A stretch of 64,000 nucleotides of DNA from Trypanosoma brucei. Lineage: Eukaryota. The notes beneath the pieces were generated by a model. That model was not told the DNA's origin. It saw only the letters and a program-made list of their open reading frames with translations, and searched no databases. Positions 1-64,000 of the stretch are shown one piece after another. Numbering within the stretch: the stretch's first letter is position 1; every line of letters starts with the position of its first letter. The position numbers and the translations under genes were made by a program. The stretch covers positions 2,848,001 through 2,912,000 of the forward strand of contig CM000207.1 in the NCBI GenBank assembly GCA_000002445.1, in the 5' to 3' direction.

Positions 1-806
1 CTGTCTGTGTCCACGGTATGAAACTTTGTGTGTTTATGAATAAAAGTGGTTCGTTATGTTTATGGCAGTCGTCTTGTTTCTAGCTTGGTTCCTGTCTTCC
101 TTCCAAAAAAAAACAAACATAGAAACACCGCTTTGTTGATGTTTTGTTATATCACCACGGAGAGCAGACAGACATCATTAAACATGAGCTTTGTTGCGCA
201 TATGCAAACATATTTAACTCATGTAAATGTCGATTTCACGATAGAACTATACGGTTACCTTGACAAAATTTTAATGGAAACTTTTTTGTGCAAGTTTCCA
301 AAAAAGTTAAAAACTTTTCAGCCCATATCCTCCTGCATGTATTTCTTCTATTTTGACGTTTAAAACTTCGGATCATTTCTTCTTTAACCACAACTTACTT
401 CTATCCGGTAAATTCAAACAGTATGTTTTGTTATTACTCTTATTTGGTTGTAATTCACTTTACAGACTGGAAATATTACCAGGTGGCATTGCTGCTTTTC
501 ACGGGTGCAGCTGCTTCCTTTTATTTGTCATGCATCCTGAATGCTTTTAGGTCGGTTGCAATTAACCCTCAGTAATTTTGTCCAACTTGTAATCTTTGCT
601 TCGCCTTTAAATCCTTTGTTCGCTGCAGTAAAGTTTTTTCGTCTCTGGTCCTTATATTAATTGTTAATTCTTTGAATGCAGTTGATTTCTCACCCGCATA
701 GAAGTATGGAATATGTAGATTACTATTAGAAACTTCTTCCACCTTATATAAAGCTCTGATAAAGGTTTATATTTGTGCTACTATAAGCATTTTTCTAGAG
801 TTTTTT

Positions 807-826
807 CTCTCTCTCTCTCTCTCTCT
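807..826. repeat. (CT)10 dinucleotide microsatellite
   Basis: Perfect ctctct run seen directly in the sequence. Confidence 0.9.
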
Positions 827-839
827 GCTTTTCCTGTTC

Positions 840-1060
840 ACAGTAATTCATTAGTAGTCCTTATTTTAAATTTCTTACAAATAATAACATATTGGCGCAC
901 AATAGTGCTAGAAATTATAACTAATTCTGATAAAGAAAAGAGTTTGACATTATTTCGTACTTACTCAATCCTTTCTAATATTTATGCTTTTTCTTCTTAT
1001 TGCTTACAGCTTGATATTAGAAGCCGAAAACAGATTTAAAAATACAGTCTCAACCATCAT
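840..1060 (-). repeat. Conserved non-coding block of VSG-cassette upstream regions (paralogous copy at about 33480-33700)
   Basis: Long near-identical stretch shared with 33480-33700 (...agtagtcc.tatttaaa...gaaaagagtttgacat.atttc.tacttact.aatcctttc...). No ORF support. Confidence 0.5.
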
Positions 1061-1460
1061 CTGCACAGAACCTTATATCCAGACCTTAGTGAAATGCTGA
1101 GTATCATCAGCAACTTCTCTTGATGCGTCATTATATTATGCAAGGTTATGATGCGTACCCAGTTGTTTAATTCCATATTTTCTCTCTTTTTTGGCCATTT
1201 ATTGTGCTTTTTAAAAATTCCATAGCAATTTCATATGCATTTTACACTGCATATGTCTCTCCCTTATTGTTTCTTCAGAATATTCTCGTGTATGATGATA
1301 CCCATCTTATGTTTCTTGAAACTGTGCGTATTCAATTTAGTTTTTTTTCTGTTCATATCTCATACACTCCTTCAAGCACAATAATTTAATTACATTGCAC
1401 CATTGACGTATATTTCAGAGCCTTAGCTCTCATATTCATTTAGTCTTCACCAAACGTATT

Positions 1461-1590
1461 ATATTAATGTATGCACAGACTCACAACACTCTCCTATCAA
1501 AATCATTATTATCATAATTATTATTAATATTGCCTTAACTATTATCTATAAAATAAACAAAGTAAAACAAAATTAGAATATCACTTACTT
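1461..1590 (-). repeat. 70-bp repeat region (VSG recombination repeat), reverse-complement orientation
   Basis: ...cacaacactctcctatca..attattatcat.attattattaat... followed by aaataaacaaagtaaaac..attagaatatcac. Same composite motif recurs about every 3.5 kb; matches the T. brucei 70-bp repeat core (GTGAGTGTGTATATACGAATATTATAATAAGAGCAGTAATAATGATAATAA) when reverse-complemented. Confidence 0.8.
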
Positions 1591-1700
1591 GTCATACCTT
1601 CTGATCATACTGCTTTACATCATTAAGAAAACTAAAAAAATTCAGTTTGTAAAACATTTCGAATTTCCAAAGTTTGCACATCTCGCAAAGGTTTCACAAA

Positions 1701-1716
1701 ATGTTAAAATATATCA
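1701..1716 (-). promoter_or_regulatory. VSG 3'UTR conserved 16-mer (TGATATATTTTAACAC on the coding strand)
   Basis: atgttaaaatatatca is 1 mismatch from the reverse-complemented 16-mer, about 70 nt downstream of the VSG stop at 1783. Confidence 0.75.
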
Positions 1717-1782
1717 AAATAGAAAATTTTCATAATGTTTATAAACTTTATAAAGTTGAACAAAGTCCTTATGGTGCTAGAA

Positions 1783-3324
1783 TTATACCGAACTCACGAA
1801 AAAAGCAGCCAAACTCAGAGCAAATCTATTATTGACAAAAAACTGGAATCGTTGCATTCTTTTCCTTCCAATTTACAATCAGAAGATTTGCAGTCGCCTT
1901 GCTTTTTTCTTATCTTTGCATTTCTCTGTTGTTTTCTCTTTTGTGCCTCCTGATTGTTTTTCTGCTTGTTTGGTTGCTTCTTCATCCAATTTGCACTTCT
2001 TTTTGCCACCTTCTTCGTCAAACAATTTGCATGGGGGTTTACATTCAGCTCCTGCTCATTTGGCTGCGCAAGTTGCTTCTGTTTCAGTTATTTTTGGGGG
2101 TGGCGTGTTTAAATTTTTTTGTTTTTCTGTGGCAAGCTCCTGTTCAAGTTCCGCAAGTCGACTGGCTCTTCGGATGTATTGCAGCAATAAGCTTGCTCTC
2201 AGATCGTCGCCGCCACCTACTTCCTTCAGTGTCTTTTCCTCCGTTTTGTCCGCCAACACTTTCGTTGCCGGTATTGTTTTCAGCTTGTTTAATATGGCCT
2301 CTGCTTGACCTGTTGTTTTTCCTGATACTTCTTCCAGTAGCTTCTCTGTGCCGTAGTCTTCTTTGCTTCCTTTTTCGTACAGCTTTGCGTTCTTACGGAT
2401 GGCTTTGAGCGTAGCAACCGCTGTTGATGTATCTAATGCGTATTTGATTACCTCGTCTTTGCTTTCTCCGCAATTGCTGGTGTCAGCCGCGATCAGCCCC
2501 TTCAGTTTGTTAAACACCTTTGCCGGCCTCCTGGATTCGTCGGGCGCCTGCCAATTTCCCCCTATTTGTTGCAATTTGGGTATCCGGATGTCCGTTCTTG
2601 CTGGCGTCGAATGCGGTGTTACTTCTATGAAGCCGGCTATGACTGGGATGGCGCCTTGCGTGGCGTCCTGCCACACGTGGGCTGTTGAACTTGCACCGCC
2701 GGTTGCTAGCAGGTGGCACTTTGTTGAGCCGGCGCCGCTTGTCTGTTTCGCAGCCGTCGCCGCCAGCTCATCGAACCCTGTGTGCTTCAGCGCCCCGCTT
2801 TCTTGATAGTCCGCCGCGTCGATGTTGTCGGTGACGGCTTCCGGGCACCCAAGGCGCGTCTGCTTATTGCTCCCTGTGGGAGCGCCTCCGCTTGCCGCTA
2901 GGCACGGCCCTGTGCTTCCGCCTGTTGAAGCTGATATTTAAAAATCTACGAATTCGTTGATTGCTCCTACGCTCTTGGCGGCATTTGTGGTCGCCAGAAG
3001 AGCTGGTTTGATCAGCTGTTCTAAGCGTGCAGCTTGTAACTCTGCACATTTGTGTGCTTCCAGAGCCGCCGCTTGATAAAGGCTTGATGCATTGGTGTTT
3101 GTTTCTCTGCTCGCCGCTGAAAGTAGTTCAAGTTGGGCACTTTGTGCCGCTTTTATGGCATTTATTTCCTTATTCTGCTTGTGAAGATCTACAGCCGGTA
3201 TCTTGTCTAACTCTCTGGTCGCTTTGCACACCTTAGTTACGGCGGCTTCGTCAAAAGCATGGCCAGTCGTTTCAGCTCTATGTGTGAGCCCCGCTAAGAC
3301 GGTTATAGTTAAGACAAGAAGCAT
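1783..3324 (-). pseudogene. VSG: VSG pseudogene (A-type N-domain), at least 2 frameshifts
   Basis: Three minus-strand ORF pieces in different frames. 2938..3324 has the signal peptide MLLVLTITVLAGL plus A-type N-terminus. 2056..2676 is mid/C-terminal domain. 1815..2021 is Cys-rich CTD (GDCKSSDCKLEGKECNDSSFL). The proper GPI tail FFVNNRFALSLAAFFVSSV* ends at 1783 only in a shifted frame (T-run indel). Confidence 0.8.
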
Positions 3325-5256
3325 TTTTTTTTCTTATGCCTACGAAGATCAGCTGTGTGGGCGCAGCGCAGTTGCTTGACAGTGCGGTCTTGGCAAACAA
3401 AAAAAGGATATTTTGGTTTGGCCTATTGGAAGTTGCTGAAGTATGGCTATTGCTGCTGCGACTACCGAGCTAACAGATACACATGATCGCTTTTCTGCTG
3501 TTGCTGACCAAAATAACACAAAGTATCCCACAGTTTTCATGATCTTTCTGTACTGTTCTATTTCCTCCTCTACTATAAATTATACCGGGAAACTATATTA
3601 TTTGTTGTATGTCGAACTTACTGGTTAACACTATGTTTCTTCTTCCGATTATAAACCACAGTTAAAAACATCCACACATTAGCATCTATCCATTTTATAA
3701 TGCCTTGTAGATCACAATCCGTCTTTTTTCTTTGCATCACGTATTTTTTCCTTCTAATCTTTGATGTACAGTAGCTTATTCGGTCTTTTATAGTGTTTTT
3801 TTCATACTTCTTTATCTATAATAATTTGTACTTCTGCTGATAATGTAGCAGGTCCATTAATAATGTACACTGCACTGTTTTTACATAATTTTCTCTCCAC
3901 TTCCTTGCGAATCATGATCCCCATCATCACATTTGTGTTTGCGGATGCAAATTTTCCATTTCCATTTCTAAATCTTCAAACTAATTACAATATAAAAATT
4001 ATCACTTTGTTTCGTTGAGGTTTTCATATGTTCAACTTGAGTAAGTGTTGTATTTAGTGTAGAAAAAACATGTGCAAAATGACAAATGTATGGTCTAAAA
4101 TTATCGCATACGACTGTACATTAAATTATAAGTTTCTTGTCTATTTATATCTATCAGATCTATCTCGTTCATCCGAAATTTTAATTCTATAAATCTTGAA
4201 AATACAGCAGATATTTTACTCCTTAAAATTCAAATTTTATGGCTTACAATCTGTGCTATATGGCGGTTCCTTTGTAGTGGTGCATCCAGCTTCTGAAATT
4301 ATATAACTTTTTTCTTTTTTATTCTTATGCTCGACCTTACGCCAATTTTCTTCACAATCTACCTCATTTTAGGTTGTTTGCACTTCAGAGACTGTGCTTT
4401 TGGATTCCATTAAAGTTTTTTCAACTTTTCTGTCGAATTATTTGCCACGTTAGCACTGTACGATTGAAAGCACTTATATGAAATGTGCGTTCTTCAAATG
4501 TACTTATTTTTTCCTCTTGGCGAGTTTTGAATTAATGTAGTTTTGCTACTATTGCTCCCTGCTTCAATAAAGCTGCTATAATGTTTCACATATATTTTAT
4601 TTTAAGCATCCTTTACCAATATATCTTTTTTCTGTCTACGGTTATCAAATAGTAGTCCTCATTTTAATATCTATCTCTCAATAATATTATATCGTTTGCG
4701 ACAAATGTAGGTGGTTGTTACTATATGTGATGGGGCAGTTTCGACATTACTTTATTCCTATTCGATCACCTCCACTGTCTCCTACTTCTTCTTGGCATTG
4801 TAATCCACCACAATATTGAAAACCGCATTCTACCATCTCTACAGTGGAGTCTATCCACATCTCTGTCTAATACGGAGCGCAACTTCTCCTCCTAATGTAT
4901 CGTTTTCTCCTATGTTGTGCTATTGTGCATCCAGTTGTTTTCTTCTTAGTTTTCTTTCCTTCTTTTTACTCTTATATCGGTTTCTTCTGCAGATGATATA
5001 GGGAATCTATTAGACCTTTAAAATAGATACTGTCACCTCCATCATCTTTTAATTTTGATTTCCATCATTAAGTTTATCTTTTAGATCTGCGCATTACATC
5101 CCTCACCCCTTCTCCATCTCTTTCCTTTAATAACAAACCCCCTTTCTGTATAATACTCACTTTTCAACTGACTCCCTTAGCTCTATTGTTCTCCTTTCAT
5201 TTATTTAAGTTCTTCTACTTGGTCATTCTATTTAGTCCTCACTACAACCTCTGTCA

Positions 5257-5390
5257 TAATATTCGTATATGCACACACTCACAACACTCTTCTATCATCA
5301 TTATTATCATTATTATCATTACTATTATTATTATTGCTGCAACTCATATACATAATATGAACGAAATAAACCTTGTTAGAATAGCACCAA
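5257..5390 (-). repeat. 70-bp repeat region
   Basis: ataatattcgtatatgcacacactcacaacactcttctatcatcattattatcattattatcattactattattattattg motif. Confidence 0.85.
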
Positions 5391-5480
5391 TGTTTCATAC
5401 CTTTTCACCCTACTATTGTACACATTTTTAATATTTCACAAAAAATCAGAATTATTCAAAATTTCATATTTTTATCAATA

Positions 5481-5496
5481 AGTGTTAAAATATATC
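5481..5496 (-). promoter_or_regulatory. VSG 3'UTR 16-mer
   Basis: gtgttaaaatatatca is a perfect reverse-complement match, about 85 nt downstream of the GPI-frame stop at 5578. Confidence 0.8.
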
Positions 5497-5577
5497 ATAG
5501 TATATCAATTTGTAGAAAACTTTCTTGAAACAGTAAATTCTATAATTTTTATAAGATTGGGTAAACATCGTTATAAT

Positions 5578-7157
5578 GCTAAAATGCTACAAAACTCATA
5601 AAAGCAGCAGCATTCACCAGAGAAATTTTCTTAATAACGAGAAAACTGGAATCTTTGAAAGCGTTATTTTCCCATTTGCGTTCTGGAACCTTGGTGCATT
5701 ATTCTTGTAGCTTTCCCTTGCAATTCCCTGTTGTTGTTTCGGTTCCTCCAGTTTGAGATTGTGTCACAGTGACACCTTTTACCTTCGCTTTTTCCGCATC
5801 AAATTGCACTTTTTGCTGCTGTCTTCAGAGTCGTCATAACTGCATTGTTTTTCCTTGTTACACTTGTCTTTGTTAGCGTCTCCAATTGCGTTACAATATT
5901 CCTCCTGTGCCTGGTTGGTGGCGACTGGTTGCTTGCAGCTTTCAGTGCTGACCACAGGTTACACCCGTTTTTTAACTCTTGGATTGCTGCGAGTGTGCTT
6001 TTCTGTATCTCTCCCGGGTAAGTCAAAGTGCTTAATTTCACTTGGGTTTTTGATCCTTCCGCAAGCTTGGGGACCATGGTGCTTAGAATTTTCTCCTTTA
6101 GCTTTTGTGCCTGTGTAGTGGTCGCCGGCTCCACACTGTTGATTAGCGCGGTGGCTATTTCATCTTCTGTTGGTTTGGCTGGAGCTCCTTTTGGTTTATT
6201 TATGACTGCAAGTAGTGCTGCCTTGAGGTTTTCAGTCGCTAGGATGCTATCGAGTACTTCGTCGGCTGTCTCGCCGGAGCTGTTGTGCATGTGCTTTTCT
6301 AGTTGTCCTATTTTGTTGTAAAGTTTTGCTGCGGCTGTTGTCGCCTCTGGTGTTGCCCAAGAATTGCCTAGTGCGTTTAGGGCCGGGGTTTGTGCTGTTG
6401 CGCTTGCTGCCGTGTCGTGCGGTTTAATGGTTATGAAACCTTGGGCTATGTTTACGTCGTCGCCGGCTCCGCCGTTTGCCTTCCATAGCTTTGCTGCGTT
6501 GTCGTTTGCACCTACTAGAAAAATACATGTTTGTTGGGCGTTGCCGCTGTGCAGGTCTGTTTTCGCCGACAATGTTTTGAAGCCTTTGTTGTCCATTACA
6601 CTGGCATCGACTGTTGCTCGTGGTTCCGGTGGCTCTAGTATTTCTGCCGGGCAGCCGTACGCCGTTACAGTCGAGGCTAACGTGGCTGTGCTGTCCCCTT
6701 TTTGAACGATGCACTTGCTCGTGCTTCGGTCTTTAGAAGCCTGTCGGAGAATGTCGATTACCTCTGAAATGTGCCCACTGGTTTTGGCGCCGTTAGTGGC
6801 TGCATTTAATGCTATTGGGGCTAGAGTGGCCAGAGCGGTGGCAGCATCGGTCGAACACCTTGAAGCTCTGGCGCCCGCTGCCGCATAAAGCGTTGAGGTG
6901 TTGCTGTCTGTCGCTGCGGCCGCAGCCAGGTTTGCTTTAGCCGCCGCCTCATTTGCCGCCGATACCTGGTTTATTAGGCTTTGTATCTTTGCTAAAGCGA
7001 CACCTTCGATATCCGTTAAAGTTTTGGCTACTTTGCAAACCTTTTTGACGGGCTCTTCGTCAAAGGCGGGGCCACTGGGCGATACAGGCACTGCCAGCAG
7101 CTTTAGGGCCAGCGCGAGCGCCAAGGTACTTGTTGTCCGGCCCGAATTTCGGGGCAT
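5578..7157 (-). pseudogene. VSG: VSG, probable pseudogene (A-type; frameshift in C-terminal domain)
   Basis: 452-aa ORF 5799..7157 has signal peptide (TSTLALALALKLLAV) and a full N-domain but ends in a non-VSG tail. In a different frame the CTD/GPI end reads ...KWENNAFKDSSFLVIKKISLVNAAAFMSFVAF* with its stop at 5578-5580. Confidence 0.75.
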
Positions 7158-8811
7158 TGCTGTTACGTTAACTGTGCTTCGCTTTCGGTTCGCCTTGCTA
7201 TTGTGATTCTTAGAGGTGTGTCTTCTAGGAGAAAAAATAAATCCGCAGTTGTGTTTATACGGTGACAGTTTCCTGTTTACTCGACCTTTTTATTGCTTTT
7301 GAGTTTTTAGATTCTGTTCTCCCCTGTTAATGTAGCTTTTGCTTTTATTGGCCACCACTCCGCACGGCCAATATCATTTCAACGGCGTAAACATAATGAG
7401 AAGGCAGTAGGAATTCAAGTCTTAATTTTTTTTTGAGAAAATTTCTGTCAATTACCTTTAGTAGAAAAAAACATAACCAAGTTTTTGTCACAGGTATGGA
7501 TGGTGTCCTTTTCCTGCCAATCCCAGTCGCTGTCATGATCATGTCCGGCTTGTTGGTTCAACCCGTTGGTCCTGCTGTTGCTTTATGCGACTTTCAGCGG
7601 CTTCAAGTCTATCCTGTTAGCGCCTCACTTTCATGCACTCATGGACAAATTTTGCCATAAGCCTTCCGTTTACATTCACCCACTACAGTGTGAAATACAT
7701 ATTTACTGCTGTCGTTTTTCTGGACGTTTGTCGTCTCATTTGACTTTTGATTTCTGATATGTGGCTTTTTAGGTGTCATTGTTTCACTACATCTACTATC
7801 CTAGCAGTGAGTTGTTTTTAATAAGCTTCTGGTGACGTTGATGTCTTAAGTCGTTATTTTTTCTTTTTTTCTCTACTTTGTTGTTTTTCGCGCCCTCACG
7901 TTGTGACCTGAAGGTGGTTGGATCGGTCATTCTGTTGCAATATTATCGTTTTTTTCAAACTCAACGATACAGAAACCTGTTTGTATTCCAACCACCGTTC
8001 AGAGCTACTGCCTCAACTCTCTCTACCTGATAAGGTAAGTTTAGTTGCACTCTTTTAAGTCCTTTTACTTTAAGCTCCAAAATCTTACATTTAAGCTGCT
8101 TTTTTACAATTTTACATGGTTGTATCTAGAGAAGAACAAAGATATAATTTAATCTAATACAACTATCAATTCATATAAGTAAATGGAAAACAAAGGATAG
8201 CTGTTTCTACACTATCTTGTGGTGTAAAAGCTTCTTAATGCTTGTTTTATGCATTCTTTCCTTCGTTGTTTGTCTTTCAAATACTTTCTTCGGTTTTCTG
8301 CCTGTGATAAAAGATTTGAGGAAATCGCAAGCTTTATTGTTCGGAACAGCAGTTTTTTTGATTTTAATTCATTTGAGAGACGAACTTTTAAATAAAAATT
8401 CGGCCTTTATCAGATTTGCTCTTTTTCCTAGACCACTGTGTATATATGATAGAGCTTTGATTGGAGACAATGCATACTTCAACGAGGCCTCAGGGCACAT
8501 AGGCAGTGGTGCTTATAGATGTCCTCCGCTTGCACCACATCCTTTTGTGTTTTGTTAGGACTCAATTCGTTCTTTACACGGGACTATTTCTCTCCCTCAT
8601 CGTTCAATCCATTATAAAATTGTGTATAATGATGCACGTAGTCATTTTTATGAAACTGAGTGTCTTTTCTTTCCTTCGCTCATTATCTTCATGCATTTTC
8701 TTTCATAAAATTTTGCTTTTTCTCACACACTCACTCACATACTTCCTTTGCTGACTTTTCCTTTTAACGTTTACTTTGGCATTGCATTTAGTTTGCACAA
8801 ACAACCTCAAC

Positions 8812-8940
8812 TATTATTATAATATTCGTATATACACACTCACAACACTGTCCTATCAATATTATTACTATTGCAACCCTAATTAATATCTATAAAATAA
8901 ACCATGTAACAAATTAGTAAATATTAGAATAATACTCAAT
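8812..8940 (-). repeat. 70-bp repeat region
   Basis: ataatattcgtatatacacactcacaacactgtcctatcaatattattactattg... motif. Confidence 0.8.
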
Positions 8941-9068
8941 GTGAGTACCCTATAAACTTAGTACATTTTATCTACATGCCAAATTTATATGAAAATCACA
9001 TATATTTCAATTTTTGATATTACTTTATTTTCAGTTTTTTTTGCAAATTTTGAGGAGATTTTGCAAAA

Positions 9069-9084
9069 GTGTTAAAAAACATCA
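9069..9084 (-). promoter_or_regulatory. VSG 3'UTR 16-mer (degenerate)
   Basis: gtgttaaaaaacatca, 2 mismatches, about 60 nt below the stop at 9146. Confidence 0.6.
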
Positions 9085-9145
9085 AAAAAATTTATAAATT
9101 TCATAAGTATTCACAAAATTGAGCAAACCCCTTCCTGAAACATTA

Positions 9146-10552
9146 TTATAGAAGCAAAAATGCATGCACAACAGACTCCTTATGAATGACAAAAGAATTG
9201 CTTCCTGTGGTGTTTGTGTTTTTTGTTTCTGCCATAGATTCAGCTGTGTCTTTTTCACATTTGCTCTCTTTTTCATTATATTTGCACCCATCCTTTTTGT
9301 CACATTGATTTTTGTCATTTATTCCGCCGCGGTCGGTTGTTTCTTTTTTAGAGAGGCATTTCTTGACTACAGTTGGAGCAGCTTTCTTTTGTGCCATGTA
9401 GTAAGCTAGCGCCGAGCCCAGTTTGTCTAGGTCATTTATTTCACTTAATTTTTCACCCTGATCTGCGCTTGTCGCTTGGGGTTCGAGTGTTACACTATTG
9501 ACTGTTGTCCATATCTTGTTATCGAAACTGTTGTCCGCTTTGCCGTACACAGACTTCTTGATTCGTTCGATTTCATCTGTATGTTTCCCTTTCGCTGATT
9601 CCTTAGCTTGCCCGTCTATCGTAGCTAATATCGTCAGTTCGAATGGTTGGTCTTCTACTATTGCTGCTGAAAGTAGGTCATCTGGTTTAAAACTAAGCTT
9701 GGCGATAAGGGTTTCCGTTGTTTTCAGGCCTTTGAGAGCATCTGAAATATAGTCCTTGCTTGGTAGCAGGTCCGCTGGTTTCATTGTTGTTTGTTTATAG
9801 TCATTGTCGTCTGCTGTTTGTCTCTCAAGCTGTTCAAGTTTCTCGTTTAGCATGGCTCCCGTCGACATCCCAAATTGTGTTGCTGTCGTGTCTGCGCCGC
9901 CGCAGTTGTTGTCTGTGAGGCTGGCTCCTACGCAACACCGCAGTCCTGCTGTCTTGGTGCTCGCGTCTGGTTTGTTCCTTTGTAGCACGACAATCGCTAT
10001 TTTCGGCCCGCGTTTCTCTGGTACAATGGGACTGTCTGCCCCTCTTGGTGTTGCTGCCGATTTACCGCAGGCTTCTTTACCGGTGCCAAAGGCGACATCT
10101 TGTATTGGTTTGCCGTTTGCGGTTATTGTTGCCGCTGTGTTGCCGGCGTCGACACTTTCTACTTTCAGTTTGGCTACGTCGGCGATTAAGTGTTGCATCC
10201 CGTGTATTCTGCTGAGACTCGCTATGCTCGCCATTAGTGTCTCTAGCGCTCCGTTTAGGTTTTTTTGAGCCGCCGCTGTGCGTGCTGTTCCTGCTGAAAT
10301 TACCGGGGCAAGCAATTGTGTCAGTCGCCCATTGTTTACTGCCGCGGCTACTGATAGCCGCGCCAATATAATGTTCGCTTTGTGCAGCTGAGACTGCTGT
10401 GCCTGTACGGCGCCTGATATTTTTTGTGTCATTTTCTCAAATTTTTCGCTGCGTCGCACGCATTTCTCGTGTTTTTTTCAGTTTCGTGAAAGGCGTTGAC
10501 TGATAGTGTTACGAGCACCGCTGAAAACACCCGTTGTTGATATCGTCTTCAA
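9146..10552 (-). pseudogene. VSG: VSG pseudogene (frameshift near N-terminus; signal peptide out of frame)
   Basis: ORF 9146..10459 is 437 aa with the GPI tail ...NSFVIHKESVVHAFLLL* but starts at a GTG inside the N-domain. A candidate ATG/signal segment (MLKTISTTGVFSGA...) lies upstream, around 10545, in another frame. Confidence 0.75.
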
Positions 10553-11974
10553 CATCTTTGGTCCGCTGCGAAACCATACCCATGAGGCATAAAGAAGGGT
10601 TAATTAGTTTTAAGTGTACAGGTTTGACCGTAACCACTCTTTGTTGTTTTTGTGTTCTAGTCGGGTATGGACCGGATTTTATAACAATGACATATGGCTC
10701 TTGGTTAAAAGCAAACTCCCTTATAAAGATTTTGACAATTTTATCGTTGTTGATTTATTTGGCTACTTTCTGGAACAGTTTTATTAGATCTTTATTTGCT
10801 CCAGTCTGCTGGCGGTATATAATAGGATCTACGGTCGTTTCCTCATTTATTATATTTTAGTAAAAATGACGAAGTCTACTTTCAAAAACTACCACTTTTA
10901 AATCACAATCTTTATCAGTGTACATCTAAAACAATTAAAATTTATGATCGTTTTCCGCTTTTATCTTTGCACAAGCCTCTGTCTGTGGGAGTACTTCAGT
11001 GACGATACAACTCCACCGCCTCTGCTGTACGCATAGCCTTGATCAATTCATGGTATTGTACTGTGTGCACTTCCTTTCTTATGTTTTCATCAGGCAAGTG
11101 GAGCTCTGACTACACTCTTTTGTTTTGAAGTTTCTTGAGACGGTCCATCAAAGCCTCATCATCGTATATTCTTATATGAGTTATCCGGTATTTTGAGGCT
11201 GCTATGATTATACAGTGAGTCAGTAGTGGAGAGTCGGAGCATTATTTGAATCTTTCTGTACTTCATAAAGGTCTCTATTGTCCACATATATACTATTTTA
11301 AGAACCTACCGTCTTTATTGTTCTTTTTTGATCCATAGTATTCCGTTAGTACTCCTCGTTTTTAAATCTTTATCCAAGCAATATTATATTGTGGTACAAT
11401 AAATGTTGATTATTATTCTTATATCTTGTGAGAAGATTGCAACATCATTTTGAAGCTAAATACTCTCTTCTTTCTCCTGCTTACATTTTTTACTCATCTT
11501 TTTAACAGGTGGATATTAGGATCTACTATCAGATTTTAAACAACAGTTTTCTCGAACTTCACTGCTGCACCCATTGGTTTATGAGTAAAGCAGAGAGCAT
11601 CATCTCCTGATGTATTATTTTTTTTAGTGATGTACTGTCTTGCATCCTGTCACCACATTCTGTATTTTTTGTTCCTTGTCTTTACTTTTCTGCCACTTTT
11701 TTTGGATAACGTAGACAACTTATTTCGCCTGTAAACTGCATTGTGTCCCTTTATTATTGTCCCATCCCTCATATTAACCTATATGATGATTTCCCTTTTT
11801 ATGTATTAATTCGAAAACGCGAACATTTAATCTCCGTCTTTCTCTTCTTTTTTGCGCCCCCTTTAATAATAATATTACTCGTCCACTCTTTCACAGACTT
11901 CTTTACTTACTCCTTGTGTGCCCTTACCATATCTTTACTTCTTCTTTTCTGTACATTCATTTAGTATTTACCAC

Positions 11975-12100
11975 CATAATAATAATATTAGTATACACAC
12001 ACTCACAACATTATTCATTACCGTTACTACTATTACTTTTATGACATCAACTAATATCCATTAAATAGACCAAATAAAAAGAATAAACCAATTTATTATA
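11975..12100 (-). repeat. 70-bp repeat region
   Basis: cataataataatattagtatacacacactcacaacattattcattaccgttactactattac motif. Confidence 0.75.
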
Positions 12101-12237
12101 TGATCTATTTTTACACACTATCACCATAATATTTCACAGCCAGAAGTCACTATCATACCAAATTTTCATTTGTTCAGGATTTTACAATATGTGAATTTTC
12201 CAAATTTTATAAAATTGTTCAAAAATTCCTTAAAATG

Positions 12238-12340
12238 CTAAAATGCTATCATACTCACAAAAACAGCAGCCATAATAAGAGCCAATTTTTGATTGAGAAA
12301 AATACTGAAATCTTTGCAGGTTCCGCCATCCCATTTGCAG
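12238..12340 (-). pseudogene. VSG: Orphan VSG 3' end relic (GPI-signal coding segment only)
   Basis: Reverse complement reads ...DFSIFLNQKLALIMAAVFVSMIAF* with its stop at 12238-12240. No VSG body follows on the minus strand (12340-12600 has no VSG-like frame). Confidence 0.65.
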
Positions 12341-12756
12341 TTGCTGTTCTTTTTACAAGCTTTTTGGTTAGTTCCATGTTAGGCACACCTATCTTTCTTC
12401 CCATGTTTCCTTCTTGGTATTCTTCTCCTTCCCCTTTTGTGTTTTATGTTCCTCATTTAGATTTTCATTCCTTTTTTGGTGGCATCATAGACGTAATGTT
12501 GACTTGGGCATTCTTCTGCTGTTTTTTTAGTTTTCATTTATTCTGGCATGGTATTGTGAGCGAAGCTGCATAATGTCTGCTGGCCTTCTAATATTGGTCG
12601 CCTCATCGCTCTAGTCAGGCCGCGTGGCGTTTAATAAAAATTCCATAAAAAGAAAAAAAGCGAAGATAAAAAATCTCTGGTAAAAAAACAAAAAAATAAA
12701 AAAGGTAAAAAATTTAAGCGATGCTTCATTGCTAGTAAAAACTAATTTATTAGTAA

Positions 12757-12865
12757 GGGGAGAAATAACCCTAACCCAAATAACCTTAACCTTGACTCTA
12801 AGCATAACCGGAAGCCGGATAACCCTCTCTAGCCTAACGTCCATAACCTCTCTGCCTCCTTCCTA
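12757..12865 (-). repeat. Degenerate telomere-type hexamer tract (CCCTAA-like on plus strand, TTAGGG-like in VSG sense)
   Basis: aaccctaacccaaataaccttaaccttgactctaagcataaccggaagccggataaccctctctagcctaacgtccataacc shows 6-nt periodicity. It includes 2 perfect CCCTAA units plus decayed ones, and sits about 200 bp downstream of the stop of the intact VSG at 13060. Confidence 0.6.
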
Positions 12866-12984
12866 CTTTATTGGGTTTCTGGAGAAAAATTCAACAGGAA
12901 AAAAGAGTGAATTTTTTTTAGCTATTAGAAAATTCAAAGAATCAGAGAGCCGAAAAAAATTATAATTTCTCGGCTAATTTTTAC

Positions 12985-13000
12985 GTGTTAAAATATATAA
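12985..13000 (-). promoter_or_regulatory. VSG 3'UTR 16-mer
   Basis: gtgttaaaatatataa, 1 mismatch, 60 nt below the stop at 13060. Confidence 0.7.
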
Positions 13001-13059
13001 AGTAGCAAAAATTTTAGCAAGGAAACATTTTTTCATAAAATTGAGGAGGAAAAATTGTT

Positions 13060-14523
13060 TTAAAAAAGCAAGGCAGCAAATGCAGCAAACACGTGAGGAA
13101 CAGACACTCTCACATTGCTAGAAAATGACTTGTCATCTTTCTTTTCAGTTTCAGGTTTTGGAAAGCATCTTTCACCCTCAGGTTTTTTATCATCAAAATC
13201 ACAACCAGCTTCCTTTTTACAATCTTTGGCTGTTGTATGCTTTTTGCATTCGTCTGCTGATTTGGCTGGTTCTGTTGTTTTATCTGTATTTGTGGGACAT
13301 GATCGATTTGCTTGGTTTTTCTTCTTTTGTTCTTGTTCGTCGACGAATTTTTTGACTGTGTAATAGGTTGCTGCATTTGCGAGCTCTTTGGGGTCATTTA
13401 TTGTCTCAAGCTTATTTTCCCCATTTCCACCTACTGCGGATTTTGGGGGCTTTAGGTCCTTGAGGTCTTTGACTATGGTGTTTTTTACTATTGTTGGCTC
13501 TTTGCCAAATGTTTCTGCCATAAACGAGTCGACTTTCGCTTTCGTTGCAGAGTTGGCATATGTCGCTTTGTCTCCATCTAGAGCTTTGGCTATGGCCTCC
13601 TTCAGTTCCGGTCGCGCCGCTACGTCTTCTGGGCTTGAGACATCTGATATGGCGTCTAATGCCTCTACCGCCGTTTCTAGTTTTCTTATTGCTGTAACCG
13701 CCTTGTTTAAAGTCTTGTCATTGGGTATCGTTGTTGTGCTGGTAATTGCTGGATATGTTTTGCCTGCTGAGCTAGCCAGTCGTGTGGTTGTTACGGCCGC
13801 TGTTTTAAGGAAGTCCCCGCCTTTGATCCCGATAAAGGTTGCTTCGTTTTGACATCCGGTTGATGGCGCCGTCCCAGTGGAGCCGTGTCCCCAAATTGTC
13901 AACAATTCGTTGTGCGTTGTGCCAGGGGTATTTGCACTGACGACGAAAAACTTTAATGTGGGCTCGCCCTGATTGGGTTGGGCTGCTTCTGCGTCGCTTA
14001 CTGGTGACCCGTCGTCATTAAAGCACGCCGCTGTTGCTGCTGGTGCTAGGGTCGGTTTGACTTGGATTATGCCGGGCGTCGTGACGGCTTGAGCCGCCGT
14101 TAGCGTATTGACGTCCTGTACTTGCGCTGACTTAATTTCTGAAACGATTGTTTGCTGGCCTGCTAGCTCGGCCGCGGCCGTGAAGCCTTCTAGAAAATTG
14201 GACGTTTCGGTTTTTATCGTTTCAAGTGCCTTGGCAGTTTCCGAAGCTAGGTTGGCTGCTAATATGCTGGCTGCTGTTGCCGCCCCGCCTGTTTTATAAG
14301 CTGCTACAACGCGTAGTTTGTTTGATTTTTCTAGAGCGCCTTTTGCGTTTGTTAGTCCTCTCTCCAATGCGCTCTCCGCTTGCCGCGTTAAGTGACGCAT
14401 GTAATGACTTGCCCCGCATGTGGTCGTTACTTGAGCTTTGGGATTGTGTAGCAAAGTGGTGCCTTGTGCAGTAATGGCCGCTGCTAGTGCTAGCGCACCG
14501 GTTGCCGCTATCCAGTAATTCAT
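13060..14523 (-). CDS. VSG: Variant surface glycoprotein, apparently intact (487 aa, A-type N-domain)
   Basis: A single uninterrupted frame from ATG (cat at 14521-14523) to the stop. Signal peptide MNYWIAATGALALAAAITAQG. Cys-containing N-domain (TTTCGASHY...). CTD with CKKEAGCDFDDKK. Canonical GPI tail SVPHVFAAFAALLF*. Confidence 0.85.
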   Translation of the reverse strand: MNYWIAATGALALAAAITAQGTTLLHNPKAQVTTTCGASHYMRHLTRQAESALERGLTNAKGALEKSNKLRVVAAYKTGGAATAASILAANLASETAKALETIKTETSNFLEGFTAAAELAGQQTIVSEIKSAQVQDVNTLTAAQAVTTPGIIQVKPTLAPAATAACFNDDGSPVSDAEAAQPNQGEPTLKFFVVSANTPGTTHNELLTIWGHGSTGTAPSTGCQNEATFIGIKGGDFLKTAAVTTTRLASSAGKTYPAITSTTTIPNDKTLNKAVTAIRKLETAVEALDAISDVSSPEDVAARPELKEAIAKALDGDKATYANSATKAKVDSFMAETFGKEPTIVKNTIVKDLKDLKPPKSAVGGNGENKLETINDPKELANAATYYTVKKFVDEQEQKKKNQANRSCPTNTDKTTEPAKSADECKKHTTAKDCKKEAGCDFDDKKPEGERCFPKPETEKKDDKSFSSNVRVSVPHVFAAFAALLF

Positions 14524-15647
14524 CGCAGTCGCTTCACTGAGTTAGTGAGGATTCCGTTCTTCGTTTGTCTGGGTTGGAACTCTAGTTGTCCTCAGGTTGA
14601 CCTTTGACGGTTATATTTGCATAAAAATTGCGGTGATTGAAGTTTTAATCTTGTAAAGGATCTCACATACCTGGTTTTTAGAGTTTGTTCAGCCTCAGTG
14701 CTTTGGTTTTTGGGTTTCGCGCTGCAACCTGCACATTAAACTCGTAGTGTAAGGTTTTGGAACTGTGTCATCTTTTAGGGCATAAACGGATTAAACGAGT
14801 TTATAACATCATAAACATAATGAGAAGGGGGAAGGATTTCAATAAACGACTTTTTTGTTCAAATTTTCCATCTATAATTCCAATATATATCGGATTATAT
14901 CTATGTCCATCATCTAGTTTCGTTCCATTCAAGTGACGTACTTCTTTAAGATACATCGAATATTTTTATACCTTAAAATTAGAAGCTTATGTCTTGTCTT
15001 TGCATATAATTAGCGACAATTCTCCAGTCCACGCCGCTGTAGTAACCAGAAAACTTCTTTTTTGTCATGGAAGCAATTGAAATTTGCTTTGGTTTTGCAT
15101 TATGAGTTCTTTCGTTTTTTGTCTAAGTTCAATGCTCTGAAAATTTGGTCCTGAAACTTCTTTTACCTTTGCGTTTGTTTTTTAGAAACATAACTATATT
15201 TCACCATTTGTAACCGCTTTCATATACATCACTCGTTTCCTGAAAACTATTAGCTTCAGTCTAGCATACCAATATGGAATTGGAGGCATATTCCCATTGA
15301 TTCTTTACGCTTCATAGAGATCCTTCATTTGGCCGTATAGAATGTTTATTTTTCTGTTAACTGTATGTTTCCATTGTGCTTTGTTCATAAGCTTATCCTT
15401 TCTGTATCGCTGTATAGAACATATTATATACATTTTTCAGTTGTTTGCGTTGTGCATCTTCATGATGAGTGTTTGTTCATTACTTAGTTTGATACCGCGT
15501 GTAATCCATCTCTATTCGTAAAATTTCTTTTATAATAGTATTTCTTGTTGCTCCTGCAAATTTTTCTTCAAACGCTTAATTTCATTGCATCCTTGCAATT
15601 GTTTTAAGTAAATCTATTATCGCAGTGTATCTATTGTTCAACGTCAC

Positions 15648-15775
15648 TTATATTATAATATTATTATATACTCACAACAAGTTCCTCTACTACTATTTCT
15701 ATCGTACCCATAGCTAATATTTCTAAGATAACAAAAAATAAAGAATAAATAAAATAAGAATAGTAATCATTTTTC
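15648..15775 (-). repeat. 70-bp repeat region (degenerate)
   Basis: tattataatattattatatactcacaacaagttcctctactactatttctatcg... then ataaaaaataaagaataaat. Confidence 0.7.
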
Positions 15776-15992
15776 ATAATTACCATTAGTTTTAACCCAC
15801 ATGCCGCCATCATACTAATTTTTACTAAAGTTCGATATTTTCAAATTTTCTCAAAATTATCAACAAATTTGCATATTTTATCTAAAAAGTGTTATAATAT
15901 CATAAATATAGCAAATCCTCCTAAAATAGTAAACATCATAAAATTCACTGAGTTGAGAAAAATTCTTTTACCAATAGTTCTCTAAATTGTTC

Positions 15993-17500
15993 TCATAGAA
16001 GTAGAAATGCATGCACAACAGACTCCTTGTTAATGACAAAAGAATTGCTCTCTGTGATGTTTGTGGTTTTTGACATCATTTTTGAGTGTCATATCCTCCT
16101 TTTCTACGCATTTATCACCTTTTAATTCACAGGTGTCGCTGTTACAATCATTCTTCTCCATTGTTGCTCATTGTTTTTTGCCGTTGGTTTCAGAATCAGT
16201 TTGACCCTTTGTGGACTTCTGTTTGTCAATCTGCTGTCCAAAGGTTATCGAGAGGCCTTTACCTACATCCGCCGCTGTGCCGAGTGAAGTCACAGTTAGT
16301 TCTTTTTTGGCCCCTGACATTTCGTAATTTAATTTGTTTTGTGACAGTGGTTGCATTAAAGATGTCTGTAGGTTTGTGTGTTCTTTTCCAATAAGCGTGG
16401 TAACTGCGGCTTTCCGCGAATTTTCATCAGCTACGGCTTTCACATCAATGTGTACTATTAACTGCGCGTATGTTTTGTTTGTGGCATCGTTTATTAGCTC
16501 CTCTGTGCTTAGTTGTGTGGAGTGCTGTCCCTGTATGAGCTCAGCTTTCCCGTCCTCGCGCGCTGCGTGTCCAAAGCCCTCTGGCGTTATGATGAGGTGT
16601 GAGCCTGCTGCTTTGCCAACACATTTTCCACCCACATTGTCATCCTGTGTTATTGACGGTTATGTGGGTGCTATTATTGGGTCGTTTACAGGGGTAGTGG
16701 GGATACCGACGCCGTTTCTTGCGGTGCCAAATTATGATGCGCTGTTTATGCAAGTTCCTTTGCCAGTTACGGCACCGCTATTGCCCCCGCCTGCATTGTC
16801 TGCGAAGTGGACCACAACCGGTATTGGCTTGGTCGTGAACGCAGCTGTTGCAGTCGTCTTGAGTTTTTTTAGCTAGCCGATTTTTTAGCCTCCCTTGCCT
16901 AGGTTGCTGTTTGCAATGGCCGTTTTGTCGCATTTCTCTCTTTCGTCGGCGGCTGGTGTTAGAGTGACCGTGCAAGTCTTGTCTGCTGCTTTTGAAATTA
17001 GGTCTGAATCAGCGTTGCTGTTGAAAACTGTGCTGCCTACAGCTTGGGTTTTTATTATAGACTGCTTGACTGCCTTGAGTTGACCAGCTCTCTCACTGAG
17101 CACCTTGTTGGCGTGTTACAGTTTCGCCTGCTTAGTTTGCAGCTGGTGCCGTTGCCTTGAGGCTGAGTTAGCTTTGAGTGCCGCTAGCAACGCATAGCTG
17201 CCAGCCTTTGGTGTTCATGATGTTTTGGCGTAAGCTACTGTTAGCATGATAAAAAAATCGGTAGTCCCGGATAGCCCCTGGATGCTGTCTCTTATCTGCC
17301 TGGAGAAATAAGATGCTATGTTGGCGTCGTAGACTATTTCATCGCATAGACTTGATATCGCCGTTGTTGACTCCTTCTGCTTGGAGTTGGTTCTCGACTG
17401 CGGTGTGACTGATATTACAAACGATCGAGCCAGGTGTCTTGATGGAAATTCACCTTTGTCGTCCTTTATCTGCGTCCTTGTAAATCGCCTAAGTTAGCTC
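15993..17500 (-). pseudogene. VSG: VSG pseudogene, heavily degenerate (multiple frameshifts/stops)
   Basis: 3' end reads SNSFVINKESVVHAFLLL* with its stop at 15993-15995, the same CTD family as 9146. ORFs 16168..16635 and 16885..17103 are VSG N-domain pieces in different frames. The upper boundary is approximate. Confidence 0.65.
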
Positions 17501-19171
17501 TGCTTTATCCTGAACCACTTGATATGTGCCAGAGGAAAACTGTTTTCCATTGAAACAAAAACAAAGCCCATGTGAGAGCTCTTTTATGCTAATAACAAGC
17601 CTGTCGCATTCGGATTATGTGTACCTTGATGAAGCAGTTTACACCGGCTTTTGTCAGGTGAATGAGCAATCAATGGCCATAGTTACAACTTTCTTTGTTT
17701 TCTTTTTTTGACTCTGTTTTTTCGCCAGTTTCTCCTTTGTGTGTTGATTGTATTTGGCAGTTCGCTTTCTTAACTTTGCCGTTGCTTCTTGTTAGATGTA
17801 TGGTGCTAAAGCTCCTCTTATATCCGCTGTTATTTGCGGAATTGCTCTAGATCCTCCTTCACCCTGTGTTTCTCTTTTAATTTTTTTAAATAACCCACCG
17901 TCACTCAACTAATATCCATAATCTGCACTTAGCCCTTAACATTAGGAGCAGAAATAGGTTTAAAAGTCAGTTTCGCGAGTTGCTATTGGCTTTCATTTAC
18001 CCATTGTTGTGTAAATTACGGCTTCTTTTAGTTTTCTTCTGCTCTTAATGCTGAACCCGCAAGGGTCTATCAGTTAGTGCGCCTAGCCGCGCAGATCTTT
18101 CAGCTTGGCTGTCTATGTGGTTTGGTTTTTTTTGTGTATCGACGTATTGTTCACCGGGGAGGAGCTGCTTCTGCGCTTTATCTAGAAAGGAACTCACTTT
18201 GGAACTTAAATATTAAGTTTCGTTCCGTTTGAGTCATTAACCCCTATGCTTGCATGCTGCTTATCGCTTTCTTTTAAACCTGAAAACACAGAAATCTGTA
18301 ACGGCAATTGAAATCTCATGAAACATGGCTGCATTTTTCTAGTTTATGTTTTCTAAGATAAATTCAATTGCACGCCTGTAATTTACCTTGTTTAGTATCT
18401 TCTAAATATTACATTTAGTCTGTATTTTCACACATTTACATGGCTGATCATTGAACTCAAAGAAAGGCTTGTTTCTATGCTACATCCTGTACAATTCGCA
18501 TGACTCGAGTTGGCTGTAAGGCTCATTGTTTAGACATTATCTTTTGATGCAATAACAAGTTAACTAGCGCTTTACGTGTCTGTTGTGTTGCGTCATTCTT
18601 CTTTTCTGTGTAAGTTCGTCTAATTTTGCTGCTTTTTTCTGAACTTTCTAAAATGTTGGATACAATCCTCAGTTGATTGGATTATGTTTTTGTCTTTCTC
18701 CGTTTCATTATAGAGATAAACATAATTTCAGAAAATTTGTACGGATCATATCAGCTACATTCTTTCTGTTTAGTTATTGTATAACAATCAAAGTACTTTT
18801 AGTGTAAAAAATGCATTATTAAACGAGATATTGTGACCATATAGACAATATTCCCCTTGGTATCTCTACACATGTAGTCTCACATTTCTATAGTTACATC
18901 GACTGCGTTTGGCATATACAATGCACTTTCTTTCTCACGCCGTTCGCTCCACAATCTTTTTTGTGTATGATTGTGTTAATCGTTATGTTTGTGTATTAAG
19001 CTACAAAAAATTCCATCTCCTTCGCTTATCCACTGCTTTTCTGTATTTTATTAAACTATATTCATCGCACACCGCCTTTCACTCATATACTTCTATTGGA
19101 TTTCCACTGTTTTTTTAAATGGGTCTACTTTTGTCATCCGTTTGGTATCTACCACAGTTCTTACAATGTTA

Positions 19172-19295
19172 ACACACTCAAACATTTACAACAATCTCCT
19201 TTCATTGTTATCATTATTACTATCATTATTATCATAGTCTTAACTGATATAAATAATGTAAACAAAATTAGAATTTCACTCAATTTTCATACCAT
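19172..19295 (-). repeat. 70-bp repeat region
   Basis: cactcaaacatttacaacaatctcctttcattgttatcattattactatcattattatcat motif. Confidence 0.8.
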
Positions 19296-19478
19296 ACACA
19301 ACACTAATTTTCACCTATAAGATATGTCCAGACTATATTTCATATTTGTAGATTTCCAAATTTCATAAAAAAACGTTAAAATATATGCAATATTAGCAAT
19401 TTTAGAAAATTATCTCAAAATAACAAATTTTAAATAAATTTCATAAAATGGAGAAAATATCTTTATAAGTTTAAAGTG

Positions 19479-21135
19479 CTAAAATAACACAAATCTCACA
19501 AAAGCAGCAGCCATACCCAGAGAAAATTTTTTATTGGCAAGAAAGCTGGAATTCTTGTACTTGCCTTCAATCCAACTACAAACGGCATTTTTGCCTTCAG
19601 GTTTCGTGCCTTGTACTTTTTCGTAGTCCTCAGGAGTTTTGTTAGGCCACACTTATTTGTTTGTTGTCTCTCCATTTCCTCCAGTTGCATCTGCTTGAGT
19701 TGCTTGTTGTTCTGCATGTGCCGTATTCAATTTGCAGTGTTTTCCGTTGTTACACGCTGTCTTCTTTTAAAAGCTGCTGCACAAAGTTTTTAAAGTATCC
19801 CCGTCTTTCTTATCTCCTGATTTGTCTTCTGGGTTCGTTTTCTTCGTGGGTTGGTCTTCCATTGTCCTGGTTTAAATTTTACCTGCTTGCTTGTCATCCG
19901 CAGTCTTACCGTCGAAATATGCAATTTCTGTTTCGTAGTCGTTATTTGCCGCGGCTTCTGTAATGCTGGTCTTGTTTGTTATGCTTCCACTCGTGATTTT
20001 TAGATCTTTTTTTGACAGTTCTGTGAAAAACTTGTCTTTTATTTTCGCTCCTTTGCCTTCCAAAAGCTCTTCTGCTACTGCTTTCTCTGCAGCGTCTTGA
20101 AGTGTTTTTTTTAGTTTCTTGCCTAACAACAGGAGTGCCACCGTCTGTACTGTGCCATCTTGCGCTAAATTATCAACTGTTTCGTCTTATAGTTTTGTAG
20201 GTTGCGTAATAATTATGTTGCGGGTGTTACATACTTCAGTGGCTATTTGTCCAAGTGTTACTATATAGTGGTCTGTGTCGTCGGTGTGCGCCTTGCAGTT
20301 GCTGCCGCCCTCTAGCAGCGTGGTTTCGGCCGGCGTGACCATGCCTGTGACTTTGTTTATTGCTGCTATTCCTATGCCGTTGTTCGCCGATGCCTTGGCT
20401 TCTGCGTTGTCGGCGCACGTCTCCTTTTTTGCGTCGCTGTTGTGGCCGCTAGCAGGGGTCCCTTTTGTTTCTATTGCAACCTGCAAGTCTGGGAAGTTGA
20501 AGTCCGCTGTTTTTACTCCCTTAACCTTTGTTATCTTTGGTAAGTGTTCTGCAGCATGGTTTATTTTAGGCTCACTCAGTGCCGTTCGCTTGCAGGCCTC
20601 CGTATGCTGTGCTGCCACTGTGGCCTCTATTGTGCACTTCGCTGTGCTTGTCGGGAAGTAGACGTCCGTACCTACGGCTGGCGTTGCACCGGTGTAAGTT
20701 GCAGTTTTTATTTTTGTAGCGCGTAGCAGATCCTGCAGGTTGTCTGATCGCCGCTGCATTAGCTGTGCTGCTGACCTGAGTTTTTGACCAGCGCCGGCCA
20801 ATGTTGACTGAGCTGATGCAAGCCTTGAAGCAGAAAGAAAGCTTAACAGCTTATAGGCTGCTGCTCTTTCCCCCTTTCCAAGTTTTGCACTCGCTAATGC
20901 ATCATGCGTTGCTCCTTTGAAAGCTCTGCTGCTCGAGCTTCTAAGTTGTCTGTGAGCTGCTTATAGGCTGCCCCTACTTTTTCAAGTCACGTAAGTCGTC
21001 ACATGGTGTCTGTACCGCGTCTACCGACTGGTCGTCGGCGCTAGCGTCGCACATCGTTGTAACACATGCTACGAAAGCCGTTAGAGCTGACACAATAACC
21101 GCATACGGCTTTCGAAACGGTAAGGGTCTTCTCAT
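19479..21135 (-). pseudogene. VSG: VSG pseudogene (several frameshifts)
   Basis: Start ATG plus signal peptide MRRPLPFRKPYAVIVSALTAFVACV at 21135, then a stop after about 53 codons. ORFs 20187..20801 and 19872..20141 are N-domain pieces. The GPI tail NSSFLANKKFSLGMAAAFVRFVLF* ends at 19479 in a frame different from ORF 19496..19717. Confidence 0.75.
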
Positions 21136-22699
21136 TCTTTTGATTTACTAGTGGAACTGTTAGGTAACCTTTGTTGTTATAGCATAAAGAAGATTTAAAA
21201 TTTCAGCTGTACGGGTTAATTAGTGACAAAGATTATTCCCTTCAATTCGGCTTTGTACCGTCGGCTGTTCCTGTGAATTGACCATTGAGTGAACACAATG
21301 CTAAAGTCTTTGTGAAGCACCACACTCATAGTCTACTTATTAAATTTTATTTCTTCTTAATACAAAGTCTGAGATAGAGACCTCTTTCCTTTTTTCGTTC
21401 GTTCAATGCCATCTTGAGTCGGATGTTGTCTGTTTTGCTTTCATTTATTGAGAGTATCACTAGTTTGGACCGCTAAGAATTTAGATTGGTCGTAAGTGTT
21501 TGTGGTTGTGTTGTCACGTTAGTGACACAAAAAGCACTTAAGTTAACAGGAAAATATCCACTTTCAGTTCCATGTTAATTCTCTATATATCTATATCCAA
21601 GAAAAAGTTTAACATCTTTTTTTCTTACACTCTGTTATGATCTACTATTCCGCAGGATACTCTTTTACTTGGAATTACTAGATAACGTTGGTGCTTCTCT
21701 CGGACACGATTGGTTGTCTGTTGCTTGCCTGCAGCACTTGTCAGTGTATTTCGCCATTATTTAAGGCTGCACAATTTGGAGGCCGAATATAGGTTGCTTG
21801 CCGACATTACGTTGTTAATATGCTCTGCTGCCCCTTTTTCAGAGACCACTTTTATATGGAGTACACGTTACTTGAAAGGTCTTGAATCCTGTACGGTATA
21901 TCCTTACGAAATTGTAGGAGAATTACAATTTATTATCTCTATTTCATAGAGATTACCTGCTTGCTCATATACGCACCATTTAAAGAAGTACGCCTATTTT
22001 TATTCATCTCTTTCTTTCTATGCTAATCCATTAGTGGTTCTGGTAGTAAAATGTTCCCTCCCATATTATTATATTGTTGCCAACAGATATTGGCCACTGT
22101 TAATATATCTTATGATAAAAATGTTGCATCATCATTTCACTTTTAATCAATCCATTCATCCTGCTTTTGTTCGCACTCTTTCTTCTGCTTTTTCGCCTTG
22201 TTTATAGCTGTATATTACGGTTTGCCGTCCAATAAACAAACGAAATCAGCCTCTTCATCTCTGTAGTGGCATCTATGAATTTAAAATCAAATACTGGGCA
22301 CAATTGGATCCTTTTGACTGTGTTATCTACTTTTCACTGTCATTTCACGGCTATTTTATTGTTTCATTTTGCATTTTTTTTCTTCGTCTTTATCTTCTGT
22401 CACTGCTTTTGTAGATGATATAGCACTCCACTTCCATTGTACACTAGACTCTTTGTCTCTCTCATATACACTCCATAATTTCCTTGTTTATGATTAGTTC
22501 AGTCTTCATGTTTGTATTTGAAACCGTACATATTCGATTTTTCTTTCTTTAATTCTTTTTCTCTCTCATATTTTTTGTTTTTCCTCGTATATTGTTCCTC
22601 TTACTCTCTTACACCCGCCGCCACTAACTCATTCACTTACTAGCTTTCCAACCTTAGAATTAGAGAAAATGCCTATATTTTGACTCCATACTCTCTCCT

Positions 22700-22850
22700 C
22701 ACAACTTATATTATAATATTAGTATAAACTAACACTCACAACACTCTCCTATCATCATCATTGCTACTATTGTAATGCAAACAAATATTCATAAAATAAA
22801 CAAAATATAAAATGAACCAAATTAGAATATCACTTATTTTTTTACCATAT
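22700..22850 (-). repeat. 70-bp repeat region
   Basis: tattataatattagtataaactaacactcacaacactctcctatcatcatcattgctactattg motif. Confidence 0.8.
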
Positions 22851-23018
22851 CTCCATGTTACTTTGCACCCATGATCCACTATCATTCAAAGTTTACTATA
22901 TTTTTTAACGTTTTTGCCACAAAGTACTAAAGTATATCAAATTGTAGCAAAGCTTAGCAAATTATTTTAAAATATAAAATTTCATAAATTTTTAAAACTG
23001 AAAAAACCCATTAAAGTG

Positions 23019-24600
23019 CTAGAAATTTAAAATAACAAGCGCACAAAAGACAGCAACAATCACAGAATTTTTCTTATTTACAATAAAATGGAATCTTTGC
23101 ACTATTCTCCTTCCCATTTGCATTCTGTAGTTTTTTTCAGGCATATTTCTCTTTTTTTTCCTGCACAGTATCCTCTTTCTCCCTGTCTTTCCCAGCTTGG
23201 TTATCAACTTCTTTTTCTACTTTTTTTTCGCTATCTTCACTCAATGTGCACTTTTGCCTTCCACATTACTTTCATTGTAAGTGCAACCCTTACCTTCTAG
23301 TTTTTACAGGCTTCTTTGTCGTCTTTTGCTTCATTGCAAACTTTCTCCCTTTCTTCTGCTGATTTAGGATCTTTCTTCTTGTTTGCAGTATCTAATTGTG
23401 TCCTCAGATCCTGGATTGTTTGCGCAGTTTTCCTGTCGTAGTATGAAAGAATACTGTACAGTTCGTCGATGTCTGATATATCCCCCAGGTGGATCTGACT
23501 TTGTCGCTGTGCTACGTCTTTAGGGATCTGCACGTTGTCTATTGCCTCTGTTAGCACTGTTACCTTCGCCGCCTCTTTTCCTCCGAAGTACGAGGTTAGC
23601 GTTGCTCTAGGTCGGGGTCTTTGCCTTGCTCGTTTTGTCGCGCTAGCTTCATTACAGCGTCTTTAATGGTCGGGCGCTCGTCCAGGGGTGCTGTTTCGTT
23701 GTTTGCCTCCATTCTCTGGGAGTTTGGAACTTGGTTCGCTGCCTCGAACGCATGCTTCCAGGCTTTGATATGGTCGGTTGATGCGGTTTTTAGATCGTTC
23801 AGAGCTGCCAGTACTATGTTGCCGCCTCCTGTTGTCACCGTAATGTATCCCGCAAACGGTGTGTGGCTGTTTGTAAACTGTTCTGTGTAAGCTAGTTTAG
23901 CTTGTGTCCCGCCTAGTAAATGGAACTTGTGGGTTCCGGCGGTTGGCGTATATGTGCTGCCGCTCTCCGTCCCTGACAGCAGTTTCTTGTAGCCTGTGCT
24001 ATCGATATAGTCCGTTTGCCGCTTTAAAGACGTTAACGGCTTCAGCTCCAGTGGGCAGTCGACGCCATCAATTTGTTTGGCCGAATAAGTTTTGCCTTGC
24101 TCGGCCGTCGTGCCGACCAAACAGCCGTTGTTGGTGGAGCTGCTGCTTTGAGCTAGTAACATCATTGTTTCGTCGATCCTGCCTTTTAGGTAGGAGGCTG
24201 CCCTGGTGGCGTCGATTGCCGCGTGCATGCGGGTCCTCATTAAGTTGTCTATAGCCTTGAATGCCCGGCGGTAGAAGTATTCTGCTAGCAGAATTGCTGC
24301 TGTCTACTCCTTCGTAGTGGGTTTAATTCGAGAAAAAATGCGACTGCGGACTGCCTGTTATTTGAGCGTTGTATAATCCGATAATATCGTGGTCGTGTCG
24401 TGATAAACTTGATTTCTTATTGTCCCCAGCTCCGCTGTTAGGCCAGAGATGGGCACCCACGCTGTCTTCAGCAAGCCGTGTCCTACTTTTCCGTGCACCC
24501 GCCTACTCTGCATCGCTGCTGCTGTTAGAATTGCTGCTAGCAGCGTCGCTTGTGGTGTCGAAACAATTATATTTTTTCTTGTCCTGCTTCTTCGGTAATC
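23019..24600 (-). pseudogene. VSG: VSG pseudogene (B-type N-domain)
   Basis: GPI tail ...FIVNKKNSVIVAVFCALVILNF* (ORF 23019..23207). ORF 23297..23557 is CTD (EKVCNEAKDDKEACKN). ORF 23596..24240 is B-type N-domain homologous to the VSG at 39255..40801 (AASYLKGRIDE..HNGCL). It continues upstream past an in-frame TAG near 24300 and has no clean signal peptide. The upper boundary is approximate. Confidence 0.7.
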
Positions 24601-25461
24601 CTCGGAGTTTTCAATGTTTCAATGGATAAGGTTAGGAACCATTTGTATTGGAATTAGTGCGTTTATCAGTTGGATATATAGAAGGCGTAATTAAAGTCCG
24701 GTGCCGAAATTACAGAGGTTAGGCGGAAATGTTTCTGGGGGTGCCGTTTCTTTTGCATAAGTAGCGAGCACATCACTTTGGTATGAACAACGTTCCTTGC
24801 GCCGCCGCATAGTGCTAGATTAAAGCACAGGTTTTACATTGCAATACGTAAAATCGCTACTTCTGTTGCTATCCTTACATTTTTCGGCAGTATCCCTGTA
24901 ACATCTCGTTATATTCCAGGATATATCCATGAAAGGAAATATCGTTGGGTGTATGCCTGATGAGGTTTCCTCTTCTCTCAATGAAAAATGTTTTAAAGGT
25001 ATTATTTACATAAGGCATATCTTTAGTCTGTTTAATATTCATATATATGCCAAATATATGGCTTTTTGGTGAAGTTACAACTGGAACTGTTTTCAAACCG
25101 TATATTGCTCGTCATTGTTTTTCTTAATATCAGATCGGTCACTAGAGATTCTGTATTTCTTTTCTAGCTTTGGGTACGAATTACTTTGTTCGGTTTTCTT
25201 CCATATTTGGTTACAGCTTCTTCTCGAGTTCCTCTTTTGTTGATCTTTCAAACCTTGCTGCTGCATTAGTGTATAGAATTGCTGTTTTTCTCTCTGAACT
25301 CTGTGGCGACGTATGTTTTCTCCATACAGGAGTTTATTCCGATTCAATTCTTGTGTATTTTTATTACGGATCGCTTTTTAAGTACATTATAAATGCTTTT
25401 GTTTTTCGACCTCTTCCAGTCCTTCTGGAGTTTCAATTACTTTTCCAAAAAAAAATATAGG

Positions 25462-25570
25462 TACACACCGGAAACACACTCATCTAGTTATTATTATTAC
25501 TAACTAGGATAATATCTATGAAATAAACAAAGTAAACTGAATTGGAATATTACTCATCTTTCATACCCTC
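25462..25570 (-). repeat. 70-bp repeat region (short, degenerate)
   Basis: cacaccggaaacacactcatctagttattattattactaactagg... then aaataaacaaagtaaactgaattggaatattac. Confidence 0.65.
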
Positions 25571-25764
25571 TCACTATAACCCGAGCCTACATTTCACTTT
25601 CGTAAAAAATATCATAATAACATATTTTCAAATTTCCATATTTTTTATTTCGCAAAGATTTTATAAAAGTGTAAAAAAGTATCAATTTTTGAAATTTTAT
25701 AAATTTAACAAATCCTCTCAAAATAAAAAATTTAATAATTTTTCATTAAATTCAGAAATGTCAT

Positions 25765-27206
25765 TTGAAAATATAATTATAGGAACAAAACTGCAAGAAA
25801 ATGTAATGCTTTTAATCACAACGAAATTGCTTTCTCTCTCTGCTGTAGACAAGTTCTCTTTAAGAAAGTATTTCGGGGTTGTTTCTCATCAAAATCACAA
25901 CCTTTTTCATCTTTGCAGGGTTTCTCTGTAGTATGCTTTTTTTATTCGCCTGCTGATTTGGGTTGCTCTTCTGGTTTGTCTGTTTTTGTGGGACATGAAG
26001 GGTTTTATTGGTTTTTCTTCTTTTGTTCTTCCTCGTCGACGAATTTTTTGATGGTGTAATAGGTTTCTGCTTTGTAAAGTTCATCAGGGTCGCTTATTGA
26101 ATCGAGCTTTTTATCGGCGTCGTCGATTGCTGCTTTTCCTGGCTTAAAATTTATGTGGGCTTGTTTAACGGCAGTTTTACCTTTTTTCCATCTGTGCCGT
26201 AAAGCTGGTTAGCTAACTCTTTTGTTGATGGGTGGTCCTCTTGAGCGGTTTCAAGTTTGCCCGCCCCCTTTAGTACGTTTGCTAAAATTTTAGTGTCGAC
26301 TTTTTGTCCCGCTTTTGTTAGCCAGTCGCTCGGGTCCGGTACTGCTTCCAAACTTCGTGCAGCGTCGAGCCCTAATGCGATCGCCGCAAGCTGCTGTTTG
26401 TATGTTTCGACGTGTGGAATGGCTGCGCTGCCGGTGCCTGGGTCGTTATACTCACTGCCTGCATTTTTGTGCTTTCGGTTTATTTTTATTAGCTGCGTTT
26501 CGAAGACTTTTCCGCCCTTGAGTCCAACGTTGGTGCCGTCGCCGGTACAGGCTTGGCCGCTGCCGAATACCGCTGTTGAACTTGAGGCGCAGAGGAAAAG
26601 GTCTCCTGTTTTGTCCCCGTCAGATTTGCGAAGTTCGGCAGTTACTAGAGTTATTCGGTCGTATTCGCTGCTTCCTTTGGCGTTTCCTTCTGCTGGGGCG
26701 ACTCGTTTGTTTTGTGCCTCCATGCGCGCTCAGTTTTCATTGGCTAATGTAAATGACAGCGGCCTGTTGCTTTGAGTCTTGTAGCCGGTTGCAGTTGACA
26801 TCGCCTTGTCGGCTAAGGCTAACCCTTTTAGTACTGAAAGTAGCTCCGCCGCTGTTGCACTGGCGCGGAGGGCGGAAGCAGCTTCGTTAATTGTCGGAGT
26901 TTGCTCAGCTACCTTTGTTAGAATTTCCAGTGCCGTTTTTGATGCCTCAGCTGCAGCTGTGTACGCTGTCGCCGCCATTGAAGCGGTTTGGGTCGCTGCC
27001 ATTATCCGCAATTTTGCCGCTGCCCTTGTGAATTCAGCTGCTCTTGACGTTGCGGTTGCCACCGTGGCTTCCATGTTTTTTGCTAGTTCTGTTGCCTGAC
27101 TGCTTGCTGTGCATTCGTCTCCTGCGTCCTTCGCTGCTGTTTCCAATGCGTGCACGCGAATTTGGATGCTTGCTAATAGTATTGTCGTAGCTATTGTTGC
27201 GTACAT
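25765..27206 (-). pseudogene. VSG: VSG pseudogene
   Basis: ATG at 27204-27206 with signal peptide MYATIATTILLASIQIRVHA (inside ORF 26730..27323). That ORF stops at 26730 and ORF 26151..26723 continues the N-domain. The CTD in the rc of 25860-26084 is frameshifted (CDFDEKQPRN..). The 3' boundary is approximate. Confidence 0.7.
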
Positions 27207-29154
27207 ACGGTTGTGTACCAGGTTGTTGCTAGTATTTGAGTTGCTTTCTTTTTTAGTTGCTTGCTTGTGTGTCGCTTTATTGATGGTTTGGTCCCTGTGT
27301 AGCTGTTCAGTGTTTCTGGGCACTGTGAGTTTGTGTCGGAAAGAAAGGTCGCCAAGAACGTTATGTGATGTTACGTCGAGCTGTGTTGCTTGGCCGCGGT
27401 CTTTTTGGTCTTTTGGAGGTCATATTATTGCAATTCGAGTGGTCGACTTCTGAAAATTCAGGCTTGGTTTCTTAAAAATATGGTGACCATAAATCATTGG
27501 TGAATTTATAGAATTAAACCCAAAACAACATTGTTTCCTTTACTGATTTTCCTCTCCACTCCCTCTATCGGCTTTTATTTCAAGCATTTTTGATTTACAG
27601 CAGTTCCAGTTAACACCACGATGGAGAAAGGTTCTACAGTCACCATTGCTCTCAGTACAAGTTTTGAAACTATTTTGTCTGCTTCTGTCACCTATCGCTG
27701 ACTAAAGTTCAGTTTTTATCAATTAACTGCGTCACCAATTTCTTATTGGCATGGAATTAATGCGCTACTGCCGGTTCCAATATCGCCGTTAGTTTTACTT
27801 CATAGATTGTTTTGGTTTTTGAATTTCCTTTGTCTGCATATAATCTTGTTGTCATGAGTGAAAATTCCGCTTGAATCTTTTTGATAAGCTGCGCCATCTT
27901 ATGGTAGAAATGATTATTGGAATGTAACAGCTTACTTTCTAGTAAGAACAACGCTAGCTCCATTTATAAATTCCAAGCCGCTCTTTTTTCATCATCATTA
28001 AAAATTCTACCTATGCCCCAACATTCCAGTCCCGTTGCTGCAACTCATTGAAAAACTTTCCACATATAAATTTCAATGGTTATAGCTGTTAGTGTGTTCT
28101 ATTTTATACAGTTTTGTTCTTGTGTTGACACTGCTGGCGTAACGATTTAACGACGATCTCTTTCAGGGAAGAGATTCTTTATTTGTTTCTGTTTCAGATT
28201 AAGCTGCTCTTTGTTTCACCGACGCTTAAGACAAGGTAATGTTGGAAACAAATATGCTTTTCTCGCCCATTTTGTTTTGTTAAAACTGGTGTTGGTTTTA
28301 AATCAGAGACAAATCTTATGTTAATTACTCTCTCATTTAGAAGTCTGAACGTCTCGCTAGTGCACCAAGCCAACGTTAGTGATCTTTCTTTGTTAACTCC
28401 TCTCCACTTCATATATTTTCTCCACAGCTTCATATGTGTTTTATTTCAAGTACTTTCCTTGTATTCATTGTCCTTGTGCTGTTTATAGAAATCAATTAGA
28501 AGTTTTCATTCTATTCATTCCCCCGATAAATATTATATTGTTTCCTACAAATACTGGTCATTATTACTATGTCCAATGAGAAGACTTCATAGTTACTTGA
28601 AACTTGCACAACACCTCTTACGCCTGTTTCTATTCCTTCCAATTCTTCTTCACAGCTATATATTAGGACTCTGCATCAGATAAAAGGCCCAAGTCAGAAC
28701 CATCGGTGTTGCATACACCCGTTTTTCAGGAAAAATTGGGCCATCATTGACTCTTTATCTTCTTATTACTCCTGGTTTATCATTCTCCCCTGTCCTTTGC
28801 TATTGTGCATCCAGTTGGTTAGTTCCGTATCTTCTTTGCTTCATCTGCCGCCGCTTCTCCAGACAACAATACGAGGGTATTTGGTCTGTGGACAACGTTC
28901 TTCCCCTCGATAATTGTTCTCCTCCACCATCTTCATATGTAAAATGATTCCCATCGTAATATTTTTGGGTTGGAACTGCGCATATCTCCTCCCCTTGTGT
29001 TTCTCTGTCTCCTTATTTATGTTCTTTCTTTAATAATATTTTTCTTTTTTTTCTTTCCTCTTTCTTCATGTCTTACTTACTTACTCCCATAACGTCCTTA
29101 TCATTACTTCAAATAGTTATATATATGGATAAATCAGTAAGACTTCGTTACAAT

Positions 29155-29290
29155 TTCTATAATAATATTAGTATATACACACTCACAACACTCCACTATC
29201 ATTACCATTATTATTACTATTATTACTGCTCTAATTATAATATTCGTATATACACACAACGCTTTCATATCATAATTATCATAACATTGA
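29155..29290 (-). repeat. 70-bp repeat region (2 units)
   Basis: ataatattagtatatacacactcacaacactccactatcattaccattattattactattattactgctctaattataatattcgtatatacacacaac. The second unit contains the ttactgctct..ataatattcgtatatacacac core. Confidence 0.85.
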
Positions 29291-29299
29291 GCAAAAATG

Positions 29300-30728
29300 C
29301 TTTGTGTTTTGAAATACTAAAAGCTTCCAAAATGATAAAAGCAGCAGCAAAAAGATAAAAAATTTTATTTGGAAATAAACGTGGCTTCCTGAAAGCGTCA
29401 CTTTCCTATTTATAATCTTTTTTAGGTTATGTCTTCCATTTTTCTATTGTTGTTTCAGCCCCTCCATTTTGAGTTTGTGATATAGGGACGTTGTTTTCTT
29501 TTGCTTTTGCGGCATTATATTTGCATTTTTTATCGCCCTCAACTGCGTTTTTGTTATAGCTACAGTAAGGCTTGTTGTTGTATCAATATTATTTTGTGAT
29601 TTGATTGCATATCTCCTGGATTTTCTCTGGCTGGCATTTTGTTTGCTGAGCTACTGCGGTTGTAACCAGTTTAGGGCTTATTGCGTCAAAGAATTGATGT
29701 ATCCTCTGTTTGACTCGCTTGTCGTGCCTGCCGCACGGCCACTATTGCCTTGTTGGCTTTTAGTAGGGTGTCTTTTGATATCGTGAGCTCTGTCTGGTCC
29801 TTGCTCCGTCCGACTTCAGCCTCAGTAGTCGCTATGTTTTCGTAGTCCATCTTGTCGGTGGCTTCGCCCAATGTTATTACATTCTTTAGGGCCGCTATCG
29901 CTGGTGTCAGTGAAGCTGCTTTGGTGCTCGCCAGTAATTGTATTTGTGCTAATATGGTGTCGGTGTCGATGGTGCTGGTGGTTTTCCATGCTGTGTCGGT
30001 CGAATCTCTGCTAGTTATTTTCAGTAAGTCACAGACAAAAAAGTTCCACTGTTTCTTCCACCGCTTAAATCTATAAAGCCGTCGGTTGTGTCGAGCCGCG
30101 TTAGCTTACAGCCTTTGTCGGCATCGGCGCCTTTCATTGTTTCGGTTGCTGCCGCTTCTGTAAGTTCAGTAGTGTAGTCCGGTTCCGCGTTTTTCTGGTT
30201 GATGGGCCACTGCGTTGCAAGCTTACCGCTAACGGCGCACGCTCCCATGTGTTCAATTTTGGCCCGATCTGAGCCACTGTTGTCTGCGACCACGCAGTAG
30301 TTCGCGCTGCCGTTATGTGCCGAGAAAAAAAGGTTGACGGTTTCCATTATCGCGCCTGCCGCCTCTGCTGCCACGAGGCCCTTGTGGATCGTGGACTTTA
30401 ATTTTGCTTTGGCTTCCGCTTGCAGTTTCTGCTGGCGCTCCCGGACTAGCATTAGTAGGTCAATGCTTTCCGGAGGTTCCAGCATCTCTTTCTTTTTTAT
30501 GCACTCCGTCATATCGTCCACCACACTTTTTGCCTTTTCGAGCGTTGAATCAACGCTCATCGCTATTGTCGCTGCGAATTCTCCATGAGCGCGCAGCTTA
30601 GTTGCCAGCGTGCACGCGTCGATGAAGCCTTTGGCAGCTAGAGCAGGCCTTACGGAGTGTACAGGACGAGCTACAACTGCGATCACAACGGCTACGCAAG
30701 CGGCCCGGAAGTTGTTGTTTAAGAACAT
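29300..30728 (-). pseudogene. VSG: VSG pseudogene (N-terminal half intact; C-terminal part degenerate; 3'UTR absent)
   Basis: ORF 30021..30728 has signal peptide MFLNNNFRAACVAVVIAVVARPVHS plus an N-domain. Downstream pieces (29686..29871) are in other frames. A relic GPI-like segment at about 29300-29400 abuts the 70-bp repeat with no 16-mer. Confidence 0.7.
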
Positions 30729-32229
30729 TAAAAACTCTTTTCTTTGTTTCGATTTACTACTTGTTGATGTTGTATTTGAAGGTGTTTTTGGTAAAGTTGC
30801 AAAAAATCATCTGTAAGCGGTGTCAGCTATCGACTGTCTTCAATGTTGAAGTTAAGCTTGGGTGCGTTGTTGACGGACGAGTGATTGTCCTACCTGTGCT
30901 TTGTTTCCTTATTTTGCTTTGTGTGGTGGATAAGTTTCTGTGCTTTTTTTTCGGATTATGGCATTGAAGGGGTAGAACCTCATAACACCAGAACCTTCGT
31001 TCTTGGGTCTGCATCTATTTTAACTTTCACCAGCCTATTTAGTAAGTGCTTCTCGATCTTACGGGGCTACAGTATGACGTTCAAGGATTTCTCATGCTTT
31101 TAAAAAAGACAAGTTCCTCCGTCACAGCGCTTTCATCCCTAACCTTTCTTCCTTCTTTTCTATTTTCTTTAACGGATTATCAAAAACCATACTCATTTAC
31201 TGCTGTTGTTAATGTCTCTCCAGTGATTTTATCTTTGCTATTTTTCCGCACTTGTGAAAATACATTACAACTTGCAGCGGTGTATTAACGATACATCCCA
31301 AAAAACTGGCTTTCACTCTTATATCCCATCACCACAGGTTTATTAATTACCATTTTCATTGGCATCACAGTTTTCTCCGATGGATGCACTCATTTTGAAG
31401 CCAAATGCGGACCATTTTTATTCTTCATGCATTTTAATTTTAAGAAAATCCCATGTCCTTGGGAAACAATGGTTTATATCGGCGTAGAGAGCTCAGTTTT
31501 ATATTTTAAGCGTTTTATTTTTCTCTTTTCGTGTTGACATTCTGGGCGCTAATGAGAAGGTTTTGCTTCTCATTTTTCTAAACTCATTCCGTTTGGAACT
31601 TGGATTTTCGTATTTCTTCCATGTTTATTTTTGTGTTTCTACCGCTTTTTTAGTGCTTGTTACTCTCTTTTAAACGTATAAATAGATGAAAATTTAGGAA
31701 AAATAAATACTTATGTAAAATGGATGTAATTTTCTGGTGTTTGGCCGCTGGGTTGCATCTACTTAAGCTATTCTATGTCATCTCATTTATAATCTATTGA
31801 TTCTTCGATTTGAGTTATATTTTCACACTTTCAGCTGACTTCAAACTCGAAAATGTTGAAATGATTTGTTCTATCGGATAACTTGTTCAATTTACTTAAA
31901 TGCAAGGCCCTATAAGCGTCAGTGCCTCTACACTATTTTTTGATGCCATAACAGTTTTATTCATCGCTTCACTTCGATGTTTTTGTGCTTTCTTTTGGTT
32001 TCTGTTGTTATCGAGACATCTACTTTGATGAGGTTGCTTTTAAATTTATTGGAAGCACTTATTTTGTTTTTGTCTGCGACTTTAGTCGTTTTTATTTATT
32101 TTATTTTTTCTTGAGTTACAGCCAGTCGGCAAGCTGCTTAGATTCCGATAATTACAGTGTCCTATGCGCATTTACTCTAGTGTACCACCATTGCACTTTA
32201 GAATTATATTCCCGTTGATATCGTTTCGG

Positions 32230-32470
32230 CAGTGTACCGCTCTGCTTCCCCTTTAGCTTTGCGTTCTAGCCACATTTTGGTTGCTATGTCCATTGCAACT
32301 ACTGCTTTTGAGAATGTGCCGTCCAGCTCTGTTTTGGCTTTTTACTCCATTTCTCTGAGGTAATGTGATGCCTCACAAGCCTTCGTTGTTTTCGCTTTCC
32401 TGTTATGTATTGCGGTTGAGACCGCCTCAAGCAGGCTAACGAGCAGTAATACAAATACAGGGCTTGACAT
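32230..32470 (-). pseudogene. VSG: VSG N-terminal relic (about 80 codons)
   Basis: Reverse complement reads MSSPVFVLLLVSLLEAVSTAIHNRKAKTTKACEASHYLREME..: a signal peptide plus the start of an A-type N-domain (cf. TTTCGASHYMRHL of 13060..14523), then decay. No 70-bp repeat or VSG body is nearby. Confidence 0.6.
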
Positions 32471-34844
32471 GATTTTTTTTATTCTTCTCTTTCCCTTTAG
32501 ATTTCATGGTGGGTTGTGAGGGTTGAGGTGAGGTCTTTGGGCATTGTGTCTCCTTAGAAGCTCTTTATCTAAAGTTGTAGCGGAAAATAGGGGACGTTTT
32601 CTGGCACTTCTTTGCACTTTGTGTAGTGAATTTTTCTGTTCGTTGCTTCTATGGTTAGAGTGCTGTTTTAGATCTGCGAACCAGCATCGGTTTACTTCCG
32701 CTTCTCTTGAAGATATGTTTTGATAATTAGGGGGATTCTGGCCTCGCTATCTGTCTAACAGCCGACCTCTTCACCGCCTTTTCTTATTGATTTGGTTTCT
32801 CTTCGCAGTCTTATACCTTGTTGGCGTCACCTGATTTTTACATTCCCTCAGTAGTGAATAATGCTTGAGTTACAAGGGTTCCAGCGCTGCTGTTAATATG
32901 TGCTTTGCTTACTCTTCGCTTTCTTTTTTCTGTACCAATTTTTATTTTCTTGTTACTTCTGGTATTTGAATTGCTTTCGGCATGAAATTTATTGCATGCA
33001 TTGATACTACAATGTGATACACTCCCACTGTTCTTTATAATACTGCACATTTTTCTCCTACTTAAAATTCAGTTCTTATGGTTTATAATCTACTTTATAT
33101 TCCGTTCATCTTTTTCCCTTACATGCTGATTCAGTAACAATGTAAGATTTCTGTTGCTCCTGGACCCGATTTACTTTTCCTTTTGTCATGAATTATATAT
33201 GCCTGTATATCTTCTCTGTTACAGACATGGAAATTTGTGGCCAGAAAGTGTTTTTGTACTGCTTTTGCTTTATTAATCCACACTGTCAATAGCGGCTTCG
33301 TGACCTCTTTTATATAAATTACACGTTACTTGAAAGGTATTAATATCTCCACAGCATCACAACATGTAATTGAAGAAGTGCAACCATTTATTTTGTAGAC
33401 TTCATACAGTTCTTTCATAGATTCATATATGTGTCATTTCAAGCAGTTTCCTCGTCTACACCTTTTTCTTGCTGTTCTCAGTAATCCATTGGTAGTCTTA
33501 GTTTAAAAATTGATCTGACGATAATATTATAGTGTTATACATAAATGTTAGAAACTATAACCAAGTTTGTTGACGAAAAGAGTTTGACATCATTTCATAC
33601 TTACTTAATCCTTTCCACATATTTGTGGTTTTTTTCCTTATTCTTTATAGCTGAATATCGGGATCCGCTACCACATTAAAAACTATAGATTAGACTGTTA
33701 TATCAGATTTAGCATCTATCCATATTTGAACAAAATACTGAAGATCATTTTGACTCTATATGGTACTGCTAATTGTCGAAACTTACGCTGCTCACATTAG
33801 GGGCATTTACCTTCGCGGATAATTCAACTTCGCATGCTGTGCGTATGATTCATTTCTTTGTGCAGCGATATTGATAGCACTGGGGAGAATTTGATACTGT
33901 TGTTTATCAAGATATTACTCATATCCGCAACTTAAATGCTCCTGTTTCCTCTATTTTTTCTATTTTCTGGTGATGTTTAATGACACTTTTTGCTTTCTTT
34001 TGAATGTAACTCTGTGTAAAACTGTAATAGAAAGAAAATACCTATAAGAAGCGACTACCGTTTTCTAAGAAAGAATTTATATTGGGATATTGTAACTCAC
34101 ATTACTTTTATTCTACTAACTATGCCATTTAAGGCCAATTTTGAACATTTTTGTAATTGATTATAGAAGACGACAAAAACCTGCTTACAATCTTATACCT
34201 TTGCCCATTAACCTCATTTCAACGACCAGAAAGTTTACCTTTTCTACAAAATATTGTGATGCTATAATGTTTTTATTTCTGCCTTTCCTTCGCTGTTACC
34301 TTGCTTTATTTTTCTTTCTGTTTATGTTTAAAAAGTTGGTGTTCAGTTTACTAGCTTGCACAATTTACCGTCTAATTGTTAACTACTTAATCTCTCATTT
34401 CTTTCCTGATTTTGTAATTCAGAAAAAGACAAAATTTAATACGAATAGTAAAAGCGTTAGTAGATTAATACACCTCATTACAATCCGTTGTGTTAATGAT
34501 AGAGCATCGAGCAAAAAATGAATTATTGGAACAGTTCCTGAGATAATATTAGTAGTAGTACTCTTAGATAATTTACACTTTTACCCATTGCTTGTGTAAG
34601 CTGTAGAGACCCAATTTAGACTAAACTAGTTGCTGTATTTTATTTATTATTAAACTCGTTATCTCCTTGTGTATGATTATTTCTATATTCATGTTTCTGT
34701 TTGACATGCGCATATTCCATCTCTTTCTTCTTATCTTTCACTCTGTCTCACTTTCTTACTCACTTAACTACTTCTGTTGCACAATCGAATTGGTTTAAGT
34801 GCTTTTTTTGTCTTCCCATTTAGTCTTCACCACTTTTTTACACG

Positions 34845-34975
34845 ATTAGTATACAAACACCCGCAAAACTCTCATGTAATTATTATCATTACTATTACCA
34901 TTATAACCGTAACTAATATACATAAAATAAGCAAAATGAACCGAATTAGAGTAGCATTCATTTTTATACCCTATA
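34845..34975 (-). repeat. 70-bp repeat region
   Basis: cacccgcaaaactctcatgtaattattatcattactattaccattataaccg... then aaataagcaaaatgaaccgaattagagtagcattc. Confidence 0.75.
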
Positions 34976-35063
34976 AATTTACTACTCTGTACCTATGTAG
35001 GTCATTATACACACTTTTCAATAATATCATTATTTTCATTAAGTTGCACTATTCATCAAAAAG

Positions 35064-35079
35064 TGTTAAAACATATCAA
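35064..35079 (-). promoter_or_regulatory. VSG 3'UTR 16-mer
   Basis: gtgttaaaacatatca, 1 mismatch, about 95 nt below the stop at 35173. Confidence 0.7.
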
Positions 35080-35172
35080 ATTTTAGTAAATTTAAAAATT
35101 CATCCAAATAGAAAACTTTTATAATTTTCAAATTTTCATAAATTTCATGATATTGAAGGAGTATTTTTTAAA

Positions 35173-36660
35173 TTATACCAAAATCACAAGGGTAGAAGTG
35201 GCAATCGGAGTCAATTTCTTATTTAAAAGAAAACTAAAATCTTTGCACCCTTTTCCATTTCATTTGCAACCATCTTTGCAGTCGGACCCAGTTTTTTTTC
35301 GGAGCACTTTCTGCCTTCTGCATTTGGTGTCTCTCCTGCTCCTACTGCTGTGTTTGTCTGTCCTTATCCATCTTTAGGTTTGCAGTAGTTTTCTGTTTTC
35401 TCTGTGCTGCTATCCCATTTGCAGTTATTTGCTGTGCATGTTGTGTTGTTTTTGTGTTGTTCGCATTTTTGCTGTTTTTGTGCAACTGCTGGGTTGTTTT
35501 CAGATGCATGCGCCTTTTCAAGTAGCAAGCGCTTGATTATCATCTCGGCTCTTTTTGTGTAGCTTCGCAGGGCTGCGTTAGTCTTTTTCTGTATAATCGC
35601 TGCTTCATCGGCTTTCTTTTAGTTTCTCCGCTGCTTTTCTAAGGTGCACCTCCCATGCTATTGTCGTTGCCGTTTCGCTGCTTTTGAACGGCGAGCTTTT
35701 GGTGAAGTCCGCGCATGCGGTATTCGCCACGTTTTTGCACTGACGGCTGGTTCCGATTATGCCGAGTACCATGGCTATGTTTCCACTGTCCCCTTTAGTT
35801 TTGAACATGCTTTTTAGAGCTGCAATTTTGCTTTCTATTAGCTCTGCTGTGATCTTTTCAGCTGGGTAGTTTTTGCACACACCGTGGATGGTGTCGTACC
35901 CCGTTTTGAGCCGCGTCGGGTCGTTTGCCGTTAGTTGTGCTGTTACGCCGCTTCCACAGACATCAGTGTTTTGTATATCTCCAAATTTGGAGCACACGCA
36001 CGTTGCAGGTGAGCAGAGTGCATTCCCTACCCGTTGAAGCTCGCAAAGTACTTCGGTGTTACCTGTGTCAGTTATGTTACACCTTTGACTAGCGTTGTCA
36101 TCAATTGTTGGAGAGTTATACGCTGCTGTGTTGAGATCAGTTCTGATTTTCGCTTCCAAATTTTCTAAATCAGGTTTGTATTTGCTGTTGAATTCTTCTT
36201 GTAGTGCTGTCGCCTCTGCTATTATCGCTGCTTGTGCTAGCCTCGCCGCCGACGCTGACGGCGTGGTTAGCAAGCCGCTTGGTATTTTACTTTCTGGACT
36301 AGTGGTCTCCTTTGCGGTGGCCTGCATGTTTACATGAGCCCGCTTTTTGAAGTTAATTTCGCCATATGGTTGATTGGTGTGCCCTTGACAGGCCGCCTTC
36401 TCTCCCAGCTGCGTTGTTTCTTTGGTCGGGTATTTAGCTCACCATGAAGTTTCAGCTAATGTCATGTTTAGCACTTCTAGTGCCGCGAGTTCCTCCTCGG
36501 CGGGTTTCAGTTTAGGAAGCGCCGACATGTCGGCATCTGTGAGTTTGATTAGTTGACAGAGAGCTGAAAGCTCCGCTAGGCTCTGCGCCTGGTCGTCAGT
36601 TGTGCCGCTGCTTTGAGCCAGTACGCATATTGCCACGAAGGTAAATACCTTGCGTCGCAT
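35173..36660 (-). pseudogene. VSG: VSG with three in-frame TGA stops and no frameshift
   Basis: One reading frame runs from the ATG at 36658-36660 (signal peptide MRRKVFTFVAICVLAQSSG) to the GPI tail CKDFSFLLNKKLTPIATSTLVILV* at 35173-35175. It is interrupted only by TGA at 36439-36441, 35605-35607 and 35260-35262 (the last gives CKDGCK*NGKGCKDF where other VSGs here have W). I translated the intervening segments by hand and they are open. Confidence 0.75.
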
Positions 36661-38814
36661 TAGTATATTTTCTGATCTTCGACTATACCTTAACATTTTG
36701 TTAGTTTATACTGCTACTGTCTTGACAGTTATTGCACACGATTTTGAAGTTATTGATAAGGTTTAAAGAAAATTGCCAACGCTGGTGTGCAGTAGCAGTT
36801 TTTAAAGGTGTTTTCGTTTCTGTTTCTAATTATAGTTGTAGCCATTTTGTTCTTCGTCTGAATAACCTGCTGTAGTTATTTACTACCTTGGTTATAACTG
36901 CATTTGCTTGCGGTTTGCTGGCGCTGTTACAGCTAGCTTACCTTTTTACTGCATTTCTCCCTCCGAGAAATAATAATCGTCACCGCACAGCGATTGTTGC
37001 GCTGCCGATAGCTGGTTAATTTTTTCTTTGCTTGTCACGACCGGTGCTACTAACGAGGTAATAACCACGTCTGCAACCGCTGCTGACTCCTTTCTGGTCG
37101 AGTCTGAAAGATGTGGTCTTGTTGCACCTCCGGGCGTGTACCAGTCACTTCCGCCAGAAAAGGTATTTGTTGCGGCAGCTTGTCTGGGTTGTGGAACATG
37201 TTGTTAGTAAGTGAGTTTTTATTTCCACTTTCAGCTTTATTATCCTTGATTTTACGTGTAATACCTTGGCTTTGATGGCGTCGATTACTTTGTTTAAGAA
37301 CAGCCTCTATTGTAAAGTTGTTTTTATTATCGCTTCTTTGTCATCTGTGTTGCTGTTTGTTTAGCTGTTTTTTCTGTACACTGCCGGCATAACGTAAATT
37401 GTTATTGACAACCATCGGGTCTTTCCGTTAATCTTGTGTCGAAATTCCTTAATTTTGGTATAGAGGGAATGTCGCTGCAATTAACCTTGTATGATTTGGT
37501 CCTCTGTCCCCGTTGTTTTACCGTATATTCTTGACGGGATTGGGATTTTATTGGGTTGGTGGTTGCTGTCCAGTGTTTACAAGATCAAAATAAAACGTCA
37601 TAAAGACTGCTCGTAGCTAAAGGAATACCTTTTAAATTTATGTGGCTGTGAATGCTTAGTTTTTTATTCTTTGTTCGGAGAAACGTTTAGGTACCCATTG
37701 TTAAGTCTGCCGCTCGTTGCTCTCTTCGGTCATGGCTACGTGCAGTACGTAGTTAGCTGCATTTCTTACCGCTTCTCTGTGCTATTTTAAACATTTACAC
37801 CACTTCTGGAAACAAAATCCATAATAGATATTTTTGGATCCCTCTTCTTTATCCTTATTTTCTTTAACTAGGCTTTGATTATTTTATAATATGCACTATT
37901 ATTGACTATGTAAGTCACTGCTACATTAGATCGACAGATTGTTAGTCCGTCCTTTTGGGCTGTACGGTCTGGGAAGTTTGTAAAGAGGAGTTTGCTTAGC
38001 CGAAAATTATGGGATTCTACCTATTATTTTTTGTCATCGTGTATCTGTTGTGTTTAGTGTAGAGGCTATAATGAGAACATATTTCATTATAAGATAAAAA
38101 TACCACAAAATTTCTATGCCTGATTGTTAGAAGCTTCTGCTTAGCTATCAGTTCTGTCTGACGGAAATTCTTCATTACGCGCAAACAGCATAACCATGTA
38201 GCATCGTTGTTTCTCACGGACTTCCTCACTCTTCTGTTTTTTTTCTGCATCACTGTCGTTTCTGGACCGAATGCACTTTATTTCTTGAAGCATCGGACCC
38301 GCATGTATTTTTCTAGGTGCTTTTTGTCTCTACGCTTATTTAGCTGCTCCTCAGAAACCACTTATTGTATGGACTGCGCGCTTTTTAAAATACCTTAGCA
38401 TCTGGAAAGTATACCAATAAAGAATTGGAGGGGTATCACCGTTTTTCGTGTCCAGTTTATTAAGCTTCTCTGTCGTTTAATATACGTCCTTCCTTATTTT
38501 TTAGCGCTTGCTTTATCTGTGCCTCAGTAACCATATTCTAATGTTTTTTCTACGAATGACAAATTAAGTCCAGTTCTATCGGCCGATGGCCTCTGTGTCC
38601 TCATAATTTTAATCTTTTACTTTTCCGAGAGATTATGATGTTATCGCTCAGCTCTGCGTTTCATTCTGCACATAAGCTGTGTCCAATGGTTCATGATGTG
38701 TTGTAACTTATCTTTTTCCTCTCTTACATTATTTTTTAATTACTTATTTACTCCCACTGTGACAGCGCCATTGTTTTAAGTGTTTCACATCACCTGCAAA
38801 TGCCGTTCACCACC

Positions 38815-39030
38815 ACTCTTATTATAATATTAGTATATACACACTCACAAAAAACACTCTCCTATCATTATCCTTATCCTTATCATTATTATTATTATTA
38901 TTATTGTTATTATTATTGCTGTTTTTATTATCATCCTCACTATTGCTGTTACAATAACTGTTATAACCACAGATTATGTTCATAAATTAACAAAATACGC
39001 AAAATAAAGAAAAAAGTAAAATTATCGAGC
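38815..39030 (-). repeat. 70-bp repeat region (about 3 units with expanded TTA-triplet runs)
   Basis: attataatattagtatatacacactcacaaaaaacactctcctatcattatccttatccttatcattattattattattattattgttattattattgctg... Confidence 0.85.
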
Positions 39031-39138
39031 CCTATTATCAAACTATACAGGTACGGACTTTCACCATACATTTGTTACTACAATTTCATATTTTTAAAAT
39101 TTTCAAATTTTCAAAAATTTAAAAAGATTGGACAAACA

Positions 39139-39154
39139 GTGTTAAAATATATCA
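39139..39154 (-). promoter_or_regulatory. VSG 3'UTR 16-mer (perfect)
   Basis: gtgttaaaatatatca is an exact reverse complement of TGATATATTTTAACAC, about 100 nt below the stop at 39255. Confidence 0.85.
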
Positions 39155-39254
39155 AATTTTACAAAATTTATTAAATTCTTTAAAAATAAAAAATTATATA
39201 TATATTTTACTATTTCCATCAATTTCAGCGATAATACTTAGAATTTTAGAATTT

Positions 39255-40801
39255 TAACATGCTATCAAACTATTAAAAGCATAACTCAGAGCAAACTTCT
39301 TTTCGACGAGAAAACTATCATTTCTGCACATTTCTGTATCCTTGTCGGGGTCGCTATAACCTCCCTTTTTCAAGCAGTAATGCTTTTTGCCATCTTTGTT
39401 TATAGGTTCGCAAGCTTGCTGAGTGGTAAATTTACTGAAATCAGGTTTCCCATTATTTTCTCCTACCTTTTATGTTTCTTTGTTCGTTTTGACAACTGGA
39501 CTTTTTGGATCTTCTTCGCATGCTTTGCTTGTTTCATTATATTTGCAGCCCACTTCGGGTTTGCAGTCTTGTGGGTTTGCTATCTTTTTGCAGTCTGTCT
39601 CTTTTATTTCTTGTTTTTTGCTGCTAATGGATGCTTCTTGTTTAAGCTTTGCAATACCCTCAGCGGCTTTCCACTCGTAATAGGTAAGAATGTCATTTAA
39701 TGTCTGCAGGTTGTCGATGCTGCCTAATGGTGTATCTTTTGTCAAGCCGGCCACACCTTGAGGAATTATTTCACTGTTTAGTTCTGCTTCAGTATCGTCG
39801 ATTTTCTCCTTTTCATCTGCTCCAAATACGGCTTTCAGGGTTTCGCTGGCGCTGTTTGGCTCCGGAGTATTCCCAAGTTTCTTAATTGTGGCCTGAGCCG
39901 CGTTGAAAAGGGCGGTTCTATCAGATGGTTTGCCAGTTTGATTTGTGATCCTGCTGTCCGAGGCCTTCAGTATTTTGGCCGTGGCGTCGTGTGCCATTGC
40001 CCATGGTTTTGTAGCTTCGTTTTCTAGATCTATCAGCTGCGCAGCCTCCGCTGTTGTTGGCGGTGTGTCGGTATTTTTTATTTCCAGGTAGCCGCCGAGT
40101 ATTGAAAATGCCACGGGCTGGCTGCTTGCGTGACTGAAGCCGTTGCTATTGTGGGCGACTAGCAGTTTGCACTCTTGTGTCCCGCCTGAGCCCGTAATGG
40201 TGTTGCCGCCGCTTTGGTCGTGGACCAATTTCTGGAACCCCGTGTCTGTTATGTATTACCTGGTTGTGGACTTTGCGTTCGGCTCTGGCGGCTGCAAGCC
40301 GCACGGTGTGTCGCCTATAGAATTGCCTTGCCGTGCGGGCGCCTGTGATCCAGTCGAAGCTACTAGTAAACAACCATTGTGTGCTGAATCCGTTTTTTCC
40401 AGCATGTGTAAAAAGTCATCCAGTCTGCCTTTGAGATACGCTGTCGACGATGCTGCTTTGATGTACGAAGGCAGGCCTTCTGTTGTTAGTGTTTGTAGTG
40501 CCGAGTCAGCCCTTGATGCAAAATAGTTTTGAAGAAGTATCAACTTTTTGATTGGCTTGCTGAGAATGTTCTTGGATACGAATATCTGGGTGCGTTTGGC
40601 TGCCGACATGTGATTGAGTATGGCGGCTGTCGTCTGGGTGCCTTCGTTGAGAGCCTCACTGCTCACGCTGCCCGCTTCTTCGCTTACGCCGCACAACGGT
40701 TTCCACACATTCGCATTGAGACCTTTACCGGCTGCCGCGTTTGCTTGGTTCCACAGCTCAGCGCTTAGTGACATCATCAGGACTAAAAGTGTTTGCCGCA
40801 T
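39255..40801 (-). pseudogene. VSG: VSG pseudogene (B-type N-domain; frameshifts)
   Basis: ORF 40256..40801 has signal peptide MRQTLLVLMMSLSAELWNQANA plus a B-type N-domain. ORF 39470..40228 is the rest of the N-domain and a CTD (CKKIANPQDCKPEVGCKYNETSKACEED) in another frame. The GPI tail DSFLVEKKFALSYAFNSLIAC* ends at 39255 in a third frame. Confidence 0.75.
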
Positions 40802-40870
40802 CCTCTACTTCTGCACTGCCTTTTTAATAATATTATCTGCTTTTTGCTGTTTTTGCTCTGCTTTCATTTA

Positions 40871-40884
40871 ATATATATATATAT
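40871..40884. repeat. (AT)7 microsatellite
   Basis: atatatatatatat seen directly. Confidence 0.85.
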
Positions 40885-41854
40885 TTTTGCAGGTATAGAC
40901 AGATATTCATGCGTGTGTCTATGACGTTACTCTCGTGTCGACACACAAACTGTGCTGTCATTCAGGTGGTTGTTTCGATTACCTGGCGCGCTTTAAATTT
41001 GGGTTCGTGGTGTCTGTGCGGCGTGCATAGTACAGCACATAAACTATGAATTTATTCACGTTTACTTTTAGAAAATATTGCATACGGAACAGTCGTCCAT
41101 TTCCAACAATTTTTGGGATTAGGTTGTTGAGACCTTGATTCAGTCATTCATACCTCGGAAATTTCTTATTTCATTGAAAATTAAGATTTATGAGTTATTT
41201 CTTTTAATATTTTTTCTCTTGCTTCAGAATACCTTTAAGTACCTCTGCTGAAATTTTGAAATCACTCTCATCCAGCCACATTTCTTCTTTTTTGTTAGCC
41301 AGGTGTTTCTAACGACATCAAATAACCGCTAAATACTCTTTTTATCGTCCAAAGACATTGTATTTGCAAATAGGAATAACGATCTGTCATCGGACAAAAA
41401 GCGACAGCCTCCGGAATATACAATGTGACAGCTGTCATTTTTAAATGAAATATCGAGTAAAATTTACTCCTCTATCATTTTATTCTCCTCTTAGGTTTGT
41501 TCCGTTTCCAGTCGGTTCACTCTGTGTCTTCCTCCATTGTCTTATACTGCCTTTACTGCAGCAACTACATTAGTAGTCCCATCTTTCTTTTATAATAGAT
41601 TCTCTCTCTAGCATATTGTTCCCTATGTTCCCTCCGCATGCATAATGGCACCCCTCCATGTTTGTGGATGAGCCAGCGCACCTGCCATTTCCATCCCTTA
41701 ACCTCTGTCCCCTTGAATTTCATCCCATACTATAACTCTTGTTTGATGTAACATTCACTTTCTTCCACACTTCACATTTAGCTTCACTGCGAGATTTCCA
41801 GTCTTCAAGTGCTTTTGTTTTGCTGAGTCATTGGGACGTCACCACCACTCTTCT

Positions 41855-42030
41855 CACAATATTCGTATATTCACACTCACAACACTCCACTATCATTATC
41901 ATTATTATTATTATTATTACTGCTCTTATTATAATATCCGTATACACACACTCACAAGACTTTCCTATCATTATTATTATTATTAACCTAACTAATTCTT
42001 ATGTAATAAACTAAATTAGAAGATATTAAT
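41855..42030 (-). repeat. 70-bp repeat region (2 units)
   Basis: cacaatattcgtatattcacactcacaacactccactatcattatcattattattattattattactgctcttattataatatccgtatacacacactcacaagactttcctatcattattattattatt. Confidence 0.9.
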
Positions 42031-42224
42031 AATAGAATTGATTTGCAGTTCCATATCACCTTTTTATGTCATGTGCATTTTCCACCGTCACATACAATTT
42101 GCTAAAAAAATTATATTTTTATATTTTTCAAAATTTCACATTTCATCAAAAAGTATCAAAATATATTAAATTCTATAAATCGTAAAAAATTCTTAAAAAA
42201 AAATGTTTAAATTCTAAAATTCTA

Positions 42225-43750
42225 CTTTAAACAGAAAAGAAGCAGCAATCAGAGAAAATTTTTTTTTACAAGGAAACTAAAATTTAGGCACATTTACTTA
42301 TGTTGATTATGTTCACCACCTCTTCTTTTCCTAAATGAACAATCTTTTTGTCATCTGTTTTATCAGCGAGACAAGCCTCCATGATTTTGTGCCTTGCACA
42401 CCCGATTGTAGTTGTTGCACCTCCTTCTTTTGCTGCTTGTTTGCCTTCCTCACTCAATGTGCACTTTTTCTTCTCATCTTTTGCTTCGGCGTTCCACTTG
42501 CATGTTTTTTGGCACTCTTTATCTGACTCTTTTTTGTTGCACTCTGTTTCTTTCGAGTCGATGCTTTGTTGTGTTGTTACTGGTTTGTCGGAGCTGCCTA
42601 GAGTCTTTGTGGCATTGGTTGTTTTGGTAATTCCCGTTTGAATACGGCTGCGAGCGCATCGTTTGCGATTTTTTGTTGCTCTGCTGCTCGTGTCGCCGTT
42701 TCTTTGTGGGCGTCGATTGTTTTCATTACGCTTAGGGCGTCAAGCAATTTGTCTGCACACGGTATTGTTCTCACGCATTTGTGAGCTGTTGTGAATGGTG
42801 TCGAGTAATCTACACAAGCTGAGTTAGTTTTGTCGCAGCCGCTGTCACCATCGAGCTTTCCTAGAATGATTTTCATGTCGCTACTGCCGGTTTTCGCCAC
42901 CCCTAGCCTGGCTTGGAATGCCGCGAGGGCCGCTGCAAATAGCGTGTCAGCTTCGTTTGGCTCAGGGTCAGAGCCGCATTCCTTAATAAATTTTGTGTTC
43001 GCCTCCGCCTTGAAATTGTTGTCGTTCATCGCTAGTGAACCTGGATCGGCGCCGATGCATTCGTCTGCGTTGGCGTTGTTGCAGAGGCATGTGATGTCAA
43101 GTTGTAGGCTCGTCCCCGCATTTGCTGCGGTACAGACTGCCGTCTTTGATGTAGTGTCGCCCGTGATTTGGTCGCATTCACCTGTTTGTTTGTTTGGTTG
43201 AAGCGGCGCTGTGCAAAGAGCGGCGTCGAACAGGTCTCTTAGCCGGTTAACGGCTGCTTTTCCATTTGATTGCGGCATTGCTGTCGTTGTGGCGCCGAGC
43301 TATGTCGCTTGAGCGGCCGTTTCGTTGACGTACCCTCTGACATAGTGTTTGAACGCGTTGTCGGTGGGCAGCTGTCGCGTTTTTGCCCAGTCCGTGTTAG
43401 AATTTTTTGTTGCCTCTTTTTGTTGCTCCCACAGTGGCCACTCTTTCTGCCAGTCTATTGTTCCGAGCGATGTGCCCTTTGCCTTCTTGAGAGCATCCAA
43501 GCCCGCGTCTTTTTCTGTTTTGCCAAACAAATTCCGCCACTCGTCTGCAGCTACTGACATATTATAATTCAGAATATCTGTTAGGTCAGTACGTAACTGA
43601 GGTGCCTCGTACGTTACTTTCCTGAGCGCCCTTACTGCTGTATATACACGGCAAAGTGCCAGAAAATCTGCTTGGTTGTCGCCGGCCGCTAATGAAGTAT
43701 GCCTGATAACTTCCAAACGACTGCTGCTATTTGTATGAGAAGAACCTTCA
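42225..43750 (-). pseudogene. VSG: VSG pseudogene (B-type; signal peptide out of frame)
   Basis: ORF 43300..43716 is a B-type N-domain (ADFLALCRVYTAVRAL...) lacking a signal peptide. MKVLLIQIAAVVWKLSGILH* lies in another frame with its ATG at 43748-43750. ORF 42598..43278 is the Cys-rich N-domain remainder. A degenerate GPI segment near 42225-42300 (FSFLVKKNF..) is frameshifted. Confidence 0.7.
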
Positions 43751-43862
43751 TCGTCTTTATGACTACATTCAAAAATGGGAGAATATTTCTTGCGTTGTAA
43801 GTCAGTTTATTGAAATGTCTGATGCTTTTTTTGCCATCTTTCACATGGTTATGTTGCTTCTG

Positions 43863-44760
43863 TCAGCAATTGTCATCCATAATTCGGTCACAGTGGTGAC
43901 AGCGGTGCGCTTTTGCTGCTTGTCTACAACTTCTTAGCTCTAAAAAGATCCCCTTCTTTACACGCATCACCACAAATAGTTCCATACACAAATCCAAATT
44001 TTCTCCAGATACTGCATATGCTTGCAGCTTCCTAAGAGTGTGATTCGCATTAAATTGCTTTCTTTCCCACTCTATATACCAATTAAGGTTGGATACGATC
44101 TTTTTAGAATTTGCCTCCCAGGTTAACTCATGTCCTAGAAAGTGAAGAAACGCAGGTTTTCTGAGCGAAGTTTCGTAAGGAACTGAGAAAAACTGCTCTT
44201 TATAATCCAGACCTATCAGCCCTCCTTGCAAAACGAATCTACTGCTGACATTCTCTTCACGTTCCACACTTCACAACAACAAGGGAATATAAATGCTTTT
44301 TTGGACCACCATTCGTCAGCCACTGCAAGAACTTTATCGAAGGCGGCTTTAAACCTCTTAAATGCCCGAACTCGTGCTATTAAATTACCGCTCCAGAGGT
44401 ATGGCTTCCCTGTGTCGTGAAATTTTAGTAGAGGCGGTAGGACTTTCTCTTCTTCTGTCTTGCTTGTCATCTCAAAAAACCACCGACAACGTTCTTTATG
44501 TTCTTTGTAATCAGAATAAACTATCAAGTCCAACTGAGGTTCATAATACTCAGCTGTCGTCATGAATAGAATCGGAGAAATTTGTTTGTCTTTAACGACA
44601 CCCTCCTCACTAAATTTATCTTCATTATCATCAGTATTTTGTATAAAATATTTACTGCACTCTCATACTTCTCTTTCCATCAGAAACAATAACATAAGAT
44701 CCGTCAACAGTCATTACAATATTATCATCACTTACATTCTGTCTTTCCAAAAACTCCATA
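43863..44760 (-). pseudogene. Non-VSG ORF fragments of unknown identity (frameshifted; about 300 codons in 3 frames)
   Basis: Minus-strand ORFs 44216..44563 (…LPPLLKFHDTGKPYLWSGNLIARVRAFKRFKAAFDKVLAVADEWWSKKAFIFPCCCEVWN…) and 43863..44267 (…FLHFLGHELTWEANSKKIVSNLNWYIEWERKQF…HRCHHCDRIMDDNC) overlap by 52 nt. A further piece upstream, about 44580-44760, reads MGGLYSHVKRLIWVMEFLERQNVSDDNIVMTVDGSYVIVSDGK. Composition is coding-like, unlike other cassette upstream regions. There are no VSG hallmarks and I do not recognise the family. Confidence 0.4.
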
Positions 44761-45417
44761 ACCCATATAAGCCTTTTTACATGACTATACAAACCTCCCA
44801 TAGCAATTGTAATAATTTCAACATGAGCTCACTTAATCGTTAAGAGATATTGAGCTTAAGAACACTAAATATAATTACAGCAGTAGTAGTAACATTTTCA
44901 AGACATCTAATTTTAAGACTTAAATCACCTATAAACTTTGATATTGTTATATAGGAAACAGAGAAAATTGGAGAAGACTATACAAAAAATTCGAAAAAAA
45001 GGAAAGATATCAGTTCCGCAACTGTAGTTTCTTTTCAAAGAAACTGTGTTCACATATACAAATAATGCCTTAGCATTGTTATGATGCAGCTGGATGTGGT
45101 TACTTTTTAAGTGTATACAGATCATCTTTCGCACGAATCCATCTTTTTTCTTTTAGAAGTTAGCATCACTCATACATACTGTTTCGCGCTATGTTTATTC
45201 CGCTTTTCCTTGCATTCCACATAATCCACTCAGTTTGCTATAGAGATTGCAGTAACTACTTGCACACGAAGGTTAAGATATACTAAGAATTTTATTAACT
45301 TTCTCCGATAACTAACCTGACCGTCCAGTTTCGTTAGAAGATACCTATAACAGTAGCTTTAAAAATAATTTATTACCATTGAACCCTTCCACCGTTTTAA
45401 GTGCTTCTATTTCTTTC

Positions 45418-45555
45418 CACTACAATTACTATCATTACTGCTCTCATTATAATATTAAAATAGTCACACTCAAAACATACTATTGCTATCACTATATGAA
45501 TACCCTAATTAATATTCATGATGCAAAAATAACCAAATTAAAATGGCACACATTT
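45418..45555 (-). repeat. 70-bp repeat region
   Basis: ctatcattactgctctcattataatattaaaatagtcacactcaaaacatactattgctatcactat. Confidence 0.8.
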
Positions 45556-45744
45556 TTCATATTCTGTAACATTATTTATTTATACCAATAGGTCACTGTC
45601 ATACCAAAATTTCATATTTTATAGTTTTTCAAAATTTTACTAATTACCATATATTTATGGAAAAGATTTTTAATATATCAAATTTTAGAAAATTCTTTCG
45701 GGAAGTATAGTTTCATAGGTTTTCATAAAATTGAGGAAAGCTGC

Positions 45745-47153
45745 TTAGAATGCAGCCAAAACTAACGCAGCAAATACCTGAGGAACAGAACCTCTCAAGT
45801 TGCTGGAAACCGACTTTTCATCTTTCTTTTCAGTATCAACTTTGGGAAAGCATCTTTAACCTCAGATTTTTTCTCATCAAAATCACAACCTTTTTCTTCT
45901 TTGCAGGGTTTCTGTGTTGTATGCTTTTTGCACTCGTCTACAGCTTTTGTTTCTTTCTTTTCTGTTTTTCCTTTCACTTCCTCGCTGCTGGTGTCGCATT
46001 TCGGTACTGCGGGTGGTGAAGTTCCCAAAGCCACAGCCAATGCAACGCCCAGATGGTTATCCTCTTCTAGTTTCTTCAAGTTTTCAGTTGTTGCTTTTTT
46101 CGACTCGTAGTAAGTTGCCGTTTGTTTTTCCGCGTCCTGCCAAACCTGTTTGTTGAAGGTATCTTGGTCGCCGCCGAAAATTTTGTTGATTTCGTCATCT
46201 ACTTTTGATGTCAGTGTCCCAGTTATCTCTGTCTCGGCTGGCATTGCGAGTAGCAGTCTCTCTACAAGGTTGAAAAACTGGGGGTGCCCTGTGCAGCTTT
46301 CTCGCACATGGGCTTCTGGGATATTGGTGAGTGCTGAGACGGCGGCGGATATGACTGTATGGTTTTCGTCCAGTTTGTCTTTGTCCACTCCGGTTAGTTT
46401 GATAGTGCCGGCGATTGGAATCTTCGCTGTTGTCCAGCTTTGTGGGCCGCTTGTTGCGGGCGGTGCTGTGTTGTGGTCTATGTTTAGCGTTACAGTGAAG
46501 ATGTCGGTGGCGCTTGTGCCGCTGCACGCCACACCGCTTTTCGTGCACACGTGGCTTAATTTGAATCCGAGTTGTGGTTTCCTTAGCCCTTGTCCTTTTG
46601 CTAATGTTTCCACCGATATCGGCGGTGTGTCTTCAGCTGTTTTCGTTGTACACCCGGCTTCGACGTTTGCCGTCAGGCTTGACGTTGTGTACACCGCGTC
46701 GCCGTAATGGGTGTTGGCGCTGGCGCCCGGTGTCACCGTGTACGTTTTTCCGCTCTGCGGTGCCCTCACTTCAGCGTCGTACCCGCTGTACAGCGTGGTT
46801 ACGAGTTTCAGATAGTGTCGGACAATCGGGCTGTTTTGGCTTAATAGTCCCGTCCAGCCGACTGCGCTATCCTGTGCTATGCCCGCTAATATCGCAAATT
46901 TGGCCTTTTGTATTCCGGAGGTCACTGCCGCGGCAACAGTTAGCTTTTCTGCTGCTTATGCCGACTCCGTCACTCTGCCTGCTGCCGTGTCTAGCAAGCC
47001 GCTTAGGTACTTTATCAGTTCCTGTGCTCGGTGCCTGCAGTTGCAGGGGTTGGTGCAATCCGTGCGTTTTTCTGCCGGCTTTGTTGCCACCGCAGCTTGG
47101 CCTAAGGTTGCAGCGCACGCAACAAGAATAATGCTTGTCAACAAATAGCACAT
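45745..47153 (-). pseudogene. VSG: VSG pseudogene (2 frameshifts: one near N-terminus, one about 20 codons from the C-terminus)
   Basis: ORF 46956..47153 has signal peptide MCYLLTSIILVACAATLGQAAVA. ORF 45795..46925 (376 aa) carries the N-domain plus CTD in another frame and ends …KDAFPKLILKRKMKSRFPAT*. A 1-nt shift restores …AFPKVDTEKKDEKSVSSNLRGSVPQVFAALVLAAF* with its stop at 45745-45747. Same CTD family as 13060..14523. Confidence 0.8.
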
Positions 47154-49404
47154 GTAGTTCTTTAAATGTATCCCTTGATGATTACGTCCACAGTGGTGTC
47201 TGATCTTTAACTAGACTGGAAGCCGAGTTAGTATGCAGTAATTCACCTATATTTTTGTATCTTTCTAGGTTTGTTTTAGCGTAAATTTTTGGTTTTTATC
47301 GACTGGTTAATTTCTTGTCGCAGATTAGCTTCCATTTTTAGCTACTTCTTTTTGATGCTGCTTGCGGTGAATATTGGATAATTTTGTCTGTTTTTTGTAG
47401 TGTTATATCGCCGGCATACTCTGAGGCTTCGGATTTTTGTCTCCATGGACCTGCTTGTTTGGGGCTAGTCAGTTTGATGCTCGCCACCTTGTAGTTCACT
47501 GGCGACTGCGTCACCGTTTGTGCTATATCGTTTGTGTTTGAGCTCTGTGTTCCTTATTCACTGTTATTTGAGAAACCTGAGAAGTTGTTGGTTCCGACGT
47601 ATGGCGAATTTCCTGCCATGACTGATTTTGTCGTTTGCAGTCTCACCGTGAGCGTCTGTTTCAAAATGGTCCCCTCTCCTCTGAGAAGAAACTTTTCCCA
47701 AAATTACGTCTTTTTGCCTTCATTTTTAGCTTTTTCTTTGCCTACATTTTTTGTAAGATAATTTTGTAACTAGCGTCAGTTTTTGTGGCACATAGAGTTG
47801 TCTGATTGGACCGCCAGGTTAACAGGTTGCTTTTTGTTTTTTCAGTTGCCGCCGGTTTTTCGTTGTCCGTCGTTGTTTGAGCACTTCCATTGATAGTTTT
47901 GTGCGAAGTGAGTTTTTCCGCATGTCCTGCCGCATCTCTTATCGTTTGTGATCACTTTTTCTGAGGAAGGTGCCGTTTTGACGGTATTTTGTGTCTTGTA
48001 AGCTGCCAGTGTGTTGTATTCTCCGTTTTGGTTTGTTGCTAGTCGCGTCGTCGTTTCCAGATTAAAGAGACGTAAAGCGTTGGATGTTGTCGCTGCGGCT
48101 TCTCTTTAAGTTGGCAACGGGGAAGCGGAGTCTAGTAGCTTGTTCGCGTGCCGGATTTCCGTACAAAAGTCACTCGCAGCTGTTTCTTCCGTTGACCTTC
48201 CTACATCGCTGATGGTTAATAACGGAATAAAAATTATCGCTAATTGCGGATACCGTTGGTGGAACCTTTTTTGTAGTTTGTTATTTGCTAGTGTTCTTCT
48301 TCGTCTGTCGATCCTGATGATTTCTTTCCTACTTTCTTACTTTTTATGGGGCTTATTTCTGAATACTGGTTGTCGTTTTTACACAACAGCTGAATGGTGC
48401 GCCCACGGGCCTATCGTCTTGAATGTTTAGTAGTACCAAAGCAGGGCTATATTATGATCTTCTTCGGCTGCTGATGTGTAGATATGAGATGAATTGTGTT
48501 TCAGGATATTGGGTTTGCCGTTCAGCTTCTGATTGTGGCATGTTAATCTGTCGTATTACCGTATTGATTAATATTAGTTCTGCTAGCAGCTAACTAGACG
48601 CTGGTGACCCCTCTTCGATGTTTATCTCCTGCTTGATACTCTTGAGCCGCCGTCATTTGCGGCGTCTTTTAGGCCTAAGCTTGCGATAATCTTTTTCCGA
48701 GAAAGTCTTTGTGGTCTGGCTCGAGCCTCACACACAAGTCTTTAGGTTGTGCTTTGTGTCTTCGGTATATTGAATAGCAACTTCCACAGGACAATATTAC
48801 TATGTTTGTAAGAGTTTTTTTACAGTGATATCCTTTTTTTCTAAAATTACATTTATGCTCCTTCCTTATATGCTCTTCTAGCCGCCCCACCCGTAGAAAA
48901 CACACATTAAATCTATGAAGTGACACCCTTCATCAGCTAGCGGTTCATATCACGATTTGCAATCATAATAAAAACTACAGGGGTACACAATGTGCAATGC
49001 TGCATATATCAATTTTTGAGTAAAATAAGGATCATTATTGTCTCCTGCCCATCTTCTTAATAATGTATTATTTTCCTTTCTTTCTATTTTGTCGTTTCAT
49101 TCATATTTTTTATCTTCTTTTTCTCTCCAGCTCCTTTTTTTCGAAACATATAGCTAACTCGCTTTGTATGTACACTAGATTTTGTCTTTACATTGTTATT
49201 CACTCAATCATCTTGTCGTATATGATAATACCCATTGTCATGTTTTTGACAAATGGTATACTTTATATTCATATCTTCCTCTCTGTCTTTCTGCATCCCT
49301 GTTTATAATATTCCTTGTGCTCTCCCTTTTTCAATCACTGATTTTCTTTTAACCCTCATCATAATTTTAAATGTCTCTACTTTTGCTGTTCATTCGTATT
49401 TTCC

Positions 49405-49550
49405 ACCACTATTATCATGAAATTAGTATATACACAATTATGATACTCTCATATCATCATGACAATTATTATTATTATTATTTTAACCTTAACTACTATC
49501 CATAAAATGAACAATACAAACTAACTTAGAATACCAATCATTTTTCACAC
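49405..49550 (-). repeat. 70-bp repeat region
   Basis: aaattagtatatacacaattatgatactctcatatcatcatgacaattattattattattatttt. Confidence 0.75.
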
Positions 49551-49762
49551 CGTATTACGCTACTTTTCTACACATTCACCGCTATAATGCACGGTTTACT
49601 AAACTTTTATACCTTAAAATAACTTTGAATTTCCACTAATTTGTACATTTTCATGAAAAACTGTAAAAATGAATCAAATATAGCAATTTTATAAAATGTT
49701 CTCTAAATCACAAATTACATAATTTTCATAAAATTTGTCAAAACATCCTTTATGATATTTAA

Positions 49763-51152
49763 TCATAGAAATAAGTCGAGAAAAAGAGGAGCCTTAACGA
49801 CAAAAGAACTGTTACCTGTGGTGTTAGTGTTTTTTTCTTCCTTCTCCCTTTACTTTTATCGTATCTTTAAGTTCGCACTTTCCGTCTTTGTGTTCGCAAT
49901 CTTTGTCCTCTGTGCATTTAGTTGCTTCAGTGTTTTCCTTGCATTTTTCTGTTGATGACTTGATTTGTGTCTCGCTGCTTTTTCCCTGACCTTGTGGGTA
50001 GTTCTGTGTCCTCTGAAATTTTGAAAAGCCGCTTGCTACAGCTGCTGCTGCTTGAGTGTCTCCGTTCAGCTGTGATATGTCGACAGTCTGGTCGTCTTTT
50101 CCACTGTAGTACGTCGCTTTTGTTTTTTCTATTGCTTGCCATATCTTGGTTTGAAACTCTGTCCAATCTTCTTTGCCATAGTATTTCCGGAGCGCTGCGT
50201 CGAGTGCCGCTTTGCTGGTTCCGGTTAGATCTGATACCGGCTTGTCGCTGACAGCTGTTCGGTACACCAGTGTATTGAAGTCACTTGAGGCCGTGTATGT
50301 TTCTAGGGCTGTGAGGTCTCTGTGGCTCAGTAACGCCGCAGCTGCCTGAAATGCTGCGCTGTGCTTGGCTTGTAGTTCTGACGTTGTCAAATGTGACAGC
50401 TTGATGTTAGTTATGCCTATTTTTTGGTGGATTTTCCCGGTTATTTGTCCGCCCGCATGTGTGCTGGTTGTGTGCTTGAAGTGAGCGCCGATCGTTACTT
50501 TGTCGCTTGCTACGTTGTTGCAGGCGCCACTGCCCCCTTGGTTCGTGCACTTTAGTGTTGTTTCCATTGTCAGTTCAGTTACCTCGATTCCCTGATCGAA
50601 AGTGAAGACTAAGTCCTCGATCGGTGTTTTGTCATCGTCTTCCGTGTTCCCGCAGCTGCTTCGCGTTTTCTTGTTGTGGTTGTTAGCTGCAAACGTGGCA
50701 CTTACTAGCGCCGAAACTGCAGCTTGCGTTATAACAGCAACGTCGTACGCGGCAGCTACATAATTGAGTTGGTCGTATAGTACAGCTACTTCCTTTAGGC
50801 GTTGCAGGTGATCTTTAACTTTGGGGAGTCGTGTTTCGACCGTCCTTGCGTACTGTGCTGCTTTCGTGACTGCTGTCGCTAGCAGGGGTGTTAATGCTCT
50901 TTTCAGCTCTTTGTTTCCGTCTGCAATTCCCAGTAAGAGTTTTTCGATTGTGGCGGCGTCCTTTTGTAAATTCTTTGGTGCCGCTTCAGCTGCAGCTCTC
51001 AGCCTGTCTGCGAGTTGAGCTATTCGTGCAAGGCACTTGCACGGACAGCCGCACTGCTCTCGGGCAGCTGATTGTTTTACTGCGCTTGCCGTTGGTGCTC
51101 CGAGCAGCCACACCGTGTACAGTATGATTGGTGTCGGTTTCGGTGCGTTCAT
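49763..51152 (-). pseudogene. VSG: VSG, near-intact (single frameshift about 25 codons from the C-terminus)
   Basis: 442-aa ORF 49824..51152 with signal peptide MNAPKPTPIILYTVWLLGAPTASA, a full N-domain and CTD, ends …KGEGRKKH*. A shifted frame gives EKNTNTTGNSSFVVKAPLFLDLFL* ending at 49763-49765, matching the …TNTTGSNSFVIHKESVVHAFLLL family of 9146. Confidence 0.8.
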
Positions 51153-52879
51153 TGCTGATTTTTTTTCGGTTACTTTTTCTTTTGGTTATTGAGAGCTTCT
51201 TTGGGTTAGGTTTCTTTTTTTGTTTCCTTCCGTGGTGTGATTGGGAAAGTGGTGCTTCGGCGGTCTTGGTTAGAACAGCCGCCGTTACATGGCCGCTGGG
51301 GCCATAAGAGAATCCTGCTTAGTGTATGGTGTCTCTGGCTCGTTTCTGTTGGCAGCTGCTGCTCGTATTGGTTATAAGAGTTCAGCTAGCTTTCTTATGT
51401 TGATGTGCCGGCTCCGGACTTGCAACGAGTCACTTGCGTTTCTTTTTGTTAGATTGGTAAACAATTAGCACAGTTATTTGAATATAGCTGTTTTAATCGC
51501 TTCCTTAGGAATGTAGCTTGTCTAATGGATAGACGTGTTATCACAATCAATGCCGACGTTGTAACTTTCTGAATTCTTAGCCAACTAGGCATTGGTTGAT
51601 AAATTAAGTAAGACCGTGGATAGTAACTTAAATAAGTCAAAGGAATTTCATTTTATCCCGTTCTCGCCGGATACACTTCTATTGAGCTGGTTTTGTAGCT
51701 GAGAATCACTGGTGTGAAGACCGTTTCCTGCGTGCACCGGTATTACTCCGGCGCAAAAATAGTTGCAGGCTTGTTGTAGAGACTATTTCAAAGGTGTTCT
51801 AGCGTCGCTGTTTTATGCCTTTGTGGTTTAAGCGACTCCAGATAGAAGATTAGCACAATCAGTTATTTATTTATTGCTAGCCAAAAGACCAAGCAGCGTT
51901 ACAAGTAAACACGCCATATATAGGCTACTATAGTTAGTGATGTTGTTGGTTTGTTGGCTTCACTTGTTGACCAGTCTCAGTTTTTCCACAATTGTAGGTA
52001 GCTCTGCCGTTTTAATTGCTTGAATTATCTTTTGTGCACGATCCCTGGCCAAATGTAAGCAAACTATTGTATAAAGTTGTGCAGCACTGTATTTTTTTCA
52101 ACGTACATGAAAAATAAAAGAAAGAATGCTGATTTGGTTAATTTTATTGTTTATGGTAAAAATAACGCAGTTAACACCAGAAATATCAACTTTTAAATCT
52201 GTACTGTACAATGCTATATCCGTATATAAAAGATATATCATTTATGGTCAGTGCCTGCTTCTGTTGCTGTCCACCCCCTGTTGCAGCGATGGTTCTACAG
52301 TAATAATATAACGATGACACTTCGGTCATACGCATGACCTTGCTAATTGTTTAATACCTGTCGTGCCTGACCCTCATAGTAGTTTATAATGGAAATGTCT
52401 TTGGCTTTTTATTCGCCTTTTTGGTTTTATCGATGCCACCTCAGTGCGCATACTTATGTGAACTATACATTCCTTAAATGACCTCAACCTTTTTCTATTG
52501 AGCAAGCATGGAATCGGAAAAGTACCACTATTGTTCATTTTTACTTTATAAAGCTTTGCTGAGGGGTTCCATCTCCCGGTTCCTCTCCATGAGAATTCTT
52601 CGAGTTTGCACATTATTCAGAGACCCCTTCTTTTGTTAATACCATCTGTAACGTAAAAGATGTACTAAGAGTGCACTCTGCACTTTGCGTATACCTTTTT
52701 TTCGACTAATTCATCTCCATGTTTAAGATAACATACATCGTCATATTAGTGTTTGATACTGTATACATTCCCTCCCCATATATCGCTCTTCTAGTTATTT
52801 CTCCCCTACTATTACTACAAGTGCATCTATTTTATCCTTACCATACACTTTTTGCACTTGCCCTATTCCAATATCAGTA

Positions 52880-53030
52880 CACACACACACAGAACATTTT
52901 TCTCTTATTATTATTATTATTATTACATTTATTATATTAGTATAGTCACACTCACAACATACTACTATTACTACTATTTCTAATACTCTCATACCCTAAC
53001 TAATATCCGTAAAATCGACAAAAACTAAAA
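52880..53030 (-). repeat. 70-bp repeat region
   Basis: cacacacacagaacatttttctcttattattattattattattacatttattatattagtatagtcacactcacaacatactactattactac. Confidence 0.8.
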
Positions 53031-53224
53031 AAAAAGAATGTTGCTTATTAGTACACGCATTTCATACACTAACATCATACTTTACACCTATAGACTACTA
53101 TTATATTAAAATTTTGTATTTTTAATATCTTTATCATTTACACATCTTCATAAATTTCATGAAATTAGCAAAAAATTCACTAGAAGTTTCAAAAGACCAC
53201 ACAACTCATAAAGACAATTATAAT

Positions 53225-53417
53225 CAGAAATAATTATTATTTACAAGGAACCTGTAGTCTTTGAAAGCATTATTTTCCTATTTTCAATTGCTAGTGCAAT
53301 CTCTCTGTTGGTTATATTTGCATTTTGAAGAAGTTTGCGTCCCTTCAGTTCCTGTTTGTATTGCTGTTTTCTATATTGCTTTCGTGTTAGATTTGCAGTT
53401 TTTTCCATCTTTCTCAC
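53225..53417 (-). pseudogene. VSG: VSG 3' fragment (CTD plus decayed GPI tail) truncated by ingi
   Basis: Reverse complement reads …KDGKNCKSNTKAI..KCKYNQQRDCTSN.. then AFKDYRFLVNNNYF*. The segment 53215-53290 is near-identical to the CTD-end/GPI segment of 5578..7157. The fragment ends at the ingi poly(A). Confidence 0.65.
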
Positions 53418-53689
53418 TTTTTTAAAATTTTTTTCGTGCCTTCGTGAGAGTTTCCCCACACACACACTGGCGCGGCCATCAGCCATCACCGTAGAGCCCT
53501 GAGATGCTATCGGTCTGGCGACTGTGGCAGAGTCTTCCTTTTTATTCAGCCTAACACACTCTCTATAATTTTTGTTGTAGCTCCGCAGTTGAACGGAATA
53601 CAGCAGATGGGGCGAGAAGCCCCCCACACCGGACTCTCCAAAAGGTGTCAATTAGCAATCCTTTTGTTTTGATTTTTGTTATTCGTTTA

Positions 53690-55030
53690 TTATTCTCTCT
53701 CCCTCTTTCTGTTTCTGTTGCTTGTTGATTGCATACCCCCTCTGTCTCTGAGGGTGTCTGGACTATTCCTGCGTCCGGTGCTTTTCCTGCTAGCTCCACT
53801 CTCGGCAATAAGGGGGAAAGTTGCAGAAAGGAGAGTGGGTTGTATAACTGTTACATTAGGGGAGGACTTCACATGCGGCCGGTTCCGTTCAACCGCAATG
53901 AGAAATTGCGCCAGTCTTTTAGAGAATAATACATCCTGCACACACACACCTTCTACCGCAAACCTGACACGTAACTCCTTCAAACCGGGGCAGCTCATCA
54001 AGTGCAGCGACGTTTCTTCGCAGTCGCCGCGTTGGCTGGTAACAGCGCGCTCTACCTTCATACTGTGCATCTTATTTTGATGTAAGGTGAGGCCAGTTTT
54101 GCTAGCACACTGCCTTCCGCATGTCAGGCACATCAACATGGATGTGTTTGTATGTGGGGAATCAGTGACACACAATTTTGTGCTTTTGCTGCATTAAAGC
54201 TCGACTCTCTCACCTTTATGGAAAGCCTTACAGTGTCGGATGAGGGAGTCCCTGCAACTGAGCACTTTTTGGCACACACCACACTGCTCCTCGCCTTTCC
54301 CCGGGACGTCAACGTTTCCTTCACGGGCACGCTTACGAGGGAATTGCACCACCACCACGGTACCGTCCTCCGTCACTATGCTCTTATGTTTGAATTTCTT
54401 GTGTAGTGACAGAGAAGAGCGTGTACCGAAGCTCGCCTCGCACAGGTCACATTATAACGGCAGCTTCCGTGTATCCTGAGGGGCTGGCGCTGCTGGGGCT
54501 CTACCATTTCCTTGCAATGAGTCCTCGTTCTCTCGCCCCCTTTTCATGCGGCAACTACCGCTGCCTATGCCATGTATTGTTCTAAGGTGGTGTAATAGTC
54601 GGCCTGGCACTGCGAATTTGGAGTCACAGAGGGTACAATGAAGCACCTGCGGTCTCATCGAGACTCGTGTACTCGATGGTAGAGGAACGATCGCCACCAC
54701 TGGAGGGGGCTTCGGGGAGATATCCACTGCAGGTCTTGCATCGCCGTATTTGATCCTCCAGAGGGCATCAGCTCGCACAAAGCCGTGTTTGTTTACCATA
54801 TGCGTTACAGCACTCGAGCGTCATTGGTATGTGGCATCACATTCCGTACATTTGATCGGTTCGGAGGGTTTCTGAAGAGTGCGTGTCGCAACAGTTGGGA
54901 CCGTTTGTATTGTTGGTCCTATCGCTGCATGTTGCGGGTTACACCATCGGCACTGTGGAGGCACACTCGGGTTGATCTTTCGCAACATCCATCCATAGTG
55001 CCTTGAAAACCCAACCCGAAAGCGTGCCAC
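53690..55030 (-). pseudogene. ingi C-terminal zinc-finger region, broken into at least 4 frames
   Basis: C2H2 fingers (CLTCGRQCASKTGLTLHQNKMH, CGVCQKVLSCRDSLIRHCKAFH, CTLCDSKFAVPGRLLHHLRTIH, CTECDATY) are spread over ORFs 53690..54175, 54194..54376, 54452..54799 and 54821..55030. Confidence 0.75.
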
Positions 55031-55167
55031 TGTTGTTTCTTCTTCCCTCGTCAGTTCTTCTTTATGTTTTGTTGGAAAGTGGTTGCCGTGATACCAAACC
55101 TATGAGTGTTCTCATGGACTTCTTCCGACCTAAGCACTCGCTTCGCATAAGCAATGATGTCGGGGAT

Positions 55168-57990
55168 CTATGTGTCTCGAAACTGTGGTAAATCAGCAGC
55201 CTTTTTCGCCATTTCATTACAAACCTCATTCCGTTTCACGCCACAATGGCCAAACACAAATTGCTGTCGGATACGTATCTTCCTTCTCTGAACTTGAAGC
55301 AGAAGCCTCCATAGTCGTCTTAGAATTGGGTCCGTCACGGCTAGGGGGCATGTCTGCAGTGCTGTTAACATTGACAGCGAGTCAGAGAAGATGGACAACC
55401 TGCTCGGTGTGCTTCTGTATGCCGGAAGCCATTTCAGCAGCCGTTGCAGTCCTATCTCTAATGCTACGCATTCCGCTCTGTAACTGCATGAGAGTTCCCC
55501 TGCTCCGGTCTTGGGTGCACAAATCAGCGTGTTGTTTCTATAGAGCAGGGCAGCTGCCCCGGACTTCTCACCGAGGGACACGGATCCATCAGTACACAAT
55601 TCGTAGTGCTCTCGCCGCGGTGGCTCCTTCCCCCTCCGTGCAAAATGCCGTTCAATCCACTTTTCGGAAGCCTCCCTTTTGACATCGTCAGGGTCATCAG
55701 CGCACACAGGCTTTATCTGCGTGTGAAATATCGGTCGGCAGCTGTGGCGGAGCGTCGATGTCTCTAGTGGGTGCTCGCGTGGCTCAATGCGGAGGTGGGG
55801 GTAGGACCGCATGATGCGGGAATGTAAGACTCTGACTGGGTGTTTGCTGTGGTATACTTCTTCAGCACTGCGCCGTAAACATCCGCCTCGTGACTCACAC
55901 ATCAGCATGAATTTTATGCTGTGCACAAGAGTGGCCGTCTTGAGTGGCAGCAGGTTTGCTTCCAGCAGAGAGTTCTCTTTGCGCGTCCCATGCGGTATGC
56001 CGGCTATGATGCGACTGGCTTTGTGTTGTGCTGCTGCAAGGAGGTCTAGACTTCGTTTTGAAGCGTCCCAGTACCATACCTCAATGCCATACATGGTGTG
56101 TGCCTGTACGAGTGCTAGATAAAAAGCTCTCAGTACTTGTCGTCTTGGCCCCCATGTAGAAGCTGAGATGGATGTTATCTGCAGTAGTCTCAAGTCCATG
56201 TTGCGTCTCGTTTCGGCTGTATGTGTTGCCATCCCCTGCAGACACTGGAATGTTACTCCTAGAAGCTTCGGTGTCCTGTCAGCTCCTATTCTTTCGCCGT
56301 CCAGTTGTAATGTAAGGGGGTGGCGCTCTATACACCCGAAGAGTGTGCACTCTGTTTTCGCTACGCTGATAGACATGAAGTACTCTTTTGACCACTGTAA
56401 CACCACGTTTAGGCCGCATTGCAGTGTGTGGTTGATGGCATCCCTCTCTGTGTGCCTCGCAAGTAGCGTTAGGTCGTCTGCAAAGAATCCGTGCTGCAGC
56501 AACGGCACTTCTGCAAGGCGTTGGCTCAACGAGTTCATGACAATAATGAACATGATTGGGCCAAGGACAGTTCCTTGTGGCACTCCTCGCTCAAATGTTC
56601 TGCTTCTGGAAAGCTTCTCCTTGAATCTCACTCTGCCAGTTCGGTTACTCAGAAATGATACGCACCACTTCACAATGTGGTGTGATACCTTCATTCTGTG
56701 CATTTCCCTCGCAACTTTGTCGTGGTCTACTGTATCGAATGCCTTCTCGTAGTCAACGAATACAGCACCCGTACGATATTGGTGCGTGGGACGGCAGAGG
56801 GCAGCGCGGACGTGCAGCAGTTGTTCGAGCGTTGAGCATCCGGGGCGAAAGCCTGATTGCTGCGGCGTCAGCTGGGACTCAACAGTGTCTCTAATCCTTG
56901 CGGCAATTATGCGTTCCATGACTTTGCAGAGACAGCTCGTGAGCGTCACAGGCCTGTAAGAATCGAGGTCCTCCGCCTTTTTTCCGGCCTTCAGGATGGG
57001 GATGATAACACCAGTCTTCCATGCAGGCGGCACGACTACCGTTCGTAGGCTCTCATTGAATAGCCTCAGAACAACATTCAGCGCTGTTCTGCCGAGATGT
57101 TGCAGTGCCTCGTTGTGTAAGCAATCAGGTCCGGCTGCGGATCCACTCGGTAGCAGTTTGATCGATCTCCGTAGTTCAGCCATCGTGATGGGACTGAACT
57201 CACTCGCTATCGTCTTTATTGGTGCTGGTGGGTGTGTGTCGGGATGCCTTCTTGCTTGAGACGAGTACAGTTTACTGAACCTCTCAGCTTGACGGTAGTC
57301 CGTGATGGCCGTGTTATCAACAAGTACAGCCGGTGTGGTTAGTGGTCGTGGCGCATATACCTTCTTGACAATGTGCCAACTGCAGCGGTCTGACACCGCA
57401 AGTCTGGAGCATAGTGTGCTCCATCTCTTCTTTGTGGTACGGTCCAGGATCTGCTTACGTGTGGCTACCAACTTTTCCCTTCGGTGGGAGGGTCCGCATC
57501 CAGCGATCTCTTCATCGAGTTTCGCGAGCTCAGGTGTCCAATGTGGTGGCGTTGCTCTGCAGCTACGGGGGACGGAGACCTTCGTCGCAATGCGGATGGC
57601 GGAGCTCAATTTCTGTTCCAGGGTGTTGACATTCTTCTCTCTACTAATTTTCCTGCAGAGCTCGTCAACCTTGAGATGGAAATTCCTCCAGTTAGCTTTT
57701 AGCCATGCGTACATGAGCTTTCGAAGCCGCGGGCAACTCAGTGCATCTGTGTCGTCTCCAACGATAACGTCGAAAAATATGTGATGGTGATCGCTATCGG
57801 GAGAATACAGCGATGTCCACGTGTACACTGTGCGATTCCTTGACAGTGTCACATCAGGGGTGGACTCCCCGTGGTGGCGCGCGTACCTGGTGCACTCACC
57901 AGTGTTGCAGACCAGAAACTGGTTGTCAATGCACCACTGTGTGAGGGTTTCACCCTTTGTATTTGGTGGGCTCGCGCGATCCCATGCCAA
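55168..57990 (-). CDS. ingi reverse transcriptase / RNase H portion (940-aa frame)
   Basis: RT motifs PDCLHNEALQH.., FRPGCST.., GVPQGTVLGPIMF, FADDLTLL, followed by an RNase H-like region. It overlaps the endonuclease frame by 142 nt in a different frame, implying a frameshift versus the canonical single ingi ORF. Confidence 0.85.
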   Translation of the reverse strand: MAWDRASPPNTKGETLTQWCIDNQFLVCNTGECTRYARHHGESTPDVTLSRNRTVYTWTSLYSPDSDHHHIFFDVIVGDDTDALSCPRLRKLMYAWLKANWRNFHLKVDELCRKISREKNVNTLEQKLSSAIRIATKVSVPRSCRATPPHWTPELAKLDEEIAGCGPSHRREKLVATRKQILDRTTKKRWSTLCSRLAVSDRCSWHIVKKVYAPRPLTTPAVLVDNTAITDYRQAERFSKLYSSQARRHPDTHPPAPIKTIASEFSPITMAELRRSIKLLPSGSAAGPDCLHNEALQHLGRTALNVVLRLFNESLRTVVVPPAWKTGVIIPILKAGKKAEDLDSYRPVTLTSCLCKVMERIIAARIRDTVESQLTPQQSGFRPGCSTLEQLLHVRAALCRPTHQYRTGAVFVDYEKAFDTVDHDKVAREMHRMKVSHHIVKWCVSFLSNRTGRVRFKEKLSRSRTFERGVPQGTVLGPIMFIIVMNSLSQRLAEVPLLQHGFFADDLTLLARHTERDAINHTLQCGLNVVLQWSKEYFMSISVAKTECTLFGCIERHPLTLQLDGERIGADRTPKLLGVTFQCLQGMATHTAETRRNMDLRLLQITSISASTWGPRRQVLRAFYLALVQAHTMYGIEVWYWDASKRSLDLLAAAQHKASRIIAGIPHGTRKENSLLEANLLPLKTATLVHSIKFMLMCESRGGCLRRSAEEVYHSKHPVRVLHSRIMRSYPHLRIEPREHPLETSTLRHSCRPIFHTQIKPVCADDPDDVKREASEKWIERHFARRGKEPPRREHYELCTDGSVSLGEKSGAAALLYRNNTLICAPKTGAGELSCSYRAECVALEIGLQRLLKWLPAYRSTPSRLSIFSDSLSMLTALQTCPLAVTDPILRRLWRLLLQVQRRKIRIRQQFVFGHCGVKRNEVCNEMAKKAADLPQFRDT

Positions 57991-58664
57991 CTCGCGTGTG
58001 CGTTAGCGTCTGCACCGATGAGCTTGGCACCGTCAGTTGTCAGAAGCGTATCTAGGTCAGTTGCCGTGAAGGTGTGTTTTGGTGGGATGTATGCCGACGT
58101 GACAGTCAGCGCCGTTCCACGTGCAAGGTGAATTGTTGCATGCACTTGTTCAATGCGACCAACAACGGCCATACCGGTCTCGACTGGCAGGTCCTCCCTC
58201 ACTAGTATTGATACACCACCTCCTTTGCAGTTACGAGCTATTCCGTGATGTTGGTAGCCAGAAACGCTAAAGCAAGCCGCCTCTCCAGGCGTCATCCTTG
58301 TCTCGCTCAACAGACAAAAGGCGATCCGCTCATCAACAAGGGTTTTGTAGAGTGCTAATCTCTTTCCTTGAGATAGCCCGGCGTAGTTCCACTGCATCCC
58401 GCGCAACGACGGGCCGGGATTCTCTTCCACATCACCGGACAGCAGCATCTTAGTGCGGATGATACTGCTGATGGCACGCTGGCACGTGCCCAGGGACCGA
58501 CAAATGAAGAACGGTGTCCCAGCAAGACGCTGCTGATCCCTGTGCTGTATGATGCCGTAGCCGGAGCACAGCAGTGTTCCCCATGAAAGGAATGCTTCTG
58601 ACTCTTGGCTTCCCCCGATGATACGGGGTACTGGACCCTGGCACCACGTTGAAGTGGCCGGCAT
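57849..58664 (-). CDS. ingi N-terminal segment with 2A peptide plus AP-endonuclease domain
   Basis: …RTKMLLSGDVEENPGPSLRGMQWNYAGLSQGKRLALYK…VSILVREDLPVE…: the 2A-like D(V/I)ExNPGP motif followed by an APE-like fold. The ORF-track start lies inside the Pr77 region and is probably not the true start. Confidence 0.8.
   Translation of the reverse strand: MPATSTWCQGPVPRIIGGSQESEAFLSWGTLLCSGYGIIQHRDQQRLAGTPFFICRSLGTCQRAISSIIRTKMLLSGDVEENPGPSLRGMQWNYAGLSQGKRLALYKTLVDERIAFCLLSETRMTPGEAACFSVSGYQHHGIARNCKGGGVSILVREDLPVETGMAVVGRIEQVHATIHLARGTALTVTSAYIPPKHTFTATDLDTLLTTDGAKLIGADANAHASWHGIARAHQIQRVKPSHSGALTTSFWSATLVSAPGTRATTGSPPLM
58410..58433 (-). other. 2A-like self-processing peptide motif DVEENPGP
   Basis: Residues 78-85 of ORF 57849..58664. 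A motif of this type is known from trypanosomatid L1Tc/ingi elements. Confidence 0.7.
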
Positions 58665-58672
58665 CGCCAGGG

Positions 58673-59090
58673 AGCAGCAGAAGCAACGCTCCGGCAGCAG
58701 GCGAAATCAAAGCCTTGCACTACAAAAGAAAGCAAAGATCAACCCCAAAATATAGACATCGACACTCGCGCGGAAAAAGGAGTAGGAGATGAGTGCAAGC
58801 ACTCATTCAAGTTGTGAGTAACAGGCGACAAGAAAAAATGAGTAAAAGATCCGTATTTCGCCAAAAAAGCAGAGAAGGCAAAAGAAGGTGAGAAAATGCC
58901 CTCAGATAAGTGTACAAAACATGGCACTGATAAGGCAAACTGTAAAAAAAATGAGGGATTGGAAGTAGGAGCAAAATATCCATGTAGATGTATTGAAGAC
59001 AAGTGCAAATACTCTGATTTTCTAGTAAATAAGCAATTTAATCTCATTGTTTATTCTTTAATACGTTTAGTTAAATTAAAAAATTATTAA
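58673..59090 (+). pseudogene. VSG: VSG 3' fragment on the plus strand, truncated at the ingi 5' end
   Basis: ORF 58896..59090 reads …KYPCRCIEDKCKYSDFLVNKQFNLIVYSLIRLVKLKNY* (CTD plus GPI-like tail). Upstream, 58673-58830 reads CTD-like K/C-rich sequence in another frame. It is followed by a plus-orientation 16-mer-like motif and a 70-bp repeat. Confidence 0.65.
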
Positions 59091-59162
59091 CATTTAAAGA
59101 TTATTGCTCAATTTTATAAATATCTATTTTCTTGAGAAAATTTGGTAACATTAAAGAAAATT

Positions 59163-59178
59163 TGATATATTATAAAAC
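59163..59178 (+). promoter_or_regulatory. VSG 3'UTR 16-mer (degenerate, plus orientation)
   Basis: tgatatattataaaac versus TGATATATTTTAACAC, about 70 nt after the stop at 59090. Confidence 0.55.
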
Positions 59179-59317
59179 TTTTGTAAAACATTTCAAAATA
59201 TGAACAGTTAGAAATGTGATATAAAAGTTGCCTATGTAATCAAATTAGTATTGTAATAAGCTACGAAAAATAGGTGCTCTTTTCAAATTTTTTTTGTTTT
59301 TTATTCTTATTTTGTGA

Positions 59318-59415
59318 ATATTAGTCATGATCATGATAATAATAATAATAATGATAAAATAATGTTGTAAGTGTGTGTATACGAATAATATAATGGTGAA
59401 ATTGGTAATGCACCA
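59318..59415 (+). repeat. 70-bp repeat region, plus (canonical) orientation
   Basis: atgatcatgataataataataataatgataaaataatgttgtaagtgtgtgtatacgaataatataatggtgaaattggtaatg is the reverse complement of the motif seen in the minus-strand cassettes. Confidence 0.85.
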
Positions 59416-60757
59416 TTTATTCACTTTCCAAAGGCAGTCGGTAGCTTGGGAGGAGAAAGCGAAATTTATTGTGAAAAATCTTACTTAGTATAAAGAGTTG
59501 AAAAGCAAGCAATTTAACACTGGATATTTGGAGGATACTCTATATTACGCTAAACGATGGAAATTGAACTTTTAATATGACAGTTTTTTGCATAGTGGCC
59601 GAAGAATACAAATTTGTTCCTGCTTCATAAAGTGTTGCGCGATTTATGGCGCGCTGCCGGAAAGACAATACTTGTGCCGACAACAACACATAAATGAATC
59701 TGCGATGACGAGGCACAACCGGCGTGCCAAAAAGCCAGTAACTGTGGATAACAAGAACAGCCCACGCACAACCTTGCACAAGCCAGCCAAAAAGACAAAC
59801 CGAGCAAACAGAAACAGTCTTCAACACAACAACACAGCTGTGAAACGACATTGAACCAACAAAACCGGAGACATCAAGAATGAAGAAGCTCCATCGGCAA
59901 ATGTTCGACACTAGATACTTTCTTCAGAAACAGAGAGACACAGAACTTAACCAAACGGTCTTTACTCCGAAGTCAAAAGATCAGACACGCTCAAAAAAAT
60001 TTCAAAGGCAACATAATAAACATAGCAAACTCCCTTGCGGTTTAACCTAAAATAACAGAGTAGGCAAGCAACACAGGTCAAAAAAACGCGGAGTTCGCAA
60101 CTCCATGTTGAATTTATACTTACACACGAGCTAAACGGCTGTGCGAACTCGAAAAAGCCTTCAATCACAAAGGCGGCGTTCTCAATCCAATATTCAATGC
60201 CAACCTGACGAACGCACCTTATTCCTAACTAAAAACGAGAATGGAGGCGCCAGCAAAACATAAAGGAACAAGCAACAAAAAAGACAGCAGTAAAGGAATG
60301 GTCGAAAGAAGTCTCCCAGAGGCACAAAAAGAACCCCAGCCGTAACTCTACCGAAGACTATGAACCGTCAAAGGAAGCAGCATGTGACATCCTTACAAAT
60401 GTAGAAAAAAGCAGCATACACCAACAGCCAAAAGTACTCACAGAGCAACCTAGATCTTACAAACAGTAGTTACCTGCAGCATACAAGATTTTAATGGTAC
60501 ATTCTTCAAAAGCAATAAGGGACAAGCCAGCAATATTCTACAAACTAAGCGCTCAGCAGCGCGGAAACACCTACTGTAATTCAGACTTTTTTCAAACCAA
60601 ACATTGAAACATTCATCAAAAACAACAACGCTAAGCTCATTCTCTTTTAGGAAATTTTGAGATAGAGTCAGAAAAATGATATATTTGAGTATGCCAACAC
60701 GGTGGCTTTTTAGAATCTCAGTGAAAGTGGCATTGCTTTTAATTACCAGCCGGGCGT

Positions 60758-62200
60758 TTGCCAACATCGCTAAAGATGACAGCGTCAGGGAGATGGGCGC
60801 TCTGTTGGCTGATTGAACTAGGCAACAAGCGGGAAACACTAGCCATTCAGCCCCCAACTCAAAACACGGATTTGGACGATATCCTAGAGTTTAATACGAC
60901 CGTATCAGACCAAGCTTGGCTGGACCTGTTCCGAGACAAAACAAACAAGGAGACAATACGCGCATTCCCAGACGACGAGCTCGGGCAACACCCGGACTGG
61001 AAAGAAAGATGGAACAAATGGCAGGCAGCTGCTTTAAACGTAATCAAGCCGGACGGGCAACAAGCTGCACTGGCAAAGCACAAGCTAAAAGATATAACCA
61101 CAGAGAAGGAGGCGGCAATCCGCCCACCTGTCCAGCGCCACGCGGCCGAGGCAACTGCAACCAACGAACACATGCAAAAAGCAGCGCCGACAGAAAATCT
61201 GCTAAACGACAGCGCCTTACAACAAAAGCTAAACACGGCGCTCTACGGCGACAAAACCGGGAGCGACGCTCCTTCCGACGAAAGCAAACTTTTCAAGGGG
61301 GCAGCCACCGCCGCCGGGCCAAAATCAGCGTGCGAAGGCAGCACGCAAAACAACAAAGCCGTAACAGTCACGGCAGCTTTGCTATGTATATGCACCAGAC
61401 AGAACGGCGCAGGCAGCAACGAAGGCAGCGCGTGTGAGTACGTCACAGGGACCACCCAGACGTGGCCAGGAAGCAGTAACTATCCAGCCGCGGCAGCAAT
61501 ATCTGAAGCAGTCAAACTATGTGACTTACAGACAAAACACCATATTACGGCGGATACACTCGCAACGAAGCTACTGCACATCACAAAACTAATCATGCGC
61601 GTAAACGGAGCGGCGACCTTTGGTAAAACAATCAACGGCCAATGCACGGGCAGCCAAGACGGAGGCATGTGCGTAAAATACACAGACCTACGGACCAGCG
61701 GAAGTAAAACATAAACAGACATACCTTGGCTCGGTCAGCTACAGAAACTAGTGACAGTACTACGAAAGCACGAAAAAGCAGTACAGGTTCGCCAACAAGC
61801 ATCAGACGCAATAAGGAAAAAACGGCTACAAGCTCAATCACTGATCTACAGCGAATCACCACAAGCTCGAGAACAAATGCAACCCAAAAACTGCATACCA
61901 CAAAAAAAAACACCAAAGAATGTGAACAGCACAAGAACAACAAAACTGCATGCACAAATGCCAACTGCAAATGGTAAGAAAAAATGAAAAAGAGGAATGC
62001 AAACCTAAAGATGAAGAAGGACAGTCAAACACAGCAGAAGATGGAGTTTCAGGAGCAGCTGCAAAAGAGAAATGCAAAGGGAAACCCCAAGGCGAGTGCA
62101 AATCGCCGGATTGCAAATGGGAAGGTGCAACTTGAAAAGATTTTAGTTCCCTCACCAATAAGAAATTGGCTCTGATGGCTGCTGTATTTATTAGCTTAGT
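60758..62200 (+). pseudogene. VSG: VSG pseudogene on the plus strand (B-type N-domain; CTD frameshifts; degenerate GPI end)
   Basis: ORF 60758..61714 (318 aa) is a B-type N-domain (…LDDILEFNTTVSDQAWLDLFRDK…) with a poor signal peptide. CTD pieces 61726..61977 (KECEQHKNNKTACTNANCKW) and 61950..62135 (CKGKPQGECKSPDCKWEGAT) are in 2 further frames. A tail KDFSSLTNKKLALMAAVFISLVEL.. has no clean stop. Confidence 0.75.
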
Positions 62201-62424
62201 AGAATTAAAAACATTCCAAAAGATTTTTGCACAATTTTATGAAATTTGACAAATTTTAACACTTTTGACGAATATGTAAAATTTTATTGAAATTTTAAAA
62301 ATTTAGATAAGTTTAAGAATTTGAAATTTTTTATATGGTAGAGGACTATGAGTTTTAAATACCGTGGGAGAGAGTATGAAAAGTTAGTGCTATTTCGAAA
62401 TTTTTATCATTTGTTGATATTATT

Positions 62425-62530
62425 TGCTTTATGAATGATAGTATAAATAATAATAATATGACTGTGATGTAAGTGTGTACATACGAATATCATAATAAGA
62501 GCAGTGGTAATAATTGAATGAAAGAACGAA
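62425..62530 (+). repeat. 70-bp repeat region, plus orientation
   Basis: gaatgatagtataaataataataatatgactgtgatgtaagtgtgtacatacgaatatcataataagagcagtggtaataattgaatg contains the GTGTGTA.ATACGAATAT.ATAATAAGAGCAGT core. Confidence 0.9.
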
Positions 62531-63448
62531 ATAGAAGCACGTAAAGCAATAGTAAGGTAAAATAGAAATAATTTAGTTAGTTGGGGAGAGTGACATACCA
62601 CAAAGAATATTATAAAAGGAAACACAGAGAGACAGACAGACATAGAGAGAAATAGAAAAGAGATTGAATAAGCGGAGTTGAAACGTATAGGTGACAACTA
62701 GCATCATTACGCTCCAAACGGTAATGGATGAGAAAATTAGAAAAACAGGGTCCAAAGTACTAATGAAATAGAGGAACTACGTTGCTTTCAGAAGAAATTT
62801 TCAGTAACTGGCAAAGTGGGGCCGCATCGAAAAAAGGCATATTATACTGCACAAAAAGGGAGTTTATGCATTAGAATGAGATTTTCTCCCGTATTTCAGT
62901 CATAAATGAAAAGATATGATAGTGGTGATGGTGAAAATACGGTCTTTAACATGATGAAAAATAATAATGTTAAACGGTAATTTCTATAGGTTGCTACTCA
63001 TAGAATGAACGTGCGTAGCTTTACTTTACCCGCGCTCAAGTTAGAAGTGCGGAGTAATTTTAACATATTGCGACTTGAATTGTATACAGCAGTCACAGGA
63101 GCAGAAAAACACACGCAACCCTGCTACTCAGTAAGCCAGTCATATTCGGGGATGCACAAACTACCGAGTCAGAAACGAAGCCAGACACCGGATTAAAGGC
63201 GTCCCAGCGAAAGCACAAAAAACAGCAAGGATATCCCCAACTTCTATCAAATGTTTCTGACGGTCGAAACTGGAACTAACGGCCACACACATTCACATAG
63301 ATTATCGGCCGTTAAAACGTGATACGGTACAAGCAGCCAGCCGGGATATTAAGGACGCAAGTCACAGACACTGCACAGCCGGCGCCCAGCTTCATAATTT
63401 CACCCTCGGTTAGTCTATCGCTTTCTTGAAAGGAACTCCAAGTCACAG

Positions 63449-64000
63449 ATGATTGGCATCGCTCACGCTCAAGCCGCAATAGTAGAAACTATCGTTTTGA
63501 TAGATACGTCAGTGGCTGCGGAACCCGCAGGCGACGAACCCACAGCGCTTACAGCAGTGACGAACATCTGTAATAAGATTGAGTTGCTAACGCAGATTTC
63601 GGACGAGCTAACGGAGCGCATAGAACGCTTCGAGCAGGCCGAACAGCAGCTGGTAACCGACTGCAAGCTTCTCAATTTAGCTGCCGCCAAACATTACGAT
63701 ACAACAAGCAAACGCACCTACACGGTCCTAGAAGCAACAGCGAAAACACGGCGAGGCACCGATTTCACGGGACTACTAAACGACTACGCACAGCAAGAAC
63801 CTCTAAAAGCTTCGGCCAGCCTACACCGAGCAACGGCAGAGCCAATTCTTAACAAGCAAAACGTTGCCGACCTAAACACGCTAAAAGATGATATTGACAC
63901 CACCATCGATGCAGTCTTCGGCAAAAGCCAGAGCGAATACACTGACAGGTTTTGGGGAAAGCTAAAAGAAGTAAACGTCGACAAGGAAGCAGCCGGGATA
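63449..64000 (+). CDS. VSG: VSG, 5' part (open frame runs off the window end; not in the ORF track)
   Basis: Translating from the ATG at 63449 gives MIGIAHAQAAIVETIVLIDTSVAAEPAGDEPTALTAVTNICNKIELLTQISDELTERIERFEQAEQQLVTDCKLLNLAAAKHYDTTSKRTYTVLEATAKT… with no stop to position 64000. It has a signal-peptide-like start, a coiled-coil VSG-like N-domain, and a 70-bp repeat about 0.9 kb upstream. Confidence 0.65.
   Translation, partial: MIGIAHAQAAIVETIVLIDTSVAAEPAGDEPTALTAVTNICNKIELLTQISDELTERIERFEQAEQQLVTDCKLLNLAAAKHYDTTSKRTYTVLEATAKTRRGTDFTGLLNDYAQQEPLKASASLHRATAEPILNKQNVADLNTLKDDIDTTIDAVFGKSQSEYTDRFWGKLKEVNVDKEAAGI

Follow-up and report, generated by a model that had tools for sequence, protein, structure and literature searches.

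The 64-kb stretch of Trypanosoma brucei DNA analyzed here (hereafter, the window) is a variant surface glycoprotein (VSG) array, in which 70-bp repeats recur every 2.8 to 5.7 kb, mostly at intervals of about 3.5 kb, the ORFs match VSG Pfam families, nearly all cassettes occupy the minus strand, and the 16-mer characteristic of VSG 3′ UTRs is found 13 times, against a chance expectation of 1.1. The only full-length VSG ORF within the window is located at 13060–14523 (minus strand) and encodes a protein of 487 aa with an A-type N-terminal domain and a C-terminal domain (Pfam PF00913 and PF10659). The protein is identical (100%) to XP_827758.1/EAN77428.1 of T. brucei TREU927, which is annotated as “variant surface glycoprotein (VSG, atypical), putative.” Its reading frame is open from the signal peptide to the GPI signal, but the full set of conserved cysteines is not present: a tryptophan, encoded within ...ELLTIWGHGSTG..., has replaced a conserved cysteine, resulting in TIWGHGS where all relatives retrieved display TICGHGS or TLCGHGS (T[IL]CGHG). 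This substitution probably accounts for the “atypical” annotation, and the protein may, judging from its sequence, fold abnormally. The preliminary description of this DNA had singled out the gene as the only intact VSG; it is indeed the sole full-length ORF, but the annotation and the loss of a conserved cysteine speak against calling it simply intact.

The closest relative of this VSG is MITat 1.21 (VSG21; 86% identity), which, in strain Lister 427, resides in BES4, a telomeric expression site of a 0.25-Mb chromosome (PMC2567434). This level of identity signifies paralogy or allelic divergence rather than a recent telomeric copy, and exact-protein look-ups for the 13060–14523 VSG and for XP_827758.1 yielded no further copies. 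The telomeric location of the nearest relative is compatible with, but no proof of, a telomeric history of the gene. On the upstream side (14524–15700), the gene is set in sequence familiar from the rest of the array, with the region 14942–15720 resembling other array cassettes in blastn comparisons within the window and a 70-bp repeat (family D15) at 15636–15700 (minus strand). On the downstream side, the 3′ UTR and flank (12866–13059, minus strand) contain the conserved 16-mer, identified by a 16-mer scan at 12985–13000 (TTATATATTTTAACAC, 1 mismatch). Within the window, a single cassette resembles this flank, and the resemblance (13030–13100 with 45720–45785) extends no more than 30 nt beyond the stop; downstream of 13030, in gene sense, the flank has no match in the other cassettes of the window.

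Starting 210 nt past the VSG stop (from 13060 to 12849) is a run of degraded telomere repeats, 84 bases or approximately 14 units long, which occupies positions 12766–12849 on the minus strand, that is, in the VSG sense. In gene sense, this TTAGGG-like (T2AG3-like) tract reads GGTTAT GGAC GTTAGGC TAGAGAG GGTTAT CC GGCTTCC GGTTAT GC and continues to its far end as TTAGAG TCAA GGTTAA GGTTAT TT GGGTTA GGGTTA. The hexamers are directly preceded by a purine-rich lead-in at 12850–12865 (minus strand; TAGGAAGGAGGCAGAG in gene sense, as read from the sequence). At the end farthest from the VSG, from 282 nt past the stop, the tract displays 2 contiguous perfect telomere units (12766–12777; TAACCCTAACCC on the plus strand), which represent the sole telomere match of at least 9 nt on either strand of the whole 64 kb, the longest perfect match being 12 nt. 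The plus strand is CCCTAA-like and the gene is on the minus strand, so that the G-rich strand runs in the VSG sense.

The preliminary description had reported a hexamer-periodic tract about 200 bp past the VSG stop, TTAGGG-like in VSG sense and oriented as behind a telomere-facing VSG, and both the position and the orientation were recovered in our analysis. The limits given there, 12757–12865, enclose the core, but the outermost segments, 12757–12765 and 12850–12865, are not hexamer repeats. Similarly, the count of 2 perfect CCCTAA units depends on the register: exact CCCTAA occurs once, whereas TAACCC occurs as 3 perfect units, 2 of them contiguous (12766 and 12772) and the third in the middle of the tract (12820).

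Local alignment of 12766–12849 to (CCCTAA)n (match +1, mismatch −1) yielded a score of 35, compared to 7.5 ± 2.3 for shuffled versions of the tract, none of which (0/500) reached 35. When the perfect 12-mer was removed, the score was 26 versus 7.3 ± 2.3 for shuffled sequence (0/500). In a scan of the whole 64-kb window, the runner-up site scored 14, and the top scores in 10 block-shuffled 64-kb windows ranged from 12 to 18. A weak G-rich match at 32426–32584 was considered as a second tract, but its score of 14 lies within the shuffled range of 12 to 18 and the match is thus noise; no telomere-like sequence other than the tract was found in the 64-kb window. The tract is identical to the telomere repeat in 65 of the 89 alignment columns (73%), with indels. 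Autocorrelation was highest at lag 6 (0.449 versus 0.278, z = 3.5, p ~0.001), so that the hexamer periodicity exceeds that of shuffled sequence, and a second, weaker peak at lag 15 stems from AAATAACCCTAACCC / AAATAACCTTAACCTTG. Rfam and tRNA scans of 11500–15800 produced no matches, and neither did an exact 26-mer scan of metagenome contigs.

Beyond the tract is a spacer of 150 bp (12616–12765), A-rich on the plus strand and T-rich in gene sense, with 56% A at 12640–12750, the stretch previously described as A-rich. Apart from low-complexity matches, the spacer has no paralogues in the window and none in 6 other VSG loci, and neither the spacer nor the vicinity of the tract matches any of 4 primers (Kieft et al.) that derive from the 3′ ends of 2 expression sites, BES1 and that of VSG3. 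We also considered the A-rich stretch as the poly(A) tail of a retroelement, which was ruled out because it is preceded, on that strand, by the antisense of a VSG C-terminal domain. An ATG-started ORF of 77 codons (12611–12844, minus strand) runs over both tract and spacer; neither homologues of the encoded protein, among 5.8 billion proteins, nor an exact-protein match were found, and the ORF is almost certainly spurious.

The VSG C-terminal domain adjoining the spacer is an orphan relic on the minus strand (12238–12534), interrupted by stops and frameshifts and recognized by three-frame translation, tblastn and DNA paralogues. Its translation reads ...KTKKTAEEC...HGTNQKACKKNSNCKWDGGTCKDFSIFLNQKLALIMAAVFVSMIAF and terminates with a stop after ...CKWDGGTCKDFSIFLNQKLALIMAAVFVSMIAF at 12238. 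An orphan VSG relic had already been noted at 12238–12340; the relic is real but longer, being recognizable in tblastn searches with VSG C-terminal domains to at least 12534 and its DNA being paralogous to other cassettes as far as 12536. Motifs discerned by eye (LE..D...A...Y and KKQQKN) suggest that it may reach approximately 12615. The relic is followed by its own 3′ UTR (12051–12237, minus strand), for which the 3′ UTRs in other cassettes are paralogues. No 16-mer was found in it at up to 3 mismatches; a degenerate candidate, identical at 11/16 positions, can be seen by eye at 12179–12194. Next comes a normal 70-bp repeat (11968–12050, minus strand; families D4 and D5), also in line with the earlier account, which starts the next cassette downstream. 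Within the window, the 12.7 kb beyond the tract hold at least 3 more VSG cassettes in the same orientation, the downstream neighbor VSG being located at 9146–10459.

Compared with a standard VSG array cassette (70-bp repeat, VSG, 3′ UTR with the 16-mer, next 70-bp repeat), the tract-bearing cassette has the same upstream 70-bp repeat, upstream region and 16-mer, and its overall length of 3668 bp is similar to those of its neighbors. It differs in that 935 bp separate the 16-mer from the following 70-bp repeat, whereas the corresponding distance in 8 other cassettes is 123 to 208 bp. The extra DNA consists of the tract, the spacer and the second VSG 3′ end. The co-occurrence of the tract with the orphan stump and the 935-bp spacing suggests a past rearrangement.

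No telomere-like tract was found in the other cassettes of the window or in 6 VSG loci of T. b. equiperdum and T. equiperdum (L001 to L006, 71 kb), of which 2 short contigs, L003 and L004, end 164 to 189 nt past the VSG stop, before what follows. The tally, 1 tract per approximately 35 cassettes sampled, implies that array VSGs do not generally have such a tract, in agreement with the previous statement that array VSGs normally lack one. Our literature searches retrieved nothing specific on interstitial or degenerate telomere tracts inside VSG arrays.

Canonical T. brucei telomeres are composed of (TTAGGG)n extending over several kilobases at chromosome ends. The tract shares with them the repeat unit and the polarity relative to the VSG but differs in having only 2 contiguous perfect units rather than a long perfect run, in its 73% identity with indels, and in being internal rather than terminal. 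A closer counterpart is found 3′ of telomere-proximal VSGs, where TTAGGG-like tracts were described by Aline and Stuart in 1989 (cited in Hall et al. 2013, PMC3708902); Hall et al. themselves mark 5 minichromosomal reads by a TTAGGG-like tract. One such element is the 106-bp T2AG3-like tract located just downstream of VSG221 (AJ271641, nt 211–322), which comprises 46 bp of T1-2AG1-6 and, behind them, 10.5 degenerate repeats (Glover et al. 2007, PMC1807955). When the telomere was deleted, the seeding of new telomeres took place within this tract (PMC1807955), a result confirmed in 2013 (PMC3610638), and telomere seeding has been demonstrated by experiment for the VSG221 tract only (PMC1807955, PMC3610638). 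Similarly, Kieft et al. 2024 reported that a CCCTAA primer mis-primes approximately 300 bp downstream of VSG2, at a GGGTTA-like sequence that precedes the true telomere, and that in BES1 the tract is followed by approximately 0.4 kb of non-telomeric DNA (PMC11229358). In 17 expression-site clones, the distance from the VSG to the telomere repeats varies from 200 to 1590 nt (Hertz-Fowler et al. 2008, PMC2567434). Thus, the assertion that telomere-adjacent VSGs carry such tracts is well founded in the literature (PMC3708902, PMC1807955, PMC11229358).

As in telomere-proximal VSGs, the tract described here begins a few hundred bases past the stop and has its G-rich strand in the VSG sense. Its distance of 210 nt from the stop falls inside the range of 200 to 1590 nt observed in expression sites (approximately 300 bp for VSG2), and, like the VSG221 tract, it is roughly 100 bp long and built from degenerate hexamers (84 bp and the 16-bp lead-in, versus 106 bp). 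The purine-rich lead-in at 12850–12865 is similar in style to the T1-2AG1-6 segment of VSG221, when the 2 are compared by description. The tract therefore matches the known VSG 3′ element, as published, in position, polarity, size and style. What sets it apart is its surroundings: there is no telomere within approximately 1.5 kb, and the tract is followed instead by the spacer, the orphan stump, a 70-bp repeat and at least 3 cassettes. The locus adds a further example of an element already described, at an unexpected site, the interior of an array.

We consider the most plausible explanation, with a probability of roughly 0.55, to be that a telomere-adjacent VSG cassette entered the array by copying or relocation and landed on a resident cassette, bringing its telomere-type 3′ flank along. 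The tract would then be the TTAGGG-like element that telomere-proximal VSGs normally have on their 3′ side, at a distance of a few hundred bases, now lying inside a silent subtelomeric array, and the donor cassette would have been located next to a telomere in an expression site, a metacyclic site or a minichromosome. The upstream join could have been made through ordinary array homology or 70-bp-repeat homology, and the downstream join would be illegitimate, inside the resident VSG, of which the C-terminal stump (12238–12534), its 3′ UTR and the following 70-bp repeat would be the remnants. On the other side, neither the exact-protein look-ups nor the relatives of the neighbor VSG at 9146–10459 led to a syntenic empty site in another strain. 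The spacer may be either donor flank (compare the ~0.4 kb in BES1) or filler, and the 2 perfect units could be the first true telomere repeats of the donor or merely part of the native tract.

By the time it reached the array, the tract was probably degenerate already, because it deviates from the consensus by 27% right beside an open ORF of 1464 nt; under simulated neutral substitution, the probability that an ORF of this length remains open is 0.04 when divergence is 5% and 0.001 when it is 10%. The argument would not hold if the ORF had been kept open by selection or gene conversion. A native degenerate tract fits the data better than a decayed telomere, and the term “fossil” used in the preliminary description, if taken to mean a once perfect telomere, is unlikely to apply. 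The accompanying proposal of a formerly telomeric VSG residing in the array fared better, being consistent with the telomere-derived character, orientation and rarity of the tract; as for the route, growth of the array over a chromosome end and duplicative transfer are both compatible with these features. That telomeric ancestry is the reason why the 13060–14523 ORF is intact is speculation.

Growth over a chromosome end, the stronger claim of the preliminary description and one that we regard as unlikely, would mean that the VSG was terminal, that its telomere eroded, and that the end was fused to, or extended from, another array inside a VSG C-terminal region. Just 2 contiguous perfect units remaining at the distal end are what a nearly eroded telomere would leave, the cassettes past the tract share the same orientation, and a junction within a VSG coding region suggests an illegitimate join, but the data equally allow cassette transfer. 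Moreover, the distal part of the tract is nearly as divergent as the proximal part (77% versus 69% identity, a small difference), the third perfect unit is located mid-tract, and direct fusion does not account for the 150 bp of spacer that separate the repeats from the stump.

Ranked below this, and improbable in our view, is the possibility that the tract marks a minority class of array cassettes, with an old type of 3′ flank spread by array duplication and without recent telomeric history. The main observation in this direction comes from L004, a 3.4-kb contig of T. equiperdum OVI that begins in a 70-bp repeat: its positions 3178–3365 align with the 3′ flank at 12893–13060 (64.6%), and past the 16-mer the 2 sequences have …TTAGCCGAG…CTCTCTGATT…TTTTCCTGTT… in common, although the VSGs themselves are unrelated (39% protein identity). 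The flank as far as 12893 is thus common to an unrelated VSG, and the sample of approximately 35 cassettes would accommodate a rare class. However, L004 stops approximately 45 nt short of the tract position and is therefore uninformative on the tract itself, all other cassettes examined lack the tract, and the orphan stump along with a spacing of 935 bp instead of 123 to 208 bp points to rearrangement.

We give still less credence to the insertion of telomere repeats by telomerase or repair at an internal double-strand break, independently of the origin of the VSG. Short interstitial telomere tracts that arose from break repair are documented in mammals (PMC2246262), the tract contains a perfect 12-mer, and the present locus resembles the short-insertion and fusion types of vertebrate interstitial telomeric sequences (for example, PMC2246262) in having non-terminal repeats associated with a past rearrangement. 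It differs from them in that the tract here appears degenerate from the outset and part of the native flank of the gene. Freshly inserted repeats would be perfect, whereas those observed are 73% identical to the consensus and contain indels beside the open 1464-nt ORF, and both position and orientation equal those of the native tract behind telomeric VSGs. There is no evidence of telomerase synthesis at a break, and the literature searched contains no report of such insertions in trypanosomes.

An assembly chimera, in which a telomere-adjacent clone was joined to array sequence, is very improbable: VSG arrays are repetitive and this one was assembled from Sanger reads, but a true telomere would have brought many perfect repeats rather than 2, and both junction regions are unique sequence. 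Chance low-complexity sequence, for which only the AT-rich, repetitive context speaks, is refuted by the shuffling tests (0/500 reaching 35, maxima of 12 to 18 in shuffled windows, lag-6 p ~0.001) and has practically no probability left.

Telomeres are the places where new and mosaic VSGs get assembled. The locus bears on the renewal of the silent VSG archive, in particular on whether genes put together or residing at telomeres ever go back into the arrays. If the transfer reading is correct, a telomere-type 3′ flank that lies in an array on the remains of an ousted resident gene would document one such transfer directly at the sequence level. More broadly, and here we are doubtful, the locus may be a footprint of telomere-to-archive traffic, in which telomeric VSG cassettes are re-deposited in subtelomeric arrays along with a telomere-seed tract, the seeds marking sites of truncation and healing. 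If true, this would provide a mechanism both for replenishment of the archive and for promotion of array genes to readily activated telomeric positions. By analogy with VSG221, the tract could seed telomerase after a distal break, returning the VSG to the side of a telomere, and might represent a latent site of chromosome truncation and telomere healing. The combination of a VSG stop, approximately 200 nt, a TTAGGG-like tract and an orphan VSG 3′ end is a searchable signature, the occurrences of which can be counted across strains. The present evidence consists of one locus. The tract is a real but modest curiosity.

Several minor observations concern the tract and the remainder of the window. 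Within and at the edge of the tract, ATAACC (GGTTAT in gene sense) occurs 5 times, at 12765, 12780, 12804, 12819 and 12843, with spacings of 15, 24, 15 and 24; this pattern produces a signal at lag 15 in addition to lag 6 and hints at a higher-order unit of variant repeats. Just after several 70-bp repeats (8868–8890, 41985–42000 and 49480–49495), the sequence reads AACCCTAATTAA, AACCTAACTAA or AACCTTAACTAC; one of these segments yields an 8-nt telomere match at 8875, but they are a conserved piece of the 70-bp-repeat flank and not a telomere-like tract. An ingi-type retroelement ORF is located at 55168–58664 (minus strand), with reverse transcriptase (55168–57990), RNase H and endonuclease domains, and past this element a B-type VSG (60758–61714) lies on the plus strand, so that the orientation of the array flips at the retroelement. 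Finally, the cassette at 29148–34826 extends over 5.7 kb, with a 235-aa A-type fragment (30021–30728) as its sole VSG content and a copy of the usual upstream region (33031–33418), and may be another rearranged or composite cassette.

Follow-up and report, generated by a model that had tools for sequence, protein, structure and literature searches.

A 64,000-nucleotide stretch of Trypanosoma brucei DNA (referred to here as the window) carries on its minus strand, at 43924-44846, a remnant whose matching family is expression site-associated gene 3 (ESAG3). The remnant is colinear with ESAG3 and bears disabling lesions. It lies between a 70-bp repeat and a VSG pseudogene, and the same layout is present at a second locus in another genome. 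The remnant is almost certainly a non-functional passenger, an ESAG3-family pseudogene that was probably duplicated with its VSG while the subtelomeric array was being built. An ESAG3 pseudogene within a VSG array is an already known kind of element and is ordinary; published work describes most subtelomeric ESAG3 copies as pseudogenes.

Identity of the remnant

Three open reading frames occupy this part of the minus strand, at 43863..44267 (134 aa), 44216..44563 (115 aa) and 44652..44801 (49 aa), and their GC content of ~0.37-0.43 compares with 0.23-0.34 in the flanking 70-bp/AT-rich spacer upstream. An earlier note on this DNA had reported the three frames, and both their existence and the quoted translations are confirmed. 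It had also stated that they could not be assigned to an ESAG. When the three translations were stitched together and searched against 5.8 billion proteins, however, the single match was the ESAG3 cluster, with an E value of 1.7e-80 and 91% query coverage, and the remnant is an ESAG3 pseudogene. Most of the other cluster members listed bear the name expression site-associated gene 3 (ESAG3), and their sources are T. b. brucei and T. b. gambiense. The representative, Q26748 (P0001), has a misleading name, "variable surface glycoprotein", and several of the old GenBank/UniProt entries for ESAG3 (Q26748 / AAA63784.1, AAA63783.1 and AAA57271.1) are likewise entered as 'variable surface glycoprotein' or 'variant-specific antigen'. 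An exact-protein search of public assemblies with the 115-aa ORF and with the ESAG3 protein CAQ57304.1 (P0002) gave no match.

Comparison of ESAG3 proteins with the window by tblastn gave E values of ~1e-56 to 1e-60, with residues 63-368 running from 44846 to 43927 in four alternating frames. A purpose-written, frameshift-aware protein-to-DNA alignment of ESAG3 with the window DNA likewise has residues 63-368 colinear with 44846→43927 on the minus strand, and 175 of 303 residues are identical (58%). This alignment places four frameshifts in the remnant, near 44674, 44651, 44301 and 44002, as well as two in-frame stop codons. The 3' end of the remnant is the native ESAG3 C-terminus (…AKKL) followed by the stop codon TAG at 43926-43924. 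The stretch originally singled out, 43863-44760, is therefore replaced by the span of the homology, 43924-44846.

The extent of the pseudogene (43924..44846, residues 63-368 plus the native stop) is set by the frameshift-aware alignment, tblastn and the database match, and all of its segments are on the minus strand. Segment A (44676..44846) corresponds to ESAG3 residues 63-119, contains the first in-frame stop (codon ending at 44829) and includes a damaged DXXD motif (TVDGSY); the first frame of the earlier note (MGGLYSH…) is ESAG3 from M78 within this segment. Segment B (44653..44673) corresponds to residues 120-126 (EKYESAV) and is read in a third frame between the frameshifts at ~44674 and ~44651. 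Segment C (44303..44650, residues 128-243) has a changed glycine loop (G216->N) and retains W242, and it includes the second frame (MTTAEYYEPQLD…), which is ESAG3 from M157. Segment D (44004..44300, residues ~245-342) contains the other stop codon, ending at 44271, together with the substitution Q245->K and a retained H297; the third frame begins here at about residue 262. Segment E (43927..44001, residues 344-368) is the true C-terminus, carries the change W345->F, and lies in a frame that had not been listed previously. It reads KFGFVYGTICGDACKEGDLFRAKKL and then TAG, and corresponds to the ESAG3 C-terminus KWEFRYERICGDAFKENDLFKAKKL-stop. The tail quoted earlier for the third frame, "HRCHHCDRIMDDNC" (…RSCRQAAKAHRCHHCDRIMDDNC), needs correction in that its last ~60 nt are out-of-frame read-through past the frameshift at ~44002, and the true frame leads to …ICGDACKEGDLFRAKKL-stop. 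As read from this alignment, the three ORFs are consecutive parts of one decayed ESAG3 gene.

ESAG3 residues 1-62, a part that spans the signal peptide and H54, were undetected in the window. A permissive tblastn search gave just one match for this region (44916-44836, E = 0.36 in a 1.8-kb search space), where LKLDVLKMLLLLL*LYLVFLSSISLND aligns with ESAG3 MKFGISRALIVLLLSHLVCVRAVFLQD; the interval 44836..44916 on the minus strand is thus a possible, though unproven, relic of the signal peptide. The full-length ESAG3 pseudogene from T. b. gambiense that is described below has no DNA similarity to the window upstream of window position 44821. On these alignments the copy may be either 5'-truncated near residue 63 or, if the relic is real, shortened by an internal deletion of ~35 codons. 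The earlier observation that the remnant has no signal peptide holds, since the ESAG3 copy is 5'-truncated or decayed and its first ~62 codons are undetected.

Placement within the ESAG3 family

ESAG3 is family Fam53 of the cell-surface phylome, and copies of it outside expression sites are also called ESAG3-like or GRESAG3. The remnant has significant, colinear similarity to ESAG3 over most of the protein length and is in this sense a member of ESAG3/Fam53. With intact ESAG3 as the query, a word-indexed homology search brought back its own cluster alone, and an exhaustive HMMER search reached the wider family, with 48 representatives at E ≤ 0.001. After frame correction, the translated remnant is 55-58% identical to 13 ESAG3 proteins of bloodstream expression sites (BES; E ~1e-115 to 1e-123), whereas its identity to the full-length distant representatives (P0017-P0024) is only 25-29%. 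Because of this difference in pairwise identity, the remnant would represent a divergent lineage within ESAG3 sensu stricto and fall outside the conserved "GRESAG3" lineage. An identity of just 58% to BES ESAG3 is too low for a copy made recently from an expression-site gene.

Active site and loss of function

[quoted passage not shown] The same preprint already reports the cryo-EM structure of the protein and its fold assignment. The GT-A fold includes the DXXD motif (D110/D113), G215-G216, W242, E244/Q245 and H297; the substitutions D110N and W242A abolish activity, and the protein assembles into an octadecameric ring via H54 and W345 (bioRxiv 10.64898/2026.01.27.701950). The active-site and interface positions listed in the preprint are conserved among the members of the ESAG3 cluster.

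The remnant retains D110, G215, W242 and H297. Tyrosine replaces D113 of the metal-binding DXXD motif, G216, Q245 and W345 are changed as given above, and E244 is lost at a frameshift. H54, at the ring interface, falls within the missing N-terminal part. Neither an uninterrupted ORF of ~368 codons with an N-terminal signal peptide nor an intact GT-A active site is present. An active product is implausible because the frameshifts and stops are combined with a missing 5' end and with active-site substitutions. Judged from its sequence, the remnant is a dead ESAG3 copy that cannot encode the O-glucosyltransferase. We infer that it yields no protein product and that its present sequence is under no selection; its function would be at most that of a patch of recombination homology.

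The VSG cassette and its surroundings

Along the minus strand, a 70-bp repeat is followed by a unique AT-rich spacer of ~585 bp, then by the ESAG3 pseudogene (44846-43924) and, after a further 172 bp, by a VSG pseudogene (43751-42284). The 70-bp repeat is represented by the core of a single unit at 45431..45455 (minus strand), which matches ATATTATAATRAGAGCAGTAATRAT exactly and forms the upstream boundary of the VSG cassette. The core pattern occurs at 4 sites in the window compared with 0 expected. Tandem Repeats Finder, run on the window, did not list the 70-bp repeat here because only one unit is present, and it was the pattern search that found the core.

The class-B VSG pseudogene (42284..43751, minus strand) lies directly downstream, 172 bp past the ESAG3 stop, and is spread over several frames. 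It begins with an ATG at 43751 followed by the signal peptide MKVLLIQIAAVVWKLSGILH, as read from the sequence. Two of its ORFs, 43300-43716 and 42598-43278, match the Pfam profile VSG_B over its positions 15-122 and 172-349, respectively, with E values of 3.5e-16 and 3.9e-16, and a further ORF at 42284-42457 has a weak match to the VSG C-terminal domain Trypan_glycop_C. The VSG 3'-UTR 16-mer is absent downstream of this pseudogene, as it is downstream of the VSG pseudogene at the T. b. gambiense locus. Whereas these neighbouring ORFs match VSG_B, Pfam finds no VSG domain in the ORFs or stitched translation of the remnant, which bears out the earlier description of the remnant as non-VSG.

The region upstream of this VSG had also been said to differ from that of the other cassettes, and blastn agrees: comparison of 43750-45420 with the whole window gave no second copy, the matches being just 41 bp at 59477-59517 and a 55-bp flank of a 70-bp repeat. 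Within this silent VSG cassette, the remnant sits in what is termed the "co-transposed region". It is not an expression-site-associated gene in the strict sense, as it lies downstream of a single 70-bp unit in a window of many VSG cassettes. The same window also holds several 70-bp cores and an ingi element, and no long telomere tract is present in it.

A second, shorter scrap of ESAG3 occurs on the plus strand at 59392-59572, where it is flanked by the ingi element and by a VSG on the plus strand. This scrap corresponds to residues 287-349 and has one frameshift and one stop; its DNA similarity to the main pseudogene is limited to a 41-bp stretch at 83%. The ingi-type non-LTR retrotransposon (55168-58664, minus strand) encodes, in an unusually intact 940-aa ORF, an endonuclease domain, a reverse transcriptase domain (RVT_1, E 2.4e-44) and an RNase H domain, and has an overlapping 271-aa ORF upstream. 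An apparent strand switch lies at ~58700-60750. Between 1 and 54 kb, VSG cassettes and their 70-bp cores lie on the minus strand, and beyond the switch the plus strand carries a VSG_B ORF at 60758-61714 and a 70-bp core at 62487-62511. Elsewhere in the window, a degenerate telomere-like tract is found at 12765-12850 on the minus strand (…GGTTATGG…GGGTTATCC…GGTTAAGGTTATTTGGGTTAGGGTTATTT), ~130-220 bp downstream of a VSG 3'-UTR 16-mer (12985-13000). This tract may be the relic of a formerly telomeric VSG. A 12-mer of two TTAGGG units with one mismatch is not significant by itself, as at least one match occurred in 16 of 100 shuffles.

The same layout in T. b. gambiense

One of the proteins reached in the HMMER search is an ESAG3-like fragment (P0016) encoded in FN554968.1 of T. 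b. gambiense DAL972, and it led to a second locus (L001, where the cassette spans 4170-8400) with 70-bp repeats at ~4170-4640, an ESAG3 pseudogene at 5501-6595 and a VSG pseudogene from 6797. The order is that of the window: 70-bp repeats, ESAG3 pseudogene, a spacer of ~200 bp and VSG pseudogene. The ESAG3 copy at this locus is full length (residues 1-368), with 2 frameshifts and 2 stops, and keeps both DGSD and GGG. The VSG that follows it differs from the VSG in the window. Pfam made no VSG call on its ORFs, and no tblastx match to the window reached E<=1e-4; a signal peptide and a C-terminal tail resembling a GPI signal (…CRDSTILLNKKICVIAAALESMVVL) are the features by which the gene is read as a putative VSG pseudogene. 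The two loci together suggest a recurrent class of VSG cassettes that bear an ESAG3 pseudogene.

The best blastn stretch between the two ESAG3 pseudogenes is 82% identical over 300 bp, and nucleotide identity over all aligned codons is ~65%. From a protein-guided codon alignment in which synonymous sites are near saturation, dN/dS is ~0.22 overall and 0.30 in the best-conserved third. Taken at face value, these values would mean that much of the divergence between the two accrued under constraint, and that both pseudogenes descend from distinct, once-functional ESAG3-like paralogues and not from one long-dead copy. A dN/dS of ~0.2-0.3 is in keeping with an origin in a divergent paralogue that was once functional, more than with long neutral decay. 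Neither this ratio nor the 58% identity challenges membership in the ESAG3 family.

Origin of the pseudogene and alternative explanations

The ESAG3 copy would probably have been duplicated jointly with its VSG through the processes of segmental duplication and gene conversion by which subtelomeric arrays are built. Following duplication the copy would have decayed, and what is present now would be a passive passenger. The earlier note had raised the possibility of a pseudogene from a subtelomeric family that was carried in with the VSG, and that suggestion stands; its other suggestion, something undescribed, gives way to the ESAG3 match. That note had also remarked that a strong match to a known family such as ESAG3 would make the finding routine, and for this reason the finding is routine.

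Alternatively, the pseudogene could be kept for recombination, either as a block of homology that helps to move the VSG into expression sites bearing ESAG3 or as a donor for mosaic ESAG3 genes. In published work the breakpoints of expression-site recombination fall at ESAG3 loci, and in some BESs the 70-bp repeats are followed on their 3' side by an ESAG3 pseudogene (PMC2567434); the order of 70-bp repeat, ESAG3 pseudogene and VSG is, moreover, found again in another genome. Recurrence of the layout is equally explained by common ancestry of the cassettes, however, and no sequence feature demands a role in recombination. At 65% nucleotide identity between the compared pseudogenes, with a longest well-matched stretch of 300 bp at 82%, the element would be a poor substrate, and the downstream VSG is a pseudogene too. 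Such a role is improbable. The more elaborate form of the idea is that an ESAG3 pseudogene between a 70-bp repeat and a VSG marks a distinct class of cassette, which steers VSG conversion to expression sites that have an ESAG3 pseudogene 3' of their 70-bp repeats or serves as a silent mosaic archive for the VSG O-glucosyltransferase. It seems equally doubtful.

Another possibility is that the remnant is a functional ESAG3-like (GRESAG3) gene whose frameshifts are errors of assembly or sequencing. About 50 intact genes related to ESAG3 are present in the subtelomeric and internal regions of T. brucei (bioRxiv 10.64898/2026.01.27.701950), and the dN/dS against another copy is below 1. Sequencing errors could yield frameshifts alone, but not the stops, the missing 5' end or D113Y. 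The lesions comprise four separate frameshifts and two stop codons of the substitution type, and neither a start codon nor a signal peptide is detected. Within the active site, D113 of the DXXD motif is tyrosine, G216 is asparagine, Q245 is lysine and E244 is lost at a frameshift, and the neighbouring VSG is likewise a multi-frame pseudogene. A working gene at this position is very improbable. That the frames are chance ORFs, as the earlier note had allowed, or belong to an undescribed non-ESAG family is refuted by the E value of the ESAG3 match and its colinear alignment over 306 residues, and the failure of Pfam to find anything meaningful in the three ORFs or the stitched protein is explained by the lack of an ESAG3 model in Pfam, where even intact ESAG3 receives only a sub-threshold match to the PLOD glycosyltransferase domain.

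Recognition of the remnant as a dead ESAG3 copy removes an apparent unknown from the window and otherwise matters little. Now that O-glucosylation of class-B VSGs has been ascribed to ESAG3 in a preprint, lists of dead and live ESAG3-like copies may gain use, for example in tracing the history of the family, and the copy in the window comes from a lineage that is 58% identical to the expression-site enzyme.

Comparison with known systems

The closest counterparts of the remnant are the BES ESAG3 proteins (CAQ57304.1, P0002; Q26748, P0001). The remnant is colinear with these over residues 63-368 at 55-58% identity, shares their C-terminus and retains D110, W242 and H297. It differs from them in lying in a multi-cassette VSG array and not in an expression site, in having none of the 62 N-terminal codons that can be detected, and in carrying 4 frameshifts, 2 stops and the changes D113->Y, G216->N, Q245->K and W345->F. 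The glycosyltransferase domain of human LH3/PLOD3 (GT-A, PF25342) is a distant fold relative of the ESAG3 family, and this relationship is a remote one. The ESAG3 and LH3 folds superimpose with an RMSD of 2.4 A over 147 C-alpha pairs (bioRxiv 10.64898/2026.01.27.701950). In Pfam the match of intact ESAG3 to PF25342 has 20 bits (E 4e-4; gathering threshold 27 bits), and the translation of the remnant has no match to this domain. The copy of the PDB that was searched with intact ESAG3 held no ESAG3 structure and gave only weak matches to LH3 chains (E 0.012).

The idea of a silent archive, doubtful as it is here, likens the ESAG3 pseudogenes to the VSG pseudogenes that contribute to mosaics. With respect to layout, the known parallel is in two expression sites of Lister 427, BES7 and BES15, for each of which an ESAG3 pseudogene on the 3' side of the 70-bp repeat is described (Hertz-Fowler et al. 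2008; PMC2567434). The ESAG3 pseudogenes of BES7 and BES15 are elements of the same type as the remnant and have the same placement with respect to 70-bp repeat and VSG. BES7 and BES15 are telomeric expression sites, whereas the remnant in the window belongs to a cassette of a silent array.

Follow-up and report, generated by a model that had tools for sequence, protein, structure and literature searches.

The window, that is, the whole 64-kb stretch of DNA that was analysed, contains one ingi element and one switch in the polarity of its VSG array. The ingi is a full-length non-LTR retroposon of 5,255 bp located on the minus strand at 53418-58672, and it lies between two VSG pseudogene fragments, called here X and Y. 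The features of this region, in plus-strand order, are the following (TSD, target-site duplication):

49824-52958, minus strand: last complete cassette of the minus array, with its 70-bp core at 52947-52958 and its VSG ORF at 49824-51152
53224-53417, minus strand: VSG X, a C-terminal-domain pseudogene fragment (PF10659, 22.1 bits, E 2e-4, profile positions 16-92)
53406-53417, minus strand: the 12 nt after the ingi tail, GTGAGAAAGATG, where a TSD copy of a putative parental insertion A would be expected
53418-53434, minus strand: ingi 3' tail, A7 T4 A6 on the element strand, after ...GGCACG (53435-53440)
58664-57912, 57990-55054 and 55084-53720, minus strand: pieces of the ingi ORF in three frames (tblastn with P0130)
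58594-58672, minus strand: 5'-terminal 79-nt signature of the ingi (Pr77 region), starting with CCCTGGCGATGCCGGCCAC
58673-58684, minus strand: the 12 nt before the ingi 5' end, GCTTCTGCTGCT, where a TSD copy of a putative parental insertion B would be expected
58673-59090, plus strand: VSG Y, a pseudogene fragment (PF10659, 39.0 bits, E 1.1e-9, profile positions 13-101)
59163-59178, plus strand: 16-mer of the VSG Y 3' UTR, matching at 14/16
59364-59375, plus strand: 70-bp-repeat core of the cassette after VSG Y
60758-61714, plus strand: first VSG body of the plus array, a pseudogene with a B-type N-terminal domain (PF13206 VSG_B, E 4.6e-42)

The ingi was compared with a reference set of seven full-length copies from T. 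b. equiperdum. Alignment with three of them (L001, L002 and L005) covers element positions 1-5255 at 95.0-96.5% identity, and a fourth (L003) falls in the same range and reaches position 5247. The termini are identical in position to those of the reference copies, and the ends of the element, which the initial annotation had proposed to define by alignment, are thus fixed at 53418 and 58672. At the 5' end, all seven references match from base one with one or two mismatches, and the 79-bp signature found there has been described for ingi (PMC2323293, PMC1874656). The 3' terminus pattern common to ingi copies is ...GGCACGAA(A/G)AAAATT(T/C)(C)AAAAAA. Since the references also carry the AAGAAAATT(T/C)(C)AAAAAA tail, this tail is part of the element rather than flanking DNA, although its final run has six As in the window ingi versus 9-12 in the references. 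Given that the element is full length and both canonical termini are intact, both of its junctions are element-end junctions.

Concerning its coding state, the window ingi contains the Pfam domains RVT_1, RNase_H and Exo_endo_phos_2, and every residue of the intact ingi protein P0130 (1,656 aa) is covered at 87-94% identity, in three frames. The two frameshifts in the ORF indicate that this copy is coding-defective and non-autonomous. The protein nearest to its product is a reverse transcriptase from T. b. equiperdum (93%), and its divergence from the leave-one-out consensus is 2.2-4.6%, roughly 3%. No second ingi or RIME piece was found within the 64-kb window, and an Rfam scan gave no match to an HDV-like ribozyme or other RNA at gathering scores.

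Both flanks of the element had been taken for fragments of VSG C-terminal domains, and this was confirmed by the conceptual translations of X and Y, which, with their in-frame stops masked, score above the PF10659 cut-off of 21.4 bits. VSG X has the same sense as the ingi and is located downstream of its A-rich tail. Its 5' side is cut exactly at the ingi 3' end, where its alignment to the other VSG 3' ends of the window also begins, and it presents three in-frame stops before its stop codon, TGA, at 53224-53226 (minus strand). VSG Y is antisense to the ingi and consists of the hinge, a complete C-terminal domain and a GPI-signal-like tail. Its 5' part is missing, the cut falling exactly at the ingi 5' end, and it carries two in-frame stops, with its stop codon, TAA, at 59088-59090 (plus strand). 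The sequence to the right of the ingi is therefore VSG-derived, first by the PF10659 match of Y and then by the VSG_B match of the following gene. Both fragments align with other VSG 3' ends, UTRs and 70-bp repeats of the window. The break points lie about 64 codons (X) and about 138 codons (Y) upstream of the respective stop codons. With two different VSG fragments, opposite orientations and differing break points, the locus does not correspond to a simple insertion into one gene, as the initial annotation had also concluded.

The context of a VSG 3' cassette, in which a 16-mer is followed by a 70-bp repeat, is fully present on the right side and partly on the left, where the nearest 70-bp core is at 52947 and no 16-mer was found in the VSG X 3' UTR at three mismatches or fewer. 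An inverted duplication or palindrome of the flanks was also considered and ruled out, as they have only the generic 70-bp repeat in common. The flanks of L001 likewise have only this repeat in common.

Regarding the polarity of the array, the 13 ORFs of 200 aa or more to the left of the ingi are all on the minus strand, whereas the sole ORF of this size on the right, 60758-61714, is on the plus strand. The 70-bp cores behave in the same way, with 11/11 on the minus strand on the left and one, at 59364, on the plus strand on the right. The 16-mers are minus in nine of 11 cases on the left and plus in both cases on the right; the two plus-strand matches on the left have 2-3 mismatches and are near the chance expectation of 1.14. 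The plus-strand side spans just 5.3 kb, about 1.5 cassettes, to the end of the window. Base composition changes as well, from 37.5% T and 22.9% A on the left to 37.5% A and 21.1% T on the right, which moves the AT skew from -0.241 to +0.281. The GC skew does not flip (-0.061, slightly C-rich, on the left and +0.006 on the right), so that of the change from T/G-rich to A/C-rich proposed in the initial annotation only the A/T part was recovered.

The polarity of ORFs, 16-mers and 70-bp cores and the AT skew thus flip at 53418-58672, as had been noticed, and at each end of the ingi the coincidence is exact to the nucleotide. For a window with a single ingi and a single switch, this coincidence is more than would be expected by chance. 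The two VSG 3' ends had been called convergent, which turned out to be incorrect: the broken 5' edges of X and Y adjoin the ingi and the fragments read away from it, and the switch is therefore divergent. The VSGs closest to the switch do not help to place the locus in other assemblies, since the homologues of these ingi-adjacent VSGs are UniRef entries without contig context; these are A0A1V0FYE6 from T. brucei for the VSG at 60758-61714 and VSG-1278 from Lister 427 for that at 49824-51152, with 97% identity in both cases. Exact-protein look-ups for two intact VSGs of the window gave no match.

Insertions of Tbingi and TbRIME follow a rule by which they are flanked by a 12-bp TSD (PMC3820030). 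The window ingi has none. The best match between the two flanks, GCTTCTGCTGCT and GTGAGAAAGATG at the expected positions, is 5/12 at any offset in the 68 nt past GGCACG, a value equalled or bettered by 99.6% of random flank pairs. The flanking 12-mers are thus unmatched, in agreement with the first reading of the sequence, and neither a clean TSD nor a single interrupted gene is found at this locus. Decay of a former TSD by mutation was ruled out: at the divergence of the element itself, identity of at least 10/12 is expected with P=0.97, while 5/12 or less has P ~2e-6. Among the references, the TSD is perfect (12/12) in L005 and L007, has one indel in L002 and matches at 8/12 in L001. It is absent in three of the seven, from which ingis without a TSD look common.

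These data make it very improbable that the element arrived by an ordinary insertion at a site where two truncated VSG tails were already joined head to head and that its TSD was later mutated away. Such a history is confronted with a flank match no better than random and with the P value given above, and the element would also have had to land exactly on the prior junction of two truncated genes. A point in its favour is L001 (T. b. equiperdum, CM010675.1:2164844-2183747), an ingi located at a convergent VSG-array switch with a TSD-like pair of 8/12, which suggests that insertion at or near switches may occur.

A second alternative is a single-step rearrangement coupled to insertion, where a nick in VSG X would have primed reverse transcription, giving the canonical 3' junction, and the 5' end of the completed cDNA would have been ligated to a break in VSG Y and not to the site 12 bp downstream. 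In mammalian cells, deletions and inversions associated with LINE-1 insertion are a parallel to this process. The absence of a TSD would be explained, and the 5' flank of the window fits a non-canonical 5' join, as it lacks GGA at the spacing of four references (-7 to -5 relative to the TSD in these, -8 to -6 in the window, with seven sites in all). Nevertheless, this evidence from the motif comes from just four to seven sites, the element is complete in length and its 5' terminus is precise, and a second independent break in an opposed VSG would be required, with the two remaining ends resolved separately. In addition, the abundance of homologous ingi copies makes homologous recombination the simpler process, and a coupled rearrangement seems quite unlikely.

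An ingi without TSD between differing and opposed VSG fragments is explained most economically by recombination between two ingi copies. Non-matching TSD halves and non-collinear flanks, the mark by which an ectopic recombination junction of a retroelement is recognised, are both present here, and element-end junctions at both sides are as expected if the crossover took place inside the element. Most likely, the element is the trace of an old exchange between two ingi copies. In this subtelomeric VSG array of the Trypanosoma brucei group, we infer that it is probably the joint of homologous recombination between two parental insertions, one in VSG X and the other in VSG Y. In this model, target-primed reverse transcription would have placed parent A in the region of VSG X coding for the C-terminal domain, in the same sense as X, and the remnants of A would be the 3' junction and one TSD copy at 53406-53417. 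Parent B would have entered VSG Y in antisense orientation, about 138 codons upstream of the stop, leaving the 5' junction and one TSD copy at 58673-58684. As the GGA motif is one base off in the 5' flank of the window, a canonical parental insertion B is only putative. A crossover somewhere in the 5.2 kb of common ingi sequence could then have joined the 5' flank of B to the 3' flank of A, giving a single full-length ingi with mismatched flanks, from which the tail of X reads to the left and the tail of Y to the right.

Two topologies of this exchange can be proposed. If A and B were inverted with respect to each other within one co-oriented array, the interval between them would have been inverted and two switches created, the partner being a reciprocal convergent switch in which the head of X and the head of Y point to an ingi (X-head, ingi, Y-head). 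If A and B had instead been direct repeats on either side of a divergent switch that already existed, the interval would have been deleted. Both topologies leave an identical junction, and the data are therefore also consistent with a switch that predates the exchange. For this reason, the proposal that ingi/RIME recombination is at the origin of the locus is supported by the absence of a TSD and the opposed, differing flanks, but not the idea that an inversion created the switch. For an inversion, the model also predicts, on the element strand, a reciprocal pair of strings, namely GTGAGAAAGATG directly before CCCTGGCGATGCC, and ...AAAATT(T/C)(C)A(n) directly before GCTTCTGCTGCT. Neither parental nor reciprocal junction strings were found in the window or in 10 fetched loci.

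A chimera signal along the ingi was also looked for by sliding identity against six references and by private differences. Divergence in the 3' 2 kb is about double that in the 5' 3.3 kb. However, L002 and L005 had the same 3' excess in a leave-one-out control; the difference is thus a family trait and does not point to a crossover.

A full-length ingi whose flanks do not match would also be produced by an assembly misjoin of two unrelated subtelomeric contigs through this 5.2-kb dispersed repeat, if one contig ended within an ingi beside VSG X and the other began within an ingi beside VSG Y; the switch would then be absent from the organism. Neither this nor a coupled rearrangement figures in the initial annotation. 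Identity between ingi copies is 95-98% over 5.2 kb, and the copies are numerous: one database cluster comprises 60 ORF fragments, and Lister 427 has 470 TALE target sites (PMC12975129). Moreover, the paper on the Lister 427 assembly reports misassembled contigs that were broken and re-oriented (PMC6784898). On the other hand, the window has no Ns or gaps, and 5 kb are normally spanned by long-read assemblies. The three of seven copies that also lack a TSD in an independent assembly suggest a biological cause, even though that assembly may have the same problem. The sequence itself holds no direct argument either way. Taken as a whole, a misjoin seems unlikely.

Antigenic variation draws its raw material from the silent VSG arrays, whose long-term rearrangement is only partly described. 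A retroposon joint at a polarity switch would be a concrete and datable scar of one such rearrangement, and it supplies two 12-mers as search handles for the partner junction. As a process, it is an ordinary instance of something known, since ingi/RIME recombination is already accepted, and it would matter more only if array switches proved to be systematically bounded by ingi. It is conceivable, though rather doubtful, that polarity switches in silent VSG arrays are usually bounded by ingi, with ingi-ingi recombination as the main reshuffler of the archive (by inversion and deletion) and the VSG C-terminal coding region as a favoured target.

In comparison with canonical Tbingi, which belongs to the ingi4 subclade (PMC3820030), the window ingi is alike in length, in the 79-nt 5' signature, in the A-rich tail and in the endonuclease-RT-RNase H ORF. 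It differs in the absent 12-bp TSD, in an upstream motif that is not clearly present and in the two frameshifts of its ORF. In T. brucei, dispersed ingi/RIME copies of about 95% identity have been described as substrates of homologous recombination that yields indels and inversions (Jackson et al. 2010, PMC2854126). Those rearrangements involve the same element family and the same group of organisms; the examples in the part of that work considered here lie in chromosome cores (indels on chromosomes 9 and 11, inversions on chromosome 10), whereas the window ingi is in a silent VSG array, at a polarity switch, and both of its targets are VSG C-terminal domains. In the open full-text literature, no description was found of ingi at strand switches of VSG arrays.

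Among the references, L001 is likewise a full-length ingi that lies exactly between oppositely oriented VSG cassettes. Unlike in the window, these cassettes point toward the element, which is the reciprocal type of topology, and the flanks are non-coding stretches downstream of 70-bp repeats instead of VSG tails, with 12-mers that match at 8/12. L001 was the first reference and was taken without selection for its context, so its position at a VSG-array switch is a hint of ingi-bounded switches; the references without a TSD (3/7) are a second one.

Outside trypanosomes, non-allelic homologous recombination mediated by retrotransposons is represented by L1-L1 and Alu-Alu deletions and inversions in primates and by Ty-Ty events in yeast, which leave an intact-looking element with non-matching TSDs and non-collinear flanks. 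While the reciprocal or ancestral state of L1, Alu and Ty events has been proven by genome comparison and that of the window ingi is deduced from one junction, the diagnostic signature of the window ingi is the same as that of these recombination junctions.

The window is a subtelomeric VSG array of the Trypanosoma brucei group. Pfam matches among its ORFs are Trypan_glycop (A-type), VSG_B and Trypan_glycop_C, and homologue searches showed 97% identity between the VSG at 49824-51152 and Lister 427 VSG-1278, as well as between the VSG_B ORF at 60758-61714 and another T. brucei VSG. The VSG 3'-UTR 16-mer was found 13 times with up to three mismatches, versus 1.14 expected by chance. Two plus-strand matches within the otherwise uniformly minus-strand array (12101-12116 and 31813-31828, with 2 and 3 mismatches, respectively) are probably not real since their number is near chance. 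Moreover, two overlapping minus-strand ORFs at 43863-44563 (134 and 115 aa) lack a Pfam match; where they lie, the local AT skew, at -0.06 to -0.11, is far weaker than the value of about -0.25 seen elsewhere, and the GC skew reaches -0.21, a strongly negative value. This segment may be a non-VSG pseudogene or an insert inside the array.

The polarity of the array changes at a full-length ingi element.

Features around the ingi element of the window
52947, minus strand: 70-bp core of the left cassette, then VSG 51152-49824 (minus)
53224-53417, minus strand: C-terminal-domain fragment of one VSG (VSG X), 22.1 bits with the VSG C-terminal domain profile
53418-58672, minus strand: full-length ingi, 5,255 bp, from end-to-end alignment with other copies
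58673-59090, plus strand: C-terminal-domain fragment of another VSG (VSG Y), 39.0 bits with the same profile
59163, plus strand: 16-mer of the right cassette, then a 70-bp core at 59364 and VSG_B at 60758 (both plus)

All ORFs of at least 200 aa and all 70-bp cores are on the minus strand left of the ingi, and the single such ORF and the 70-bp core at its right, where the plus-strand side spans only 5.3 kb up to the window end, are on the plus strand. AT skew changes from -0.241 (1-53417) to +0.281 (58673-64000), and GC skew is nearly constant (-0.061 left, +0.006 right). ORF polarity, 70-bp-core polarity and AT skew thus bear out the strand switch located at the ingi by the initial annotation. 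The accompanying flip from T/G-rich to A/C-rich composition holds for A/T but not for G/C, the left side being slightly C-rich rather than G-rich. The two VSG fragments had also been described as convergent; however, their broken 5' edges abut the ingi and both read outward, which makes the switch divergent.

The longest ORF of the ingi contains RVT_1, RNase_H and an endonuclease domain (Pfam), and the database protein nearest to it, at 93% identity, is a reverse transcriptase of T. b. equiperdum. The cluster of that protein led to nine loci from T. b. equiperdum and one from T. b. gambiense, which were used for comparison. Identity to the full-length reference copies is 95.0-96.5% across positions 1-5255, and both termini (5' CCCTGGCGATGCCGGCCAC... 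and 3' ...GGCACGAA(A/G)AAAATT(T/C)(C)AAAAAA) are exactly shared. The A7T4A6 run is part of the ingi and not of the flank, so the left flank begins at 53417, as originally proposed. The intact 1,656-aa ingi protein used as query (P0130) covers the window copy in three frames, hence two frameshifts, which make the element non-autonomous. No other ingi or RIME fragments were found across the 64-kb window. Close to the 3' end there is a small, private microsatellite difference, a (TG)n expansion at 53441-53470 (CCAGTGTGTGTGTGGGG, versus CCAGTGGGGGG in most reference copies).

Both VSG fragments exceed the Pfam cut-off for the C-terminal domain (21.4 bits), align up to the junctions, in matching orientation, with the 3' ends of further VSGs, with UTRs and with 70-bp repeats of the window, and run on into a normal cassette. 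Some 64 codons remain of the left fragment (stop codon at 53224-53226), interrupted by three in-frame stops, and some 138 of the right one (stop codon at 59088-59090), interrupted by two. Given these lengths and the opposite strands, they come from different genes broken at different positions. The 39.0-bit fragment and the cassette with VSG_B also confirm that the sequence at the right is VSG-derived and on the plus strand. Since generic repeat sequence is all that the two flanks have in common, a palindrome or inverted duplication is excluded.

Ingi-clade elements make a 12-bp target-site duplication (TSD) (PMC3820030). On the element strand, GCTTCTGCTGCT precedes the 5' end and GTGAGAAAGATG follows the tail, and the search for a 12-bp TSD at every offset within the 68 nt past GGCACG gave at best 5/12. 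When flank pairs were drawn at random in the window, 99.6% equalled or exceeded this value; the mismatch noticed initially therefore stands. The window ingi diverges from a leave-one-out consensus by 2.2% in its 5' part and 4.6% in its 3' part, the 3' excess being a family-wide feature and not specific to this copy; the divergence profile thus gives no sign for or against a chimeric element. At that divergence a TSD would retain at least 10/12 with P=0.97 and 5/12 or fewer with P about 2e-6, so a simple insertion whose TSD decayed by mutation is effectively excluded.

Applied to the reference loci, the same method recovered perfect 12/12 pairs in L005 and L007, a pair with one indel in L002 and an 8/12 match in L001. 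No 12-bp TSD was recognisable in three of the seven full-length reference ingis:

L003, 5993-11231: ingi without TSD
L009, 5512-10773: ingi without TSD
L010, 2486-7747: ingi without TSD

Full-length ingis without a TSD thus look common in T. b. equiperdum; frequent exchange between ingi copies would fit this, and so would assembly joins made across the repeat. An assembly misjoin through the 5.2-kb ingi, whose copies are 95-98% identical along that length, would give the same sequence in the window and is an unlikely explanation of it. Four references (L001, L003, L005 and L010) have GGA at positions -7 to -5 and an A or T at -1 upstream of the 12-bp TSD position (11 nt upstream: AGGATGAA, AGGATGAT, TGGATTAT and AGGAAAAT, respectively); these shared bases may belong to the ingi endonuclease recognition motif. 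In the window GGA lies one base further upstream. This shift is the only hint, too weak to weigh, of a single-step insertion-coupled rearrangement, in which priming at VSG X would be followed by joining of the 5' end to a break in VSG Y, and we consider such an event improbable.

Recombination between two ingis is the best available reading of the junction and a fairly probable one. One parental ingi would have been inserted in sense in VSG X, its tail junction surviving at the left, and the other in antisense in VSG Y, its 5' junction surviving at the right; a crossover anywhere inside the common 5.2 kb would join them. If the parents were mutually inverted in a co-oriented array, the interval would be inverted, giving the present divergent junction and a reciprocal convergent one (X-head -> ingi <- Y-head). 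If they were direct repeats flanking an already existing divergent switch, the interval would be deleted, leaving exactly the same junction. Both topologies are equally compatible with the junction. The earlier proposal, inversion or ectopic ingi recombination creating the strand switch, is favoured as to recombination and unproven as to inversion. At L002 (T. b. equiperdum), the intact ingi is followed, some 1.7 kb downstream, by an inverted 3' part of a second ingi (9905-10971); this locus thus holds a close inverted ingi pair, the type of substrate that inversion requires.

The window junction does not appear unusual, considering the three references without TSD and that L001 also lies at an array switch. 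L001 (T. b. equiperdum GCA_003543875.1, CM010675.1:2164844-2183747) was the first reference retrieved, picked solely by protein similarity, and its full-length ingi (6513-11764, plus) is exactly at a VSG-array polarity switch of the convergent type:

Left side: VSG_B 1904-3667 (plus), then plus-strand 16-mers and 70-bp cores
Right side: minus-strand 70-bp cores, then A-type VSG 13971-14852 (minus)

This ingi is directly adjoined by non-coding sequence, with flanking 12-mers matching at 8/12. Whereas the window switch is divergent, the L001 layout is the topology expected of a reciprocal product, though one of another event than that in the window. Searches of the open literature found no description of ingi as boundaries of VSG-array switches, and a systematic link between them is an idea that can be checked. 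Rearrangements of T. brucei genomes caused by ingi and RIME recombination have already been published (PMC2854126), and the junction, read as ingi-ingi recombination, is a new instance of this known process.
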